Virus record (IMG/VR): IMGVR_UViG_3300033067_001144 | DNA: 64,000 nucleotides | DNA from: an uncultured virus (IMG/VR IMGVR_UViG_3300033067_001144) | Taxonomy: Duplodnaviria > Heunggongvirae > Uroviricota > Caudoviricetes | Reading direction: 5' to 3' (one strand) | Shown here: positions 1 through 64,000 of the stretch, piece by piece | How positions within the stretch are numbered: position 1 is the first letter of the stretch | Layout of the letters: every line of letters begins with the position of its first letter | The notes under the pieces: model-generated | What the model saw: the letters and a program-made list of their open reading frames with translations, nothing else | What the model was told of the DNA's origin: nothing | Databases searched by the model: none | Made by a program: the position numbers and the translations under genes

Positions 1-455
1 GCAAGAAGCGCGCGGTGAAGGTTCGGGACTCGGAGGAATCCGAAGAGGGCTCGTCGGAAGCCCCCGCGAAGCCCGGTAAGTCGAAGAGCAAGTCCAAGGG
101 CAGCGAGTCGGAAGCCAGCGAGGCTCCTAAGTCCAAGAAGAGCAGGGCTCCCGTCTCGTCGGAAGATGGTTCGGAGGAAGGCTCGGAAGAGGACAGCGAG
201 CCCGCTTCGAGTGAAGCCCCCAAGTCCAAGGGGAAGAGCAAGCCCGACTCGAAGTCCAAGAAGACCGCTGCGAGCTCAGAGGCGGGAAGCGAGGATGGCT
301 CTGAAGAGGAGTCCGAGGAATCCCCGAAGGGCAAGTCGAAGGGCAAGAAAATGCCTGCGTCGGTCGACGACAGTGAAGACGGTTCCGAGGATGGTTCGGA
401 AGAGGAATCCGAAGAACCGTCGGAGAAGCCTGCCAAGAAGAAGAGCAAGAAGTAG
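1..455 (+). CDS. C-terminal part of a low-complexity Glu/Ser/Lys-rich (disordered) protein; starts before the window
   Basis: Open frame from the window edge; alternating acidic blocks (EDGSEEES) and basic blocks (KGKSK); ends EKPAKKKSKK-TAG. Confidence 0.8.
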   Translation, partial: KKRAVKVRDSEESEEGSSEAPAKPGKSKSKSKGSESEASEAPKSKKSRAPVSSEDGSEEGSEEDSEPASSEAPKSKGKSKPDSKSKKTAASSEAGSEDGSEEESEESPKGKSKGKKMPASVDDSEDGSEDGSEEESEEPSEKPAKKKSKK

Positions 456-466
456 CGTAGGTGGTC

Positions 467-808
467 ATGATCGATCGTCCGGTACTGCGTTCGTTGGACG
501 ACCTCCCGGTGCTTCTCGCGAAGCATCGTAAGCTGTGGGTGGTGTACTTGGGGTCGTCGCTCGACGCACAACTCGAAGTCACACTGCTCACGTGGGCGAA
601 GGCTAGTGAGGGACGGGGCCGGACGATCGTGTGGGTAGACGTACGGCAGCCCTTCACCACGAAGGACTCTCGCGTCACGGCCTTTCGCGCACCGCAGCTT
701 CGCTACTTTTCGCGCGGCAAGCGCAAGCGGAAGATCGTGGGGTTGACAGAACTCCGCACGTACATCGGCCGCCGTATGGTGCGCTGGGGCTACGGAAACC
801 GCACCTAG
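467..808 (+). CDS. Hypothetical protein, possible thioredoxin-fold without CxxC
   Basis: Pattern WVVYLG...IVWVDV...APQLRYFSRGK...IVG resembles the thioredoxin topology; no cysteines. Confidence 0.5.
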   Translation: MIDRPVLRSLDDLPVLLAKHRKLWVVYLGSSLDAQLEVTLLTWAKASEGRGRTIVWVDVRQPFTTKDSRVTAFRAPQLRYFSRGKRKRKIVGLTELRTYIGRRMVRWGYGNRT

Positions 809-888
809 TCGTTTCAGACTACACACCACCCGAAAGGGGTGAGGACTTCGAGCCTCACCCCTTTCCGTGTTTGGAGCTTCGAAGCACA

Positions 889-1149
889 ATGCCTGAATAC
901 CCGAGCATTCCCGACGTCACGTTCCGCCCGATCCCGACCTACCACAGCGGCTCTCGCTCCTACGCGATCTCAAGTGATGGTCGCGTGTGGATCGGAGAAG
1001 GCCGTTCTTGGACCCCTGTTACTCCGTTCATTCCTGGCTTCGTGTTTCTGCGGGGTGGGGCCAACCCCGAGAGCACGACACGACTAGCCATTGCCGATTT
1101 GTACCGCGCAGCCTTTCACCGCGACCTTCCCAAGGAGCCTTCCCGATGA
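889..1149 (+). CDS. Small NUMOD4-like protein with no HNH domain
   Basis: FRPIPTY...YAISSDGRVW...LYRAAF resembles NUMOD4; its stop overlaps the next start (ATGA). Confidence 0.5.
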   Translation: MPEYPSIPDVTFRPIPTYHSGSRSYAISSDGRVWIGEGRSWTPVTPFIPGFVFLRGGANPESTTRLAIADLYRAAFHRDLPKEPSR

Positions 1150-3770
1150 TGGACCTTTCCCCGTACGTCACCCGCCCTCAAGAGCCCTCCCTGCCCGGAA
1201 CGCGGGACGTGTTCTGCGTGCACAACCTCCCCACCGAGATCATCTCCGTCCTGTTCGGGAAGTACAGTCGCTCCACCAAAGGCTTGCGGGCCGAGATGGC
1301 TGCGATGCTACAAGAGACCCAAGACCTGACGGCAACCAAGGGTACGACGTTCGACCTCGCGACGGAGAAGGCCAGTAAGTTCCACAGCCTGTACACACTG
1401 GGGTATGGGCATCAGTGCTACGATGAGAAGACGGATGTACTGACATCCATTGGCTGGATGCGCTGGAGAACCGCCCTAAAACGCTGGAACAACGGGGAAC
1501 GATTCGACCTTGCTAGCCTGAATCCCAAGACAAAGGCTCTCGAATTCGTGCGTCCCCTAAGAATGATCCAGCAGCATTACAGCGGAGACATGTATCGGAT
1601 CAAGTTTTTCTCTGTTGATTTGCTGGTGACCCCCAACCACAAAATGTGGGTTGCTCCTAGCATCGCCCACCAGCAGTACGGAGAATATAGACTCCTGAAA
1701 GCCGAGGACATCGTTGGTCAATGTGTACGCTACTCCTTAACCGCGGAAGCATGGGACGGTCCTTGCCCCGATACACTTAGGATTGGAGGCAAAGACGTCC
1801 CCGCCTCCGCTTTGATGAAGATGATTGGATTCTTCATCGGGGACGGTTATCACGATCCTAGGTATCATAGTGGCGTATCTTTCAACCTCCGAAAGAAGCG
1901 CAAGATTCGGTACCTGAAGGCTATAGCCAAAGAGTGCGGTTTTGATCTTACCGTTTACGCGAACGGTAAGATTTGGGTGCGCTTCCCGGGCCTTGGGGAC
2001 TTTCTTGGCCGGTGCTACGACCAAAACAGGCGTAAACACATTCCGAGAGAATATCTAGCGTTCGGAAGGCCTATCCTCAATGAGTTGCTAGAAGGTCTGC
2101 TTAACTCGGATGGGTCAAAACGCGAAGGAGGTTACTCCTTCTGCACTTCCAGCGTTCCGCTAAAGGAGCAGTTTTTTGAGCTTGGGGTACGCCTAGGATT
2201 TGCCACCAAAGCTCGAAGGATCAACAATCCTGGAGTGCAGAAGGATACCTTTGTTCTGTCTGTGAACAGAACAAGACTCTCTCCGATCGTAAACAAGCGT
2301 AGGGCTAAGATTGTAGACCACTGGGAAGAATACGAAGGAGACGTGTATTGTGCGGAGCTTCCCCGTAACCATACGCTGTTCGTCCGCAGGAACGGTCGAG
2401 CTGTGTGGTCAGGGAACTCGTTGGGGGACAGCGCCTACGTCTACGTCGCGGTTGAGAACTGCTCGATGATGGCTGCGAAGGTGTTGCAGGATGCACGCTT
2501 GGCCGGGTTCATCGAGAAGAGCACGCGGTATGTTCCCTTCGACCCGAGCCAGTCGCTGGACGTAGAGTCGTTGGGAGTCCCTGCGCAGGGACGAGCCAAG
2601 GCTTCAGAAGCGTTCTCGTATCTATTGCGTGAGTACGCGGCCTTCAGCGTCAAGATCCGAGCCCATCTCGCGCAGCACGTCGAGCGACCGATGGGGCTGA
2701 AGGACGCGCAATGGGAGAAGCTCCTCGACACGAAGACGTTCGATCTGTGCAGGGGTCTTCTGCCGTTCGGAACGCGCACGAGCTTCGGGATGGCGATGGA
2801 TGCGCGGGAGCTGGCCCACTCACTGCAGAAGTGGTCTGAATCCCCCTTTCTCGAAGTGCGACTGATCGCGGAAGAGATTCGCACCGAGGCCAGCAAGGTC
2901 GTCCCGACGCTGCTCAAGCACTCCAACTCGACGGGCTACTATACCTCGCTTCGCGAGCGGCTGTCGGCTTTGAGTTCGAAGTATGACCGAGGCTCGGGTC
3001 TCGATTGGGCCAGCGAGTGCGGTACGGGGGCCTTTCGTCGAACCGAGCCTCGATTCGGGGAGCGTGACAATGTGGCTCACTGCCTGAGCACGGTTACGCC
3101 ACGACTCACGACCGAGCAGCAGCTTAAACTGCTCAAGCGAGCCATCTGCGAGGAGCACCCGTACGTCTTCGACGTGATGTCAGCCGAAGAGCTGATTCGA
3201 GCGTACCTCGAAGGCCACACGCTGCATGAACAGCCCGGTCGTGCACTTGAAGCGGTAACTTACCCGTTTCTGTGCATGGAGATGGATCTGGGAGCGTGGA
3301 GGGACATGCAGCGTCATCGCATGACGACGCAGCTCTCGTACAACGCGCTCCCTGACGGGATCAACAACCTCAAGTACCTACGGCTTGATGCCTACCTCGA
3401 TCCGTTCTGGGCGGAAGACGCTACGTTCGATGCGCTCCGGGACGAGTACCAAGCCGTGATGGACCACCAACAGTCCATCACTCACGAGCTGTTCCACTTC
3501 AGTGGTTTTGGAGCTGACCTTTCGTGGGGCCCGGCTTTGATGCCTCTCTCGACGGCCGTCGAATGGAGACCGACGCTGAACTTGCGCGAAGCCATCTACG
3601 TGGTCGAGCGTCGTTCGGTTCCCGAAGGCCATCCGACCTACCGTCGTTCCGCACAGCAACTCGCGACGTATCTCTACGAGCAACTTCCCGTCCTCAAGGG
3701 GCTGTTGCACGTCGACATGACGATGCCCACCTTCGCTCGCCAAGCCCCGCTCACCAAAGCCGCTACCTAG
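1146..3770 (+). CDS. thyX: FAD-dependent thymidylate synthase, two-domain type, intein-containing
   Basis: KYSRS, GYGHQ/S, EKSTRYV, RGLLP and WRDMQRHR motifs; ATG 1146 follows AAGGAG. Confidence 0.9.
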   Translation: MMDLSPYVTRPQEPSLPGTRDVFCVHNLPTEIISVLFGKYSRSTKGLRAEMAAMLQETQDLTATKGTTFDLATEKASKFHSLYTLGYGHQCYDEKTDVLTSIGWMRWRTALKRWNNGERFDLASLNPKTKALEFVRPLRMIQQHYSGDMYRIKFFSVDLLVTPNHKMWVAPSIAHQQYGEYRLLKAEDIVGQCVRYSLTAEAWDGPCPDTLRIGGKDVPASALMKMIGFFIGDGYHDPRYHSGVSFNLRKKRKIRYLKAIAKECGFDLTVYANGKIWVRFPGLGDFLGRCYDQNRRKHIPREYLAFGRPILNELLEGLLNSDGSKREGGYSFCTSSVPLKEQFFELGVRLGFATKARRINNPGVQKDTFVLSVNRTRLSPIVNKRRAKIVDHWEEYEGDVYCAELPRNHTLFVRRNGRAVWSGNSLGDSAYVYVAVENCSMMAAKVLQDARLAGFIEKSTRYVPFDPSQSLDVESLGVPAQGRAKASEAFSYLLREYAAFSVKIRAHLAQHVERPMGLKDAQWEKLLDTKTFDLCRGLLPFGTRTSFGMAMDARELAHSLQKWSESPFLEVRLIAEEIRTEASKVVPTLLKHSNSTGYYTSLRERLSALSSKYDRGSGLDWASECGTGAFRRTEPRFGERDNVAHCLSTVTPRLTTEQQLKLLKRAICEEHPYVFDVMSAEELIRAYLEGHTLHEQPGRALEAVTYPFLCMEMDLGAWRDMQRHRMTTQLSYNALPDGINNLKYLRLDAYLDPFWAEDATFDALRDEYQAVMDHQQSITHELFHFSGFGADLSWGPALMPLSTAVEWRPTLNLREAIYVVERRSVPEGHPTYRRSAQQLATYLYEQLPVLKGLLHVDMTMPTFARQAPLTKAAT
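1416..2417 (+). mobile_element. Intein with LAGLIDADG homing endonuclease in ThyX (334 aa)
   Basis: Starts CYDEKTDVLT; block B VTPNHKM; IGFFIGDG and LEGLLNSDGS; ends VRRNGRAVWSGN followed by Ser+1. Confidence 0.92.
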
Positions 3771-3778
3771 GAGCCTTC

Positions 3779-4057
3779 ATGTCCCTCGCGACCCTGCTCG
3801 ACATCGGAGAAGCCATTCGTCTCTCCGGGGCCGACGACCCGGCCAACGCGGTCGGCTTCTCCTTCTCGCTCGCTCCCAAAGACGCAACCAACCCCGATGG
3901 GGAGTGGAGTGGCTCGGTGAGCATTCTCGTGCAGAACGCACACAACCCGAAGGAAGTCGGAGCAGGGTTTCGCGAGGACGTGATTGGGACCGACCGTGCC
4001 GACGTAGAGCAGAAGCTCGCAGCCATCCTTCGTCCGTTTCGGAGCAAGGCCCCGTGA
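3779..4057 (+). CDS. Hypothetical protein
   Basis: AGGAG then ATG; fills the gap between thyX and topA. Confidence 0.7.
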   Translation: MSLATLLDIGEAIRLSGADDPANAVGFSFSLAPKDATNPDGEWSGSVSILVQNAHNPKEVGAGFREDVIGTDRADVEQKLAAILRPFRSKAP

Positions 4058-5961
4058 CCAGCGCCCTCGTCGTCATCGAATCCCCCGGCAAGAAGCACAC
4101 GTTGGGGGAGGTTCTCCGTCGGTACGATCCGAAGACGAAGTGGGTGGTACTCGCAACCAAGGGTCACCTTCGGGACCTTCCGAAGAAGCACCTCGGGGTG
4201 GCAACCGACGCGGGCTTTACGATTCAGTGGGTGTCGAAGAACCCTGGCTTCAAGACGCACCTTCGCAAGGTACTTGGGGACATGGATCGCGTGTACCTCG
4301 CCTCCGATGCCGACCGAGAGGGAGAAGAGATCGCAGCCGCGGTGGAGTCGTTCCTTCCCAAGAAGCTCTCGATCCCCGTGCAGCGGCTTCGCATTCGAGC
4401 CATCACGGAAGAGGGAGTTCGACAGGCCTTTCTCGCGCTCAACGAGAACGACACGATCGACCGCAACCTCGTCGCAGCGCAGCATGCGCGTCGGGCTCTC
4501 GACCGCCTATTCGGCTACACCCTCAGTCCCAAGTGCTGGAGGTTTCTGGGCCCTGGGATGGCCACGGGCCGGGTGCAAGCCTGTGTGCTTCATGCGTTGG
4601 TGGAGCACGCACACGATCGACTCGCGAGCCACCGAGCGGAAGAGATCACCGAGGTTCACGTTCCGCTACAAGGAACAACGGTGCAAGCGCATGCAGGCCC
4701 GTTCGAGGACCCACAGGACGCGAACAAGCTCCTCAAGCACATCGCGCAGAATCCTACATCCCCTGTGCTTCGCACAAGCACTCGGGTTGAGGCCCCTCCG
4801 CGGCCCTGCACGACCGCCTCTATTCTCCGTGCTGCAGGGGCTTGGAAGCAAGACCCGGGCTCGGCACAACGGGACCTCCAAGCCCTATACGAACGCGGGC
4901 TCATCACCTACCCGCGCACGGACAACGCACAGATCACTTCGCAAAAGTTCCTGACGGCTGCGAAGGCCTACGTCAAAGCCCAGGACACAAAGTGGTGGCA
5001 CGGTCCCCACGCACCCCCGAAGCAAGGCAAGATCGGTACCGCGTCGTCGGAGGCGCACGAGGCCGTACGACCCACGGCCCTGTCGATCTTCCCGTCGCAT
5101 GCGAAGGTGAAGAGTCTGCCCCCGCAGCAAGTTCGCATGTATCGGCACGTGTGGGCCACGACAATCGGTTCGCTTGGACACGTCGCTCAGTGTGAAGAAA
5201 CGATCGCGATCTGGAAGACTCCGCACGGGCAGCTTCACGCGACGTTCTTTCGCTACACGGATCGCGGCTACCACGATCCCTCATTGGGCCTCTTCGCACG
5301 GGGTGAATCTGTGCTTCCGACGGAGCTCGATCTCGTGCTCAAGGATTCACAAGTCGAGACGTTCGAGAAGCCTCCAATCCCGCATCACACTCCCGCAGCC
5401 GTGGTGAAGTGGATGGAGAAGCAGGGGGTGGGCCGACCCGCGACCTACGCAGCCACCCTCGATCGCCTCCTCTGGCACAAGGTCATCTGGAAGGACACGC
5501 ACGTCGGGACCAGTGCACGCGGGGTGCTGCTTGACCAGTTCCTGCAAGACACGCTCTCGAAGCTGCTCGACCCCGAGTTCACCGCACGGATGGAGCGCGA
5601 CTTGGACCGCGTAGCTCTGGGGTCGAAGAGCTACGAAGCCATTGTCGGCAAGCACTGGGAGTGGCTGCAACGTCACCTTCCCGTTCAAGCCGTGATGGGT
5701 CCGAAGTGTCCGGGGTGCTCCAAGCCGTTGCGCCTCAAGGTTACACGCTCCTCGGCTCCGTTCGGGTACTGCGGCTCGTGCAAGAAACAGCATGATCTCG
5801 CGTGGTCGAAGAACCACAGCGCGAAGCTCCTCCCGCTCCAGCCGAAGCGCTACTGCCCGCAGTGCAAAGCCTCGCACAAGCACACGTTGCGCGCGGTACG
5901 CGGGCTCGTGATGAGCACGTGCGCGTCCTGCAAAACCCAACACACGGTGGATCGCCTCTAG
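4054..5961 (+). CDS. topA: DNA topoisomerase type IA
   Basis: TOPRIM motifs IESPGK, KGHLRDL, ASDADREGEEIA; GRVQ; catalytic ITYPRTD; AHEAVRPT; GRPATYA; C-terminal CxxC zinc ribbons. Confidence 0.95.
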   Translation: MTSALVVIESPGKKHTLGEVLRRYDPKTKWVVLATKGHLRDLPKKHLGVATDAGFTIQWVSKNPGFKTHLRKVLGDMDRVYLASDADREGEEIAAAVESFLPKKLSIPVQRLRIRAITEEGVRQAFLALNENDTIDRNLVAAQHARRALDRLFGYTLSPKCWRFLGPGMATGRVQACVLHALVEHAHDRLASHRAEEITEVHVPLQGTTVQAHAGPFEDPQDANKLLKHIAQNPTSPVLRTSTRVEAPPRPCTTASILRAAGAWKQDPGSAQRDLQALYERGLITYPRTDNAQITSQKFLTAAKAYVKAQDTKWWHGPHAPPKQGKIGTASSEAHEAVRPTALSIFPSHAKVKSLPPQQVRMYRHVWATTIGSLGHVAQCEETIAIWKTPHGQLHATFFRYTDRGYHDPSLGLFARGESVLPTELDLVLKDSQVETFEKPPIPHHTPAAVVKWMEKQGVGRPATYAATLDRLLWHKVIWKDTHVGTSARGVLLDQFLQDTLSKLLDPEFTARMERDLDRVALGSKSYEAIVGKHWEWLQRHLPVQAVMGPKCPGCSKPLRLKVTRSSAPFGYCGSCKKQHDLAWSKNHSAKLLPLQPKRYCPQCKASHKHTLRAVRGLVMSTCASCKTQHTVDRL

Positions 5962-5968
5962 GAGTTCC

Positions 5969-6412
5969 ATGCCACGGTACGAAGACCTCACCGATGAACA
6001 GCTCTACGCAGGCGCTTACCCAGAAGCACTTGCGCACATCGAATGCCTTTGCCTGGACATGCAGGATCTAGCCAAACATGCACGAGATTACCTGCGAAGT
6101 ACGTTTCGTGAGAACAGCATCGATCTTCACACGGTTCCCGAATGGGCCTGGACTCCTGTTGGGGACTTTATCCGCGTGTATGAGGAACTCACGAAGCGCT
6201 TCATTCTGAAGCTCAACGAAGACCCGACCAACGTCACGAAGTCCAGCGTGCGCACAGCCATCGGCCAGATGCGTGCGGCTTTCGTGGACGTGACCATGGT
6301 CGTTCGCGACATCACTACGTTTCCGGACGACCTCAGGCAGATACTCTTTCAGCTCCCTGTTTTCTGTGACACCTACCTCGATCAAGCGCCTAACCACCCC
6401 CGTCTCAACTGA
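5969..6412 (+). CDS. Hypothetical protein
   Basis: GGAG RBS, co-directional ORF. Confidence 0.7.
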   Translation: MPRYEDLTDEQLYAGAYPEALAHIECLCLDMQDLAKHARDYLRSTFRENSIDLHTVPEWAWTPVGDFIRVYEELTKRFILKLNEDPTNVTKSSVRTAIGQMRAAFVDVTMVVRDITTFPDDLRQILFQLPVFCDTYLDQAPNHPRLN

Positions 6413-6493
6413 GAATACGGCCATGAGACTTGCGGGTGGTCTCATATATCCCCTTGTCCGCTCCTGCTTCACCCAACACACGGTGGATCGCCT

Positions 6494-6847
6494 ATGAGCT
6501 ACTCTTCGTGGGAACGCGCTCTGAGCAAAGAGACCGACGAGCGCTACGCATACCTGGATTCCATGATGCGTCGATTGGAATCGCTCAATCACGCACTGCA
6601 TCACTACGAGACGCAGATCGCGAATCAGTCTGAGTTTGTGCTGAAAGAAGGGGCCCTCCTCTCGATCGGCAACACCGAAGAGCTGGCTCGACTGTTTGAG
6701 GAACTCCAGGCCGAACGCACAGTCGTTGATCGTTCCACGGCCCGTGCCCTCATCCTGTCGATTCTGACGCGATCCGACGAGATGCGGCGATGCGGTCTCC
6801 TGCCTGCGCTGGACCCAACCTTCGCGAAGCTGTTGAGCCTGACATGA
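6494..6847 (+). CDS. Hypothetical protein
   Basis: ORF with ATGA overlap to the next gene. Confidence 0.65.
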   Translation: MSYSSWERALSKETDERYAYLDSMMRRLESLNHALHHYETQIANQSEFVLKEGALLSIGNTEELARLFEELQAERTVVDRSTARALILSILTRSDEMRRCGLLPALDPTFAKLLSLT

Positions 6848-7293
6848 CCGACGCTGAAATGGAGAAGCTGCCGGGCTACGTTCGCTACTGGACGGACTGT
6901 TTGACTCGTGACAGGTCCCGCTTCGAAGATAATGTCAACTATCTCCGCAGAATTCCTTCGATGGACCCTGGCAAAGCGAGGTACGCCTTCCTAGGCAAGG
7001 CGATCATTGAGACTGCGCTTTGGAACATGCGCAAGGCAACCGAGCATCTTCTCACGTATCAATCTCTCTCGACAGGTCGGTTGGAGGCCTGTCGCATAAT
7101 TGCAGAAGAGCTGCCGGATGCGATGCGTGCTGCGTTCGAGCTTCGACAATTCCTTGGGGTCTGTTTCGTAGACTTCCCGCTGGAGTCCTACTTCGACGTG
7201 TCGCAATCGTCTGTCGACGACGTTCGTGCTCAACTCTCTCGACTCTGCGCTCCGATCGATACAACGCCTCCACTGACGCAAGGGTTCGTATGA
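6844..7293 (+). CDS. Hypothetical protein
   Basis: ATGA-coupled ORF. Confidence 0.65.
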   Translation: MTDAEMEKLPGYVRYWTDCLTRDRSRFEDNVNYLRRIPSMDPGKARYAFLGKAIIETALWNMRKATEHLLTYQSLSTGRLEACRIIAEELPDAMRAAFELRQFLGVCFVDFPLESYFDVSQSSVDDVRAQLSRLCAPIDTTPPLTQGFV

Positions 7294-7676
7294 GTACCGC
7301 GCACATCCCGTCTACAGTGCGTTTTAGGTACGATCCTATACTTCCAGCGGCTCTCACGGCTCTTGCGAAAGCCATGTTTGACGAGCTTGCGAAGCCTAAG
7401 AAAGAGCACAACGCAATCTTCTCGATTCGCATGTACGGCTACGTGCAAGTCATCCCGAACATGCTCGTTGCGTTGCACGAGGAACGGGAGCACCCGGAGT
7501 CCGTTACAGCCGCGAAGGAGTTGCTTGCCATCCTTCCAAGGGCCAAAAGTTATGTGCAGCGGCTAGAAAGACTCGCGCAACACCCGCAGAGTCTGGACTT
7601 ATACACGTCGGTGCATCAATCCCTGACGAACTTCCTCGCGCAGCCTACGCCTAACCCTACCAACGCAGCCCCGTAA
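7290..7676 (+). CDS. Hypothetical protein
   Basis: ATGA-coupled ORF. Confidence 0.65.
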   Translation: MSTAHIPSTVRFRYDPILPAALTALAKAMFDELAKPKKEHNAIFSIRMYGYVQVIPNMLVALHEEREHPESVTAAKELLAILPRAKSYVQRLERLAQHPQSLDLYTSVHQSLTNFLAQPTPNPTNAAP

Positions 7677-7729
7677 AAGGTCTGTGCATTCCCTTCGTTT
7701 TCTCCCTCTCACGTGGAGTTCCCCTACGC

Positions 7730-10123
7730 ATGAGTCGTATTGATCCTGGGGCCCTTGCGGCCAAGATTCGCGAGATCGGTAAGAAGGTCGACAACGAGCC
7801 GATCTCCCTGGAACGTGGTAGCTACGTGTCTGGTACGATCAGCACGGGCTCGCTGATCGTGAACCTGATGTTCGGGGGTGGTGTTCCGCCTGGCAAGTGG
7901 ACCACGGTGTGGGGCCCCGAGATGTCGGGCAAGACCACGATGACTATGAGCACGGTCGCGCAGGCTCTCCGTGGGGATGACCCCACCCCGGTCATTTACT
8001 TCGACCATGAAGCTGCGATGGATCCGATCTACGCAGCCAACTTGGGGATTCGCACGGCCTCGAAGAACGATCGTACGAAGCAGAACCCCTACTTCACATA
8101 CACGCAGCCCACAACGGGTGAGCAGACGTACCGCATGATCCTCCGCATCCTCAACGAGATGCCGGACTTCGTGGGGGAGCCGAAGGCGGGCAGGCCCCGG
8201 CCGTCCATTCTCTTCGTAATCGACAGCCTCGCGGCCATGAGCCCCGAGGTGCTGATCGAAGAGGACGAGAAGAGCGCGATGGCCCAAGGTGGCCGCATGC
8301 ACTCGGACTACATGCGTCGCATCAAGGCCATCCTCGGTCGTAAGAACGGCTCAATCTTCGCGACGAACCAGCTCCGTGTGAAGCCCGGGTTCTGCTTCGA
8401 CTACAGCACACGTGTTGTTCTCGCAGACGGAACCACAGAGCGCATCGGAGTCATCGTCAAGAATCGACTCCCCGTAGAGGTGATGTCTTTCGACCCCGAG
8501 ACCAACAAGGTTGTTCCTCGCAAGGTCGTCGGTTGGTTCCGCAATGGCTATGCAGACCACTTCCTCTCGTTCAAGACGGAGAACGCGTCTGGCTTGAACG
8601 GTTACACGGACTGGGCTTGCACCCCGGATCACGACATCTTTACGCCTGAGGGTGAGAAGAAAGCTCGTGACCTGAAGGTGGGGGACCTCGTGCTAGGTCG
8701 CGGGCAATTTGCGCTCAACAAGCTCCAGCGCTCCGTTGCTTACGGATCGATTCTCGGAGATGGAACGCTGCGGAAGCACTCTCCCCACAAGGTGGAGCTT
8801 CGCATCGCTCACGGTCCTCAGCAAACCGAGTACCTCAAGTGGAAGCGTACGCTGTTCGGGGATCTCGCCTCTGATCTCCACGTACACACCAAGGATGTTC
8901 TGGGTTTCACGGTGAGCCCCTCTGCGGATCTTCTGGACGTGTACGACGAGGCTTATCCCTCTCGTGGTGTCCGGGGTCTTCCTCGGAAGATGCTCAAGAA
9001 GATGGACCTGTTGGCCATGGCCATCTGGTACATGGACGACGGAACGTTTGTAGCGCCTAAGAAAGGGTGGTCCCTGAACGGCCGCAGCTCCATCTCCTGT
9101 GTCTGGTTGTCGGATGAGGACGCAAAGAAGCTCAGCAAGTCCCTTGTCAAGCTGGGCCTGCCTGAGCCTCGTCTGTACACGTACTTCCACAAGAAGTCTG
9201 GCAAGATGATCAAGCGCCTTCAGTGGAACGGAAAGGCTAGCCGAGCGTTCCAGGAGAAGATCGCTCCGTACATCCATCCTAGCATGGAGCACAAGATCCA
9301 TGCGGATCTTCGCGGTCGATTCGATGAGATCGCTCCGCAGAAGGCCAATCATCGTGAGAAGATGATCCCGGTCAAGATTCTCGCGATTCAGAAGAAGCCG
9401 AAAGGCAAGTACCCGTATCAGATGGAGAAATTCGACCTCGAAGTCGAAGGCCATCACACGTACATGGTTGGTAGTGGAGGGGTCGGGGTCCATAACTCCA
9501 TGGGCGATCCCAGCTACGAGCCGGGTGGTGAAGCTGTCAAGTTCTTCGCGGACTTGAAACTCTTCATGCGCGCGGTTCAGAAACCGAAGAACGAGCGCGG
9601 CATGGACATGCGCGTCATCAACCTCAAGACGACCAAGAACAAGATGTTCCCTCCGTTCAAAGAGGAGAAGGAAAAGCTGCACGTCGCGTTCGGGCGTGGG
9701 TTCGAGCGCTACTACGACGGCCTCGGTTGGCTGGAGATGATGAACCGCGTGCACGTCGTCGGCCGCGGGGACAAGCGCAAGAAGAGCGAACTCAAGTTCG
9801 GGGACAAGGCCATCGACGGTTCGTACGGTACGAACGAGCTGATCGAGCTGCTCTACACGAACAAGTTCCGTCGCTTCGCGGATCGCTACATGGCCAGTGG
9901 GGATGCGTTCCGGGACTACCTGAGCAACACCAGCGTGGCTCCCGATGCGACGGTCAACCCCGAGGATGCGGGCTTGAACTTCGAGGCTCAGAAGGCTGAG
10001 CGCAACAAGGAAAAGCTCAAGGCGCTGGAGAAGCGGGTGAAGGGTGTCCCCGACGAGCCGGAGCCCACGACTCCTGGCAAGCGCGGCAAAGAGAAGCCAG
10101 CCAAGAAGAAGAGCAAGAAGTAG
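7730..10123 (+). CDS. recA: RecA/UvsX-family recombinase, intein-containing
   Basis: ISTGS, Walker A GPEMSGKTT, YFDHEAAMDP, Walker B VIDSLAAM, TNQLR, PGGEAVKFFA, KNKMFPPF. Confidence 0.93.
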   Translation: MSRIDPGALAAKIREIGKKVDNEPISLERGSYVSGTISTGSLIVNLMFGGGVPPGKWTTVWGPEMSGKTTMTMSTVAQALRGDDPTPVIYFDHEAAMDPIYAANLGIRTASKNDRTKQNPYFTYTQPTTGEQTYRMILRILNEMPDFVGEPKAGRPRPSILFVIDSLAAMSPEVLIEEDEKSAMAQGGRMHSDYMRRIKAILGRKNGSIFATNQLRVKPGFCFDYSTRVVLADGTTERIGVIVKNRLPVEVMSFDPETNKVVPRKVVGWFRNGYADHFLSFKTENASGLNGYTDWACTPDHDIFTPEGEKKARDLKVGDLVLGRGQFALNKLQRSVAYGSILGDGTLRKHSPHKVELRIAHGPQQTEYLKWKRTLFGDLASDLHVHTKDVLGFTVSPSADLLDVYDEAYPSRGVRGLPRKMLKKMDLLAMAIWYMDDGTFVAPKKGWSLNGRSSISCVWLSDEDAKKLSKSLVKLGLPEPRLYTYFHKKSGKMIKRLQWNGKASRAFQEKIAPYIHPSMEHKIHADLRGRFDEIAPQKANHREKMIPVKILAIQKKPKGKYPYQMEKFDLEVEGHHTYMVGSGGVGVHNSMGDPSYEPGGEAVKFFADLKLFMRAVQKPKNERGMDMRVINLKTTKNKMFPPFKEEKEKLHVAFGRGFERYYDGLGWLEMMNRVHVVGRGDKRKKSELKFGDKAIDGSYGTNELIELLYTNKFRRFADRYMASGDAFRDYLSNTSVAPDATVNPEDAGLNFEAQKAERNKEKLKALEKRVKGVPDEPEPTTPGKRGKEKPAKKKSKK
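8393..9496 (+). mobile_element. Intein with LAGLIDADG endonuclease in RecA (368 aa)
   Basis: Starts CFDYSTRVVLADG; CTPDH; GSILGDG and AIWYMDDG; ends FDLEVEGHHTY...VHN followed by Ser+1. Confidence 0.95.
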
Positions 10124-10130
10124 GGGCACT

Positions 10131-10898
10131 GTGAAACTCAAGGGCAACTACATCCTTCACGGGGAGGCTCTTGAGACGCTCAAGGCGATACCCAAGCGCA
10201 GTCATGCGCTGATATACGTGGACCCTCCCTTCAACACGGGGAGGGTTCAGGAGCTTCATGCAGGGAGCTACGAAGACAGCTTCGAGTCCTATGGAGACTT
10301 CCTCTATCCTATCCTTCGGAAAGCCGTTCGTCGACTTACGGAACGCGGCAGCCTCTTCGTGCACCTGGATCGCCGAGAGGTTCACTACGTGAAGGTCTTT
10401 CTGGATGAGCTGATGGGTCGAGCCTGCTTTCGCAACGAGATCATCTGGGCGTACGACTTTGGGGGCCGCTCCAAGGTTGAATGGCCTCACAAGCACGACA
10501 CGATTCTGTGGTACAGCCGTGATCCGAAGCACTGGACGTTCCACTACGATCAGATCGACCGCATTCCCTACATGACCACTTCCCCTGGACTCGTCTCCCC
10601 TGAGAAGCTTGCGAAGGGAAAGACTCCTACCGACGTGTGGTGGAACACCATCGTCCCTACCATGAGCAAAGAGCGGACGGGCTACCCCAGTCAGAAGCCA
10701 CTGCCAATTCTGAGGCGTATCCTGAACGTGCACAGCAGTCCCGGAGACCGTGTGTTGGACTGCTTTGCAGGTAGTGGTACAACGGGAGACGCGGCTGCAG
10801 AACTTGGACGCGTTTTCACGCTGATCGATCGCAACCCGGAGGCCATTCGGGTCATGTCCGCCCGACTTCAACACACGCACTACAAAACAGCACTCTGA
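10131..10898 (+). CDS. DNA amino-methyltransferase (N6-A/N4-C), beta class
   Basis: YVDPPF motif IV, GYPSQKP, VLDCFAGSGTT motif I. Confidence 0.92.
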   Translation: MKLKGNYILHGEALETLKAIPKRSHALIYVDPPFNTGRVQELHAGSYEDSFESYGDFLYPILRKAVRRLTERGSLFVHLDRREVHYVKVFLDELMGRACFRNEIIWAYDFGGRSKVEWPHKHDTILWYSRDPKHWTFHYDQIDRIPYMTTSPGLVSPEKLAKGKTPTDVWWNTIVPTMSKERTGYPSQKPLPILRRILNVHSSPGDRVLDCFAGSGTTGDAAAELGRVFTLIDRNPEAIRVMSARLQHTHYKTAL

Positions 10899-10991
10899 GC
10901 ACACACCATGCCCTCGCACGGCCGCATGAATCGCAAGGTCCGTGAGGCCGTGCAGGCTGAACGCTCCCGACTCCAGAAAGGTACGACCATA

Positions 10992-11603
10992 ATGAACTTT
11001 CCCATTCGACCCATCCTCAACTTCATCGACTTGGACGGAACCCTCACCGACAACCGCCATCGCACCCACCTTCGGGAGTCGGACCCAGCAGCCTACCTCA
11101 AGGCTCGGGTGGACGACACGGCTTCCCCGCTCTCGTTCGAGTACCAAGAGACGGTCGATGCGCTTCTGAAGAAAGAAACGCATATCGTAGGGGCCCCTTT
11201 CTCGCATCATCGCATCCTCATGACGGATCGTCCGATGTGTGCCGCTCGCGAGACGTTCAAGCTGTTGAACGAGCGAGGCATTTCGGATCGCATTCGGTTC
11301 GACAGCTATTCGTTTCGCACGTCGGTAAAGCCAAGCCCCGACGACAAGCTCGCACGCATCCTTGCGCTGACGACACACCTCATGAGTCAAAGAACTCAGC
11401 CGTGGCTCGTGGCTGTCGTGGTCGTAGACGACCGCCTTGAAGCGCTCGACGCTGTGCAGATTGCAGCGAAGAAAGGGCTTTTCGGGGTCCAACACGTTGC
11501 TTGTATTCACGTGCAGCAAGACTTCACGCTCAAGCTCGCGTCGTACATGCATTACATCACCCCCGACGATCAGCACTGCTTTCAAGATCCGCTCTGGACC
11601 TAG
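10992..11603 (+). CDS. HAD-superfamily phosphatase (PNKP 3'-phosphatase-like)
   Basis: FIDLDGTL motif I, ILMTDRP, VVDDR; start could be further upstream (10908). Confidence 0.7.
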   Translation: MNFPIRPILNFIDLDGTLTDNRHRTHLRESDPAAYLKARVDDTASPLSFEYQETVDALLKKETHIVGAPFSHHRILMTDRPMCAARETFKLLNERGISDRIRFDSYSFRTSVKPSPDDKLARILALTTHLMSQRTQPWLVAVVVVDDRLEALDAVQIAAKKGLFGVQHVACIHVQQDFTLKLASYMHYITPDDQHCFQDPLWT

Positions 11604-11612
11604 GAGTTCTCC

Positions 11613-12191
11613 ATGCCCCCGCGTGACAAGCCTCTGTTCCTGACGGCACGACCGCAGGGAGACGAGACGGTCGATCCCTCCGATCGTTGGTTCGGGATGA
11701 GCGAGCGCATTCTCCCCTTCTCGCTCCGCCTACCCCAGGACTACCCCTCCGTCCCTCCCGCATTGCTCGACCTGGAGTGGAGGTACTTCCACACCTTCGC
11801 GAAGGCCGTCGCGGATCATGCGAGTGTCGACATCATCAGCGAACGCTCGTTCAAGAAGATTCGACCCGAGGCCAAGTTCAAGCGCCTCATCATGGTCATG
11901 TCGTTGGAGAATCTGCACACGGACCCAGGTTCGGGGGTGTTCACGTGGGAAGGCTTTCGCGTGCATGTGGGAGAGTTCCCTGTCGTCAAATGCTTGTTCC
12001 GCGCGAAGCCTTCCACAGGTCAGGGGGCGATTCTGAGCGTCAGCTTCTTTGAAGCGCACCGCAACGACTACACGACGGTTGCGTTCTCGAATCCCCTCAC
12101 GTGTCGCGAGGACGCGCTCATGATCCTGTTCACATACTTTCAGCGCGAGGGTGTGTTGGCTCCGCGGAAAGACCTGGACCCTGAGGAATGA
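11613..12191 (+). CDS. Hypothetical protein
   Basis: AGGAG RBS; overlaps the sbcD start. Confidence 0.7.
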   Translation: MPPRDKPLFLTARPQGDETVDPSDRWFGMSERILPFSLRLPQDYPSVPPALLDLEWRYFHTFAKAVADHASVDIISERSFKKIRPEAKFKRLIMVMSLENLHTDPGSGVFTWEGFRVHVGEFPVVKCLFRAKPSTGQGAILSVSFFEAHRNDYTTVAFSNPLTCREDALMILFTYFQREGVLAPRKDLDPEE

Positions 12192-13249
12192 GGTTCCTGC
12201 ACACCGGAGACCTCCACATTGGGGCCTCGAAGCACGTCGTCTTGAAGTATCTCAAGCGGCAAGAGTCCATGCTCGACCAACTCATCGACCACGCACGGGA
12301 GCAGAAGGTCGACGCGGTGTTGATGGCGGGGGACATCTTCGACAGCGCGGACGTGACGCACGAAGAGCGCTCCCTCTTCACACGCAAGCTGCTCACGCTC
12401 GATTCGTTCGTCCCGGTGTTGTGCATTCCCGGCAATCACGACGAGGTGAGCCCCGGCCTGACGACACTGCACCCGTACGCACTCATGACGCGTGCGGGTC
12501 GGTTTCGTCAGTCCTACGTGGTCGAGCAGACGACGCTCGTGCAGATTCAAGACACGCTGTTCGTGCTCCTCGTGAGCAAGGGAGCGGACTTCAAGAGGCA
12601 CCTCCGCGCTACGCTCAAATCTCTCAGGCGCTCGTCCCTGGAGATCGAGTACAACCACCTCGTCGTGGTGGTCCATCAGACCGTCAAAGGGGGGCTCGCG
12701 GACAACGGCCACACGCTGCCCGATGGGGTGGACTGGAAAGACTCCGTGCCCTCCGACGTGCCCGTGACGTACTTTGCTCTGGGGGATCTCCACACCCACC
12801 AGAAGGTGGGTCGCTGCGCGTTCTACTCGGGCTCTCCCGTGATGACGAAGTTCGATCCGGTGGTGGCTCCGCACGGAGTGCTGCTGGTCGACACGAACGA
12901 CCCGAAGCATCCGACGATGCTTCCCATCGAGAGCCAGCAATTCCTCATCGTGAACGCGTCGGACGAGAAGGCGCTGCGCAAGGCCGAGACCGACGGCCAC
13001 CTCGTCAAAGCACGACTCTCGAAGAATGCAGACGAGAAGGAGCTGGCTCGCGTCCGCAACTCCAAGGCCGTCGTGAAGACGGACTATGCGAAGGTGGACG
13101 TCGACCTTGGAGAGCTCCGCGTCGGTACGTCCCTCGACAAGGACGTGTCCCGTGCGATGAAGCGTCGGGGCCTCAACAAAGCCGACCGCGCACTCGGTCT
13201 CGAACTGTTGCGTCAGCATCGTCCCGTGTCTCACGATTTGGCTGAGTAA
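12188..13249 (+). CDS. sbcD: SbcD/Mre11-like metallophosphoesterase nuclease
   Basis: HTGDLH, AGDIFD, IPGNHD, YFALGDLH, YSGSP. Confidence 0.92.
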   Translation: MRFLHTGDLHIGASKHVVLKYLKRQESMLDQLIDHAREQKVDAVLMAGDIFDSADVTHEERSLFTRKLLTLDSFVPVLCIPGNHDEVSPGLTTLHPYALMTRAGRFRQSYVVEQTTLVQIQDTLFVLLVSKGADFKRHLRATLKSLRRSSLEIEYNHLVVVVHQTVKGGLADNGHTLPDGVDWKDSVPSDVPVTYFALGDLHTHQKVGRCAFYSGSPVMTKFDPVVAPHGVLLVDTNDPKHPTMLPIESQQFLIVNASDEKALRKAETDGHLVKARLSKNADEKELARVRNSKAVVKTDYAKVDVDLGELRVGTSLDKDVSRAMKRRGLNKADRALGLELLRQHRPVSHDLAE

Positions 13250-13272
13250 GCTCCCTGTAAAAGGTCTGCACC

Positions 13273-14439
13273 ATGAACGATCTCAAGCTCACGCTCAAGT
13301 ACCGGCCGAAGACTCTCGACGAGATGATGGGTCAAGAGCTCGTCACCGGGCAGATCAGGGGCGCCCTCAAGCCGGACGCAAAGGGTCGCTTTTCGGTTCC
13401 GCAATCGATCCTCATCACGGGGCCTTGGGGCACGGGTAAGACGACGCTGGCTCGCATCATTGCACGCATGCTCAACTGCACCGAGAAAGGTCCGATGGAG
13501 GCCTGCGGTACGTGCCGTTCGTGCAAGATTCTGTTGCGCGGTCTGGCACACCCCGACGTACTTGAAGTGAACGCAGTTGCGGACTCCAGCATCGAGGACA
13601 TGAGGCGCATCATCGAGTTGGAGAAACTGTCTCCCTCGCATCGATACAAGGTCATCATCCTCGATGAAGCGCACGGCATCGTGCAGAAGTCTGCGAGCGC
13701 GTTCCTCAAGCCGTTCGAGGAGCCGTCTCCGAAGACGGTGTTCATCCTCTGCACGACCAACCCCGAGAAGTTGCTCGGGACCATCATCTCGCGGGCCACC
13801 AAGTTCAACCTCGGGCTGATTCCTCCCGAAGACTTCGCTCCCCGCCTCAAGTTCATCGCGAAGGAAGAGGGCTTTCGGCTGCGCACCGAGCACGCGGTGG
13901 CCATTGCGACGGCTGCACAGGGTCACGGCCGCGATGCGCTGGAGATCCTTCAATCGGTGCGGGATCACGTTCGTGGTACCGACAAGGAGCTTTCGAGCGA
14001 CGCACTCTCCAAGCTCGTGACGAGCGTTATCGAGAAGGCCGCACAGCTCTCTCCCGTGCAACTCTGCCCCGGCTACATGCGTCACCTTCTCTCGGGGAGC
14101 TACGGAGCGTTGGAGATCGCGGGTCGCGTCGAATCCCACGAATACTTCCTCGGCCTCGCGATCAACTTCACGAAGCAACTCATCTTTCAGCGCAAGGTTC
14201 CCAAGCGCACCGACGGTGCCTTCCGAGGCCACACCATGGAGTACGCCAAGGACTTCGACGTCGAGCACCTGACCGAGGTGTTCGCGCTGTTGACGCGAGG
14301 CCAACGCGATCTCAAGTCGTACCTCATTGCTCCAGCCGACGCACTCGACATGGTGACGTTGGAGATTCTCAACGTGACGCGGAAGTGGCCCAGCCTCGAA
14401 TCCCGCGAGAAGCAGTTGCCGAAGGCTGCATCGAAGTGA
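13273..14439 (+). CDS. dnaX: DNA polymerase III gamma/tau-like clamp loader subunit
   Basis: KYRPKT, GPWGTGKTTLARI, LNC...CGTCRSC zinc site, ILDEAH, LKPFEEP, FILCTT, TIISRA. Confidence 0.9.
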   Translation: MNDLKLTLKYRPKTLDEMMGQELVTGQIRGALKPDAKGRFSVPQSILITGPWGTGKTTLARIIARMLNCTEKGPMEACGTCRSCKILLRGLAHPDVLEVNAVADSSIEDMRRIIELEKLSPSHRYKVIILDEAHGIVQKSASAFLKPFEEPSPKTVFILCTTNPEKLLGTIISRATKFNLGLIPPEDFAPRLKFIAKEEGFRLRTEHAVAIATAAQGHGRDALEILQSVRDHVRGTDKELSSDALSKLVTSVIEKAAQLSPVQLCPGYMRHLLSGSYGALEIAGRVESHEYFLGLAINFTKQLIFQRKVPKRTDGAFRGHTMEYAKDFDVEHLTEVFALLTRGQRDLKSYLIAPADALDMVTLEILNVTRKWPSLESREKQLPKAASK

Positions 14440-14750
14440 GACGGCTTCCTGTGGTCACAGACCCCGACGGCACGGTGCACGACCCCGAATGCAAGCTGTG
14501 TTCGGGAGCCTGCTGTCGCGCCTTCGAGGAGATTCCGCTCACCAAGGAAGAGCACCTGTCAGGGCGGTATATCTCCGAGGAGCCCAAACCTGGGGTGTAC
14601 CAGCTCGCGGTGGGCTCGAATCGTATGTGCCCGCATCTGGGGTTCGACCACCGCTGCTCGGTCTACAGCGAACGGCCCCGAACGTGCCGTGTGTACTCGT
14701 GTCGCGACGACCGACGCATCACGTGGGAAATGAAGTTCCGACCCTTCTGA
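14436..14750 (+). CDS. YkgJ-like Cys-cluster (CxxCxxxCC) metal-binding protein
   Basis: CKLCSGACC...CPHL...CSVYSERPRTCRVYSC. Confidence 0.8.
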   Translation: MRRLPVVTDPDGTVHDPECKLCSGACCRAFEEIPLTKEEHLSGRYISEEPKPGVYQLAVGSNRMCPHLGFDHRCSVYSERPRTCRVYSCRDDRRITWEMKFRPF

Positions 14751-14757
14751 GGCAACC

Positions 14758-15006
14758 ATGACGACCCCGATCTCCGACGATACCGAATGCTTCACGTCTC
14801 ACGAACAGCTCATGAAGGAGCTTAGAGGCGTAGAGCAGAAGCTTGCGCTTCGACATGGGATTCGCTGTGAAGATGAACAAACCATCCGAGACGCGCTTGT
14901 TATGCTGGATCTCAACAATCGACTCCCCGAAGACGAACTCGTCGCGGACTGGCACGAGCTTATGGCTGCTCGTCATAGCCACAAAATCCGGGGAGCAGCG
15001 TGCTGA
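14758..15006 (+). CDS. Hypothetical protein
   Basis: GAGG RBS, small ORF within the operon. Confidence 0.6.
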   Translation: MTTPISDDTECFTSHEQLMKELRGVEQKLALRHGIRCEDEQTIRDALVMLDLNNRLPEDELVADWHELMAARHSHKIRGAAC

Positions 15007-17279
15007 CGCTCAAAGAACTCAATGCACGTAACGCCTATTGCTACAAGAAGCTCCACGTTCCCCTCGACAAGCAAGGGTTCGTGTTCGTGTCGGGGCAGAA
15101 CCGGGACGAACCTAGGCGATCGAACGGGGACTACGAATCGAACGGCTCGGGCAAGACGAAGATCTTCGAGCTGTTGACCCACGCGATTCACCAGACGACG
15201 AGTGTGGGGGACTCGAAGAACGATCTGCTTAACAAGTTCCGGCCGAAGGACTTCGAGCTCTCATTGGACTTCGATCGAGACGGGATTCCCTACCGCGTCG
15301 AGCAGTACCGCAAGCACAGCCAGTATAAGACGTGCCTGCGATTGACCGAGAACGGTACCCCGATTCACGCGGAGGGGACGCAGGCGATCAAGCAGACGCA
15401 GCAGCGTGTGGAAGCTCGGGTCGGCCTTTCCCTCGGAGAGTGGTACGGCTTCGTCTACCTCGCGCAGAACTCTACACACGCGATGGTGGCTGGTACTCCG
15501 GCTGAGAAGAAGCGCTATCTGAGTCGCGTGTTCGGAGTTGACGTGCTCGATGCCTACGACAAGAACCTCGCGGTGTTCCTGTCCGGTCAGAAGGACACCA
15601 CGAATCGTCTATCGGAGACTCTCGACCGCATCGAGGCTCTGGAGAAGGAAGAACGAGAACAGAAGGCCCCGACGAAAGAAGAGCTCGCGTCTCTGCGAGA
15701 CCGACGCACGGAACTCCAGGACCGCCTCGACACCCTCTCCGCGGAGCTCGCACAGCAAGCTCAACTGCACAAGCGTGAATCCCTCCTCCCGAAGCTCTCC
15801 AGTCACGGCTACACGTTGCAGGGGTGGTCCGCGGAGAAGCTCGCGAAGGAGGCCTCCGACGTCAAAGCCAACGTTGATCGCCTCCAGAACTCCGTGCGCA
15901 CTGAAGAGCGACGAGCCGAGCTGAAGGCACAACTCCCGAAAGACGCGCAACGGCCCGATCTTCCCGCTCTCGAAAAGGCCCTGCGCAAGGCCAAGTCCAG
16001 ACTGCAAGAGATCAAGGACCAGCGCACCGCCTACGAACGTTGGAAGCAACTCCAGCAAGAACGTACGCAGCTCTCGTCGCTTGATTCGGAGACATTGCAG
16101 GCTGTTGATCCCGATCGCTCCTACCGAGAAGAGCTCTCCAAGCTTGATGGGGAGCGTGCTGTCCTCCGACAGCAGCTTTCGGTTCTTCAACGACTCGACG
16201 GCAAGGCTACGTGTGAGGCTTGCCTGAGTCCAATTGACGCGAAACATACGCACGCATCCGTCGAAGAGAAAGAGACTCGGCTTCGCAAGATCGAAGGCAA
16301 ACGCAGCTCGCTTCAAGCCAAGGAGCAAGAGCAACTGGCTCTCCGGGATCAAGCGAAGCTCTACACAGGGTGGAAGAAGCGATCCGCTTCCGCCAAAGCT
16401 GTGGATCGCGTATCGTCCTCCGACGTCTCTGCGGCTGAGTCTTCCCTGGAAGCTGCTGAGAAAGAGCATCGAAAGGCTGCTGACCTCATGCGCGTGTGGG
16501 AGGCTCTGGACAGGCTTCCCTCGGCCCCTTCGTCTTCGCTTGACGACCTCAAGCGCGACGCAAAGCTCGAAGAAGAAACGTACGATCTGCTACGCGAAGC
16601 GAAGGCGTACGATTGGACGCTCAAGCTTGCAGACGTGCAAGAACTCACCGAACAGCAGAAGAAGCTCCAGCGGAAGCTGCTCAAGGCCCAGGACGAACTG
16701 ACGACGGCCAAGCTCCGTAAAGAACAAGCACGCACCCGTGCCGAGGAGATATCAGACCTCAAGCGCAAAGCGGAAGTTCTACAGGCGGATACGCACCGCA
16801 CCGAGGTAGCCGAAGTCTTGCGGGTCTCCCTGCAAGACGTGAAGCTGGCTCGACTGCGCGAAGCGACCCGCATCCTGACCACGGTGCTTCCGGGCTACAT
16901 CAGTGCCTTCTTTCGAGGAGGCCACATCAAGCTGCACATCGACGAGTCCCGCGAGGACAAGCTCGATCTGCTGTTCGAGAAGGGGGGCAAGATCATCAAC
17001 CTACGCAGCATTTCAGGCGGTCAAGCCAAGCGGCTCTCCGTAGCCATCATTCTGAGCTTCACCAAGCTCACGGCTCAGACCGTCAACGTCCTCGTGGCCG
17101 ATGAGCCGTACGGGGGCCTCGACCCTATCTCACGCGGAGTGTGCTTCGAGCTATTGCGGGACATTGCTGTTCCGACGACGCTGCTCACGGGCCACGAATC
17201 CGACGTGTCCAAACAGCGCTACGACCAACGATGGACGGTCGTGATGAAAGACCACGTTTCGACCCTGCATCGAGGATGA
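15000..17279 (+). CDS. sbcC: SbcC/Rad50-like SMC ATPase
   Basis: Walker A NGSGKT, Q-loop YLAQ, coiled coils with central CEAC zinc hook, signature SGGQ, Walker B VADEP. Confidence 0.92.
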   Translation: MLTLKELNARNAYCYKKLHVPLDKQGFVFVSGQNRDEPRRSNGDYESNGSGKTKIFELLTHAIHQTTSVGDSKNDLLNKFRPKDFELSLDFDRDGIPYRVEQYRKHSQYKTCLRLTENGTPIHAEGTQAIKQTQQRVEARVGLSLGEWYGFVYLAQNSTHAMVAGTPAEKKRYLSRVFGVDVLDAYDKNLAVFLSGQKDTTNRLSETLDRIEALEKEEREQKAPTKEELASLRDRRTELQDRLDTLSAELAQQAQLHKRESLLPKLSSHGYTLQGWSAEKLAKEASDVKANVDRLQNSVRTEERRAELKAQLPKDAQRPDLPALEKALRKAKSRLQEIKDQRTAYERWKQLQQERTQLSSLDSETLQAVDPDRSYREELSKLDGERAVLRQQLSVLQRLDGKATCEACLSPIDAKHTHASVEEKETRLRKIEGKRSSLQAKEQEQLALRDQAKLYTGWKKRSASAKAVDRVSSSDVSAAESSLEAAEKEHRKAADLMRVWEALDRLPSAPSSSLDDLKRDAKLEEETYDLLREAKAYDWTLKLADVQELTEQQKKLQRKLLKAQDELTTAKLRKEQARTRAEEISDLKRKAEVLQADTHRTEVAEVLRVSLQDVKLARLREATRILTTVLPGYISAFFRGGHIKLHIDESREDKLDLLFEKGGKIINLRSISGGQAKRLSVAIILSFTKLTAQTVNVLVADEPYGGLDPISRGVCFELLRDIAVPTTLLTGHESDVSKQRYDQRWTVVMKDHVSTLHRG

Positions 17280-17282
17280 CGT

Positions 17283-18188
17283 ATGCCCAAGACGACTCCC
17301 GACGAAGTGCGCATCCTGTGCGTCGGCTTCGCCTACACGGGTCCACTCGAAGTGGATCTGAAACTTCGAGAACCCGACACCGGACTCCTCTCGTACATTC
17401 AGGAACCCGAAGCGTCCATTGACGCGCTCAAGGACTTCCTGCGCTCCCTCGGTCCCAAAGAGAAGCGGTTGCCCGTGGTCGTCACGACCAGCGTGCGCGA
17501 GCTACATCGAATGATCGAGGAGAGCCTTCATATCCCGACCAAGAAGCGTCCTGCAGTCCACGGATTTGTGGTCTGCGACGACACGGTAGCTCTGCAACAA
17601 GTCCCGCATCTGACGATTCTCGATCTTGCACCCGGAGAACCGGGGCAGGGGTGGAGATCGCGCAAGGTTCGGGTGCACGACCTACTCAAGGCCCTGAAAG
17701 GCAAGGCTTTCGTGGGTACGGGGGAGCTAGGAGGCACACGCAACCTTGACCTCTACTTCAAACAGCCGATCACCGCGAAAGAGTTAATCGAGCGACTTGA
17801 GCAGTCACTCAAGAGTCATGTCCCTAAGATACGTACGCACCTAGCGAACGCCTTGTTGTGTACGACCAAGGAATCCGAGTGGACTGCGCTTCGAAAACGA
17901 CTACTGTCCCTGAGCCAGGACAACGACTCTGTGATGGAGTTTGATATGTTCTTGGGCACAGATGCAGCCGTCCAGCTTCGCAAAGCTCATGAGCGCATGG
18001 CTGATCGATCTTCTAGCGCGGCAAAGGCGTCTGCCAAGACCGGAGCTTCCCTAGAAGACCTGACCTTTCTCATCTCCGCTGTGCCTCCTAAAAAGGGCAC
18101 GAAGTACCACCACCCCAAGCCCCGTAAAGGGGGAGCACGGGACGACACCCCCAAGGGATCGTCTGAGGCTCTTGACGGGGCCGAATAG
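17283..18188 (+). CDS. Hypothetical protein
   Basis: GAGG RBS, 301-aa ORF. Confidence 0.7.
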   Translation: MPKTTPDEVRILCVGFAYTGPLEVDLKLREPDTGLLSYIQEPEASIDALKDFLRSLGPKEKRLPVVVTTSVRELHRMIEESLHIPTKKRPAVHGFVVCDDTVALQQVPHLTILDLAPGEPGQGWRSRKVRVHDLLKALKGKAFVGTGELGGTRNLDLYFKQPITAKELIERLEQSLKSHVPKIRTHLANALLCTTKESEWTALRKRLLSLSQDNDSVMEFDMFLGTDAAVQLRKAHERMADRSSSAAKASAKTGASLEDLTFLISAVPPKKGTKYHHPKPRKGGARDDTPKGSSEALDGAE

Positions 18189-18223
18189 TCTCCACCGACC
18201 CATACCGAATAGGACTGTGACAC

Positions 18224-19390
18224 ATGCCGAAGACGAAGAAGACCGCGAGCAAGACGACCAAGGCCACCGCGAAGACCGCTCCCGGCAAGACGAAGGTGAA
18301 GGAAGGAAAGGGTAAGAAGAAGATGGCCAAGTTCCTGGCCCCTGCCTTCTTCGAAGCCGTGCACGCTCTCAAGGGCGGCTGGGAGATGAAGCGTCTCATG
18401 GCTGGCCTCGTGGCCGGTCTCGTGAAGGACGCTGCCTTCAAGCGCACTGCTCGTGAGTTCATCGGAAAGAACAAGCTCGCAGCCGATCACTTCGACGCAT
18501 TCATGGATTGGTCGGCCTCGGGGGAAGCGGAGCCGATCTTCCGCGGCATCTTCGCGATGCTCACCTCGGCCGCTCCGATGGACGCGGTGATCGAGAAGCT
18601 GGAGCTCGACGAGTTCGACGCTGGCCTCTTCCGCATGATCGTCGGCCTGCAGCCCTGGGGCGGTATGGTCAAGTTCGCGGTCGATGCCCCCAAGGGCAAG
18701 AAGATCGTGAAGGTCGACATGCCCGAGCCTAACGTCGAGGAAGACGAGTCGGATGAGGAAGAGGGCTCTGAGGAAGAGGAGGAAGAGTCTGAGTCGGAGG
18801 CTCCCAAGGGCAAGAAGGCCAAGGGCAAGGCTGCGAAGGAGGACGATTCCGAAGAGGAAGAGGCGGACGAAGACGAGGAAGAGGAAGAGTCTGAGTCGGA
18901 GGCTCCCAAGGGCAAGAAGGGTGCTTCGAAGGACAAGCCCGCGGCCAAGGGCAAGTCGAAGAAAGGCGAAGACTCGGAGGATGGTTCCGAGGAAGAGTCT
19001 GACGAAGACGAGGAAGAAGAGAGCGAAGAGGCCCCCAAGAAGGGCAAGAAGGCCGCGAAGGCTGATTCCGAGGACGAAGAGGAAGAGAGCTCGGAAGACG
19101 AGTTTGGTTCCTCGGAGGACGAGGACGACGAGAAGGATGACAAGCCTGCCAAGGGCAAGGCCAAGGGCGGTAGCGAGAAGGCTGCCGTGAAGGGCAAGCC
19201 CGATTCGAAGGGCAAGAAGAAGGCTGCTTCCGAGGACGAGGAAGAGGAGTCTGAGGAAGAGGAAGAAGAGTCTGAGGAAGAGTCTGAGTCGGAGAAGCCT
19301 GCCAAGGGCAAAGCCAAGGGCAAGAAGGCTGCTTCCGAGGACGAAGAGGAGTCCGAGGACGAAGAGGACGCAGACTCGGAAGACGAGTAA
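18224..19390 (+). CDS. Protein with Lys-rich N-terminus, folded core and long Glu/Asp/Lys block-repeat tail
   Basis: AGGA RBS; repeated EEESESEAPKGKK and KKAASEDEEE blocks; followed by a terminator. Confidence 0.85.
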   Translation: MPKTKKTASKTTKATAKTAPGKTKVKEGKGKKKMAKFLAPAFFEAVHALKGGWEMKRLMAGLVAGLVKDAAFKRTAREFIGKNKLAADHFDAFMDWSASGEAEPIFRGIFAMLTSAAPMDAVIEKLELDEFDAGLFRMIVGLQPWGGMVKFAVDAPKGKKIVKVDMPEPNVEEDESDEEEGSEEEEEESESEAPKGKKAKGKAAKEDDSEEEEADEDEEEEESESEAPKGKKGASKDKPAAKGKSKKGEDSEDGSEEESDEDEEEESEEAPKKGKKAAKADSEDEEEESSEDEFGSSEDEDDEKDDKPAKGKAKGGSEKAAVKGKPDSKGKKKAASEDEEEESEEEEEESEEESESEKPAKGKAKGKKAASEDEEESEDEEDADSEDE

Positions 19391-19402
19391 GCTGGCGTAG
19401 AG

Positions 19403-19448
19403 AGCGCGGAGTCGGGTGCTGCAAAGCCCTGGCTCCGCGTTTTCGTTT
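19403..19448 (+). terminator. Intrinsic terminator
   Basis: GCGCGGAGTCGGG(T)GCT-GCAA-AGCCCTGGCTCCGCGT followed by TTTCGTTT. Confidence 0.75.
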
Positions 19449-19460
19449 GTGGAGGCTTGC

Positions 19461-19937
19461 ATGACGACTCATCGAGATACGGTGTTCGGAGCGCTGTTGG
19501 TCCACTGGCTGCGCGAGGTGGTTCGCATTGGGGGGCCCACGGCTGACGAGCCCAGCAACATCGAGTCTGCCCGCTTGGGATTGGCCGAAGAGGTGGGGGA
19601 GGTGCTTGGCCTCTTCAAGAAGCACATCGGCTTCGGGAAGCCTCTTCCGATGGACACGCTCGAAAACGAGATGGGGGACGTGCTCTACTTTTTCGGTTTG
19701 TTGGCTCTAACGACTCCTGGACTTCGCCTCTCCCGTGTCTTTACGCGGGCCATCGTGAAGCTGCAGACGCGCTTCCCGGAAGGCTTCTCGAAAGAAGCGG
19801 CCCTGGCCCGTGTCGACACGCAGCTAACGCCTGACGAATGGAACGAACGCATGGCTGTGATCTGGGAGAAGATCAGCAACCCGGGTCGAGAGGACAATCA
19901 CGCAGTGGAAGTCCCGTACCGTCCCATAGCCCCCTAA
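19461..19937 (+). CDS. MazG-like NTP pyrophosphohydrolase
   Basis: LGLAEEVGEV...KKH...ENEMGDVLY...KLQTRFPEGFS. Confidence 0.85.
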   Translation: MTTHRDTVFGALLVHWLREVVRIGGPTADEPSNIESARLGLAEEVGEVLGLFKKHIGFGKPLPMDTLENEMGDVLYFFGLLALTTPGLRLSRVFTRAIVKLQTRFPEGFSKEAALARVDTQLTPDEWNERMAVIWEKISNPGREDNHAVEVPYRPIAP

Positions 19938-20022
19938 AACTCAGAATCCCTGGTGTTTTCCTCGGTCGAATTTTGCTTTTCTCCGACCCAAACGCATGTC
20001 AGACTTAATGTAGGAGGCCCAC

Positions 20023-20277
20023 ATGCAAAAATCCGAGGAAACCGTTGTGATCCTGGCTCCCCGCGTGCGGGGGCTCTACGAAGTGCTCAACGACGTGCGA
20101 GAGCGTCGCACGATCTCGCACGACGACCTCGAATACGTCGCGAGCACCAACACCGATTTCGCAGCGTGGGCCATGCGCGTGCTGCGAGAGGGTCGAACGC
20201 ACATCCGGCACGAGACCATTGACGCTCTCTGGGACCTGATTCGTCCTCACCACGAGAAGATGATGCAGGCGGCCTAG
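20023..20277 (+). CDS. Hypothetical protein
   Basis: AGGAGG RBS. Confidence 0.7.
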   Translation: MQKSEETVVILAPRVRGLYEVLNDVRERRTISHDDLEYVASTNTDFAAWAMRVLREGRTHIRHETIDALWDLIRPHHEKMMQAA

Positions 20278-20317
20278 CAACCCCGACAATCCCACTCGAC
20301 TCGAAAGTAGGTACCCC

Positions 20318-20803
20318 ATGACGATCTCCCGAGCAGCCCGCTCTTTCATCCCGAACCTCGACGGAGAGGTATTGCTCTTGACGAGCATCGGCGACCTCGC
20401 GCACATGATCGAGGTCAACACCGTGAAGACGATGCAGACGCACGACGTCCTCAACGCGCTCACGTTGGACGGGATGATCGAAGTGGGTACGCAGTGGACG
20501 GCCGAGTTCGAGCGAATGCTGGACGAGGCGCTAAGAGAACGGGGGTGCCGTATCGACCGAGTGTCGGAGCCGACTCCGGTCGGCAACGTACGGAGCGTCC
20601 GGTTCGTTGCGCTCGGGACGCGAGCCGATGCGCTGCTCTTCGCGAGCCAGCATCTTACCCCCGAGTCTGATCGGCTCTTGAGCATGGAAGGGGCCACGAA
20701 CACGCAAGAGACGAGCGCAGAGCTCGATCGTATCGAGACAGCTCTCAAGGCTGCGTTGTTCTCGATTGACATGGCTCGCGACGCTCTCAAGAAGAACGGC
20801 TGA
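20318..20803 (+). CDS. Hypothetical protein
   Basis: Co-directional ORF ending at a terminator. Confidence 0.7.
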   Translation: MTISRAARSFIPNLDGEVLLLTSIGDLAHMIEVNTVKTMQTHDVLNALTLDGMIEVGTQWTAEFERMLDEALRERGCRIDRVSEPTPVGNVRSVRFVALGTRADALLFASQHLTPESDRLLSMEGATNTQETSAELDRIETALKAALFSIDMARDALKKNG

Positions 20804-20815
20804 CAGCTTCAACAG

Positions 20816-20864
20816 AAGCGCGCATGGCCCGGAATCCCCGGTGCTGTGCGCGCTTTTGCTGTTT
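20816..20864 (+). terminator. Intrinsic terminator
   Basis: AAGCGCGCATGGC...GCTGTGCGCGCTT stem followed by TTGCTGTTT. Confidence 0.7.
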
Positions 20865-20961
20865 CTACACCCCCGTAAAAGATGGGTGTCTCTGATCCAA
20901 AACACTAGGCGGAGCGCTGCTCTCGCAGCGCAGATCACGTTAGCTGTGAAGAGAAGACCCT

Positions 20962-21459
20962 ATGAGCCGTAGCCGTAAGCCCAATCACTTCGATCGTAAC
21001 TCGACTGAGGCTATTCGTACTCGCCTGGTCGAGTATTCGAAAGAGCTTCTTCTGCACAACCTTCTCGCTCTACTCGATGGGGAGCAAGCAGAAGACATGC
21101 TGGAGTCGCACGTCGAGTGCCTAGTGGAGAACAGCGATTCTGAGAGCGGCTTGGAGATCGTTGTACCCGATGTTACGGAGTTTCAGCTCTACTCGATTGT
21201 GCACGAGGACGAGACTGCTCAGGCACAACTTCACACGAGCATTCTCCGCGAGGCCATCCCTGCTTCCGTTCTTGAGCGCCTAGTCACTTTGTGCTCTGAC
21301 GCGGGAGGTTGGTACCATCGACGACATGGAGAGAAGGACCTTTCTTTCGTGTCGCTTCACGAATGGACTCCGCTCTACCGTGCGTGGTCTCTCCGCAGGC
21401 TAGCGGAAGACACGATGACCACAGCGCGAAGCCAGGAGCCAACGAAGGGCCCCAACTGA
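20962..21459 (+). CDS. Hypothetical protein
   Basis: 165-aa ORF. Confidence 0.65.
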   Translation: MSRSRKPNHFDRNSTEAIRTRLVEYSKELLLHNLLALLDGEQAEDMLESHVECLVENSDSESGLEIVVPDVTEFQLYSIVHEDETAQAQLHTSILREAIPASVLERLVTLCSDAGGWYHRRHGEKDLSFVSLHEWTPLYRAWSLRRLAEDTMTTARSQEPTKGPN

Positions 21460-21513
21460 TTCGAATTTCCCTTGCAGCCTTTCCTCCACGCACTCACCTC
21501 CAGGAGGAGGGCT

Positions 21514-24500
21514 ATGGCTTCCACGCTTCGCCTCTACAACGCTTCCTCTCAGATCGTTACGTTCTCTTCCTCGCAGATCAACCCGTATACGTACGTTGAC
21601 TTTGATGCTAGGGCCATGTTCGGCAACAATGCGTTGGCCACGGAGCTGACGCAATTGGCTAAGAGCGGGGCTGTCAACGTCCTTCTGAACGGGATTGCGC
21701 TAGAGGTCTCGCAGATTTCGTCGATCCTCCTCTCTCCCGAAGAGGCTACGACGTACCTCACTCTGGTGGTTGTGCCTCCGGTCGCTACTGTGACGGAGCT
21801 GCGCAGTGTTTTCACGAGCCAGTTCGTTGGCAACTCCGCTCAAGTGCTCGTGACCGGAGTGGGTTCGATCTACGTGTTCGACTCGACCAGTACAACGGCC
21901 GACAACGGCTCGACGGTCATTCAGCCGAACGATCGTCCCACCACACAACCCGGTCGCTGGTTGGTCGGTATGACGGGAGGCTCTGCTCCAAGCGGAGTGA
22001 CGATTCAAGACGAGGGGGTTTCGCTCCCTGGGAGTTACTCGGTACTCAACTTTGTTGGGGCCGGTGTTACCGCAGCCGACGCTGGAGGTGGAACGACGAC
22101 CATCACGATCCCTGGTAGCGCGGGTCCTGTGTCTCTCGCGGGAGACTTGTCCGGCAACACGAGTGCTGCAACCGTTATCCGGCTGCAGGGCCGAGCCCTT
22201 TCCGCCTCTGCCCCTACCAACGGTCAAGCGATCGTGTGGAACAACGGGGCCTCAGAATGGCAGCCCACGTCGATCACCGCGACTGGCACCGCTGGTGGGG
22301 ACCTTAGCGGTACGTACCCCAACCCGACGGTAGTGGACCTGACCATTGCATCGGAAGCTCACGGCGACCTTCTCTATCGTGCAGCTTCCGCATGGCAGAG
22401 GCTCGCTCCGGGAACTTCTGGCTACGCGTTGACAACACAGGGCCCCGGGGCTGCCCCTGTTTGGTCTCCGATGACGAGCGGGTCGATTACGATCGGCTCT
22501 TCTACTCTTTCAGGCGGTGGCACTGCTTCGTCGTTCACACTGAACGTTCTGTACGGAACGACCTCCAATACGGCTCTTGAGGGCACGAACGACGCTCTGT
22601 ACGTGAAGCTTGCTGGCTCTCAGACGATCACCGGAGCGAAGACGTTCAACAGCCAGTTGATCGTTGGTACAACGGGAGAGATTCGCTCTGACACAGGGCT
22701 GGGTCCTGTCCAGATATACGTGTTCTCTGGAGGCACCCACGAATTTGGAGAGAACACAGCCCCGTGGAGGTTCACAGCGGGAAGCTCTCTGATTCTTCGG
22801 GCAAACACGAATCAGACGCGCATCGAGATGAGTGCGTCTACCATTCTAAGTTACGTGGGGAACAGCCTTCGAGCCACGACTTCCTCGGGCTTCCACGTTG
22901 GACTCACGAATACTTCTCGATCGAGCGGCGAGATCAGCGCACAGACCCGTTTCATCGTAGGGACCGGGGCCGCTGACGCGTCGTCGGTGCTGGACCTCCA
23001 GAGCACCTCTCGCGGCGCTTTGGTTCCTCGTATGGATACGACGCAGCGCAACGCGATCAGCTCCCCTGCTACGTCGTTGTTGATCTACAACACCACGAAT
23101 TCTCGGCATGAGTGGTACAACGGCTCGTCGTGGGTTCCTCTCGGCTCGGCTCTCGGAGGGGAGCCTTTCTACTTTGCTGGGGCTGCAGGGACGGGTCCAG
23201 GAGGCAGCAACCCGAAGTACGCAACCCTCACCGCCATGATTTCGGCTATGAACACAGATGGGGCAACAGCCCTATCTCCGCGCGTGGGATTTTTCGTTGG
23301 GGAGTTTACGGAAAATCCGACCCTCCTTCCTGGAGTCTTCCTGGTTGGGGTGTCTGGACAACGGGTACCCAATCGCATCATCGGCCGCGTAGATTTCCAG
23401 CCAGCTTCCAGTCCCAACACCCCCTATGCGGGATTGGCCAACTGCCAAGTGGTGCAGACGGGAGCCTCGGTCGACGCGATCTACTTCCGGCCCGCAGCAG
23501 ACGCTGACCTTTGGCTCGAAAACGTCAGTCACCAGTGCGAGGCTACAAGTGCCTCTTACGCCGCGCTTCACGTAGACGGATCGCTAGGGGGTACGGTTGT
23601 GGTGCACGCAACCGGATGTCATGCCACTACTACGGGAGGAAGCTCTGCGGTCGGGATTCGAGCCATCTCGGCCACTGTGTACTACGCGGGACAAATCACG
23701 ATTGGTGCTTCGGGTTCCGCTCAGGCGAGAGCCGTGTACTCGGCTTCCTCTTCGGTCTATCTTGACCGCGCTCCTGTGGGCAGTACCACGGGCAACCAGG
23801 GCAGTATTCATATCGATGGGAGCTTGTACGCGACCTCTGCGGGGGCCATCTTCCTCGGGGAGGGTATGGGTCATCGCACGGCTGCTCTCTCGGGGGCCAA
23901 CTCCCTTGTAGTCCTGGATGGAAACGGCGCAGCCCTTACGTGCGCAGGGGAGCACCGTCTTGAGGCGGGAGCCAACACGATCTACCACGTAGAGAAGACC
24001 GGGGCTGGCACCGGCGTCGTTAATGTGAACGGAGCGTTCCACTACGCTAATGCAGACACGGCCAAGCTGCAGATTGCATCGGGTCTGACCTACAACGGTA
24101 TCACGACCTCTCGTTCGGAATGTATCCAGCTCATCACGGGCACGGCTAGCATCGCAACGACGACCACGCTTGCGATCGTAATCCCTGCTTCAGGTTCGAC
24201 GTTCACGGTCACGATGCCCAACCCCACGGGTTGGAAATCTGATCGTCAGCTACGCCTCAAGTACACAGGCCCTACCAACAAGCAGAACTTGACGTTGGTC
24301 CCTGCTACGTCGGGGGACATCGACTACGACGCAGCCTACAACACGACCACCCTACAGTGGAACGACTCCTACACGTTTGCTGCTTACAGCGACCATTGGA
24401 TCGTCCTTTCGAAGAAGACGACCGCTACAGCGGGAGCTGGGAACACTTCTACTCGTGTAGTGTTCCAGGCTGGGGCTCAAGTCACCGGCATTCAATGGGC

Positions 24501-24861
24501 GGGTAACACGTACATCGGTACCGCGTACTGGAAGGCATCTGACCACGACCTTACAGGGGGTCGGCAGATCATTCTTCGCGTTGTGGGGTACATGGACTCC
24601 GCAGGAGACGAGCTGCGGTACACCCTGAATGGTACGCTCGGGGGCATGACTAACCTTCAAGGTGGAAACAACTACGTTATGATCAACGCAATCGCCCCCG
24701 CTGTTTCCGTGAGTGACAACCTGAACACAGGATCCCACAACGTGAACTGGGCTACTGATCAGATACTGGACGTGTACGCGGTTACTCGCACCTCTGCGGG
24801 GGGCTTCACGTCCGATACAGCGACTGGCCTTTCGGCAGAGCTAGTGGTCTGCCCTCCGTAA
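21514..24861 (+). CDS. Tail fibre/virion appendage protein
   Basis: AGGAGGAGG RBS; Gly/Ser/Thr-rich; fibre-type motifs AGGDLSGTYPNPTV, PRMDTTQRNAI...LLIYNTT, GSQTITGAKTF; beta-helix-like C-half. Confidence 0.8.
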   Translation: MASTLRLYNASSQIVTFSSSQINPYTYVDFDARAMFGNNALATELTQLAKSGAVNVLLNGIALEVSQISSILLSPEEATTYLTLVVVPPVATVTELRSVFTSQFVGNSAQVLVTGVGSIYVFDSTSTTADNGSTVIQPNDRPTTQPGRWLVGMTGGSAPSGVTIQDEGVSLPGSYSVLNFVGAGVTAADAGGGTTTITIPGSAGPVSLAGDLSGNTSAATVIRLQGRALSASAPTNGQAIVWNNGASEWQPTSITATGTAGGDLSGTYPNPTVVDLTIASEAHGDLLYRAASAWQRLAPGTSGYALTTQGPGAAPVWSPMTSGSITIGSSTLSGGGTASSFTLNVLYGTTSNTALEGTNDALYVKLAGSQTITGAKTFNSQLIVGTTGEIRSDTGLGPVQIYVFSGGTHEFGENTAPWRFTAGSSLILRANTNQTRIEMSASTILSYVGNSLRATTSSGFHVGLTNTSRSSGEISAQTRFIVGTGAADASSVLDLQSTSRGALVPRMDTTQRNAISSPATSLLIYNTTNSRHEWYNGSSWVPLGSALGGEPFYFAGAAGTGPGGSNPKYATLTAMISAMNTDGATALSPRVGFFVGEFTENPTLLPGVFLVGVSGQRVPNRIIGRVDFQPASSPNTPYAGLANCQVVQTGASVDAIYFRPAADADLWLENVSHQCEATSASYAALHVDGSLGGTVVVHATGCHATTTGGSSAVGIRAISATVYYAGQITIGASGSAQARAVYSASSSVYLDRAPVGSTTGNQGSIHIDGSLYATSAGAIFLGEGMGHRTAALSGANSLVVLDGNGAALTCAGEHRLEAGANTIYHVEKTGAGTGVVNVNGAFHYANADTAKLQIASGLTYNGITTSRSECIQLITGTASIATTTTLAIVIPASGSTFTVTMPNPTGWKSDRQLRLKYTGPTNKQNLTLVPATSGDIDYDAAYNTTTLQWNDSYTFAAYSDHWIVLSKKTTATAGAGNTSTRVVFQAGAQVTGIQWAGNTYIGTAYWKASDHDLTGGRQIILRVVGYMDSAGDELRYTLNGTLGGMTNLQGGNNYVMINAIAPAVSVSDNLNTGSHNVNWATDQILDVYAVTRTSAGGFTSDTATGLSAELVVCPP

Positions 24862-24879
24862 AATCCATCTGAGTTGAAC

Positions 24880-25263
24880 ATGCAAACTATCACCTCTCAA
24901 CGGCTTCGACAGCACCTCGATCAGATCACCACGTCAACCGTCCGTTCGGCTTATCTTCGCGAAGACGCCAACGGAACCACCCTTGTGCTGCCTAACATCC
25001 TCGCTGGGCAGCACTGGTCCCCCGAGGTGTTTGACGTCGAAATCCCGTTGCCCACGAACTACCCAGCCGTGGCTCCTCGCTGCTTCCTTATTCCCGCGGG
25101 AGCCAGTTGGAGAAACGTACCAGCCGCAACTACTACGGATGCGTGCCAAGAGCAGGATGCTGACTGGTTGAGAGTTCCGTTTGCACTTCCGAGATGGAGT
25201 GCGACGAACTCGACCTTCCAGACTCTCCTGACTGCTATTAGGCGGTATCTCGCTCAACCTTGA
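24880..25263 (+). CDS. Prokaryotic E2/UBC-fold-like protein (resembles Prok-E2_E)
   Basis: LVLPN...DVEIPLPTNYPAVAPRCFLIP...WLRV...W...TFQTLLTAIRRYL pattern. Confidence 0.55.
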   Translation: MQTITSQRLRQHLDQITTSTVRSAYLREDANGTTLVLPNILAGQHWSPEVFDVEIPLPTNYPAVAPRCFLIPAGASWRNVPAATTTDACQEQDADWLRVPFALPRWSATNSTFQTLLTAIRRYLAQP

Positions 25264-25294
25264 CGTTACCTGACGAACCCCGAGCCCTCCGACC

Positions 25295-25762
25295 ATGAAC
25301 ATCTTCGCAGTGGACCGAGACCCGGAGAAGGCTGCCCGTGCGCTGTGCGACAAGCACGTCATCAAGATGACGCTCGAAACCGCACAACTACTCTGCGCGG
25401 CCTTCCCTCCGGGCAAGGCTCCCTACAAGGCCACGCACGTCAACCATCCCTGCGCCATCTGGGTGCGCACGTCGCTAGACAACTACGTGTGGGCCGTCGA
25501 GCACGGCCTCGCGCTCTCCGACGAGTACACGCGTCGCTACGGTAAAGTGCACAAGACCCATGCGGTACTGTGCACGCTCAAACCTCTGCACAAGCGCGTC
25601 TCGTTCCCTGTGCGACATCTCACCCCGTTTGCGCAGGCTCTTCCCGCCGACCTCAAGCGCACTAACGCGATCCTCGCGTACCGCGCCTACTACCACCGCG
25701 ACAAAGCCTCGATCGCGACGTGGAAGTCCCCGGCCACCCCACCGTTCTGGTGGAACCCCTAA
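25295..25762 (+). CDS. Pyrimidine-dimer DNA glycosylase/endonuclease V family protein
   Basis: MNIF...AARALCDKHVIKMTLETAQLL, YKATHVNHPCAIW, EYTRRYGKVH, AYRAYY. Confidence 0.88.
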   Translation: MNIFAVDRDPEKAARALCDKHVIKMTLETAQLLCAAFPPGKAPYKATHVNHPCAIWVRTSLDNYVWAVEHGLALSDEYTRRYGKVHKTHAVLCTLKPLHKRVSFPVRHLTPFAQALPADLKRTNAILAYRAYYHRDKASIATWKSPATPPFWWNP

Positions 25763-25779
25763 CCTTTCGGAGTCTTCTC

Positions 25780-26613
25780 ATGACGATCTTCAGCCTCGAC
25801 CTCGAAACGTACACCAATTGGGAGCACACTCCCGAGCCCGTGCGAGCCTCGCTCATCAAACGGCACCCGCACTGGAAGAAGACCACCGCGGAGGAAGACG
25901 CGGCCCTCTCTCCGTACTCCGGTCGCGTCATCGTCGCGACACTGGGCGCCCGTGAGAAGATCGGAGAGACCGCGGAGTATCACTCGTTCTATCTGAACGA
26001 GAGCTCCCGTAACGGTTCAATTACGGACGGCAACCATCACCTCGACCCTTGCGCGTATGAGAAGACGATCCTCTCGCAGGTGCTTCTGACGATGAAGCAC
26101 TACGTCGAGAAGAGGCCAGACTTTACGAACATGGGCGTCGCGGAGATGATCGGTTATCGGACTAGCATTCGCCAGAATCCCCACACGCTGCTGACGTTCT
26201 ACGGTCATCGGTTCGATCTTCCGTTCTTCGTGCAGCGAGCCCGTATGTGCGACGTGGATCCGAAGCTGCTCAAGTGGTTCATGGGCGCTCCTCTCGTGTA
26301 CTGCGACCTTGCCGACGAGCTCACGCTGCACGGCCACCTCGAACCTCGACTCTCGTTGGACGCGTACTGCGCGCTATACGGCATCGCGTCCCCGAAGAAG
26401 GCCACGACCATCGAGAGCGGAGCTCATGTTGGAGAGGCTTGGAAGAACGGTCACTACCGTGACGTGGTGTTGTACAACAAGGCGGACACGGAGACGCTCG
26501 ACACCGTGTACGATCTGGCCTGCACGGAGTTCGGCCTCTCGTTCACGAGCGATGACGCGCAGTCCCTCACGCACCTGTTCCGCACCCGTGTGAAAGCGAA
26601 GTATCCCGGATGA
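25780..26613 (+). CDS. DEDDy 3'-5' exonuclease (PolB-exo-like, stand-alone)
   Basis: ExoI LDLET, ExoII FYGHRFDLPF, ExoIII YNKAD. Confidence 0.8.
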   Translation: MTIFSLDLETYTNWEHTPEPVRASLIKRHPHWKKTTAEEDAALSPYSGRVIVATLGAREKIGETAEYHSFYLNESSRNGSITDGNHHLDPCAYEKTILSQVLLTMKHYVEKRPDFTNMGVAEMIGYRTSIRQNPHTLLTFYGHRFDLPFFVQRARMCDVDPKLLKWFMGAPLVYCDLADELTLHGHLEPRLSLDAYCALYGIASPKKATTIESGAHVGEAWKNGHYRDVVLYNKADTETLDTVYDLACTEFGLSFTSDDAQSLTHLFRTRVKAKYPG

Positions 26614-27365
26614 AGACTCCGACGCTCGTGATGGTAGTCCCCGTCGACTACCTTCAGTCCATGTACAACTCGATGTTCCGGGAGGGTCGCGTCGAGACGG
26701 TGCACAGCATCATGCTTCCTGAAGAGGGGCACAGCGCGTCCAAGATTTCGCACTACCTGGACGCGTTGCTGGCCAAGGCGGAATGGCTCCCCCGGGCCCA
26801 AGCCGAAGAGGACGAGCGCTATCGACAGTTCATCCCCTACGTCTCGATCTGGGGTACAGACAACACAGTGCTGGTCTACCGTCGTCCTGGCAAGGGAGAG
26901 GGAGAATCCCGACTCCAAGGGCAACGCTCGATCGGCTTCGGAGGCCACGTCGATCAACCTGACTACGCGGCTCAGGGGCTGCCGACTCCCGATGTTCGCA
27001 TCGACCCCGTGAGCCATCTGCATGGTGCGATGGTTCGTGAGTTGCAGGAGGAAGCAGGCGCTCACCCCTTTGAACGTCGGAACCTGGGTTCTGGGTTTTC
27101 GGTTCGTTGGGAATCGAAGCACACTCCCAAGCTTCGTAGCGTGATCTGCTTGCACGACGCGCAAGTCTCCCGGGTGCACCTTGGAATCCACTACGTGTGG
27201 AAGCCGAATCTCACCCCCGAAGAACGCGACTCTCACTTCACGTTCGCACCGGACGAGATTCACGATCCGCAGTGGATCGCTCCGCACGAGCTCTCCAAAG
27301 ACCCCACGCTCGAAACGTGGTCCAAAGAAGTGCTCCGTTGCATGGAGCGTTCGTTCTTCGTCTGA
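26610..27365 (+). CDS. NUDIX-family hydrolase
   Basis: AEEDERYRQFIPY, ESRLQGQRSIGFGGHV, RELQEE, VHLG, LETWS. Confidence 0.82.
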   Translation: MKTPTLVMVVPVDYLQSMYNSMFREGRVETVHSIMLPEEGHSASKISHYLDALLAKAEWLPRAQAEEDERYRQFIPYVSIWGTDNTVLVYRRPGKGEGESRLQGQRSIGFGGHVDQPDYAAQGLPTPDVRIDPVSHLHGAMVRELQEEAGAHPFERRNLGSGFSVRWESKHTPKLRSVICLHDAQVSRVHLGIHYVWKPNLTPEERDSHFTFAPDEIHDPQWIAPHELSKDPTLETWSKEVLRCMERSFFV

Positions 27366-27438
27366 TCCTCCCCGTCTCCCCTCGCAGCCTTTCGCTCCCC
27401 GCGAAACTCCCATCCCCACCTAGCTGCGAGGGGTTCCT

Positions 27439-28938
27439 ATGCCCGGTTCGATCCAATTCCAGTCCTTCGTTGAGCTCCTGCGCACGGCCGTGCAGGACCC
27501 TGCCTTCGTGCGCGCCAACACCCTGCTTCAGAACCCGTCGTTCATGGCCCAGCTTCAAGCTCGGCTCAACGCACTCGTGCCCGACATGAACGTCGTGCTC
27601 GACGTGGACGACGTGATCACTACCAGCGGCTCGATTGCGGCCGATCCTCTGCACAATCAGATCGTCTACACTCCCAACGGGTTCCAAGTCAAACTCAGCA
27701 ACACCGACGCGACGGTCTTTGAACCGGCCCGCTGCTGGGTTCGCATGGCGACAGATGGCTCTACCCCGGCCGACGGGGTTCGCTACGTCCTCGCAGATCG
27801 TACCAAGGGGGTGCTTCTCCTCGCAGAGGACATGACGGTCAAAACGCTGTTCCCGGGCTTCGGGCAGCAGGCTACGACTGGCTATGCGGACGCGGCTTCG
27901 GCCATCACGTTCACGGTCAGTACGACCGAATATCTAGCCATCGCGATGCCCGATCACGCCATCGTCCGCATCTATGACTACAGCTCCGGAGCTGTGGTCG
28001 CTACGATCGGTACGCTGGACACCACGGGTGCGACGGGGACGCTTCTCAATCGTCCGACGGACCTCGCGTGGGATTCGACTACTTCGAGGCTCTACATCTC
28101 GTGTACGGCAGGACAGCCCGCTGGAGCGACGCAGGCTTACGGGTTCATTACCCGTTTCAACCTGACGACTCCCGCGACTCCGACACTTGTCGACATCTAC
28201 ATGAAGTACACTGCAACGGGCTCCCTTTCCAACAAGGAAGTCAACGTCCCCGCAGGTATGTTCATCGATGCAGGCAAACTGTGGATCAGCAACGGGGCGA
28301 CAGCGGAAGTGGGGGCCATCGACCTGACCACGAACCTGTGCAGTTACTTTCTAGGTAGTGCCGCGCTTCCTGGATATCCCTTCGCGTCTTTGGGCTCAAT
28401 TCGAGTCAAGACGATTGGCTCGGTCAAGACGCTCGTTGTAGCCAACGGCGCTTACGGCAACGTGCTGATGATTGACTTGGCCACGAGTTCGCTCAAGTCG
28501 GTCATCTCGTTCACGGCTCAGACCTCGCATCTCGTTCAGTACGGGGAGTATGGTGCTGTGATTTTTGCCAGTCCCGATCGCCTCACGATCGACGGCATTG
28601 CGCAAGACATTCTGGTGACGGGAGATCCGACGAATCACCAAGTGCTCCGCGTGAACGAGCAAGTGTACGGCACTACGAGCGTATGCACCTTCGTGGAGAA
28701 GACGTTCACGGTCCCGATCCGTGCGCTTGGCTATGCGGTCACTGGAAACGTTCCGAGCGACGTAGTGCTGGTGGAGTACCGACTCTCTTCGACGGCCCCT
28801 TGGCACACGTTGAACCAAGTGACCAACATTCCTCCGTCTCTCACGCTGCAGGTTCGCATCACGGTTCAGCTCCCCATGGGCTACCCAATCGACGTGTGGG
28901 AGATTGAGAAACTGACGATTATCGGAGAACAGGCGTAA
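27439..28938 (+). CDS. Probable virion protein with beta-propeller (NHL-like) repeats
   Basis: LNRPTDLAWD...LYIS, VPAGMFID..KLWISN, DPTNHQVLR; structural-gene context. Confidence 0.6.
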   Translation: MPGSIQFQSFVELLRTAVQDPAFVRANTLLQNPSFMAQLQARLNALVPDMNVVLDVDDVITTSGSIAADPLHNQIVYTPNGFQVKLSNTDATVFEPARCWVRMATDGSTPADGVRYVLADRTKGVLLLAEDMTVKTLFPGFGQQATTGYADAASAITFTVSTTEYLAIAMPDHAIVRIYDYSSGAVVATIGTLDTTGATGTLLNRPTDLAWDSTTSRLYISCTAGQPAGATQAYGFITRFNLTTPATPTLVDIYMKYTATGSLSNKEVNVPAGMFIDAGKLWISNGATAEVGAIDLTTNLCSYFLGSAALPGYPFASLGSIRVKTIGSVKTLVVANGAYGNVLMIDLATSSLKSVISFTAQTSHLVQYGEYGAVIFASPDRLTIDGIAQDILVTGDPTNHQVLRVNEQVYGTTSVCTFVEKTFTVPIRALGYAVTGNVPSDVVLVEYRLSSTAPWHTLNQVTNIPPSLTLQVRITVQLPMGYPIDVWEIEKLTIIGEQA

Positions 28939-28945
28939 TCCTGCC

Positions 28946-29671
28946 ATGCCCACCCTCACGGTCGTGAACCAAACTACTCGACCTCTCGTGCTGGGTCGGG
29001 CCAACATCGCTCCGAGGGGGACGGTCCGATACGACACGACGCTGTTTCGTACGAGCCCTTCAGATGGAGGAACGATCCTTACCATGTTCCAGGCGGGAAC
29101 GGTCAAGGTGATGTATCAGGGGGTGTCTCTGACAGAGGTCAACCTGAGACGGTTCCTCGTTCTACCGGGCAACGATAACAGCGTCATCGCAGCTTCGGAG
29201 TGTCCTCCTAGCGAGCCCCTGGACTTCGACGTCTCGCAATACAAGGTATCTCTCGACGACCTCACCAACGTCGACTCCATCCCTCTTGTGTTGGGTATGG
29301 TGGTTCGCATCGCAGCGGATCAATCTATCGTAGCTGCCGTCGCTGACACCTTGTCGAACCTTCGTCCTGCACTGGGTATTGTGGAGAGTATCTCCATTGC
29401 GCCAAGCGGAGAAGGCAAGGCCCAATTGTCAGGGGCCTTCGCGGACGCTCGCTTCGTCCCTGGTCTCACTCTCACGTCTGGGGATCAGGTGTACGTGAGC
29501 GCAAGCCCATCGTCTGCCGGAATCCTTACCAACGTTCCTCCCTCTGCCCCTGGCAACGTCATTCAAGAAGTGGGTACCGTGTTGGACGCCTCAGGGTACA
29601 ACCCTGTAGCACCAACCCCTAAAGCTCGAATCAACGTTCGAGTCCAAGACCCCCTTGTCTACTATCCATAG
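28946..29671 (+). CDS. Probable virion decoration/fibre protein
   Basis: N-module like that of 21514; C-module like the C-terminus of 30126. Confidence 0.6.
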   Translation: MPTLTVVNQTTRPLVLGRANIAPRGTVRYDTTLFRTSPSDGGTILTMFQAGTVKVMYQGVSLTEVNLRRFLVLPGNDNSVIAASECPPSEPLDFDVSQYKVSLDDLTNVDSIPLVLGMVVRIAADQSIVAAVADTLSNLRPALGIVESISIAPSGEGKAQLSGAFADARFVPGLTLTSGDQVYVSASPSSAGILTNVPPSAPGNVIQEVGTVLDASGYNPVAPTPKARINVRVQDPLVYYP

Positions 29672-29680
29672 GAGCCTCTC

Positions 29681-30025
29681 ATGAGCAAGAAAGTATCCCT
29701 CGACAACCCGGCTTCGATCAACGCTCGCATTGCTGAGCTCACCTCTATTCGAGATGAGGCGCAGAGGAAGCAGAAGGAGATCGAAGAGGGGCTTCGTGGC
29801 TTCATCAAGAAGGTCGAAGCGAAAGCCAACGAGCAAGTCTCGAAGAAGCAGAGGGAAGTTCAGGAACGTTTGATTGAGCTGAACACGACGGCTGTTGAAG
29901 CCAACGGATCGATCAAGATGCTCGAGACTCACCTCCAGGAGCTTGAGGCGGATAACCCTGACAACACGGTTCTTCCGCGAACGGCTTTGAGTCCGGAGAA
30001 GCAAATCAGCTTCGACGTCGAGTGA
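29681..30025 (+). CDS. Coiled-coil hypothetical protein (possible fibre chaperone)
   Basis: Heptad-like, charged; AGGAG RBS. Confidence 0.6.
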   Translation: MSKKVSLDNPASINARIAELTSIRDEAQRKQKEIEEGLRGFIKKVEAKANEQVSKKQREVQERLIELNTTAVEANGSIKMLETHLQELEADNPDNTVLPRTALSPEKQISFDVE

Positions 30026-30034
30026 CCGTATTTC

Positions 30035-30072
30035 GGTGGGGGTGCGGCTCTTCGCGAGCTGTGCCACCCACC
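30035..30072 (+). terminator. GC-rich hairpin, possible terminator or processing site
   Basis: GGTGGGGGTGCGGCTC-TTCGC-GAGCTGTGCCACCCACC; weak T tail. Confidence 0.5.
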
Positions 30073-30125
30073 ATTGTCGTTTCTACCGTCTCTCCGACCC
30101 CGTTGCACGTTTCTAGGAGTCCCTT

Positions 30126-33100
30126 ATGTCCACTTTTGCGGGTGGTTCGGTTGGCGGTGGAGCGCAGGCTGGTAAGGCCCTTGTCTACTGGGATGCGACC
30201 CTCCAAGCTCGTATCACGATCGATCAGTCTACCGCTCCGGTTCAGATTCAGCAGCTCAAGCTCGCTTCCGTCTTCAACAAGTCCACTGGTCTGACCCTTA
30301 CTGGGGACGAGGCGGAAACCACTGCTGCGAACCGTCGCACGCGCATTGTGGTTCAGGGCAACGTCCAGAACTACGGTCTGAGCACGGAAGCTACCGCGCT
30401 GTTCACGGTCAAGCTGGACACGGATCGCTACCTTTTCTCGGTGTTGAGTACCGGATCTCAGGTCTCCAACGGGGAGAGCTTCCTCACTGCGACTCCCGCT
30501 ACTCGTACGATTGGCACCCCCGCCTCCAACGCTGTCATCTACACGGCTGTTCAGGGAGGGAAGACCGGAAACAACATCTCTGTTGAGCAGCTTGCCAACG
30601 GAGGTCTCGGGGCTGGCACTGCTCAATCCAGCATCGTCGTCACGGACCCGATCACTAACACGGTGACGGTGACGGTTGAGCACAACGCAGCCACGTCAAG
30701 CACCGTAGCCTCCGCGGTCAACAGCAACCCCGCTGTTGCCAAGTTCGTCACCGCCTCCGTCAGTGGCACCGGCACAGCTACCACCGGCACCTTGTCGACT
30801 CTCTCGGGTGGCCAGCTCGACGTACTCATCTCCGGCAACCTGACGATTCAGGGCCAGACGACTACTGTCAGCACGTCGCACTTGGTCATTACCGATCCCA
30901 TCATCTTCCTGAACAAGGATGCCGTTTCCGCTACAACCTCGGGAGGTACAGCCTTTTCTCGCGGTGGCGGTGGGAACTACGATGCGCTGTGGTTCTGGAA
31001 CGAGACGGACGATCGTTTTGAGGTAGGGTACGCGAACACCTCGGGTGGGACGATCAATCCTACCTCCCTGCTGAGCTTTCAGCCCCTCAAGTCTGCGTGG
31101 TCGATCTTCCCTGACAACGCGGGCAACCCAGCGAACCTTGCTGGCCATGGCCAGATTTTCTCGAAGACGCAAACCGGCATCGTAGAGCTGTTCTACAAGG
31201 ACGGTTCGAACAACGTCGTTCAGATCACCAGCGGTGGCACGGTCAACGGGGGTTCCAACAGCACGGGGACGACCAACCTTAGCTTCACCATCAACAGCGA
31301 TGGTGTTGCCGGTACGAGCGAGCAGGCGTACTTGGAGCTACTGTCCGGTAACGGTACCTCCAACCTCTACACGGGTACACTTCGGCAGCAGAGCTCGGGT
31401 ACGTACGCGGGTGCTCTCGCAGCGTTCACACGCATCAACACCTCTCCTGCCGACGGCTGGCTCGGTGTCGGTGAGCCTCTCGCTTCTGGGAACAACCGAG
31501 CTGCCAACCTCTCGTTGTTTGGCACCAACGGCTCTGCGACGCTGTTCGAGGCTCGTTTCTCCTACGCGCCTGGCACCGATTCGAGCACTGTGTACCTCGG
31601 TAACTCTGGGGACGCGACCAGCCTTGCGCTGCGTAACAACCTCCGCTTCACGAACCTGAGCAACGGCAACCACAACATCAACCCGCTGCAGGCCTCGGGT
31701 GTTGCTGGGTCAGCCGCGGGTGGAGACTCCCTCACAGTTCTCGGTGGTCGGGGTCAGCCTCGCACGAACGCGGGTGGTGCGGGTGGTACGGGTGGTGCTC
31801 TCTACGTCGGAGGTGCTGACGGTGGTTTGGGCACTGGTGGAGCCAACGGCGGCAACGGTGGTAACCTGGAACTGTTCGGCGGTAACGCAGGTACAGGAAC
31901 CGCGACGACCAACGGTACCCCCGGCAACGTCCTGATCTACGGTGGCGGAAACGGCCCCGGCAGTACGTTTGGCAACGTTGGCATCGGTACGTCGAACACC
32001 ACGACGATCACGCTTGGAGCCTCTGGTAACAGCGTGATCGTTGACTCTGCTGTGTCGCAGTTCCAAGCCCCGATGATTCGGATGCCCGAGCGTGCTTCCG
32101 ATCCTTCGAACGTCGCGGATACTGGTTTCGTCTACACCAAAGACGCAACGGGCAACACCGAGCTCTACTACCGTGACTCAACCGGCAACGTGGTTCAGAT
32201 CACGGCTGGTGGCTCCGTCAACGGTGGTGGCGGAACGAGCACGGGTACGTCGAGTCTCACGTACGAAATCAACAACGACGCTAGCTCCGGGGTCACGGAG
32301 AACCCTGCTCTCATCATGTCGGGAGGAAACGGGTCGCTCGTTCGTCACACCCGTTTCGGAATGGTTTCTGGTGTTCCGACGGTCTGGAGAGTGGACAACT
32401 CGACGATCGTCAACAGCGCGCTGTACGTCGGGGCCTCTGCTTCAGCCGTAAACAACCTTACCTCCAACCTTTCGTTGGTCGGTACGAACGGTTCTGCTAC
32501 TGACTTCACTGCGACGTTCTCGTGGACTCCGACCACGACGACTCGCTTGGTCATGGCGGGAGACTTGACCGGGTTCACTGGTAACTCAACGGCCGCGCTG
32601 ACTCTTGCTACGCAGAGCAACCAGAACATCGTGCTGTCTCCCAACGGCACGGGCCAGGTTCAGACCTCGACCGATACTGTTTCGGGCACGAACGGTTCTG
32701 GTCTGACTCTCACCACGACCACCGGAGCTCTGACTCTTACTTCGGTCAGCAACACGAACGTGGTCGTTCCGGCCTCTGGTACTGGCTCGCTTCTGGTGAG
32801 TCGTAACCTCGTGTTCGGCACCGATGCGACGTACAAGATTGGCACGTCTAGCTCCGCTGGCCGCCCGCAAGAGGTGCACGTTTCTGACGTCATCACCTTG
32901 GGTAACTCGGTTCTCTCGCTCTCTATCCTGTCCGGGAACCTAGTAGCGACGAGCTCCGGTGCCATGAGTTTCACGACCGCTACCAACCAGAACCTGAACC
33001 TGACAGCTCAGGGTACTGGTAACGTGGTGGTCTCTGCTCCCGTGCTCCGTCCTTCGGTGGATAACACTACTGCTCTCGGCAGTGCCTCTGTCCAGTACAC

Positions 33101-33686
33101 GAATCTGTTCCTGACGGGTTCGACTCGCTACCGCGAAACGACTGATCCCACGGCTGTCGCTGACACCGGCTTCGTATACACGAAGGACGTGTCTAGCAAC
33201 ACCGAGCTGATCTACCGAGACAGCTCGGGTAACGTGGTTCAGATCACCTCAGGCGGAACTCTCAACGTTGCGGCCACAACCCCTACAAAGGTTGCGATCT
33301 CTACGCTGACGAATGCTTCTGGGGGAGCCATTACGCAAGGGACTGCTGTCTACATCAACGGCAGCAACACGTTCAGCAATGCTCAAGCCAACGCGGCAGG
33401 AACCAGCACGGTTCTTGGGATTGTCTCAGCCGCAAGCATTGCCAATAGCGCAACGGGAGAGATCACAGTTCACGGTATTGTGACCGTACCGACGGGCAAA
33501 CAGACGGGTACTTGGACCGCCAACGACATTATCTACCTCGATCCTGCGGCTGCGGGCAAACTGACGAACGTGGCTCCTAATACGACGGGCCAGTACGCGG
33601 TGGAAGTTGGCATCTCACTGAACACCCCTGCTGGTGGCAACGCAACCCTTTTGATCCGTCAGCAGAACAAGGTTCTCGTCGGCTAA
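30126..33686 (+). CDS. Long tail fibre-like protein with three internal repeats
   Basis: Gly/Thr/Ser/Asn-rich; three copies of a ~45-aa DP..VADTGFVYTKD...ELYYRDS.GNVVQIT.GG module; GNLTIQGQTTTV...DPIIFLN motif. Confidence 0.8.
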   Translation: MSTFAGGSVGGGAQAGKALVYWDATLQARITIDQSTAPVQIQQLKLASVFNKSTGLTLTGDEAETTAANRRTRIVVQGNVQNYGLSTEATALFTVKLDTDRYLFSVLSTGSQVSNGESFLTATPATRTIGTPASNAVIYTAVQGGKTGNNISVEQLANGGLGAGTAQSSIVVTDPITNTVTVTVEHNAATSSTVASAVNSNPAVAKFVTASVSGTGTATTGTLSTLSGGQLDVLISGNLTIQGQTTTVSTSHLVITDPIIFLNKDAVSATTSGGTAFSRGGGGNYDALWFWNETDDRFEVGYANTSGGTINPTSLLSFQPLKSAWSIFPDNAGNPANLAGHGQIFSKTQTGIVELFYKDGSNNVVQITSGGTVNGGSNSTGTTNLSFTINSDGVAGTSEQAYLELLSGNGTSNLYTGTLRQQSSGTYAGALAAFTRINTSPADGWLGVGEPLASGNNRAANLSLFGTNGSATLFEARFSYAPGTDSSTVYLGNSGDATSLALRNNLRFTNLSNGNHNINPLQASGVAGSAAGGDSLTVLGGRGQPRTNAGGAGGTGGALYVGGADGGLGTGGANGGNGGNLELFGGNAGTGTATTNGTPGNVLIYGGGNGPGSTFGNVGIGTSNTTTITLGASGNSVIVDSAVSQFQAPMIRMPERASDPSNVADTGFVYTKDATGNTELYYRDSTGNVVQITAGGSVNGGGGTSTGTSSLTYEINNDASSGVTENPALIMSGGNGSLVRHTRFGMVSGVPTVWRVDNSTIVNSALYVGASASAVNNLTSNLSLVGTNGSATDFTATFSWTPTTTTRLVMAGDLTGFTGNSTAALTLATQSNQNIVLSPNGTGQVQTSTDTVSGTNGSGLTLTTTTGALTLTSVSNTNVVVPASGTGSLLVSRNLVFGTDATYKIGTSSSAGRPQEVHVSDVITLGNSVLSLSILSGNLVATSSGAMSFTTATNQNLNLTAQGTGNVVVSAPVLRPSVDNTTALGSASVQYTNLFLTGSTRYRETTDPTAVADTGFVYTKDVSSNTELIYRDSSGNVVQITSGGTLNVAATTPTKVAISTLTNASGGAITQGTAVYINGSNTFSNAQANAAGTSTVLGIVSAASIANSATGEITVHGIVTVPTGKQTGTWTANDIIYLDPAAAGKLTNVAPNTTGQYAVEVGISLNTPAGGNATLLIRQQNKVLVG

Positions 33687-33710
33687 TGAACCCCACGCGG
33701 AGTATCCACG

Positions 33711-34418
33711 ATGGCTGACTATCGGGCTCTCGTCCGCAACGGGGCAGTCAATCAGGTTCAAGCCGACGCAGACTCGGTGATTGTCGGTGCTGGGATCAAA
33801 ACCAGCACCGGCAACCTGACGATTACCCCTTCGGGGACCAACATCATCATCCCCGCCTCCAAGTTGCTGACTACCTCAGGGTCAGGCAACATCAACCTCC
33901 CCAACAACGGCTCTGCCCGTTTTCAGATTGAGACCACGGCCGTCAGCGCGAACGTCACGGCAGCTAATCTCGGGACGCTTACTGCAGGGCCCGCGAGCAA
34001 CGCAGATGCGCTGCACACGCACAACATTTCGGGCAGCGGACCCAAGATCTGCATGCTCCTCTCGGGGTTCAAGCAGACGTTGGCCAGTAACACCGGCTAC
34101 GCGATTATGGGCGGTAACGTCTACGTCAGTTCGGAACACGCGGGTACCACTGTTAAGCTTAGGGTTGTTGGCTTCTCTAAGGACGGCTCGACGGCCGTTC
34201 GTTGCCAGCTCTACAACCTGACGACGGGGGCCTACGTGACGGCTCTTGGAGCCGGACCTGTGGACTACATCACGATCACCTCCGCAAACGGTGAGCTGGT
34301 TGAGAGTCTCGACATTCTTGCGAACTTGTCGAACAACAACCTCTACCAATTCCGCGTTACCCCCACGAGCTCTGCGACTCGAGGCGGTATCTACTACGCA
34401 GCACTAATCGGAGCGTAG
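33711..34418 (+). CDS. Probable fibre-associated virion protein
   Basis: LTAGPASNADALHTH motif; C-module like the C-terminus of 21514. Confidence 0.65.
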   Translation: MADYRALVRNGAVNQVQADADSVIVGAGIKTSTGNLTITPSGTNIIIPASKLLTTSGSGNINLPNNGSARFQIETTAVSANVTAANLGTLTAGPASNADALHTHNISGSGPKICMLLSGFKQTLASNTGYAIMGGNVYVSSEHAGTTVKLRVVGFSKDGSTAVRCQLYNLTTGAYVTALGAGPVDYITITSANGELVESLDILANLSNNNLYQFRVTPTSSATRGGIYYAALIGA

Positions 34419-34421
34419 CCT

Positions 34422-35525
34422 ATGTTTCGTCACGTCGTAACGTCGGGCACGTACACAGGCAACGCATTCAACCTTCTGGCCAAGCCCCGCGAAATCTTCT
34501 GGGTCTGGCTTTGGTTGCTGCCTAATAGCTCGTGGCAGATCAAGCAGAGTGGTGATGGGGGTTCGCTCTACAGCAGCTCCGGTAACGTGTTCACGAACAT
34601 CTCGTTCAACCAGGACGATGGTGGCGGAAACCAGACGAACACGAACTCCCCAGCCATCGCGGGGTCGCTCTGTAACTACAACGCGTACTACGTTTTCAGC
34701 GACCCTTTGGGCTACGGACAGTGGTGCGTTCAGATCGGTTACTTGAACGACACGGCGATCTACTGCAACCCCCGCATTCGCTATTCGCGAGGTGGGTTCG
34801 CGAACGGGACGGCTACCGTAGCTCCTTCTCCGATCACTGCAGGGGATGAGATTCTGCTGTACGGGGCTGGTACGAACTCGGCCCCGGACCAGACGTCGAC
34901 GTACGCAATCTACACTGGCTACACCAACATGGGGATCGACAACACTGCTTCGCGTCCCCGTGCATGGCTAGAGACTCATCAGGTAGGCGGCCCTTATGGG
35001 GGTCAGTGGTTGTTCTTCGTCGATCCTGTGAAGTTCCTTGTGCAGGAGGACACCAATCCGATCGTTACGGGAGTTGTATCTCCGCTTCCGTCTGAAACGT
35101 ACCTGGGATTCACTTCCATGGACATCAACCCGCTGGCCAAGGCAAACGGCAACACGACGATCGCTTCTTCGTTCGGTTCCAATCTCCCCTCACGAGTGGC
35201 AGGCTCGACGTGGCTTACGTCGGGCGGAGGGTTCCTCCAGCGTAACCTTCTCGATGCTTCCCTATCTCTGGGAGACAACTCTGTATCGCTTACGGAAGAC
35301 CCGATTCCTCTTGAGTGGGACTGCCCCTCGGTCATGTCCCAGCACTACGGAGGCGGTCAGAAGGGCCAAAGCGACATGCTTCAGTGGTGTACGTCGCAAT
35401 CGACTCGTGACCAACTCAAGACGTGTTCGCAGGGGTCTGACACGTTTGTCCTCATGGGTCAGGTGTGGGTTCCGTTCAACAACGGTGCTTCTCCTGGTGT
35501 AAACGGGTCTCCCTTCACACTGTGA
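34422..35525 (+). CDS. Probable virion protein (paralog of the next gene)
   Basis: Shares SGDGGS, NSP.IA.S..N, RI.[YF]S.GGF, SP...GDE.L.G.GT.S.P with 35533. Confidence 0.65.
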   Translation: MFRHVVTSGTYTGNAFNLLAKPREIFWVWLWLLPNSSWQIKQSGDGGSLYSSSGNVFTNISFNQDDGGGNQTNTNSPAIAGSLCNYNAYYVFSDPLGYGQWCVQIGYLNDTAIYCNPRIRYSRGGFANGTATVAPSPITAGDEILLYGAGTNSAPDQTSTYAIYTGYTNMGIDNTASRPRAWLETHQVGGPYGGQWLFFVDPVKFLVQEDTNPIVTGVVSPLPSETYLGFTSMDINPLAKANGNTTIASSFGSNLPSRVAGSTWLTSGGGFLQRNLLDASLSLGDNSVSLTEDPIPLEWDCPSVMSQHYGGGQKGQSDMLQWCTSQSTRDQLKTCSQGSDTFVLMGQVWVPFNNGASPGVNGSPFTL

Positions 35526-35532
35526 GGTCTGA

Positions 35533-36621
35533 ATGACGCTATGGCACGAATCGAACCTCAGCGCATCCGTTTACTACAACGGTGTCGCTGTCAACGTCTC
35601 TTGCGAGATGGCTGAGGTTCCGCTGCTTTTGGCCAGCACTGCGCTTTCCGCCGGCTGGACTTGCGGTCGCTCTGGGGACGGAGGGTCTATCAGTGCGACC
35701 TCGTACGTCTTCAATACCTCCGCCTCTAGGTCGTACAACGGAACCTTCAATGCGTACGGGGACCGCAACTCCCCCAACTCCCCGACCATCGCACGAAGCT
35801 TCTACAACCTTCTGTGTCATTTCTCCCTGATCCCCCCGAACGGGGATGGGGAGCTCACGATTCAGACGGTAGACATCGGAGACGGCTACATCGGTTTGAG
35901 AATCAAGTTCTCCTCTGGTGGATTCACGGGTTCCAACCCGACGCAACAGCCTTCTCCGGCCACAGGCGGGGACGAGCTTGTCTTGTTCGGTGGGGGTACG
36001 GATTCGTCCCCCACGGCTGAGTACGTCTACATGAATCCTAGAGGTGCATACCGTCTAGTGATTGGTGTTGACGACAGCAGCACAACCCCGATGCTGTATA
36101 TGTTCGTTTGGAACTCTACCGGGATCATCTTCTCGCTGATCTGGGCGACAATCACTGGTCGCGTAGCCAGCGGGGACGTGAAAGCCAGCATGGTGTACGT
36201 AGACGATGGCCCTCCGATCTACACCATGCTAGGCAATGACTCAGCCCTAGGCTCGAACGGGTACGGGGTCGCGACCCGTTTTGGTAGTTCAGGGACTCAG
36301 AAAATGTCCGCTGCTTACCCCGTTATCGGCGCTGGGGCTGTCCCTCTGATTCGAGCGCTCGGCAAGCAGTTCCCTTCTGGGGGTCACTATCGGCATAGGA
36401 ATCCGATTCTCGTGCTGAGAAACCCTCTGCTGCTTCCGCAAAGAGGCCTCAAAGGGAAGATGGAGAACACGTCGTGGTGTCTCTATGACGTCCCTACATT
36501 TCAGATTCTCGACAACGGGCTTACACGAACGCGTGGGGCCTTCGTTGTTGTGGGGGATCTCGTGCTCCCGTTCAACCAATTCGGAACGCACGGAGCCAAC
36601 GGCTCGTTCCCTCGGCGCTAA
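35533..36621 (+). CDS. Probable virion protein (paralog of the previous gene)
   Basis: Shares the motifs listed for 34422. Confidence 0.65.
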   Translation: MTLWHESNLSASVYYNGVAVNVSCEMAEVPLLLASTALSAGWTCGRSGDGGSISATSYVFNTSASRSYNGTFNAYGDRNSPNSPTIARSFYNLLCHFSLIPPNGDGELTIQTVDIGDGYIGLRIKFSSGGFTGSNPTQQPSPATGGDELVLFGGGTDSSPTAEYVYMNPRGAYRLVIGVDDSSTTPMLYMFVWNSTGIIFSLIWATITGRVASGDVKASMVYVDDGPPIYTMLGNDSALGSNGYGVATRFGSSGTQKMSAAYPVIGAGAVPLIRALGKQFPSGGHYRHRNPILVLRNPLLLPQRGLKGKMENTSWCLYDVPTFQILDNGLTRTRGAFVVVGDLVLPFNQFGTHGANGSFPRR

Positions 36622-36633
36622 AAGGAGTTTCCT

Positions 36634-36822
36634 ATGCCCCCTGACTACACCGTAGGAGATCGTACCCTGGCCTTCCCTTCTCAGCCTCCTGAAGGTACAG
36701 ACTACGACGACTTTACTCTCGGTACGGAAGTGATCTACACGGCCCGTTCTGGAGGCACACAGCAATACGCTGACAACACGATTCCTTCGGGCACTGATCC
36801 GGCCTACTTCGTGAACGGGTAG
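36634..36822 (+). CDS. Small hypothetical protein
   Basis: AAGGAG RBS; TARSGG.QQY also occurs in 38061. Confidence 0.6.
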   Translation: MPPDYTVGDRTLAFPSQPPEGTDYDDFTLGTEVIYTARSGGTQQYADNTIPSGTDPAYFVNG

Positions 36823-36825
36823 TCC

Positions 36826-37251
36826 ATGACGATCTCGTACACCACGAGCACGCTAAACGCGATGCTTTCGGGATCGGGTCTCAACGCGACGATTGGAGCT
36901 GCTGCCATTCTCCGCATCTACGCAGGTACGATTCCTGCCGACGCGAATGCCGCATTGGGCAGTCCAACGACCTTGGTTGATGTGACGCTGGCCTCTCCGC
37001 TTGCATTCAACTCTGCCTCTGGCGGAACGATGAGTCTGATTCAGGTACCTGCGGTAACAGTGGCTACGACTGGAACCCCGTCGTTCTTTCGCATCCTGCA
37101 GAGCGGAGGCTCCGTCACAGTCGTGCAAGGCACGGCTGGGCCTGAAGGCACTCCTGTTACGTACGACCTTCCGCTCCCCATCCTTTCCACAGGCTCCCAA
37201 CTCATTTCTGGCATCGCCCTACAACTCGGCTCGCTGACGCTGGGGTTCTAG
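36826..37251 (+). CDS. Probable virion protein
   Basis: LRIYAGTIPADA...TGTPSFFRI...VQGT pattern typical of small phage structural proteins. Confidence 0.65.
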   Translation: MTISYTTSTLNAMLSGSGLNATIGAAAILRIYAGTIPADANAALGSPTTLVDVTLASPLAFNSASGGTMSLIQVPAVTVATTGTPSFFRILQSGGSVTVVQGTAGPEGTPVTYDLPLPILSTGSQLISGIALQLGSLTLGF

Positions 37252-37253
37252 TC

Positions 37254-38057
37254 ATGGCCATTACGTCCCTCGATACGTACATCGCAGCCGCGAAGCAGAA
37301 GGCCCGATTCCTCAAAACGACTGCGGCTACTACGATTGCTGGCATTCCTTGGTCCCTGTGGGCTACCGCTGGCAGCCCTGGTGCTGGTAGCTTTGCGATT
37401 GGTAACACGACAACGGGAGTAGTTCCGACGAGTGCGACAACGGGAGCCATCGCACTGAACGCCTTTGGTGGAGGCAACACGGGGTATCTCTCCGGAATTG
37501 ATTTCGGCTGTACGGTAGCCAGCCGTCTGTGGATCACCGATCGACTGTGGCATGCTGGGTCGATTCTTACCACGAGCGCCGCAACAACCAGCTTTAGCTC
37601 TCAGCCCAGCTACGTCGGTCGGCTTCCTGGCTCAAGCTACGTTGGTCTGGACATCTTCTTGGAGGTCACAACGGCCATCTCCAACACAGCCATCACCATC
37701 GCAGTCACCTATACGAACCAGGCTGGGACGGGTTCTCGAAGCACCGGCAACATCTCGGTTCAGAACTTCACTGCCGGACGTCTCGTAGCTATGCCTCTTC
37801 AAGCGGGGGACACGGGAGTTCAAAAGATAGACTCTGTGATCGTGAACAACGCTACTGCCGCAGGGGCCATCAACGTTCTTGTGACTCGCCCTCTGTGGTC
37901 TGGTCGAGTGATGGCTGCCAACGCGGGGGATACGCATGGACTCGACCGAGTGGGTTTGCCGATCGTCTACGATACGAGCTGCATCTTTCCCATGGTCGCG
38001 GGGGACAGCACGAGCTCGGGTATCCCGGACATGCTGATCGAAATCGCGAACGGATAA
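37254..38057 (+). CDS. Probable virion protein
   Basis: DRLWH, VTYTNQAGT, PLQAGDTGV motifs seen in phage structural proteins. Confidence 0.65.
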   Translation: MAITSLDTYIAAAKQKARFLKTTAATTIAGIPWSLWATAGSPGAGSFAIGNTTTGVVPTSATTGAIALNAFGGGNTGYLSGIDFGCTVASRLWITDRLWHAGSILTTSAATTSFSSQPSYVGRLPGSSYVGLDIFLEVTTAISNTAITIAVTYTNQAGTGSRSTGNISVQNFTAGRLVAMPLQAGDTGVQKIDSVIVNNATAAGAINVLVTRPLWSGRVMAANAGDTHGLDRVGLPIVYDTSCIFPMVAGDSTSSGIPDMLIEIANG

Positions 38058-38060
38058 GCC

Positions 38061-38345
38061 ATGGCAGAACGACTATGGAGAGTCCAGCCTCGCTTTGCCT
38101 TCTCCAGTCTCGCCTCACAGACTTGGGTTCCTACGGCTCCTACGGATGAGCCGTGGAATCGGGTTGCTCGTTACCTATACTGGGACGTGCTTGCGACGGT
38201 CACAGCGGGCCTCGTGGGACCGCTGCCGACCACTATCTCTGCGACGGTAGGAATCGGAAAGACGTACACGGCACGCTCAGGGGGCATACAGCAATACCAA
38301 GTGGGTTTGGCTCCGTCAGGCACAGACGTCGGCTACTTCGCTTAA
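38061..38345 (+). CDS. Hypothetical protein
   Basis: Tightly packed ORF. Confidence 0.6.
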   Translation: MAERLWRVQPRFAFSSLASQTWVPTAPTDEPWNRVARYLYWDVLATVTAGLVGPLPTTISATVGIGKTYTARSGGIQQYQVGLAPSGTDVGYFA

Positions 38346-38369
38346 TCCTCTCACTCGTGGAAATTACGC

Positions 38370-38624
38370 ATGTACTACCGAATGTTGGTCCGCCCACACC
38401 CCACAGTCCACAAACTTTGCGGCACGGACTCTCCGATCGAAGAGTGCTGGCTGGAGACACGTGCTAAGGGTCACGGTGACTTTCGAGTTGGGATGCTGCC
38501 CGAGGGATGTACCGGCCCCACCACTCTCACCCTCATCTACGCCTCAGGGGGTAACTACGAGACTGCACAGGCTGAAGTGTACCTTTCGGCTGACGGCAAC
38601 ACCGCGTATCGGAGCATCGGATGA
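38370..38624 (+). CDS. Hypothetical protein
   Basis: ATGA overlap with tdk. Confidence 0.55.
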   Translation: MYYRMLVRPHPTVHKLCGTDSPIEECWLETRAKGHGDFRVGMLPEGCTGPTTLTLIYASGGNYETAQAEVYLSADGNTAYRSIG

Positions 38625-39193
38625 ATCCTCCTGGCTCTCTCACCGTAGTTTGTGGTCCGATGTACAGCGGCAAGACTGAAGAGCTGTTGCGTCGTATTCA
38701 GCGCGCAGAGTACGCGCGCATTCCGCTGCAGCTCTTCAAGCCCAAGCTCGACACTCGTTACAGCACAACCGACGTGGTATCTCACACGCAGATACGTCGC
38801 AAGGCCGAGTGCGTGGTGGACGCTGCTGATCTCCCCGAGATGGTGCGAGAGCGAACGCGAGTCGTTGGCATTGACGAGGTGCAGTTCTTCGGCTCGGACA
38901 TTCTCAAGGCGATAGAATGGCTCGTAGACACGGGCCGAACAGTTGTCGTCGCAGGCCTGGACTTGGATTACCTGGGCAAACCCTTTGGGTCTATGCCCAC
39001 GCTGCTCTCGTGGGCCCAGCACGTTCATAAGCTCGCGGCCGTGTGTTTTCGGTGTGGGTCAGACGCCACCCGTTCCTTTCGTCTTTCAGGTCTGTCCGAT
39101 TCCCCCATCCTTCTCGGAGGCACTGACCGCTACGAGGCACGTTGCCTGCGGTGCTATCGCGAAGGTCAGGAGATTCACCATGAACACCCCTGA
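38621..39193 (+). CDS. tdk: Thymidine kinase (TK1-type)
   Basis: GPMYSGKTEEL, KPKLDTRY, IDEVQFF, AGLDLDY..PFG, CFRC...YEARCLRC. Confidence 0.95.
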   Translation: MNPPGSLTVVCGPMYSGKTEELLRRIQRAEYARIPLQLFKPKLDTRYSTTDVVSHTQIRRKAECVVDAADLPEMVRERTRVVGIDEVQFFGSDILKAIEWLVDTGRTVVVAGLDLDYLGKPFGSMPTLLSWAQHVHKLAAVCFRCGSDATRSFRLSGLSDSPILLGGTDRYEARCLRCYREGQEIHHEHP

Positions 39194-39953
39194 GATTCCT
39201 CAAGGCATGGCCTACTTCTCGGCCGTCCTCAAGACCCTGCAATCGATGAGCCCTGGATTCGTCGTCGAGTACAAGAACGAGAGCCGCCTGCAAAAGCTGA
39301 TCGGGACGTTGTTGTTCTTCAACAAGACGTTCATGACGGCTTTCATCACGACGTTCTTCCATCACTCGTGGTTCCCTAGCGTCGAATTCGTCGCTGCCAA
39401 CCCCGACGGTGCCGGGGACGTGCTCTGGCACGAGGGCACGCACGACTTCGACGAGCAGCGCCTTCCACTGCGCATCAAGCTCGGGTCGTACCAAGGCTCG
39501 TTGCTGTACCAGTTCCTCTACCTGTTCCCGGCCTCGCTGGGGGCCATGGTGTTTGGGGCCGGGCTGTTCTTCCTGCTGCTCGGGATCTTCGTGCACGCGG
39601 TGCTTCCGCTTTCGTGGTTGCTCCTCGTCGGAGTGGTTGTCGCGGCCATCCCCTTCGCTCCGTTCCGTATGCAGATCGAGATGCGTGGCTACGGGATGAG
39701 TCTTCTCATCTGGTACCTGCGCGGCATGAAGAAAGACAGCGAAGAGTACAAGGCCGTCATGGAGCACTACACCTCCATGTTCGTGGGCCCGAACTACTAC
39801 TTCATGTGGCCCTTCAAGGCCAGCGTTGTACGCCAACTGGAAAGGACGTGGGCCGACATCGAGTCGGGCCGCATCTACGAAGGCACTGCGCAAGAGCCCT
39901 ACCGTCGGGCCCGCGACTTCTTCCAGAACCCACCCCAGGCCCCCAAGGCCTGA
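39180..39953 (+). CDS. Membrane protein with HExxH motif (possible zinc metallopeptidase)
   Basis: VLWHEGTH, two hydrophobic helices, downstream EMRGY. Confidence 0.6.
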   Translation: MNTPEIPQGMAYFSAVLKTLQSMSPGFVVEYKNESRLQKLIGTLLFFNKTFMTAFITTFFHHSWFPSVEFVAANPDGAGDVLWHEGTHDFDEQRLPLRIKLGSYQGSLLYQFLYLFPASLGAMVFGAGLFFLLLGIFVHAVLPLSWLLLVGVVVAAIPFAPFRMQIEMRGYGMSLLIWYLRGMKKDSEEYKAVMEHYTSMFVGPNYYFMWPFKASVVRQLERTWADIESGRIYEGTAQEPYRRARDFFQNPPQAPKA

Positions 39954-39960
39954 CCCCAGA

Positions 39961-39998
39961 ACCCCGCGTGGCTACCACATGGTCCCGCGGGTTTTTCA
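39961..39998 (+). terminator. Probable intrinsic terminator
   Basis: CCCGCG...CGCGGG stem followed by TTTTTC. Confidence 0.55.
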
Positions 39999-40034
39999 TC
40001 GCCTATAAGCCCCGTAAAAGACGCTCGGTGAATC

Positions 40035-40508
40035 ATGAGCGACGACTCTGACGACACAAAAGCCTGGCAACGGTGGTGGACGAAACGGACGGAGCTTGGG
40101 ATCAGCCGCGCCACCAGTCGTTCTCCACTCTCTCCGAGGTACTGGCCTGCTACGCGAGAAGATAGCTTCCTGGACCCCTTTTCGGACGAGCTCATTCAAG
40201 CAATCACGGAGCGCTATGGGAGACCTCCCTTGCAGTCTCCTCAAGGACTCACAGGAGTCAAATACTTCATCAACACGTCGTACTATCCGATGCTGGTAGG
40301 TGAGCCGGTGTGGCAGCCCTGGGACGACGTTCAGCTTCGAGACGCTTTCCCTCCGCTCACCAGGACAGAGCTTAGGCGGATGTTATCCTTGCCGCTCCCT
40401 GCGACGGTCCGGGACGCATTCCTGGACAGGACTCCTTCGAATCTTCCCGAGCGCGACTGGCAACGCCTCAACGACCTTCTGCTGGCACTCTACCCGGACC
40501 CGGCCTGA
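40035..40508 (+). CDS. Hypothetical protein, paralog family A
   Basis: Shares W..R.TEL, ERY, WDDV, W.RLND.L with 42713. Confidence 0.7.
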   Translation: MSDDSDDTKAWQRWWTKRTELGISRATSRSPLSPRYWPATREDSFLDPFSDELIQAITERYGRPPLQSPQGLTGVKYFINTSYYPMLVGEPVWQPWDDVQLRDAFPPLTRTELRRMLSLPLPATVRDAFLDRTPSNLPERDWQRLNDLLLALYPDPA

Positions 40509-40560
40509 CGGCTGGGTTTGGGCCGTTTTAGGGCTGAAAACACCCCATTTATCCGCTCCC

Positions 40561-40608
40561 TTGACAGGGGTACTGGGGACGTTCTATCTTGGGGAGGGGG
40601 TTCCATTG
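40561..40608 (+). promoter_or_regulatory. Sigma70-like early promoter P1
   Basis: TTGACA-18 bp-TATCTT then GGGGAGGGGGTTCCATTG. Confidence 0.8.
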
Positions 40609-40630
40609 TCCAAACCCAGGAGACGAGCCC

Positions 40631-40852
40631 ATGAAGAACGCGAACGCAGAGCCGGATGCGCTGTTCGAGCGACTGTTGGAGCGCGCACGCAAGCGACAGG
40701 TCCAAGAAGCGGTCGTCCTCGTGCTCAACGACGAGTGCCGTGCAGAGCAGCTTAACACTATGCTGACTAAGGATCAGGCCGATTGCCTGATGAGCTATGG
40801 CAAGCTGCGGCTCGCGAACCGTGCACTCGTCGCAGACGTTACGAACCGCTGA
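40631..40852 (+). CDS. Hypothetical protein
   Basis: AGGAG RBS downstream of P1. Confidence 0.65.
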   Translation: MKNANAEPDALFERLLERARKRQVQEAVVLVLNDECRAEQLNTMLTKDQADCLMSYGKLRLANRALVADVTNR

Positions 40853-40877
40853 AAACCCCAAGACACCAGAGGCGACC

Positions 40878-41309
40878 ATGAGCAAGACCGTTCCGATGAC
40901 CCTCCCCGTTTTCAAGCGTCATGCTCGTGCCGCGGGCTTCAAGCTCTCGGGTCTCACGATCGTGGCCTCTGGATACGAAGAGCTCTTTCTGAGCTCCAAG
41001 AACTGTCCCTCTCTCGAAGACTTCCGGTACGGGATCATCCTCGAATTTCCCGAGGGGTCGAAAGGGTCGTTCGACGTGTATCTCTCGAACGAAGGGGCGC
41101 TAGATGGCAGCTTCCCGAAGGGCCTGAGCCCGACGCAGAAAACGTTTCACACGATCTGCCTTCAGCGAGAGAAGGAAGCCGAGGCAGCCCTGAAGAAGGG
41201 GGCTAAGTCTCTCGATGCCCTGGCGAAGCAGCTCCCCTTGCTGCACCACCTCGTGGTGGACCTCAACAACGCGCTGCACCAATTCAACAAGGCCTCAGAG
41301 AAGCAGTGA
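40878..41309 (+). CDS. Hypothetical protein
   Basis: GAGG...GACCATG start context. Confidence 0.7.
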   Translation: MSKTVPMTLPVFKRHARAAGFKLSGLTIVASGYEELFLSSKNCPSLEDFRYGIILEFPEGSKGSFDVYLSNEGALDGSFPKGLSPTQKTFHTICLQREKEAEAALKKGAKSLDALAKQLPLLHHLVVDLNNALHQFNKASEKQ

Positions 41310-41311
41310 CC

Positions 41312-41632
41312 ATGAGCACGAAGAAGCCCTACACCGCGTACCCGCATGTTGCGGCTGCGCTCTCCGTTCAGGTCGGAGATGTTCGGCTCGTGCTGGGCCG
41401 TCGCAAACGCGTGGTCGAACTGATCGCAGACGGCACGTATCGTGCGAACGTGACGCTCCTGAAGAATCTCTCGAAAGAACACCCCTCGACCTTCGACGAG
41501 GGAGAAGACGCGGATCGGCTAGGAGAGCGGGGTTCGGTGCCGAACCCTCGGGATAGGCGAAACAAGGTTCTGATTCACGCGTGGTCGCGTGAAAACGCGG
41601 TGAAATTCGCGAAGCTGTTGTTGAACCAATAG
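41312..41632 (+). CDS. Hypothetical protein
   Basis: GACCATG start context. Confidence 0.65.
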   Translation: MSTKKPYTAYPHVAAALSVQVGDVRLVLGRRKRVVELIADGTYRANVTLLKNLSKEHPSTFDEGEDADRLGERGSVPNPRDRRNKVLIHAWSRENAVKFAKLLLNQ

Positions 41633-41641
41633 GAGGAAGCC

Positions 41642-41923
41642 TTGCACGTTCATACGTTGGTCTGGGGTTCCGAGTTTCGGCTGTTCGTAGAGCAGCCCGA
41701 TGGCTTCATGAACGTCCAGACGTTTCGTGGGCAGACGTTCCTGCGTGAGCAACGCAACGTCACAAAACGCGAGGCCCGTAGCCTGTGGCGGTCCCTCGTC
41801 CGGGACGGGTTTGAGTTCCACAGCAGCACCAAGATTCGCACCCCGAAGGGCTGGGTGCCAAAGCCCACGTACCGACCCGACTACCAAGAGCCCGAAGCCC
41901 TCGGGCTGCCAGGAGTGACGTGA
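41642..41923 (+). CDS. Hypothetical protein
   Basis: AGGAGG then TTG start. Confidence 0.6.
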   Translation: MHVHTLVWGSEFRLFVEQPDGFMNVQTFRGQTFLREQRNVTKREARSLWRSLVRDGFEFHSSTKIRTPKGWVPKPTYRPDYQEPEALGLPGVT

Positions 41924-41926
41924 TCC

Positions 41927-42691
41927 ATGGAGCTTCCGTACGTACGCATGACCGTCGATCGCTACCTACGGAAGCTCCAAGCGGGCTTCCGTGCGGTGGG
42001 CCCTGCCTTAGGGTCGCATCGCACCCCCGACGTACGCATTCACCGCGGCGTCTGGACCGTGGTCCAGCACGAGCGAGAGAACCCTCGTACGGGTCTTCCC
42101 GAAATCAATTTCATGATCGGGCTCTTTCCGAACCGGAAAGCCGCGCGGGTGCACTACACGTTCGACGCACGAGGAAGGGACGCTCTGTCGGTCGATCCGA
42201 CCCCGGACTCTGTAGACTCGTACGGAAGTCCGATGAGTCCGAACGTCGCACCCACGGTGCTGTGCTCCGATGGGCTAGTGGCGACGCAATACGAGATAGA
42301 CCTCGTGCTCTTACGCTACCGGGATTTCGAGCCCTGCATTCAACACACGCGGGAAGACCAAGAGCGTCTAGTTAGCGTGAGTTTGTTGAAAGAGCCCTGG
42401 TCCGAGTCGCTTCGACCGTACGTGGCTCACATTCACGAGGTCCCTCGGGCCCGTGCTCAGAGGTACTATGAGAGCTGCCAGATTGTTCACGAAGTGGCCG
42501 ACCTGAAGGGCAAGACACTGCCGTGGGTGATTGAACAATCGGCCGAGGGCAAGGATCCTCTCGCAATACTGCACGTGGCGCTGATGCACAGCGGGTATAC
42601 GCAGACGGTGGACGATCTCCTTCGCGGAATGCCTGATGGCACAAATCAGCTCACGAGCCATGACCGTATGGGGCCCTTTCCCCCTCAGTAG
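41927..42691 (+). CDS. Hypothetical protein
   Basis: 254-aa ORF in the gene string. Confidence 0.7.
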   Translation: MELPYVRMTVDRYLRKLQAGFRAVGPALGSHRTPDVRIHRGVWTVVQHERENPRTGLPEINFMIGLFPNRKAARVHYTFDARGRDALSVDPTPDSVDSYGSPMSPNVAPTVLCSDGLVATQYEIDLVLLRYRDFEPCIQHTREDQERLVSVSLLKEPWSESLRPYVAHIHEVPRARAQRYYESCQIVHEVADLKGKTLPWVIEQSAEGKDPLAILHVALMHSGYTQTVDDLLRGMPDGTNQLTSHDRMGPFPPQ

Positions 42692-42712
42692 AGGGCAGAA
42701 AGATCGTGAGCT

Positions 42713-43192
42713 ATGACCGACGAGGAACGCATGGCCGATTGGTGGGATCGGCGATCCACCGAACTACGGATGGAGGAGAAGCTTGGCCCTACCCCGCTGT
42801 ACTTCTTTCCGCGGGATGAGGTCGACACGTGGAAAGCCGCTCCGCTGAGCGAGGGGCTCCGCTCTGCTCACAAAGAGCGTTACGCGAACTGCGCGCTGCT
42901 CGATGCGACGTCCGTGACCCTGGCCTACGCCATCTACAACAACTTCTGGTCCCCTCCTTCGGTCCTTGCTGAGTCTTGGGAGCTCTGGGACGACGTGACA
43001 GAGGATTACGGTCTTGTCGTACCGGAGTGGAGACAGGCCTACTTGCAGGAACTTGCCGAGTACGAACGCACGGCAATAGTTCGTGGCTTTGTGATCGAGA
43101 AAGCTCTCGACACGGACCTGAGCGGTCGAGAGTGGGAACGCTTGAACGACTACCTCAACGCATACTTCCCCATCACACAGAGGGCTGCATGA
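42713..43192 (+). CDS. Hypothetical protein, paralog family A
   Basis: Shares the motifs listed for 40035. Confidence 0.7.
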   Translation: MTDEERMADWWDRRSTELRMEEKLGPTPLYFFPRDEVDTWKAAPLSEGLRSAHKERYANCALLDATSVTLAYAIYNNFWSPPSVLAESWELWDDVTEDYGLVVPEWRQAYLQELAEYERTAIVRGFVIEKALDTDLSGREWERLNDYLNAYFPITQRAA

Positions 43193-43740
43193 GCAAGCAC
43201 TACGTCGTCTCGGAATCCTACCCGGCCTATCGCTACCACATTCGCTCCTGCTCGCAGGACGAGAAGGGACGAAAAGACAATCACCGGCCGAACACCGTGT
43301 TCGCGTTGTGCGGCGGAGAGGTGCGGTGGGACACACTGTGCCCGGTACCCTCGAAGCCCGAGCACTGGAAGAACCGCAACGGACAGCAATACTGCCAAGC
43401 CTGCTACGAGGTCTACATAGGCGCAGCACCAGTTGTGGCCCACTCAAGTGTTGCTGAGAAAGCCGAGAGTAAGAAACGCACAAAGACGCTCAAGACCAAG
43501 GGTGGGTCGAAGCACAGCGTGTCCAAGCACACACTGGAAGACGCGAGACGCAATCACGCTGCGATTCTGGACACGAAGGCTTCTCAAAAGCCGTTCACGG
43601 CTACGGAGCGTTCCTCGAAAGACCTTGAAGACGCAAAGCGGATCGTTCGGGGTCTCGCTGTGTGGGACGTGAAGGCGCTCATCACATACGCGAACAGTTG
43701 GCTCTCCAAGCTCGAAGAAGACTTCAGCGAAGACGACTGA
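43189..43740 (+). CDS. Hypothetical protein with possible His/Cys zinc site
   Basis: YHIR...ALCG...YCQAC. Confidence 0.65.
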   Translation: MSKHYVVSESYPAYRYHIRSCSQDEKGRKDNHRPNTVFALCGGEVRWDTLCPVPSKPEHWKNRNGQQYCQACYEVYIGAAPVVAHSSVAEKAESKKRTKTLKTKGGSKHSVSKHTLEDARRNHAAILDTKASQKPFTATERSSKDLEDAKRIVRGLAVWDVKALITYANSWLSKLEEDFSEDD

Positions 43741-43750
43741 GAGGCTTACC

Positions 43751-44389
43751 GTGAGTGAGGAGAAACGCCTCCGCGATTACTGGGCTGCGCTCGAAGCCAA
43801 CGCACGAAACGTCAGCCACACCGATCGCGACACGAAGCCGCAGCCCCGGAAAGGGCCAATCCCGGTCTACCATTTCGCAGCGGATAATCAGGAATACAAC
43901 AACGAGCCGATAGAGCGTTTGGAAGACGATTCGCTTGCGTGGTGGACCTCGGCCGACTTCGAACGCTCCTTCCGAGATCGTTACAACGCGATCGTCCGTG
44001 TCACGACAACCTTCATGAGTCTTCTCGACGTGATCGAGGCGCACACGGGAGCCCCGGCCCCGCAGGAAGGGGACGCTCCTTACAACCCTTACACTGACGA
44101 CGCGATGTTCTCGGAGGACGAGCGATCCGCGCTCCCACGCGAGCCTTCTCAGCGGAGAACCCTCTACCTCGCAGCCCTAATGGACGTGGCTGCGCAGGAG
44201 AAAGTAATCCCTCCCTTCAGCCTTCAAGGGAACGTACTTCAAGAGCGCGAGGACTTTCGGGCCCTTTTGGCTAGTGGGCTCGACCCCTTGCCCATGCCCA
44301 CACGCGGCTGGTTCGTACGACAAATCGTCCCCCAATCGGTCGTTGAGCTCTTCGTCTTCGACGACACAGCCCTCAACGACCTAGCCTGA
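43751..44389 (+). CDS. Hypothetical protein, N-terminus related to family A
   Basis: MSEEKRLRDYW...GPIPVYHF...RDRY versus MTDEERMADWW...GPTPLYFF...KERY. Confidence 0.65.
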   Translation: MSEEKRLRDYWAALEANARNVSHTDRDTKPQPRKGPIPVYHFAADNQEYNNEPIERLEDDSLAWWTSADFERSFRDRYNAIVRVTTTFMSLLDVIEAHTGAPAPQEGDAPYNPYTDDAMFSEDERSALPREPSQRRTLYLAALMDVAAQEKVIPPFSLQGNVLQEREDFRALLASGLDPLPMPTRGWFVRQIVPQSVVELFVFDDTALNDLA

Positions 44390-44424
44390 CCCCTACAACA
44401 CGACACACGAAAGGACACACGACC

Positions 44425-44856
44425 ATGGCACGAGGCAACAACGGCGGATACGATGCGGAGAAGGACGCTCGCGTCGAGCTCCTGGGGACGAAGATGTTCG
44501 GGGACAAAGAGAAGGGCTTCAAGCTGATCGTCGAGATCAAGAGCTACGACGGAGGGGCCCCGAAGACGTCCATCACGAAGCGCTTCTACCCGAGCAAGCG
44601 GGAGTCGAACGCGGGCCGTCTCACGATGGAAGAGACGCTCGCGGTAGCCGACATCCTCTCGTCGGACGAAGCCCGCAAGACGCTCAAGGGCCTGCAGCGC
44701 AAGGAAGACAGCAAGCCCGCATCGAAGGGCAGGAGCAGCAAAGACTCCGAGGAGGGCACTGGTAAGAAGCGCGTCCCGTCGAGCGAAGAAGATCGCAAGC
44801 CCTCCGCGCTGAGCAAGCGCCTGCGAGACCGCGCGAACCACGACTCAGAGGAGTGA
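44425..44856 (+). CDS. Hypothetical protein, possible PC4-like nucleic-acid-binding fold with disordered tail
   Basis: LIVEIKSYDGGAPK.SI..R...GRLTMEE pattern; AAGGA RBS. Confidence 0.45.
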   Translation: MARGNNGGYDAEKDARVELLGTKMFGDKEKGFKLIVEIKSYDGGAPKTSITKRFYPSKRESNAGRLTMEETLAVADILSSDEARKTLKGLQRKEDSKPASKGRSSKDSEEGTGKKRVPSSEEDRKPSALSKRLRDRANHDSEE

Positions 44857-44988
44857 CCCCGTAAAGGAAGGGGGTCTACAACGGGGCCCAGGCGCAGGGA
44901 CCGCACATCCCGCACCGGGGCCCCAACCGGCCCAATAGCCCCCAGAACCCCCTCTAAATCCTCGGTTTTGCCCCAGAAATAAGGCCCC

Positions 44989-45030
44989 TTGACAGTGATT
45001 CACCCCCTCGGCTATCCTGGTGGAGGGGGA
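44989..45030 (+). promoter_or_regulatory. Sigma70-like promoter P2
   Basis: TTGACA-18 bp-TATCCT then GGTGGAGGGGGA. Confidence 0.75.
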
Positions 45031-45110
45031 GTATTGGTAGCGCGGGACAATTCGAGCCCGAACGCGAACCCCACAACGACCACGACTGAAAGCTGAAAGA
45101 GAGAACGACC

Positions 45111-46163
45111 ATGCCGAAGACCATCGCGAAGAAGTCCTCCCCGAAGACCGCTCCCAAGGCCGCGACCAAGAAGGGCAAGCCCGGCCCCAAGCCGAAGGCT
45201 GCCGCTGCGAAGGGGAAGCCCGGCCCCAAGCCCAAGGCTGCCACGGGCAAGGGCAAGCCCGGCCCCAAGCCGAAGGTCGAAGCGAAGGCTGAGCCGAAGA
45301 AGAGCAAGAAGAGCGCTGCCGTCAACCTCGGCATCCTCGGCGGACTGGAGCTGAAAGAGGGCTACCTCTACATCGAGCTGTGGGAGCGCAACGGCAAGCG
45401 CGTCACCGAAGTGGTGCGCTACGACGCGAAGATGAAGGTCGTGAGTGGCGAGAGCGGAGTGCTCTCCTTCCAGAACGCGAAGGAGGTCGGCTTCGTCGGC
45501 CGTGTGATGGCCTTCGCGGGCCTCAACTGGAAGCACCTCACGAAGCTCCCCGCGGAAGAGGACGCATTGCAGGAGGTCCTCACGGAGGACATGCTCAACA
45601 CCGAGACTGGCGGATACGACGACACCCCCGAGGGTTGGGCTGGCTCCGACACCAACCCGGACGAAGCGGAGACGAGCGAGGGCTCGTCTGAGCGCACCGG
45701 CAAGAAGCTGAAGAGCAAGAAGGCTGCGAAGAAGGACGAAGAGGAGTCCGAGGAAGACGCGGAAGAGATCGAGGAAGAGGAGGAAGAGGAGGACGGCAGC
45801 GAGGAGTCTGAGGAAGAAGAGGAAGAGGAAGAGGAAGAGGAAGAGGAAGAGAAAGAGAAAGAGAAAGAGGAAGAGAAGCCCGCCAACGGCAAGAAGGGTT
45901 CCAAGAAGGACGAGTCGGAGGAAGAAGAGGAAGAAGACTCCGACGAAGAGGACGAGGATTTCGACTCGGAGAACGAGTCCGAGGAAGAGGAAGAGGAAGA
46001 GGAAGAGGAAGAGGAAGAGGAAGAGGAAGAGGAAGAGGAAGAGGAAGAGGAAGAGGAAGAGTCGGAGAAGCCCGCGAAGAAGTCCAAGGACAAGGGCAAG
46101 ACTCCCTCGAAGAAGGGCACTGGCAAGCCCTCTGGCAAAGCCAGCAGCAGCAAGCGGCGGTAA
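45111..46163 (+). CDS. Histone-H1/HMGA-like protein: three KGKPGPKPK repeats, small folded core, poly-Glu tract, basic tail
   Basis: Sequence composition; has its own promoter and terminator. Confidence 0.75.
   Translation: MPKTIAKKSSPKTAPKAATKKGKPGPKPKAAAAKGKPGPKPKAATGKGKPGPKPKVEAKAEPKKSKKSAAVNLGILGGLELKEGYLYIELWERNGKRVTEVVRYDAKMKVVSGESGVLSFQNAKEVGFVGRVMAFAGLNWKHLTKLPAEEDALQEVLTEDMLNTETGGYDDTPEGWAGSDTNPDEAETSEGSSERTGKKLKSKKAAKKDEEESEEDAEEIEEEEEEEDGSEESEEEEEEEEEEEEEEKEKEKEEEKPANGKKGSKKDESEEEEEEDSDEEDEDFDSENESEEEEEEEEEEEEEEEEEEEEEEEEEEESEKPAKKSKDKGKTPSKKGTGKPSGKASSSKRR
45981..46061 (+). repeat. Perfect (GAGGAA)n microsatellite, 81 nt, encoding 27 Glu
   Basis: Directly visible in the sequence. 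Confidence 0.9.
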
Positions 46164-46171
46164 GTAACGCG

Positions 46172-46210
46172 AAGGCAGGTTCTCGAAAGGGAGCCTGCCT
46201 TTCTGCGTTT
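46172..46210 (+). terminator. Intrinsic terminator
   Basis: AAGGCAGGTTCTC-GAAA-GGGAGCCTGCCTT followed by TCTGCGTTT. Confidence 0.8.
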
Positions 46211-46223
46211 GTGAGAGGTCTAC

Positions 46224-47615
46224 ATGAGCCACTTCGTTCGCTGCTTTGAAGCCCTGGAAGCCCTGGAGACGACTCCGGGCCGCAACGACAAACTCGCGCT
46301 GTTGAAAGGCGAGAAGAAGAACCCCGTCCTCAAGACGCTCATCAATTGGGCCTACAACGGGGACAACTATCACACGTACCCGGACGCTCTGCCGAAGAGC
46401 ACGAAGATCGGGATTCCTTCGCAGCTCGCAGACGTGGGCTACAAGGACACCTTTGCAGCCTTCGAGAAACTGTTGCGTTCGCTCCGCGAGCGCGCAGTGA
46501 CGGGCAACGCGGCGCAGACTGCGGTCCGGGATTTCTTTTTCAAGCTGAACTCCCTCCTCTACAAATGGTTCCATCGCGTCATGCATCACGATCTGCGGAT
46601 CGGGTGCAACGTCTCGCTGTTCAACCAAGTGTGGGAAGGAGACGAGCTCTGGCCCGACCGCGTGGTGGGTGACGAGGCGGACGAGTTCCGCTACCCCGGC
46701 TGCCAGAACAGCTTGGAGTACGTGGAGTGGCCGGGGTGGGGCTACGGATTCGTCGAGCCCAAGTTCGACGGCTACCGACTCAGCGCGCTGGTCAGCGCAC
46801 GCAAGGTCGTGTTCTTCTCCCGGCAAGGCCACCACGAGCCCTACACGACCAATCTTCGCGTCATTGCCGAGAGGCTTCTCGACCTGGGCTTCAAGAACTG
46901 CATGGTCGATGGGGAGATCCTGTGGGGAGACTCGTGGTGCAAGACGGGCGGGATCAAACGCAAGAACCCGAGCCCCGAGCAGCAGGCGGAGATCGACGCG
47001 AACGCGATCTTCCACGTGTTCGATTGGGTGCCGATGGACGTAACGACGGGGGAGCTGCTCAAGCCAGAACTCACCCTCGAAACGCGACGTGCCGAGCTGT
47101 TCAAGCGCATCGGCAACGCACGAACCGAATGCGTCCGCACGACGAAGCTCTGGAAGGTCTGGGGACCCAAGGGTCTCGAAGAAGCCACGCGCAGGGCCCG
47201 TGCGATGGGGGCTGAGGGCTCGATGCTGAAAGACCCCAACTCCCCCTACGAGATTCAGACGGGCTCTCGTAGGGCCCCTTCGTGGTTCAAGGTCAAGCCT
47301 GTCCGCGACGTCACCTACAAGGTCGTCGATTTTCTCGAAGGCACGGGCCGCAACGAGGGTCGTCTAGGCTCGTTCATCTGCGAGAACGAGAAGGGAGATC
47401 GCGTGCGCGTCGCGGGCATCACGGACGCGGAGCGCGAGAAGTATTGGGCCATGCGGAAGAAGCTCGTGGGCTTCTACCTCGACGCGAAGGAGCAGGACCA
47501 AGACGGGGTGGCGGTGAGCAGGCACCCGCAGTTCCTCCGCTGGAGAGACGACCGCAACCCGCGCGTGATCCCGCGCTACGGCAAGCCCGAGAAGTCCAAA
47601 GCGAAGACGAAGTAG
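46224..47615 (+). CDS. lig: ATP-dependent DNA ligase
   Basis: Motif I EPKFDGYR, VDGEI, FHVFD, EGSMLK, WFKVK; OB domain EGTGRNEGRLG...RHPQFLRWRDD. Confidence 0.93.
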   Translation: MSHFVRCFEALEALETTPGRNDKLALLKGEKKNPVLKTLINWAYNGDNYHTYPDALPKSTKIGIPSQLADVGYKDTFAAFEKLLRSLRERAVTGNAAQTAVRDFFFKLNSLLYKWFHRVMHHDLRIGCNVSLFNQVWEGDELWPDRVVGDEADEFRYPGCQNSLEYVEWPGWGYGFVEPKFDGYRLSALVSARKVVFFSRQGHHEPYTTNLRVIAERLLDLGFKNCMVDGEILWGDSWCKTGGIKRKNPSPEQQAEIDANAIFHVFDWVPMDVTTGELLKPELTLETRRAELFKRIGNARTECVRTTKLWKVWGPKGLEEATRRARAMGAEGSMLKDPNSPYEIQTGSRRAPSWFKVKPVRDVTYKVVDFLEGTGRNEGRLGSFICENEKGDRVRVAGITDAEREKYWAMRKKLVGFYLDAKEQDQDGVAVSRHPQFLRWRDDRNPRVIPRYGKPEKSKAKTK

Positions 47616-47636
47616 TAGACCGGAACCTATCCGACC

Positions 47637-48011
47637 ATGAACACTCCCCTCGACGAAGTTCCGCGCACCCGAGTCCTAACGCTCGGTTACTACGACGGCC
47701 CCCTGTCGTACGTCGTAGAGTTGGAAGGCGGAAGGTACGCGCTGGTGCTCACCGAGCACGCGCTTGGATGGACGAATGGCATCAAGGAGCCCTTTCACAG
47801 CACGCAGCTCTGGATCGAGGTTGCTCCAGAGCACATTGGGAACGGGGCCAATCCTACGTTCCAGGCAATCCTCGAACGCAGCCCGCGCGTTCACTCGGTG
47901 ACGCACAAACGGGAGGGTCTCGCTCCCCGCACGGTGGAGTCCCGTCAAGAGTTCACGCTGGGAGTCCCAAGCTGTCGGACCTTGATCTCACCGATGACGA
48001 GGAGGACTTGA
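47637..48011 (+). CDS. Hypothetical protein
   Basis: GACCATG start; YYDGPLS motif. Confidence 0.65.
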   Translation: MNTPLDEVPRTRVLTLGYYDGPLSYVVELEGGRYALVLTEHALGWTNGIKEPFHSTQLWIEVAPEHIGNGANPTFQAILERSPRVHSVTHKREGLAPRTVESRQEFTLGVPSCRTLISPMTRRT

Positions 48012-48976
48012 CCGGTAGTGTTCTCGTTACCGTCGTACCGCCGCTAACTGACACCCCCAACCGGAATGGTGACGTGTTTCCTTCTCAGAGCCTCGTCGTA
48101 GTCGACGGCGAATCCCTTCTCACGTCGCTGCCAACTCCTCGTCCCTCTCGTTGGGAGGAGACGCAGCGACTTTTTCGGGAGATGCGTGAGGCAGCGACTG
48201 CTAGTGGCCGGCGATCGGTTGCTGCACGTCAACCACCGTCTGACGAGATCGTGCTAGATACCCTCCTCGGTGGGGGCTTCCCTGTTGGTGAGCTGCAGCT
48301 ACCTCCGCGGGCCTCCCTAGGCTCTGGTGAGTCCATGCTGGCCATCACTCCCTACCTACTGAGGCGTCAACCCGATTTTCTGGCTGTCGGTGAGCCTACG
48401 GTCGTTGACTACGACTCGGACGAGGCTAAGCTCGATCGTTGGCTATCCCGCAACCGTTGGTCATCTCCGTTGCCCATGTTCGTCCTGGGCAGGTGGATGA
48501 CCGGAGGGTCGTTGCAAGCCTACGCCCTCGATCGAGGAATGCGGCACGTTGTCGTGGACGACTGGTCCTTGAATCTCCTCGACGTGGTGCGAAGACTCAT
48601 CCCTCGTCTTCCGTATGACACCGAAGGTGAAGTGAGGGTGGTCGGTACTGTGACGGGTCGTTTGGCTTCGTCGAGAGCCACGATTCGTACACGCTGGACT
48701 CTTGAGCCCTCAACCTCCGTTCGTTACTACTACGATGAAGCGGCTAGATTTAGCCCGCGCATCACGCGAGACGCGGAAGCCATCCTACGCACCGTGATTC
48801 CCGGCTTCTCCCGCTTCGAGGATCGTCCCACCGAGGCACAGCGAGTACCCTACCTGAGCCTCGTCGCGTCGCAGCCTTGGACGTACAAGGCCCCTGCTCG
48901 CGAGCCCTTCTCTTCGGCCGACGCCTGGATCGGCCCCCGCACGACCCCGATTCCTTCCTCATCCCCGAGACTGTAA
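48008..48976 (+). CDS. 322-aa motif-patchwork protein (see findings)
   Basis: GGAGGA then TTG start overlapping the previous stop; carries short motifs resembling several unrelated phage core proteins. Confidence 0.7.
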   Translation: MTGSVLVTVVPPLTDTPNRNGDVFPSQSLVVVDGESLLTSLPTPRPSRWEETQRLFREMREAATASGRRSVAARQPPSDEIVLDTLLGGGFPVGELQLPPRASLGSGESMLAITPYLLRRQPDFLAVGEPTVVDYDSDEAKLDRWLSRNRWSSPLPMFVLGRWMTGGSLQAYALDRGMRHVVVDDWSLNLLDVVRRLIPRLPYDTEGEVRVVGTVTGRLASSRATIRTRWTLEPSTSVRYYYDEAARFSPRITRDAEAILRTVIPGFSRFEDRPTEAQRVPYLSLVASQPWTYKAPAREPFSSADAWIGPRTTPIPSSSPRL

Positions 48977-48989
48977 AAGCGAGGAAACG

Positions 48990-49214
48990 ATGATGCAATC
49001 GATGTACCCGAACCCGACATGGGTCTTCAGCGATCACTACCGTGAGTGGCACTTGTGCCACGGCAACGCATCCATTGGCTACGTGAAACGGGCCCCTGAC
49101 GGCGTTCACTGGCTGGCCTACACGTGGTCGCAGGACTACCGTCGTGAGTTGGTCTACCACGGCTGCGCGGGAGAGTTGCAAGCCGCGCAACGCATCGTCT
49201 CCCGTCACGTCTGA
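48990..49214 (+). CDS. Small hypothetical protein
   Basis: GAGGA RBS. Confidence 0.65.
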   Translation: MMQSMYPNPTWVFSDHYREWHLCHGNASIGYVKRAPDGVHWLAYTWSQDYRRELVYHGCAGELQAAQRIVSRHV

Positions 49215-49244
49215 TCGACCCCCGAACCCGAGAGGAGCCCGACC

Positions 49245-50300
49245 ATGATCCGTACGACCATCTTGACCGTCTCGTTCACGGAAGCCTTCGTGCGAGAGAA
49301 GTTCTCCGCGAGTGACGAAGAACCCGAGACACGCACGAACCAGCAAGAGGAAATCGTCCGCGCGTTCCACTCATTACTTCCCATGCACGACGGCACCGTC
49401 GAGATCAACAGCCTCTCGCTGTTTCCTATCTCCGCCTCCCTGGCTGTTCGTCACGACGAGCCCTCGACGGAGATACTCGAAGCAAAGTACAGAGAGTTGC
49501 TGAAGAGCTTGCCGGTTCGTTCGGTCGCAGCATCTTCGCAAGACACCTTTCATGAGGTACCCTCGAAGCACGCGTACATCGTGGACGCCAACGCACGTCG
49601 GCATCTTACGGCTTCTCTCTCGACGCACACCACGCTGTGGCTGGAGCCTTCGGCCTCGACTCCGACGTGCACGTGCACGTACACGTACACGGCTTGGGTG
49701 TTGGACGTCGAATGGAGCACGAACCTGACGATCGACCGATTGGAACGTGCTCGTTACGCCCCAGATTTCAGTGGAGGCCGATTCCCGAAGCAGAGCGCAG
49801 CACTGTGGAGACGCTCGCTACGCGAACACGCAAGCGCAGAGTCTGCATGTCGTACCGCACTTCGCACGATGCGCGGGTCTCTCGACACGGAAGAGCTTCG
49901 TTGGGCCGTGGAGAGCTCGATGGGGGTTGCGACCCCCAATCACCTGTTCGCGAAGGCGGTCGACAAATTCGAGCACTACAGCCTAGGCCTCGTCGCACGC
50001 GAGATTCGCGTGTGGGTGGGTCCTTCCTGCGTGCTACCGCACGAAGTCCTTACGTCGGAAGGAGAGTCCGTTTTCAATCCATCGGCTCAACCCAACCTCA
50101 AAGCAGACCTTCCAAAGGGGTACACGCTCGTTGTCGCTCACACCCCCGTGAACTACGGCGCTCATCGGTACGTGTGGCTTTACCTCCTGTGGGACGAGTA
50201 CGGTGATGAATGCGCTTGCGCGCGACTCCCGCACAGTCCTTCTCCTGACCTTCACTTGATCCGAATCCGGTCGGACCTGTTTCAGGGGAAACGTCCCTAG
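49245..50300 (+). CDS. Hypothetical protein, paralog pair B
   Basis: Shares LTA.LS..TTLW, SS.G.ATP..LF.KA, W.Y.LWD, P.PDL.L.R.R.DLFQG with 50313. Confidence 0.75.
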   Translation: MIRTTILTVSFTEAFVREKFSASDEEPETRTNQQEEIVRAFHSLLPMHDGTVEINSLSLFPISASLAVRHDEPSTEILEAKYRELLKSLPVRSVAASSQDTFHEVPSKHAYIVDANARRHLTASLSTHTTLWLEPSASTPTCTCTYTYTAWVLDVEWSTNLTIDRLERARYAPDFSGGRFPKQSAALWRRSLREHASAESACRTALRTMRGSLDTEELRWAVESSMGVATPNHLFAKAVDKFEHYSLGLVAREIRVWVGPSCVLPHEVLTSEGESVFNPSAQPNLKADLPKGYTLVVAHTPVNYGAHRYVWLYLLWDEYGDECACARLPHSPSPDLHLIRIRSDLFQGKRP

Positions 50301-50312
50301 TAGGAGCGCCCA

Positions 50313-51569
50313 ATGCCCGCACAGCGGTCCGCGTTCTACCCGTCCAGCGTCGAGGAGACGTGGGGGCCTTCGTGGGCAGAGTCCTCCCTCCATGAAGAGT
50401 TCCTGCGTAGGTTCGATCCAGACGACAATCACCCTCTTCTCGTCACCGCCTCACTCACCGACAAAGAGTTCCGCAAGCGAGCCCGAGGCATGCGATGGGG
50501 CCGTACTCCCTACGACTTCCCGATCCAGAAAGGCAAACCTCCGGTGCCTGACCTCTACGTACACCCGCTGCGTACCGTCTTGCTGACGGTCAACTTGACG
50601 CAGAAACTCATCGACACGTACTACGACGACCTCGGAGACGATCGCGCAGCCCAAGACGCGACACAGGCTCTCATCTTGCAGACGATACGGAAGGCCCTCC
50701 AAGACGTTGGCGGAGAGATTGAGAACGCGGAGCTGTTCCCTCACTCGTTGGTGATCGCGGCACGCTCGGAAGGTTTGCGAAAGGAGACTGTTGCAGAGAC
50801 ATACATCAATCGGCTTCACACCCTCCCGTTCTTCCATTCCCTGTATGCGGGATTGCCCGAGAGCTACCACGAAGTTCCGCGCACGCACGAAGATCGCACC
50901 GATACGCAGGGGCGGTTGTCGCTGACAGCTCCGCTCTCCCCGCAAACCACGCTGTGGGTGATCGGTACCCCCGACTCTTCGGGTGCCTTCTCCTACGCGG
51001 CTCGGGCACTTCCGTTGATCTGGGAGCCTGACCTCTCGGAGTCCACCCTGCAGCAGTTCACGGGATCTGCAGCACCGTTGTGGGAATCCGAGCTTGGAAT
51101 CTTCTCGACGTCGCACGCGGCCTATCGATGCGCCCTTCGACGACTCAAGGAATCCTACGGAGACCCGGAGCTGATTCTCGCTGCACAGAGCTCGACAGGC
51201 CAAGCCACTCCCCGCGGTCTGTTCGACAAGGCGACCAGCTCGTTCCGGCAGCTTCCGTGGGTGCCGCGCAAGATGGCTGTGTGGGTCAGCCGCTCTCTCG
51301 TGGTTCCGCGAGAGATTCTGACGTGTGACGGAGACCCCTTGTTTCGCATTGCATGCAAGGACTACCCCGAGCTGTGGGAGAAGAACATTCACAGCTTCGT
51401 GTTGCTCGTCGTCCGTTACCACGGAAGCAGCAACTACAACGGCCACGCGTGGAAATACATCCTTTGGGATGATCAGGGCATCGAACGAGCTTCGGTCCAA
51501 TCCCTGCGTAGCCCCACCCCCGATCTTCCCCTCGAACGCCTCCGACCTGACCTTTTCCAAGGAGCCTGA
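50313..51569 (+). CDS. Hypothetical protein, paralog pair B
   Basis: Shares the motifs listed for 49245. Confidence 0.75.
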   Translation: MPAQRSAFYPSSVEETWGPSWAESSLHEEFLRRFDPDDNHPLLVTASLTDKEFRKRARGMRWGRTPYDFPIQKGKPPVPDLYVHPLRTVLLTVNLTQKLIDTYYDDLGDDRAAQDATQALILQTIRKALQDVGGEIENAELFPHSLVIAARSEGLRKETVAETYINRLHTLPFFHSLYAGLPESYHEVPRTHEDRTDTQGRLSLTAPLSPQTTLWVIGTPDSSGAFSYAARALPLIWEPDLSESTLQQFTGSAAPLWESELGIFSTSHAAYRCALRRLKESYGDPELILAAQSSTGQATPRGLFDKATSSFRQLPWVPRKMAVWVSRSLVVPREILTCDGDPLFRIACKDYPELWEKNIHSFVLLVVRYHGSSNYNGHAWKYILWDDQGIERASVQSLRSPTPDLPLERLRPDLFQGA

Positions 51570-51571
51570 CC

Positions 51572-51898
51572 ATGACCCCGTACCGTTAAGACATCGAAAG
51601 CTTGAACAAGAAGATCGCGAAATTGGAGGCTGAGCTCAAGCAAGCGAAAGCTCGGTCCCGTTACGTTCTGACCCCCTCCGGCCGCGACTTCATCAACATC
51701 GTGGGTCTGACCTATCTCGTGCTCGTGGCCTGCGGGGTCCTCGCCGGTGGAGCTGTATACGGCATGAACAACGTACCCTTCCTGCGCGTCATCATCGGCA
51801 TCGTGCGCTACGCTGGGTTCCTTGGGGTCCCGTGTACGTTGCTGGTTGTTGGCGCTCGTGTGGCCTTCGTGAGCCGTCTAGCCCGAGACGAAGACTAG
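51572..51898 (+). pseudogene. Two-TM membrane protein gene with an in-frame TAA at codon 6 (or a TTG start at 51602)
   Basis: AAGGAG..GACCATG at 51572 gives MTPYR*DIESLNKKIAKLE in one frame. Confidence 0.45.
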
Positions 51899-51900
51899 GC

Positions 51901-51940
51901 CCCAGAAACCCCCAGAAACCCCCAGAAACCCCCAGAAAAC
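51901..51940 (+). repeat. Tandem 10-bp repeat CCCAGAAACC x4
   Basis: Directly visible upstream of P3; the last copy has one change. Confidence 0.9.
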
Positions 51941-51969
51941 AGCCGTTTTGGGCTATTTGCGGGGGTTTC

Positions 51970-52018
51970 TTGACGGGGCCTCAAAACGTGCGGTATTCTT
52001 GGGGAGGGGGTTCCATTG
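51970..52018 (+). promoter_or_regulatory. Sigma70-like early promoter P3
   Basis: TTGACG-18 bp-TATTCT then TGGGGAGGGGGTTCCATTG. Confidence 0.8.
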
Positions 52019-52052
52019 CTCAAAATCCCCCGAACCAGAGAGGAAACGCACC

Positions 52053-52454
52053 ATGACGACCCCGAAGAACACGAAGCGTCCCACTAAGCACATGAACACG
52101 CTCGCTGAGAAGCTCAAGACGCAAGAGGCTCCGATCCCACGCAACGTGCGCACCCCGCACAAGTTCATGGACGACCTCACGACGTGTGTGAATCGAACGA
52201 TCGCTGCATATGCAGTCGAGAGGCGTCTGGCTCGGGACTACGAGCACCTGCTCGCTACACTCGCGGGACTCGAAGCCTTCCGCTCGTATTACGATACCGC
52301 GATGACCTATCCCCGGAAAGGATCGTTGATCGTAGCGTCGTTGCAGAACTTCGTTTCGCACCGAGAGTCGGTGGAGCGAGCGCTTCAGCTCGCGGGTCCG
52401 CGGGAGGAAGGTCTCCGCGCGGACTACTACGAGTTTCTCAGCGGTCGCGGGTAG
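52053..52454 (+). CDS. Hypothetical protein
   Basis: GAGAGGA RBS after P3. Confidence 0.7.
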   Translation: MTTPKNTKRPTKHMNTLAEKLKTQEAPIPRNVRTPHKFMDDLTTCVNRTIAAYAVERRLARDYEHLLATLAGLEAFRSYYDTAMTYPRKGSLIVASLQNFVSHRESVERALQLAGPREEGLRADYYEFLSGRG

Positions 52455-52542
52455 CCCTCACGTCTCTGTCTGTGTCTGCTTTGTGACCCCCGACAATTCC
52501 CGACCCCTACGTAGCTCTACTCGAATCGAAAGGATAGCGACT

Positions 52543-52734
52543 ATGAACACCACGACGAAGCCCGCGTACGACCCGAGCGAAGACATGGACCTGGATTTCC
52601 TGTCCGATCAGGCGGAGCCAAACGCAGCCGAGTGGGGCAAGATGTACGCGTGCGGGGACGAGCTCCCCGCCGAGGACGCGGGGCCGCTTCCGAAGGACGT
52701 GCCCCTGATCCTTCTCGACGACTGCGACGACTGA
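52543..52734 (+). CDS. Small, highly acidic protein
   Basis: AAAGGA RBS; 63 aa, Asp/Glu-rich. Confidence 0.65.
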   Translation: MNTTTKPAYDPSEDMDLDFLSDQAEPNAAEWGKMYACGDELPAEDAGPLPKDVPLILLDDCDD

Positions 52735-52804
52735 CCTCTCTGCGCTCTGCGTTGTGTTTCGTTTGTGGCCACGTTTGTGTGGCTGACCCCGAAAGGAACC
52801 GACC

Positions 52805-54217
52805 ATGGCTGATCTTTCTCCCGAGAAGAACTACTGGCACCGCGTCCACCAGAAGGTGAACGACTACCTGCCCGAGGTCATGACTTATGTGGCCCTCCGC
52901 ACAAAGGTAGAGGCGCTCATCGGTCCCCGTCCCAACACGGATGCTATTCTTTTGGTTCCGTTGACCAACGACGAGGTTGACTTCGACACTCTGAAGTGGA
53001 CCTTGGCATCTAAGGTCAACGAGGCTCGTGGCTCGCACAGGAAGCTTTCGTACGCGTACGTGACTCGTAACGGGGCCCCAGTGACCTCCACAGCCCCTAC
53101 TCAGTCTGCGGAGGAGACGTACGAGGCCCCGGCTCTTCCCCCTCCCCCGGCCATGCCCGTTTCGATTCCGGGGTACACTAGGATCATTCCCCGCGTAGGC
53201 CCGACTCCCGTCGAGGCCCCCGCTCCGATGGGTCCATCCTCTTCGTTCGAGGAGACGGCTCGCGCAGCGGTGAGTGTCATGTCGAGGTACATGCACCCCG
53301 ACCTGCTTCGGATCGAGCAGATGGCGAAGGACTTGCCTGATTTGTTGCTCGAACGGCTCCCGGCACTGATGGAGAATCTGATCGAGATCGAGAAGAGTGT
53401 CGGGCTCGATCTCGTCGAGCAGAAGGTGATGGCCGCTCCGACGGATCATATTCGTCCGACGGCCCCTCGCTTGGCTGCTCGTCGGGCGGCATACGACGCG
53501 GCCCTTGCTCTGTTCTCCGAGCTCGAAGCGATGCGCGACCGTTGGGACGTTCCCGAGACAGAAGCCCCGGCTAAGGCTCCTCGGCCGAAGGTCGTAGTGA
53601 CCAAGGCCCCCTCTCTCCCGGCCGAACCTCCCAAGGCAAAGACGGTTCCTCCTCCCGCACCTGCGGCTGCTGAAACCCCAGCCCCGGCCGAGACTCCTGC
53701 GGTCACGGTAATCGACGAGCCATCCGAAGAGATCGTTACGGGCTACATGGGCCCCGAGACGTCGGCAGACACCTACGTCGTGGAGACGCTTCCTTCTGCA
53801 GCACCCGAGATCGTGAAACCCCTCACGAAGGTGGCCGCAGAGTGCCCGAGGCTGCACGAAGCCTTGAGCAGCGGTCTTCGCATCCTAATCATTGGCGGTG
53901 AGAACAAGGGAGGCTATGCCCTGAATCGCAAGGCTTTCCTTCAGAACACCGGGATCGACGAAGCGAGCATCGACACGTGGTTCATGGACGGAAGCCGTAG
54001 CCGTGTTTTCGGCCGTGACCGATCGAAGTACGTCGGATTCTTCATCCTCGATAAGTGGATCAACCATGCTATCGCGGATTCGGCTCGTGCGGTAGCGAGG
54101 GCTACCCCCAAGCTCCCCTTCGTGTACGTCGGGGATGGCACAGCTTCGAAGCTTTACCGCGGCATGGTTGACTTGGAGACGCAACTGCGCGCAGAGGCCC
54201 TGTTCAACCAGCCGTAA
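52805..54217 (+). CDS. Hypothetical protein, pair C, with Pro/Ala linker and DUF2325-like C-domain
   Basis: LRILIIGGE...FILDKWINHA...LPFVYV; N-terminus VEALIGPRP shared with the next gene. Confidence 0.7.
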   Translation: MADLSPEKNYWHRVHQKVNDYLPEVMTYVALRTKVEALIGPRPNTDAILLVPLTNDEVDFDTLKWTLASKVNEARGSHRKLSYAYVTRNGAPVTSTAPTQSAEETYEAPALPPPPAMPVSIPGYTRIIPRVGPTPVEAPAPMGPSSSFEETARAAVSVMSRYMHPDLLRIEQMAKDLPDLLLERLPALMENLIEIEKSVGLDLVEQKVMAAPTDHIRPTAPRLAARRAAYDAALALFSELEAMRDRWDVPETEAPAKAPRPKVVVTKAPSLPAEPPKAKTVPPPAPAAAETPAPAETPAVTVIDEPSEEIVTGYMGPETSADTYVVETLPSAAPEIVKPLTKVAAECPRLHEALSSGLRILIIGGENKGGYALNRKAFLQNTGIDEASIDTWFMDGSRSRVFGRDRSKYVGFFILDKWINHAIADSARAVARATPKLPFVYVGDGTASKLYRGMVDLETQLRAEALFNQP

Positions 54218-54293
54218 CGCGCTGACGCTTTTCTTTGTCTGTGTTCCGATTGTGACCTGTTGTTCCTCGTAGACCCCGAAAAGGACGTGACCC

Positions 54294-55661
54294 ATGGCTA
54301 AAGATTTCTGGAAGGCTGAGTACGAGCGCATCCGTTTCACCAAGCAGTGGTCAGGGCCCGCTGTTTTCCGCTCTCATGTCGAGCGACTCATCGGGGTACG
54401 GCCCGACGGAGCGGCCCTCAAGTTCTGCTTCAAGGATTCAACCGTCGTGACGGACAGCTTCCACTGGGAGGGGGCTCAGGCGAAGAAGCCGTCCCCCGAG
54501 GCCTGCGCTTCGAAAGCGCAAGAAGAGACGACCGAAGAGAGTCCGCTCGTCGGCAACATGCTGCAGTGGGCTGAGCGACAGTACAAGCCGCTGCTGCAAG
54601 CGCGTGGGGTCGCGGGGGCCATCCTGGCTTCCATTCAGCCTCACCTGGAGGCGGTAGTTGCGGCCGAGGAGGTGGCTGCGTTCTACCATCTTGACCACAC
54701 GATGATGGCTCGTGATCCCGACCGAACCTACTCGGAAGAGTGGAGGGGTCGTCGCAAGGTTGCGTACGAGGCTCTCGTGCGTGCCGCACTGGCTCCCATC
54801 GAAGCGCTACGCGACTCTCTTCCCCCGGAAATGCTCGCGTACCCAGAACAGCCCGTGCAACAGACGTCGGATACAGCGACCCTTCCCGCTGCTCCCGTGG
54901 TTGCGAAGACGCAGACTCCATCTCCGGCGGCTGTATCAGCTCCTGTCGCACATTCTTCCACTCCTGCGGGTGGCTATGTGGCCCCGGTCAACTACCCGTT
55001 CGAGCAGAATGACTACACGCTCGCGGACCCTTGGCTGCCCTTCCTGATCGAAACGCTGCTTCAAGAAGAGGGAGCGAAGCTCCTGGTGGTTCCGACCGCG
55101 AAGATGCGCGACCTCGATCAACTCACGATCCTCCTCGCACGTATCTCGAAGCTGTATGCGATCCCGCTCAAGAACCTCGCGGTGGTTCACGCGGACTCCG
55201 CAACGACACAGCGCATCGAGGCGGTGCCGACCGTTCGTGCGGTACTGTTCATTGGTCGCTCGATCCCGACGCGAGCTCGGCAGATCGTTATTGCGTCGAC
55301 GAGAGGGATGTTCTCGGTTACGGCCAGCGAGGATGCGACCATCGGCAACGCGCTTCGCAACCTGAACCAGATGTTCGCGGAGCGTGCGCTGGGCTACAGC
55401 AGCTCGGGTTCTCTGTGGGTGCGTGCACTCCGCCTCACGTACCGGCACCGGAAGAACGCAACATCCTTCACGGAGGCCACGATCCTTAGCTTGATGGGGG
55501 AACTCGGACTCCGCACGCACACGCACAACCTGCTGCACAACGCGCGTCTTGCGAACCTGCAGATTGTGGGGGAGCACGAAGGCCTTCCGAAGGAAGAGAT
55601 CCAAGCGCGTAAGGACGCGCTCGTGACTCGCATGGGAGGCGACGCTCCCGTAGCACAGTAA
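54294..55661 (+). CDS. Hypothetical protein, pair C
   Basis: KDFWK...VERLIGVRP and RRKVAYEAL similar to 52805. Confidence 0.7.
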   Translation: MAKDFWKAEYERIRFTKQWSGPAVFRSHVERLIGVRPDGAALKFCFKDSTVVTDSFHWEGAQAKKPSPEACASKAQEETTEESPLVGNMLQWAERQYKPLLQARGVAGAILASIQPHLEAVVAAEEVAAFYHLDHTMMARDPDRTYSEEWRGRRKVAYEALVRAALAPIEALRDSLPPEMLAYPEQPVQQTSDTATLPAAPVVAKTQTPSPAAVSAPVAHSSTPAGGYVAPVNYPFEQNDYTLADPWLPFLIETLLQEEGAKLLVVPTAKMRDLDQLTILLARISKLYAIPLKNLAVVHADSATTQRIEAVPTVRAVLFIGRSIPTRARQIVIASTRGMFSVTASEDATIGNALRNLNQMFAERALGYSSSGSLWVRALRLTYRHRKNATSFTEATILSLMGELGLRTHTHNLLHNARLANLQIVGEHEGLPKEEIQARKDALVTRMGGDAPVAQ

Positions 55662-55743
55662 GACCCCTCCTCTCTGGTTCTTTGTTTCGATTGGGACCTC
55701 CCGCGGCCCGAACTTTCTCGGGCCGCGCACCCAGGAGTGGACC

Positions 55744-56295
55744 ATGACGACATTCATCGACCACATCACGACGGGCCCCTACATCGCTCCCATCTCCCTC
55801 GAAGCCCTGAACGAGGGAGCAGAGAAGATGCAGCGACGCGTGCGTGACGTAGAGCAAAAAGGATACGCACTCATTGCGTCGACTGCGACGAGCATCATGG
55901 GCGGGCTCGTACTGCACACCCTCGTGTTCACCCGCATCGAGCGGGCCCCTGAGCCGAAGCCCGCAGAAGCTCCTCCCGTCATCGAGCTCTCTGTGGCTTC
56001 CTCCGAAGAGCAGAAGCTCATTGAGGCGGAACTCGCGCTTTACCTCGAAGATGGCTCTCTGTTCGAGCTGGGAGACTTCCTCCGCACGATCGCGACGAAG
56101 CATCCCGTGCTGCAGTCCCGTAGCACGCAGTGGGCGGAAGATCAGTTCAACTTGCTGTGGCTGAACGGAAAGATGGCCGGATGGGCCCGTAGCGAGTTTC
56201 GCTCTGCGAGCGGGGAAGTAGTCTCGGTGTTCTGCAAGATTCGTGGGGCCAGTGAGCTGGGTCGCTACCTCGCGACCCACGCTGTGAAGAAGTAG
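55744..56295 (+). CDS. Hypothetical protein
   Basis: AGGAG..GACCATG start. Confidence 0.7.
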   Translation: MTTFIDHITTGPYIAPISLEALNEGAEKMQRRVRDVEQKGYALIASTATSIMGGLVLHTLVFTRIERAPEPKPAEAPPVIELSVASSEEQKLIEAELALYLEDGSLFELGDFLRTIATKHPVLQSRSTQWAEDQFNLLWLNGKMAGWARSEFRSASGEVVSVFCKIRGASELGRYLATHAVKK

Positions 56296-56354
56296 ACGAT
56301 TCGCTTTGTCTGTGTCTCGATTGTGTCCGCCCGAACCCCGAGAGGAACCCGACC

Positions 56355-56717
56355 ATGACCGTGACCCGTTCTCTACAGCCCACGATCTCTGTCCGTGTCC
56401 CGCACGGAGAATACGATCGCACCACGACCATCATGCGCGTGACGCAGGATCAAGCCGCCACGAAGTGCATCAGCAATCGCTCGTTGCTGCTCGTGTACGA
56501 AGATCAGCACCCGCGACCGAGCATGATGATCGATTGCTTCTCGTTTCCGAACGAGGCGGAACTCAACGCATACCTGACGAGCTTTCTCATAGGACGATGC
56601 ACGACCGTCGCACAGGACCTGGAGCTGTCTGCGAAGATGCTCAAGGCACTCCGAGAAGCCATCCTCGCGCACAAGGATTTCTTGCTCTCCTCCAACGCGA
56701 ACCCCGAAAGGACTTGA
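56355..56717 (+). CDS. Hypothetical protein
   Basis: GAGGA..GACCATG start. Confidence 0.7.
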   Translation: MTVTRSLQPTISVRVPHGEYDRTTTIMRVTQDQAATKCISNRSLLLVYEDQHPRPSMMIDCFSFPNEAELNAYLTSFLIGRCTTVAQDLELSAKMLKALREAILAHKDFLLSSNANPERT

Positions 56718-56720
56718 CCC

Positions 56721-57548
56721 ATGACCCACGATCCCGAACTCCACAAGCGCCTCCTCCGCATCATGACGGCCAACACGTTCGCGGAACGGTACGGTTTCAC
56801 TCAAGAAGACGGCTGGATTTTGCTCGACATGCATCTGAATGTTGCGCTAAAGACTGCCAACGAGATGTTGCGACGGGCCACGCGTGCAGAGGATAAGGCC
56901 GCGTCCCTCGAAGAGAAGACCGACATCGAGCAGGCCGCGCTGTGGTCGATCCTCGCGACCACGCAGCACGTCTCCGTGGTCAGTAAGCTTCCTCTCACGG
57001 AGAACGATATCGAGACGTTCCGGCAGTGCATGACAGTCACGGAAAAGTCTCTCGGGCTTTCCTCTCCTGAGCAAGACAGCATCCCGTCCCTGTTGCGCGA
57101 GGCTGTAGATCCCTTGAGTTCCTACCTGGGCTTTCCCACGGACACCCTCGTGGTTGCGCTCCAAGCCCCTTGGCTCGAAAGCCCGCATCGGCTTGACGCC
57201 CTGATCGACTCGATCAACTCCCGTTACAAGGCTCTCGACACGAGGAACTTCTCGTGGAGCGCTCCATGCCACGAGCGTCGGGTGCTTCTCGAAGGGTTGG
57301 GGAAGCTTGCATTGGTTGCCACAACTCTTCACGACTCGGGCTCTCCCGAAGTACGAGAGCAGCGTAGGGAACAGTACCTGCGCGATTTGGAACGTGACGT
57401 TCCTTTCCTCGTCTCTCAGCTTCGAGAGGTTCGTAGTCGGACTCCCCCGGCCCAGCCTACCAGCGCAGCGGAAGTCCCCGCTCCGCGTGTGGACAAGTTC
57501 TCGTGGGGCGAAGGTTCCCACACGAGCTACTTGAAGAAGACGGCCTGA
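56721..57548 (+). CDS. Hypothetical protein
   Basis: AAAGGA RBS. Confidence 0.7.
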   Translation: MTHDPELHKRLLRIMTANTFAERYGFTQEDGWILLDMHLNVALKTANEMLRRATRAEDKAASLEEKTDIEQAALWSILATTQHVSVVSKLPLTENDIETFRQCMTVTEKSLGLSSPEQDSIPSLLREAVDPLSSYLGFPTDTLVVALQAPWLESPHRLDALIDSINSRYKALDTRNFSWSAPCHERRVLLEGLGKLALVATTLHDSGSPEVREQRREQYLRDLERDVPFLVSQLREVRSRTPPAQPTSAAEVPAPRVDKFSWGEGSHTSYLKKTA

Positions 57549-57551
57549 CCT

Positions 57552-57602
57552 ACGAAGGCTCCCCTGTACCTCTGTAAAAGGAGGGTGCGGGGGAGCCTTC
57601 GT
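57552..57602 (+). promoter_or_regulatory. Long hairpin with the GTAAAAG motif in its loop (terminator or regulatory structure)
   Basis: ACGAAGGCTCCCC...GGGGAGCCTTCGT perfect 13-bp outer stem. Confidence 0.65.
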
Positions 57603-57609
57603 CATTTCC

Positions 57610-58248
57610 ATGACCCAGACCCCCGAAAGATGCCTTGCCATGCACAACTTCACGACGAAATCCGAAGTGCGCGTCCATTCATACGCGCACGACTTGAACG
57701 TTGAAGTAACGGCTACCTCCAAACCGTCCGGTACCATGCACTACGAGTGGGTCGTCCGTGACGCTCAGGGCGTGATTACACATGGCCCGTTCCCTTTCGA
57801 CGCTGAGGACAACGTGCTCCCCGCGCGTCATGCCACCATGATGAAGTCGGTCTACAACGTCATCGACGCGTACGTCGGTAGTATCCTTCGAGCCCGCGTC
57901 GAAGCTCCCGACGGAGGGTGGCTGCCCACCAACAACGCGTCGTCCTGGCGGAAGACGTTCCAGGCTCCCATGGAGCTGACGGCCATTGTACAGGCCCCAC
58001 GACGCGCAGACGACCCCGCGCAGCTCGTAGTAATCAGCCCTGAGGAAGAGGAAATCCTCAGCACGTCGCTGGCTTCAACCTCTTCTGCGATGCGGCTTGC
58101 GAACCGCGTCGTTCCTGTCGTCGCAGAGGAGCTGTTGATCGCACGAACGCGCATCGCAACCAAAGTTCTCGACATGGGCCTTCCTCCGGCCGCGCTGCTG
58201 TTTGGAAGCGGGATTCAGACGTGGGCCAAGCACGACCCCACACGGTAG
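57610..58248 (+). CDS. Hypothetical protein
   Basis: ORF; start may be 57640. Confidence 0.65.
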   Translation: MTQTPERCLAMHNFTTKSEVRVHSYAHDLNVEVTATSKPSGTMHYEWVVRDAQGVITHGPFPFDAEDNVLPARHATMMKSVYNVIDAYVGSILRARVEAPDGGWLPTNNASSWRKTFQAPMELTAIVQAPRRADDPAQLVVISPEEEEILSTSLASTSSAMRLANRVVPVVAEELLIARTRIATKVLDMGLPPAALLFGSGIQTWAKHDPTR

Positions 58249-58739
58249 TGCTTCGTGTTCTCGTCGTGACCGCTTCTCGTCGCTTGCTCGACACCCCCAA
58301 AGCCCGCGCGTGGTTCGAGCGTCGGTTGCGCAGGGCCCTTCGTCGCTACGATGTGCTTGTGACCGGAGACGCGAGCAGCGACAAAGTAGCCATCACGATT
58401 GCCGAACGGTTGAAGCTTCCTTGGTACAGCTTTGCTTTAGACGGCTGCATCTACAGCAACGGCCTCCTTCCCGATTCCATCCTTCAGCTCCCTGATCGCT
58501 GGACCACCGCTACGCCTCGGACAGACCATGGCTGGCCTCTCGTCCGAAATAAGGCCATGGTGGAAGCCATGCGGGACCTTTTGGTTGCTTCCTTGTTCCC
58601 TGCTCGGGGACTTGACCTCACGCTCAAGATGCTGGGCCTGCGCTGCCCTTGGGCTACGCGGCACGGCACCGAGCACACATTGGGCCTGTGCGACTTCGCG
58701 AAACGCGTTCGTACCTGCCCTGCCCGCTACTCACCCTGA
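58248..58739 (+). CDS. SLOG-superfamily (YspA-like) protein
   Basis: VLVVTASR...VLVTGDA..D..A...WPLVRNKAMV...GTEHT. Confidence 0.65.
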   Translation: MLRVLVVTASRRLLDTPKARAWFERRLRRALRRYDVLVTGDASSDKVAITIAERLKLPWYSFALDGCIYSNGLLPDSILQLPDRWTTATPRTDHGWPLVRNKAMVEAMRDLLVASLFPARGLDLTLKMLGLRCPWATRHGTEHTLGLCDFAKRVRTCPARYSP

Positions 58740-58753
58740 AAGGAATGGCTACC

Positions 58754-59008
58754 ATGAGCGACGCAGACAACGACTTGCCAGAAGAACAGCTTAAGTGCGA
58801 CCACGGTGTGACCTTCGATCTCGAAGAGGCCAAGAAGATTCTGGCAGACGCGGAGACCAAAGGTCCGTACAGCTTCGTGGCGGGATCTCCCGGTCACGGC
58901 ACGATCCGCAAGCGCTTTCCTCGACTCTGCGGCCCCTGCCCGAAGGGCTGCGGTTTCAACGGCATCGCGTACGCCTCCTTCGAGCACTACACGTATGGAG
59001 ACTGGTGA
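58754..59008 (+). CDS. Small Cys-containing hypothetical protein
   Basis: CDHG...CPKGCG; AAGGA RBS. Confidence 0.65.
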   Translation: MSDADNDLPEEQLKCDHGVTFDLEEAKKILADAETKGPYSFVAGSPGHGTIRKRFPRLCGPCPKGCGFNGIAYASFEHYTYGDW

Positions 59009-59370
59009 TGAGACGCTTCGAAGAGCTCTCGAACGAGAGTCTGATTGCAGAATCCAGAAGGTGGGGTGGGGAGATCGTGGAGGAGCTTTCCCTGCGGCTA
59101 GAAGCGGCCACTCGTCCGTGGAGGTTCCATCAGCGAGATATCCCGAAAGGAACGCTCGGAGAACTCTCCAAGGTTCGTGAGGAGCTTGAAGAGGCCGAGG
59201 ATGCGTTGGAGCAAGGCCAAGAGCTCATGTTCGCGCTGGAGTGTGCCGACATGATCGGGGCAATTGAAATTGCCGCGCAGAAACGTGGGTTCACACTCGC
59301 TCAGCTTCTAGCCTACAAGACACTACGATCCCGAATTGCCACGGAGGCAGTCCATGACCACGAAAAGTAA
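59008..59370 (+). CDS. MazG/HisE-like all-alpha NTP pyrophosphatase
   Basis: KVREELEE...ECADMIGAI (EExxE...ExxD). Confidence 0.6.
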   Translation: MRRFEELSNESLIAESRRWGGEIVEELSLRLEAATRPWRFHQRDIPKGTLGELSKVREELEEAEDALEQGQELMFALECADMIGAIEIAAQKRGFTLAQLLAYKTLRSRIATEAVHDHEK

Positions 59371-60091
59371 ATCAGCTCTGCAGGACCACGAGCAGAGTGT
59401 CGTGAACGGAGTTAGGTCGAGGTCTGACGCCATTGTCGACAGCATGGCTGCAATGGTTCACCATGAGGCTAAGACCATTCTGCGGGACGCTGGCTTCTCG
59501 GAGCTTCCGTACCTTCCAACCTTGATCCGCTCCGAAGTGATGGAGCGGCAAGGAACCGTGCCTGAAGATCGCGTCTTTCGCGTGAGCCCTACGCACGTTC
59601 TGACAGGTTCGGCTGAGCAGTCATATCTCGATATGATCATGGGGCTGGACGTTACTCCGTGGGGCCCAAGCGACGGGCCCGAGGTCTATCGGCACTTCGC
59701 GACAACGCAATGTTACCGTCGAGAGCCTTGCCCTCAAGGCCTGCACACGCTCTACGAGTTCACGAAGACCGAGCAAATTGGACTGGCAGAGCGGCCAGCC
59801 GACGCGATGGACCTCCTCGACCAGATGATCTTTAACAGTGAGAAGCTGTGCCGAGAATACAAGATCAAGACACGGCTCGTCGACAACAGCCGCGGAATGC
59901 CATCGTACGCAACACGCTCCTGCGACCTTGAGGCGGAGACTCAAGCCTACGGCTGGATGGAGATCGGCACCTACACGAACTTCGGCACGGGCCAGAGCCA
60001 GCGGTTTGGCTGGACCGGAATGCCTTACTCCGTGTTTGGTACGATGGTAGCGACACCTCGCTTCCTGATCCCTCTCCTCGAACGCATGTAA
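59354..60091 (+). CDS. Seryl-tRNA-synthetase-like catalytic core lacking the N-terminal coiled-coil arm
   Basis: LTGSAEQ, motif 2 CYRRE...EFTKTEQ, DLEA...WMEIGTYTNF...QSQR, motif 3 GTMVATPRFLIPLLE. Confidence 0.8.
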   Translation: MTTKSKSALQDHEQSVVNGVRSRSDAIVDSMAAMVHHEAKTILRDAGFSELPYLPTLIRSEVMERQGTVPEDRVFRVSPTHVLTGSAEQSYLDMIMGLDVTPWGPSDGPEVYRHFATTQCYRREPCPQGLHTLYEFTKTEQIGLAERPADAMDLLDQMIFNSEKLCREYKIKTRLVDNSRGMPSYATRSCDLEAETQAYGWMEIGTYTNFGTGQSQRFGWTGMPYSVFGTMVATPRFLIPLLERM

Positions 60092-60106
60092 CCGAAAGAC
60101 ACGACC

Positions 60107-60400
60107 ATGAGCATTCTCGGACCCATCCTCGACTGGATCGACTCGCTCTCTTCCAAGCGGACGTTTGAGGTGACGATGCCGGAGAGCGTCTACGCTCGCC
60201 TGGAGCACATTCGCGCACTTACACACTCCCACTCCGTTACTAGCGTGGTGCGCAAAGCCCTGACACTGTACGACACGCTCGTTCCGTTCGCGAAAGACCC
60301 CGCGTTCACGATCACCATTCGTCACAAGGACGGTTTGGAGCGAGAGCTCCGACTCGATGACGAGGCCTTCTTCGTTATCATCGTCAAGAACGCAAACTGA
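60107..60400 (+). CDS. Ribbon-helix-helix-like DNA-binding protein
   Basis: RTFEVTMPESVYARLE...SVTSVVRKALTLY. Confidence 0.65.
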   Translation: MSILGPILDWIDSLSSKRTFEVTMPESVYARLEHIRALTHSHSVTSVVRKALTLYDTLVPFAKDPAFTITIRHKDGLERELRLDDEAFFVIIVKNAN

Positions 60401-60411
60401 AAGGTACAGCC

Positions 60412-61881
60412 ATGAAGACCTTTGCTATCCGCCTTGGGTTCGCGTGCAACAGCTCCAGCACGCACAGCATCCTCCTGCTCAACGACGCGAGTGGCCTGGA
60501 GACCATCCCTAGTTACGGCTTTGGGGACTACGGCTGGGACTGCTTTCAGCTCGTCACACGACAAGACAAGTCGGACTACCTCGCGGCTCAGATGCTGAGC
60601 ACGCTGCAGACGTTCAAACAGGCTGGTCAGTTCCCGATGATGGTCCAAGAGCTGTTGCCAGAGGCAACCTCCATTCCTATGAAGGAGGATGGGTCCTACG
60701 AGTACGGCTACGGCGTCGACCACCAGTCGGTGCGATCGTTCCCCGTCTCGTGGGACGAGACGATGTTGCACTTGGACTGGTTTCGAAGCTTCCGGGACTT
60801 CGTACTCGGACCGAACGTCGTTATCACGGGAGGCAACGACAACGGAGATGAGAAGGAGTCGATTCCTGCCGAGAATCGACCCAAGCGGAACATCGCTCCG
60901 TATTCACCGCTGGACGATCGGAACAGCCATGGCGTAGCTCGCTACGACGCACCCTCCGACAGTTGGGTGCTGTTCAATCGATCAACTGGCTTTCGTGTTC
61001 GTATGACCTTCAACGACACGCTGCCCGAGATCGTCTACTCGGAGACCCCTGAGCTAGTGGATGTGAAGATCACGGACAAGTGCGACACGGGTTGCACGTA
61101 CTGCTACATGGGAAGCACTCCGAGTGGGGCTCACGCGTCCAACGCGGCCCTCGACAAGCTGGCCAAGGAGCTGGCTGAGATGCGAGTGTTGGAGGTTGCT
61201 ATTGGTGGCGGAGAAGCAACTCTGCACCCGTACCTTTCGGTGTTCGCGCAGTCCCTCCGCTCGAACCATGTCGTGCCAAACATCACGACGCGCAACGTCG
61301 ACTTCGTGCTGGGCCTCGTCAAAGATCGTGGTCCGTGGGGTGCCGTCGCGTTCTCAGTCGACACCGCGGAGCAGGTTACGGCCCTTGCGGAACTTGTGGA
61401 AGCGACCCGTAAGAGCAGCGGGACGGATCGCTACGCTCCGAGCATCTCGATCTCGATCCAATACGTCGTCGGTCTGACGACGAACGAGGCCATCCTTCGA
61501 GGAATCTTCAAGGCGTGCAGGGACGCTCGCTTCCGCATCACACTCTTGGGCTACAAAACCACGGGCCGTGGGTTGCTCTTCAAGCAGAAAGCAGCGCTTG
61601 ACTGGTTCCACGTTGCTAAGAAAGAGAACATGACGCATCTCCTCGGCATCGACACGACCCTGGCTCGCGTCCACGTCGAGGGCCTCGTGCAGAAGGGGGT
61701 CGACCCTCGCACCATCACGCAGCACGAAGGGCAGTTTTCGTGCTACGTCGACGCGGTAGCGGGCCGCATGCGCATGAGCTCCTACGACAATCAAGAGGGC
61801 ATCGACATCACGAAGCGCTCCCTCCACGACGCCTGGGACATGCTCCACGGAAAAGACCCGTCTGCAGGGGATGCCTCGTGA
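60412..61881 (+). CDS. Radical SAM enzyme with an N-terminal NSSSTHS-motif domain
   Basis: CDTGCTYC, EVAIGGGEATLHP, PNITT, FSCYVDAV. Confidence 0.85.
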   Translation: MKTFAIRLGFACNSSSTHSILLLNDASGLETIPSYGFGDYGWDCFQLVTRQDKSDYLAAQMLSTLQTFKQAGQFPMMVQELLPEATSIPMKEDGSYEYGYGVDHQSVRSFPVSWDETMLHLDWFRSFRDFVLGPNVVITGGNDNGDEKESIPAENRPKRNIAPYSPLDDRNSHGVARYDAPSDSWVLFNRSTGFRVRMTFNDTLPEIVYSETPELVDVKITDKCDTGCTYCYMGSTPSGAHASNAALDKLAKELAEMRVLEVAIGGGEATLHPYLSVFAQSLRSNHVVPNITTRNVDFVLGLVKDRGPWGAVAFSVDTAEQVTALAELVEATRKSSGTDRYAPSISISIQYVVGLTTNEAILRGIFKACRDARFRITLLGYKTTGRGLLFKQKAALDWFHVAKKENMTHLLGIDTTLARVHVEGLVQKGVDPRTITQHEGQFSCYVDAVAGRMRMSSYDNQEGIDITKRSLHDAWDMLHGKDPSAGDAS

Positions 61882-62789
61882 CGCTGGACGAAGAAATCGC
61901 GTTCGTTCGCGAAGCGGATCGCATCCTTTCCCGTTGGTCCGCTCTCGACGGGTTGAACAAGTACGATAAGCCCTATCGAGGAGACGAGCAGCACGAGATT
62001 CTCGTTCACGATCATCGCGAGCATTGGTGGGCCTTCGTACCCCATGAGTACGACAGCCAACTCCTCCTCTTTCGCTCGAAGGAAGAAGCGGAGCGAGGGT
62101 TCCTCTCGGAACGAGCCTTTGGGCCCTGCGCCAATGGCTTCGCTCAGGCTCTTAAGGTCTACGAAGAGCCCGAGTTTCGGTCTGACGAGGATGGCATCCT
62201 TAAGCTGTCGAGTCGTAATAGGAGTACACATTACATCGTCCTTCGACGGGACCATTGGGTTCCCTGGCACGTGTCGACCGAGGCACTAGGCATCGACGAC
62301 ACGTTTCACAGACGGTCCTTTCTGGACCTGACGGAAGCGCGTTCCCTCTTGGCTGGACTGATCGCACAGCACGGGGCTGATCGTGTGCGGCAAGCTATGT
62401 TCGCGCACTTCTACAGTAAGGGTCGCGACGAGGAACCTATGTTCCTGGAGGAGTTCGATACGGATGACCTATTGGTGTCGTACGACGCCTACAAGCTCGT
62501 CGCTCAGCTCGCGACGCATCCTCGCATGCAGGTTGAATGGGCCGCGCTTCAGGAGGAGAAGGGCAACGACATCCCTACGGAGCTTCGCGTGCTGCTCGAC
62601 AAGGCTTCGTACTACGCAGATCTCATCGGTCGTCCGCTGGATTTGGAGATCGAAGTCTCAAAGCCCTCGGACGTGAAGCTTCCCGAAGTCTCTCGCTGGA
62701 TTCGACCGCTGGAAATCCCGTACGAGGATGTACGACGCGGAGACTCGTACTTAGGCGAGGATGTGCCTTCGGAGACAACCGATGAATGA
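61878..62789 (+). CDS. Hypothetical protein
   Basis: GTGA overlap with the previous gene. Confidence 0.7.
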   Translation: MTLDEEIAFVREADRILSRWSALDGLNKYDKPYRGDEQHEILVHDHREHWWAFVPHEYDSQLLLFRSKEEAERGFLSERAFGPCANGFAQALKVYEEPEFRSDEDGILKLSSRNRSTHYIVLRRDHWVPWHVSTEALGIDDTFHRRSFLDLTEARSLLAGLIAQHGADRVRQAMFAHFYSKGRDEEPMFLEEFDTDDLLVSYDAYKLVAQLATHPRMQVEWAALQEEKGNDIPTELRVLLDKASYYADLIGRPLDLEIEVSKPSDVKLPEVSRWIRPLEIPYEDVRRGDSYLGEDVPSETTDE

Positions 62790-63339
62790 CAAGCTCCCCG
62801 TGAAGCTTCGACAAGAGACGTACACGTATCTCGCGTGCCCCTACAAGGGATGCGAGGGAGAGCACAGTATTGGGCATCTCCTGAATGGACGAGCTTGTTC
62901 ATTCGGTCCGTGGTCCTGCCAGGAATGTGGACGAATGTTTGGCGGGTCTGTTACGGTCGACGGGACGATCACGGTCGAAGAGCGACCAGGGACCATGCAG
63001 GAAGGCCTCGTGTTATTGCGGCTACAGCGACCCGAAGGACCCTTGTATCTCGTCGTGCACGACCGTTATTTCCCTCCGTTGGAGGAAGGAGAGACCGAAA
63101 ACGATCGCTTCGACCGGAAACGATTCTACTATGAAGAGCACACATGCCCGACCAACTACATCCCGATCTACGACATTCTCGCTCCCGAAGACGTCGATCC
63201 GCATGGGGCCTTTGAGTTCGTAGGTCTCAGCCGCCCCTACGCTCCGGAGGAATTGGCTCGTGGCAGCGAGGAAGAGCGGTACGCGCAGATTCGGGAGCTG
63301 TTCCGCAATCTTGGCGTCCCCTATCCGGGGAACGGCTAA
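62782..63339 (+). CDS. Zinc-ribbon hypothetical protein
   Basis: CPYKGC...WSCQECG; YYEEHTCPTN. Confidence 0.7.
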   Translation: MNDKLPVKLRQETYTYLACPYKGCEGEHSIGHLLNGRACSFGPWSCQECGRMFGGSVTVDGTITVEERPGTMQEGLVLLRLQRPEGPLYLVVHDRYFPPLEEGETENDRFDRKRFYYEEHTCPTNYIPIYDILAPEDVDPHGAFEFVGLSRPYAPEELARGSEEERYAQIRELFRNLGVPYPGNG

Positions 63340-63362
63340 TCCACGCACGCAAGGTACCTTTG

Positions 63363-63394
63363 GTGGGGTGGGGTTCAGTCGAGCCCCACCCCAC
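63363..63394 (+). terminator. GC-rich hairpin, possible terminator
   Basis: GTGGGGTGGGGTTC-AGTC-GAGCCCCACCCCAC. Confidence 0.55.
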
Positions 63395-63425
63395 ACGTGT
63401 TTCCCAAACCTATGGACGAATCTGC

Positions 63426-64000
63426 ATGAAGAAGTCGCTGCGCAAAGCCATTCAAGCCCACACCGAACGCGAGGTACCCTGCACCGAGAACGGTCTCTAC
63501 CACGAGGTGATTCACGGTAAGTCACACCGTGTGCTGCGCTCCCTTCCCGACCACTGCATTGACGCGTATGTGACGGACCCTCCGGCGGGCATCGAGTTCA
63601 TGCAAACATCGTGGGATAGTTTTGGAGGTCGCAACGAAACAGCGTCAGGCCAACGAGATACTGCGCAGTGGAACGTGAAAGGGAAGGACAGCAAGCACGC
63701 GAACATTCCCAAGATGCGTCTGACGACGAGCCAGGGCTCCTTTCATAAGGGAGCTCGTGAAGCCTTCATCAAGGCTATGCACAAGGTCTTCAAAGAGGTT
63801 CTCCGCGTGCTCAAGCCGGGGGCCTACGCGCTCGTGTGGGCCATTCCTCGTACGTCCCATTGGACGACCACCGCCTTGGAAGACGCTGGCTTCGAGATTC
63901 GAGACATTCTCACGCACGTTAATGTCCAGGGCATGCCAAAGGGGCAAGACCTGGGTCGTATGATCGATCGGAAGCTCGGGAACGAGCGGAAGGTTATTGG
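63426..64000 (+). CDS. Second DNA amino-methyltransferase, 5' part (runs off the window; absent from the ORF track)
   Basis: Manual translation: IHGKSHRVLRSLPDHCIDAYVTDPPAGIEFM...EVLRVLKPGAY...ALEDAGFEIRD. Confidence 0.88.
   Translation, partial: MKKSLRKAIQAHTEREVPCTENGLYHEVIHGKSHRVLRSLPDHCIDAYVTDPPAGIEFMQTSWDSFGGRNETASGQRDTAQWNVKGKDSKHANIPKMRLTTSQGSFHKGAREAFIKAMHKVFKEVLRVLKPGAYALVWAIPRTSHWTTTALEDAGFEIRDILTHVNVQGMPKGQDLGRMIDRKLGNERKVI

Follow-up and report, generated by a model that had tools for sequence, protein, structure and literature searches.

A phage seryl-tRNA synthetase core without its tRNA-binding arm is paired with a MazG-like gene and may serve a non-tRNA acceptor

What use might a virus have for a seryl-tRNA synthetase (SerRS) that has lost the parts with which such enzymes hold tRNA? 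The question is raised by one gene in a stretch of 64,000 nucleotides from an uncultured member of the Caudoviricetes (IMG/VR record IMGVR_UViG_3300033067_001144), referred to below as the window. From the sequence alone, the original prediction had read this gene as a minimal SerRS-like enzyme whose product adenylates an amino acid destined for an acceptor other than tRNA, makes Ap4A-type nucleotides, or heterodimerizes with host SerRS. The 64-kb window resembles a portion of a large phage genome. Every ORF treated as a gene is on the + strand, G+C content is 57–62%, and the genes include those for a RecA/UvsX-like recombinase, SbcCD, a clamp loader, an ATP-dependent DNA ligase, ThyX and a type IA topoisomerase. 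Searches of the 64 kb gave no tRNA gene and no match to an Rfam family. The window has no close cultured relative; no phage record shows more than 30% identity to its DNA ligase. The features that bear on the question are collected in Table 1.

Table 1. Features at and next to the mini-SerRS gene, in window coordinates.
Feature	Position	Strand	Evidence
Mini-SerRS, 245-aa class II SerRS catalytic core without the N-terminal arm	59354..60091	+	Motifs 1–3, profiles, model
Putative MazG/HisE-like gene, small all-alpha NTP pyrophosphohydrolase, 120 aa	59008..59370	+	phrog_6408 3.8e-19, motif
Overlap of the mini-SerRS and MazG-like genes, 17 nt, translational coupling	59354..59370	+	Sequence
GGAGG Shine-Dalgarno, 6 nt ahead of the mini-SerRS ATG	59343..59347	+	Sequence
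97-aa ORF between the mini-SerRS and radical SAM genes	60107..60400	+	phrog_8557 4e-5
Radical SAM protein, 489 aa, two genes downstream of mini-SerRS	60412..61881	+	PF04055 9e-9; phrog_16999 5.5e-29

An intact SerRS catalytic core without the arm

The ORF spans 59336 to 60091 (+), and translation from the ATG at 59354 yields the 245-aa protein that we call mini-SerRS. The frame is intact, with its own GGAGG and ATG, and chance cannot account for the likeness to SerRS. The catalytic arginines singled out earlier are retained, within Y121-R122-R123-E124 of motif 2 and A233-T234-P235-R236 of motif 3, and motif 1 has Pro55. The departures from the SerRS pattern are likewise as first read: the TxE motif is S86-A87-E88 and LNG(S/T) is V227-F228-G229-T230. 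Alignment with nine canonical SerRS bore out the shortened motif-2 loop, which has five columns fewer, and the loss of the N-terminal arm; against a canonical SerRS profile, mini-SerRS starts at about column 162 of 429. A Pfam search of mini-SerRS gave no match to Seryl_tRNA_N (PF02403). Relative to canonical SerRS, the protein is without the first ~150–155 residues (the arm with the beginning of the core), a ~13-residue insertion before the 'HTLNG' (last core) strand and a ~25-residue C-terminal tail. The position of the second motif-2 arginine (canonical 'RvHQF') is occupied by threonine in the window protein.

Profile and structure comparisons placed what is left within the bacterial-type SerRS catalytic domain. 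TIGR00414 (serS) matched with an E-value of 3.1e-9 and 36.3 bits, which is below its cut-off of 301.65, and Pfam tRNA-synt_2b with 23.6 bits, under the gathering score of 29.3. The PDB sequence matches were all SerRS except the weakest of the 14 (Lmo0794, E 0.23). When the mini-SerRS family profile was aligned with a canonical SerRS profile, hhalign returned 99.94% (E 8.5e-37) over 216 columns, corresponding to canonical columns 162–399 of 429. The AlphaFold2 model had a pLDDT of 92.9, and the Foldseek PDB matches listed for it were SerRS only (best E 7.8e-17; TM by query 0.69–0.81). The fold, motifs 1–3 and adenylate-site residues are shared with structures from T. thermophilus (1ser, 1sry) and mitochondria (1wle, 7u2a) and with 9qof, also among the Foldseek matches, whose title describes an E. 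coli arm-deletion mutant with a seryl-adenylate analogue. Because 9qof is, by its title, such a complex, an arm-less core appears able to hold Ser-AMP.

Fourteen positions were invariant across 11 mini-SerRS and nine canonical SerRS: P55, E88, C120, R122, E124, F136, K138, E140, D191, E203, R217, A233, R236 and E243. We take these to correspond to the motif 1 Pro, TxE Glu, motif 2 Arg, Glu and Phe, KxE Glu, Mg/ATP Glu and motif 3 Arg of T. thermophilus SerRS, which presumably form the ATP and serine site seen in its structures. The window protein is confirmed as an intact bacterial-type SerRS catalytic core in which motifs 1–3 and the adenylate-site residues are kept.

Mini-SerRS is not an isolated oddity of this window. 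An initial protein word search found only two near-identical relatives, and an exhaustive search of 1.84 billion representatives found 51 matches, ~30 of which were clusters of 215–250 aa; canonical-length SerRS appeared solely at 1e-5 to 1e-3. A family alignment was built from 26 of the 51 matches, leaving out fragments shorter than 200 aa and canonical-length proteins. Its invariant residues (S86, R122, D191, E203, T230, P235 and R236) are all present in the window protein, which deviates at two of 22 nearly invariant columns (G90S and S206T). The shared motifs read GSAEQ, CFRxE followed by the short loop, EFxKxE, DxE..T..YGWxE and TxxAxPR. A relative 82% identical to the window protein has unchanged frame and length, and the window protein matched phrog_4806 at 6.6e-14. 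In ESM Atlas, the closest clusters scored 0.89, which we note as a lead only.

A tree of 52 rows, from which P0029 and all fragments were left out and in which the 11 canonical rows are those found among the mini-SerRS matches, placed the canonical SerRS and the mini and short forms on opposite sides of a branch with 97% SH-aLRT support. Within the mini clade the first branch consists of the window protein together with the relative at 82% identity, and support for that entire clade was 83% only. Judged from these sequence comparisons, mini-SerRS is a distinct, mostly viral family of 215–250-aa proteins of which the window member is a deep branch. Two cultured Bacillus phages carry it, G as gp287 under the label 'histidyl tRNA synthetase' and vB_BpuM-BpSp as gp011 under the label 'seryl-tRNA synthetase'; their proteins are 30.6% and 31.0% identical to the window protein over 93% and 83% of its length, respectively. 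Among 185,579 prokaryote species, each represented by one genome, loci with mini-SerRS and the MazG-like gene described below numbered seven, all on contigs of metagenome-assembled genomes (MAGs).

Pairing with a MazG-like gene

The gene immediately ahead of mini-SerRS in the window encodes a small MazG-like protein. The overlap between the two, reported earlier, holds up and amounts to 17 nt, because the TAA stop codon of the MazG-like gene occupies 59368–59370 and the mini-SerRS ATG is at 59354. The ATG of the MazG-like gene in turn overlaps the stop codon of the preceding ORF (TGATG). Residues 40–115 of the 120 make up the conserved core, in which H42, G49, G52, S55, K56, E59, E60, E63, D66, E79, D82, G85 and A86 are family invariants. 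The acid cluster EExxE...ExxD (E59, E60, E63, D66, E79 and D82) aligns with the motif of HisE 2a7w, and this structure was also the best PDB profile match (E 0.046). PRA-PH was the commonest Pfam match, found for 10 of 12 MazG-like members with a best E-value of 0.0019, all below cut-off. Foldseek gave no match to the model at E ≤ 0.001 (E >2). With VIA-align run wide, HisE and MazG chains scored Z 5.5–6.3 (6.3 for 1yvw, 6.0 for 3cra), not above many unrelated helical hairpins. The partner is accordingly classed as MazG/HisE-like from sub-threshold matches and the motif, and the fold searches agree with this assignment but do not settle it.

It had been suggested that this upstream ORF might supply the SerRS arm in trans. 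That idea was rejected: hhalign of its family against the canonical SerRS profile gave a probability of 0.5%, with no likeness to any part of SerRS, and because it lacks such similarity the MazG-like gene is not the missing arm. It is the key conserved partner, to which the original prediction gave too little weight.

The pairing was examined from both sides. Starting from mini-SerRS, a MazG-like gene was found at most 1.3 kb upstream in all 15 loci, which come from 14 contigs, several near-identical; in nine of the 15 it was directly adjacent to or overlapped mini-SerRS. With the MazG-like gene as the starting point, a match to the mini-SerRS profile lay within 4 kb in 32 of 34 viral loci (12 of the 34 on contigs known from the mini-SerRS side). 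The two misses were L024, where the contig ends 119 nt past the MazG-like gene, and L048. Twenty of the positive loci were new, and carried shorter, more divergent mini-SerRS proteins, 183–216 aa as a rule, with the gene order sometimes reversed. The MAG loci had the pair in seven of seven cases, six of them clear and one a 1-kb fragment. In 50,697 phage records, matches to the MazG-like protein were confined to records that also had mini-SerRS. The two genes form a near-obligate module, a partnership that sets mini-SerRS apart from canonical SerRS.

The cultured phages conform to this pattern. In phage G (gp287 and gp286), in BpSp (gp011 and gp012) and in PHROG 4806 with PHROG 6408, the same family occurs with the MazG-like gene immediately upstream. 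Compared with the G and BpSp proteins, the window mini-SerRS lies on the earliest branch and has a ~10-residue insertion at 100–110, and its MazG-like partner has a 38-residue N-terminal extension. The excerpted text of one phage genome paper places MazG genes g118 and g119 near a 'SerRS' gene, g121, annotated there as ordinary (PMC8953757); the phage described in that excerpt was absent from the tblastn matches of mini-SerRS in phage records.

No third gene family was common to more than three of the ~12 distinct loci, weak opposite-strand shadow ORFs aside. The 97-aa ORF downstream of mini-SerRS has no homolog in any of the fetched module loci, and so is not conserved with the module. Of eight window ORFs besides the pair, none had a homolog in any fetched module locus or protein.

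Radical SAM fusions and neighbouring genes

Fused proteins offered a further view of what the module works with. A fusion search scored only those 8,000 candidates that shared the most words, and domains were then assigned with our own HMMs. At least 62 clusters of longer proteins with a MazG-like domain were found. Among the 62 clusters listed, 20 had the order radical SAM-MazG and four MazG-radical SAM; two joined MazG to mini-SerRS in that order (P0070 and P0106) and three in the reverse (P0095, P0113 and P0116). For the other 33, no family was assigned to the extension, apart from one nucleoside 2-deoxyribosyltransferase-like and one pentapeptide domain. The radical SAM enzyme linked to the module is a single small family of ~255 aa, with generic similarity only to models for NrdG activase, viperin and MoaA. 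Loci L050–L053 encode it in fusion with the MazG-like domain; in L008, L011 and L014 it lies between the two module genes, as it does in two pieces in L010. The link is present in a subset of lineages only.

The radical SAM gene of the window was considered as a member of this family. Only the CxxxCxxC region was alike, and the family HMM had no match anywhere in the window. Because it comes from another family, the gene was not counted in the module; that its 489-aa product is an accessory of the module is possible.

The remaining neighbours differ between loci. Among them are genes for NAD-salvage enzymes, ADP-ribosylglycohydrolases, phosphatases and DNA enzymes, together with RNA-related genes: RNA ligase (L031, L042 and L045), a PolyA_pol/CCA-type enzyme (L036), KptA (phage G) and a 3'-5' exoribonuclease (L010). 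tRNA genes occur in the flanks of nine of 37 module loci, and in four of these (L003, L015, L026 and L044) there is a tRNA-Ser gene, of the ordinary long-arm type and 87–97 nt long. Weak shadow ORFs on the strand opposite to the pair recur across loci.

Candidate reactions of the module

The reading that we favour, at a probability of about one half, is that mini-SerRS is a seryl-adenylate-forming ligase which, with an NTP pyrophosphatase, acts on a nucleotide-type, non-tRNA acceptor, the acceptor being the part that we infer. The core has been stripped down, its partner resembles a pyrophosphatase and the radical SAM fusions supply Rosetta-stone links; because of these three features we propose that the pair works on a nucleotide-type substrate and that serine goes to a non-tRNA acceptor. 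The earlier suggestion of a non-tRNA acceptor survives to this extent: it best fits the loss of arm and loop with the active site kept, the NTP-pyrophosphatase partner and the fusions with nucleotide enzymes, and the nature of the acceptor is deduced from them.

A possible sequence of steps is as follows. Mini-SerRS, free-standing and probably dimeric, would convert serine and ATP to Ser-AMP and PPi, every element expected to hold tRNA-Ser (the N-terminal coiled-coil arm, part of the motif-2 loop and the C-terminal tail) being gone. The partner, as a putative minimal enzyme of the MazG/HisE type, would hydrolyse a nucleoside triphosphate to NMP and PPi, and in this way would make or trim the nucleotide partner for seryl transfer. 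In some lineages the small radical SAM enzyme may modify that nucleotide first. Mini-SerRS would then pass the activated serine to the nucleotide-type acceptor and not to the terminal adenosine of tRNA. The scheme presumes that serine is the substrate, that mini-SerRS dimerizes and that both proteins are catalytic, and above all it presumes the identities of acceptor and product.

A more speculative form of the scheme, which we put forward tentatively and would not bet on, makes the module a phage small-molecule factory. Here a free nucleotide would stand in for the adenosine at the tRNA end, and mini-SerRS would so yield a seryl-nucleotide, with NMP coming from the MazG/HisE-like enzyme and the nucleotide first being remodelled, in some lineages, by the fused radical SAM enzyme. 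If this is true, the product would be a mimic of the aminoacyl-tRNA end or an amino-acid-nucleotide conjugate, and would interfere with host translation, with host nucleotide-based immune signalling or with the phage's own nucleotide pool.

Known systems offer partial parallels to a seryl ligase with a pyrophosphatase partner. Puromycin biosynthesis comprises NTP modification, an NTP pyrophosphatase (Pur7) and an amino-acid ligase (Pur6). The succession of radical SAM enzyme, MazG-like enzyme and amino-acid ligase would follow the same three-step logic; the puromycin enzymes belong to unrelated families (Nudix and a different ligase), and the analogy is one of pathway logic only. Amino acid:[carrier protein] ligases derive from methanogen-type, zinc-dependent SerRS and adjoin a carrier-protein gene. 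They too combine an arm-less SerRS-like core with a non-tRNA acceptor (Mocibob et al. 2010, as cited in the available portion of the review PMC9437257), whereas the nearest listed matches of mini-SerRS are SerRS of bacterial, organellar or eukaryotic type and its partner would be an NTP pyrophosphatase. Scans of the genes around mini-SerRS, in the window and at 32 other loci, reported no carrier-protein domain. The carrier-protein ligase role considered earlier is disfavoured, there being no carrier-protein gene in the scanned neighbourhoods and the core resembling the bacterial type.

HisZ, HisG and HisE likewise bring together a class II synthetase-like core and a HisE-type pyrophosphohydrolase on a nucleotide substrate. 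HisZ derives from HisRS and, in the excerpted text of the same review, lacks adenylation activity (PMC9437257), whereas mini-SerRS derives from SerRS and has its catalytic residues intact. No HisG-like gene was found near mini-SerRS. The portion of the review that treats synthetase paralogs covers SerRS2, SLIMP and the amino acid:[carrier protein] ligases and contains no phage mini-SerRS (PMC9437257).

Among the alternatives, we weighed most closely that mini-SerRS charges tRNA without an arm, the substrate being host or phage tRNA-Ser or another RNA 3' end. Serine-tRNA charging could then be boosted or protected while infection proceeds, and the MazG-like enzyme would work on the nucleotide pool. 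Retention of all catalytic residues agrees with this, as do the modules that lie in or beside tRNA gene arrays at nine of the 37 loci, four of them with tRNA-Ser, and the RNA ligase, PolyA_pol/CCA-type, KptA and 3'-5' exoribonuclease neighbours; phage genome papers and records, moreover, label such genes simply SerRS. Recognition of long-arm tRNA-Ser needs the SerRS arm, however, and deletion of the arm from E. coli SerRS nearly abolishes charging. The arm is absent here, the upstream ORF does not supply one, and the phage tRNA-Ser genes are of just this long-arm type. The motif-2 loop, which touches the acceptor stem in T. thermophilus SerRS, is five residues shorter in mini-SerRS. Charging would also leave the NTP-pyrophosphatase partner and the radical SAM fusions unexplained, and the window itself is free of tRNA genes. 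We regard arm-less charging as doubtful, albeit worth serious attention.

Canonical SerRS of T. thermophilus can form Ap4A from Ser-AMP and ATP, and a nucleotide synthase is a second alternative, already raised by the original prediction. On mini-SerRS, ATP or a different NTP would attack Ser-AMP; the product, an Ap4A-type dinucleoside polyphosphate or some other nucleotide signal, would be shaped or limited by the MazG/HisE-like enzyme. This would suit a partner whose superfamily cuts nucleotide polyphosphate chains, and neighbourhoods rich in enzymes of nucleotides, NAD and ADP-ribose. An obligate pair that both makes and hydrolyses its product looks like a futile cycle, though, and the strict conservation of the serine pocket (E88, E140 and the Ser/Thr before motif 3) would be needless, though not impossible, were serine no more than a catalytic cofactor. 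We consider this reading unlikely.

Rather less likely still is a non-catalytic, regulatory paralog comparable to HisZ or SLIMP, which might form a heterodimer with host SerRS through the motif-1 interface, for example, and retune host translation. The motif-1 helix and Pro55 are retained, and precedents exist: in the available excerpts of the review, SLIMP is a regulatory SerRS paralog that heterodimerizes with mitochondrial SerRS, and HisZ is a paralog without adenylation activity (PMC9437257). Such paralogs lose catalytic residues, which is not the case here, where neither the arginines of motifs 2 and 3 nor the acidic residues of the site vary (R122, E124, F136, E140, E203 and R236 across the 11 mini-SerRS and nine canonical SerRS). 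A regulatory role would also leave the pyrophosphatase partner and the fusions unexplained.

Gene decay, with mini-SerRS the leftover of a serS gene taken from a host and without conserved homologs, might be suspected from its size (~55% of canonical SerRS) and its score far under the serS cut-off. It is very improbable, being contradicted by the 51 matches to a conserved family of the same length, the grouping of mini and short forms across a 97%-supported branch from the 11 canonical SerRS, the intact frame with its own Shine-Dalgarno and ATG, and the conserved partner gene and fusions.

A search of the full-text literature found no functional or biochemical study of any member of the mini-SerRS or MazG-like families. 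Records annotate mini-SerRS, probably wrongly, as 'seryl-' or 'histidyl-tRNA synthetase', and it has been counted as evidence for translation genes in phages. The pair is directly testable: the proteins are small and soluble-looking, the partners are defined, and two cultured Bacillus phages (G and BpSp) carry them. Synthetase paralogs that work outside translation, such as AsnA, HisZ, EpmA and the amino acid:carrier-protein ligases, have each revealed new chemistry. Mini-SerRS adds a further SerRS-derived lineage, mostly viral and present in many large and huge phages, and its near-obligate pairing with a probable NTP pyrophosphatase, together with the radical SAM fusions, points to an undescribed amino-acid-nucleotide chemistry in infection.

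Replication genes and possible inteins in the window

The window also carries genes of DNA replication. Its RecA/UvsX-like recombinase gene is broken up by a putative intein with a LAGLIDADG homing endonuclease, the Intein_splicing match being weak. The ThyX-bearing ORF is far above the usual ThyX size, and may hold another intein or be a fusion.

Further features of the window
Feature	Position	Strand	Details
ORF with ThyX (Thy1) domain	987-3770	+	927 aa; domain matched as two stretches
Type IA DNA topoisomerase	3904-5961	+	Toprim and Topoisom_bac; phage replication region
RecA/UvsX-like recombinase gene	7730-10123	+	797 aa; RecA 9-224, LAGLIDADG_2 334-470, weak Intein_splicing match
SbcD/SbcC, clamp loader, ATP-dependent ligase	12188-17279, 46224-47615		
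N-terminal extension of MazG-like protein	59008-59121		38 residues
N6/N4 DNA methyltransferase	63360-63998, continues past window end	+	downstream of module

The module at other loci

The N-terminal extension of the window's MazG-like protein, absent from the other 11 aligned members, is predicted with low confidence to form two helices. As in the window, the region downstream of the module includes a DNA methylase in a 485-kb huge-phage contig (L009, the same contig as L027) and in Bacillus phage G (gp294). On the 485-kb contig the mini-SerRS, the arm-less SerRS core, reads as two overlapping ORFs (L009, 5921-6513), which suggests either a sequencing error or a frameshift. In L027, the frame from stop to stop spans only profile positions 54-221. 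On a 257-kb viral contig (L040, 1210-7450), the cassette comprises a Dam-type methylase, a MazG-like gene and two tandem short mini-SerRS genes. It is flanked by an ORF with the N-terminal part of DNA polymerase III alpha (PHP, NTPase) on one side and one with the C-terminal part (finger, HhH) on the other; the cassette seems to divide the polymerase gene in two.

Fusions to radical SAM enzymes

Proteins of 331-333 aa in rSAM-MazG order, the MazG-like domain being fused to a small radical SAM enzyme, form many near-identical clusters (L050-L054, P0076-P0096), one with 13 member sequences; L050-L054 are MAG contigs labeled Bacilli/Clostridia. Given these many clusters, the three-part version, which joins this fusion to a mini-SerRS, seems to be common in some sampled communities.
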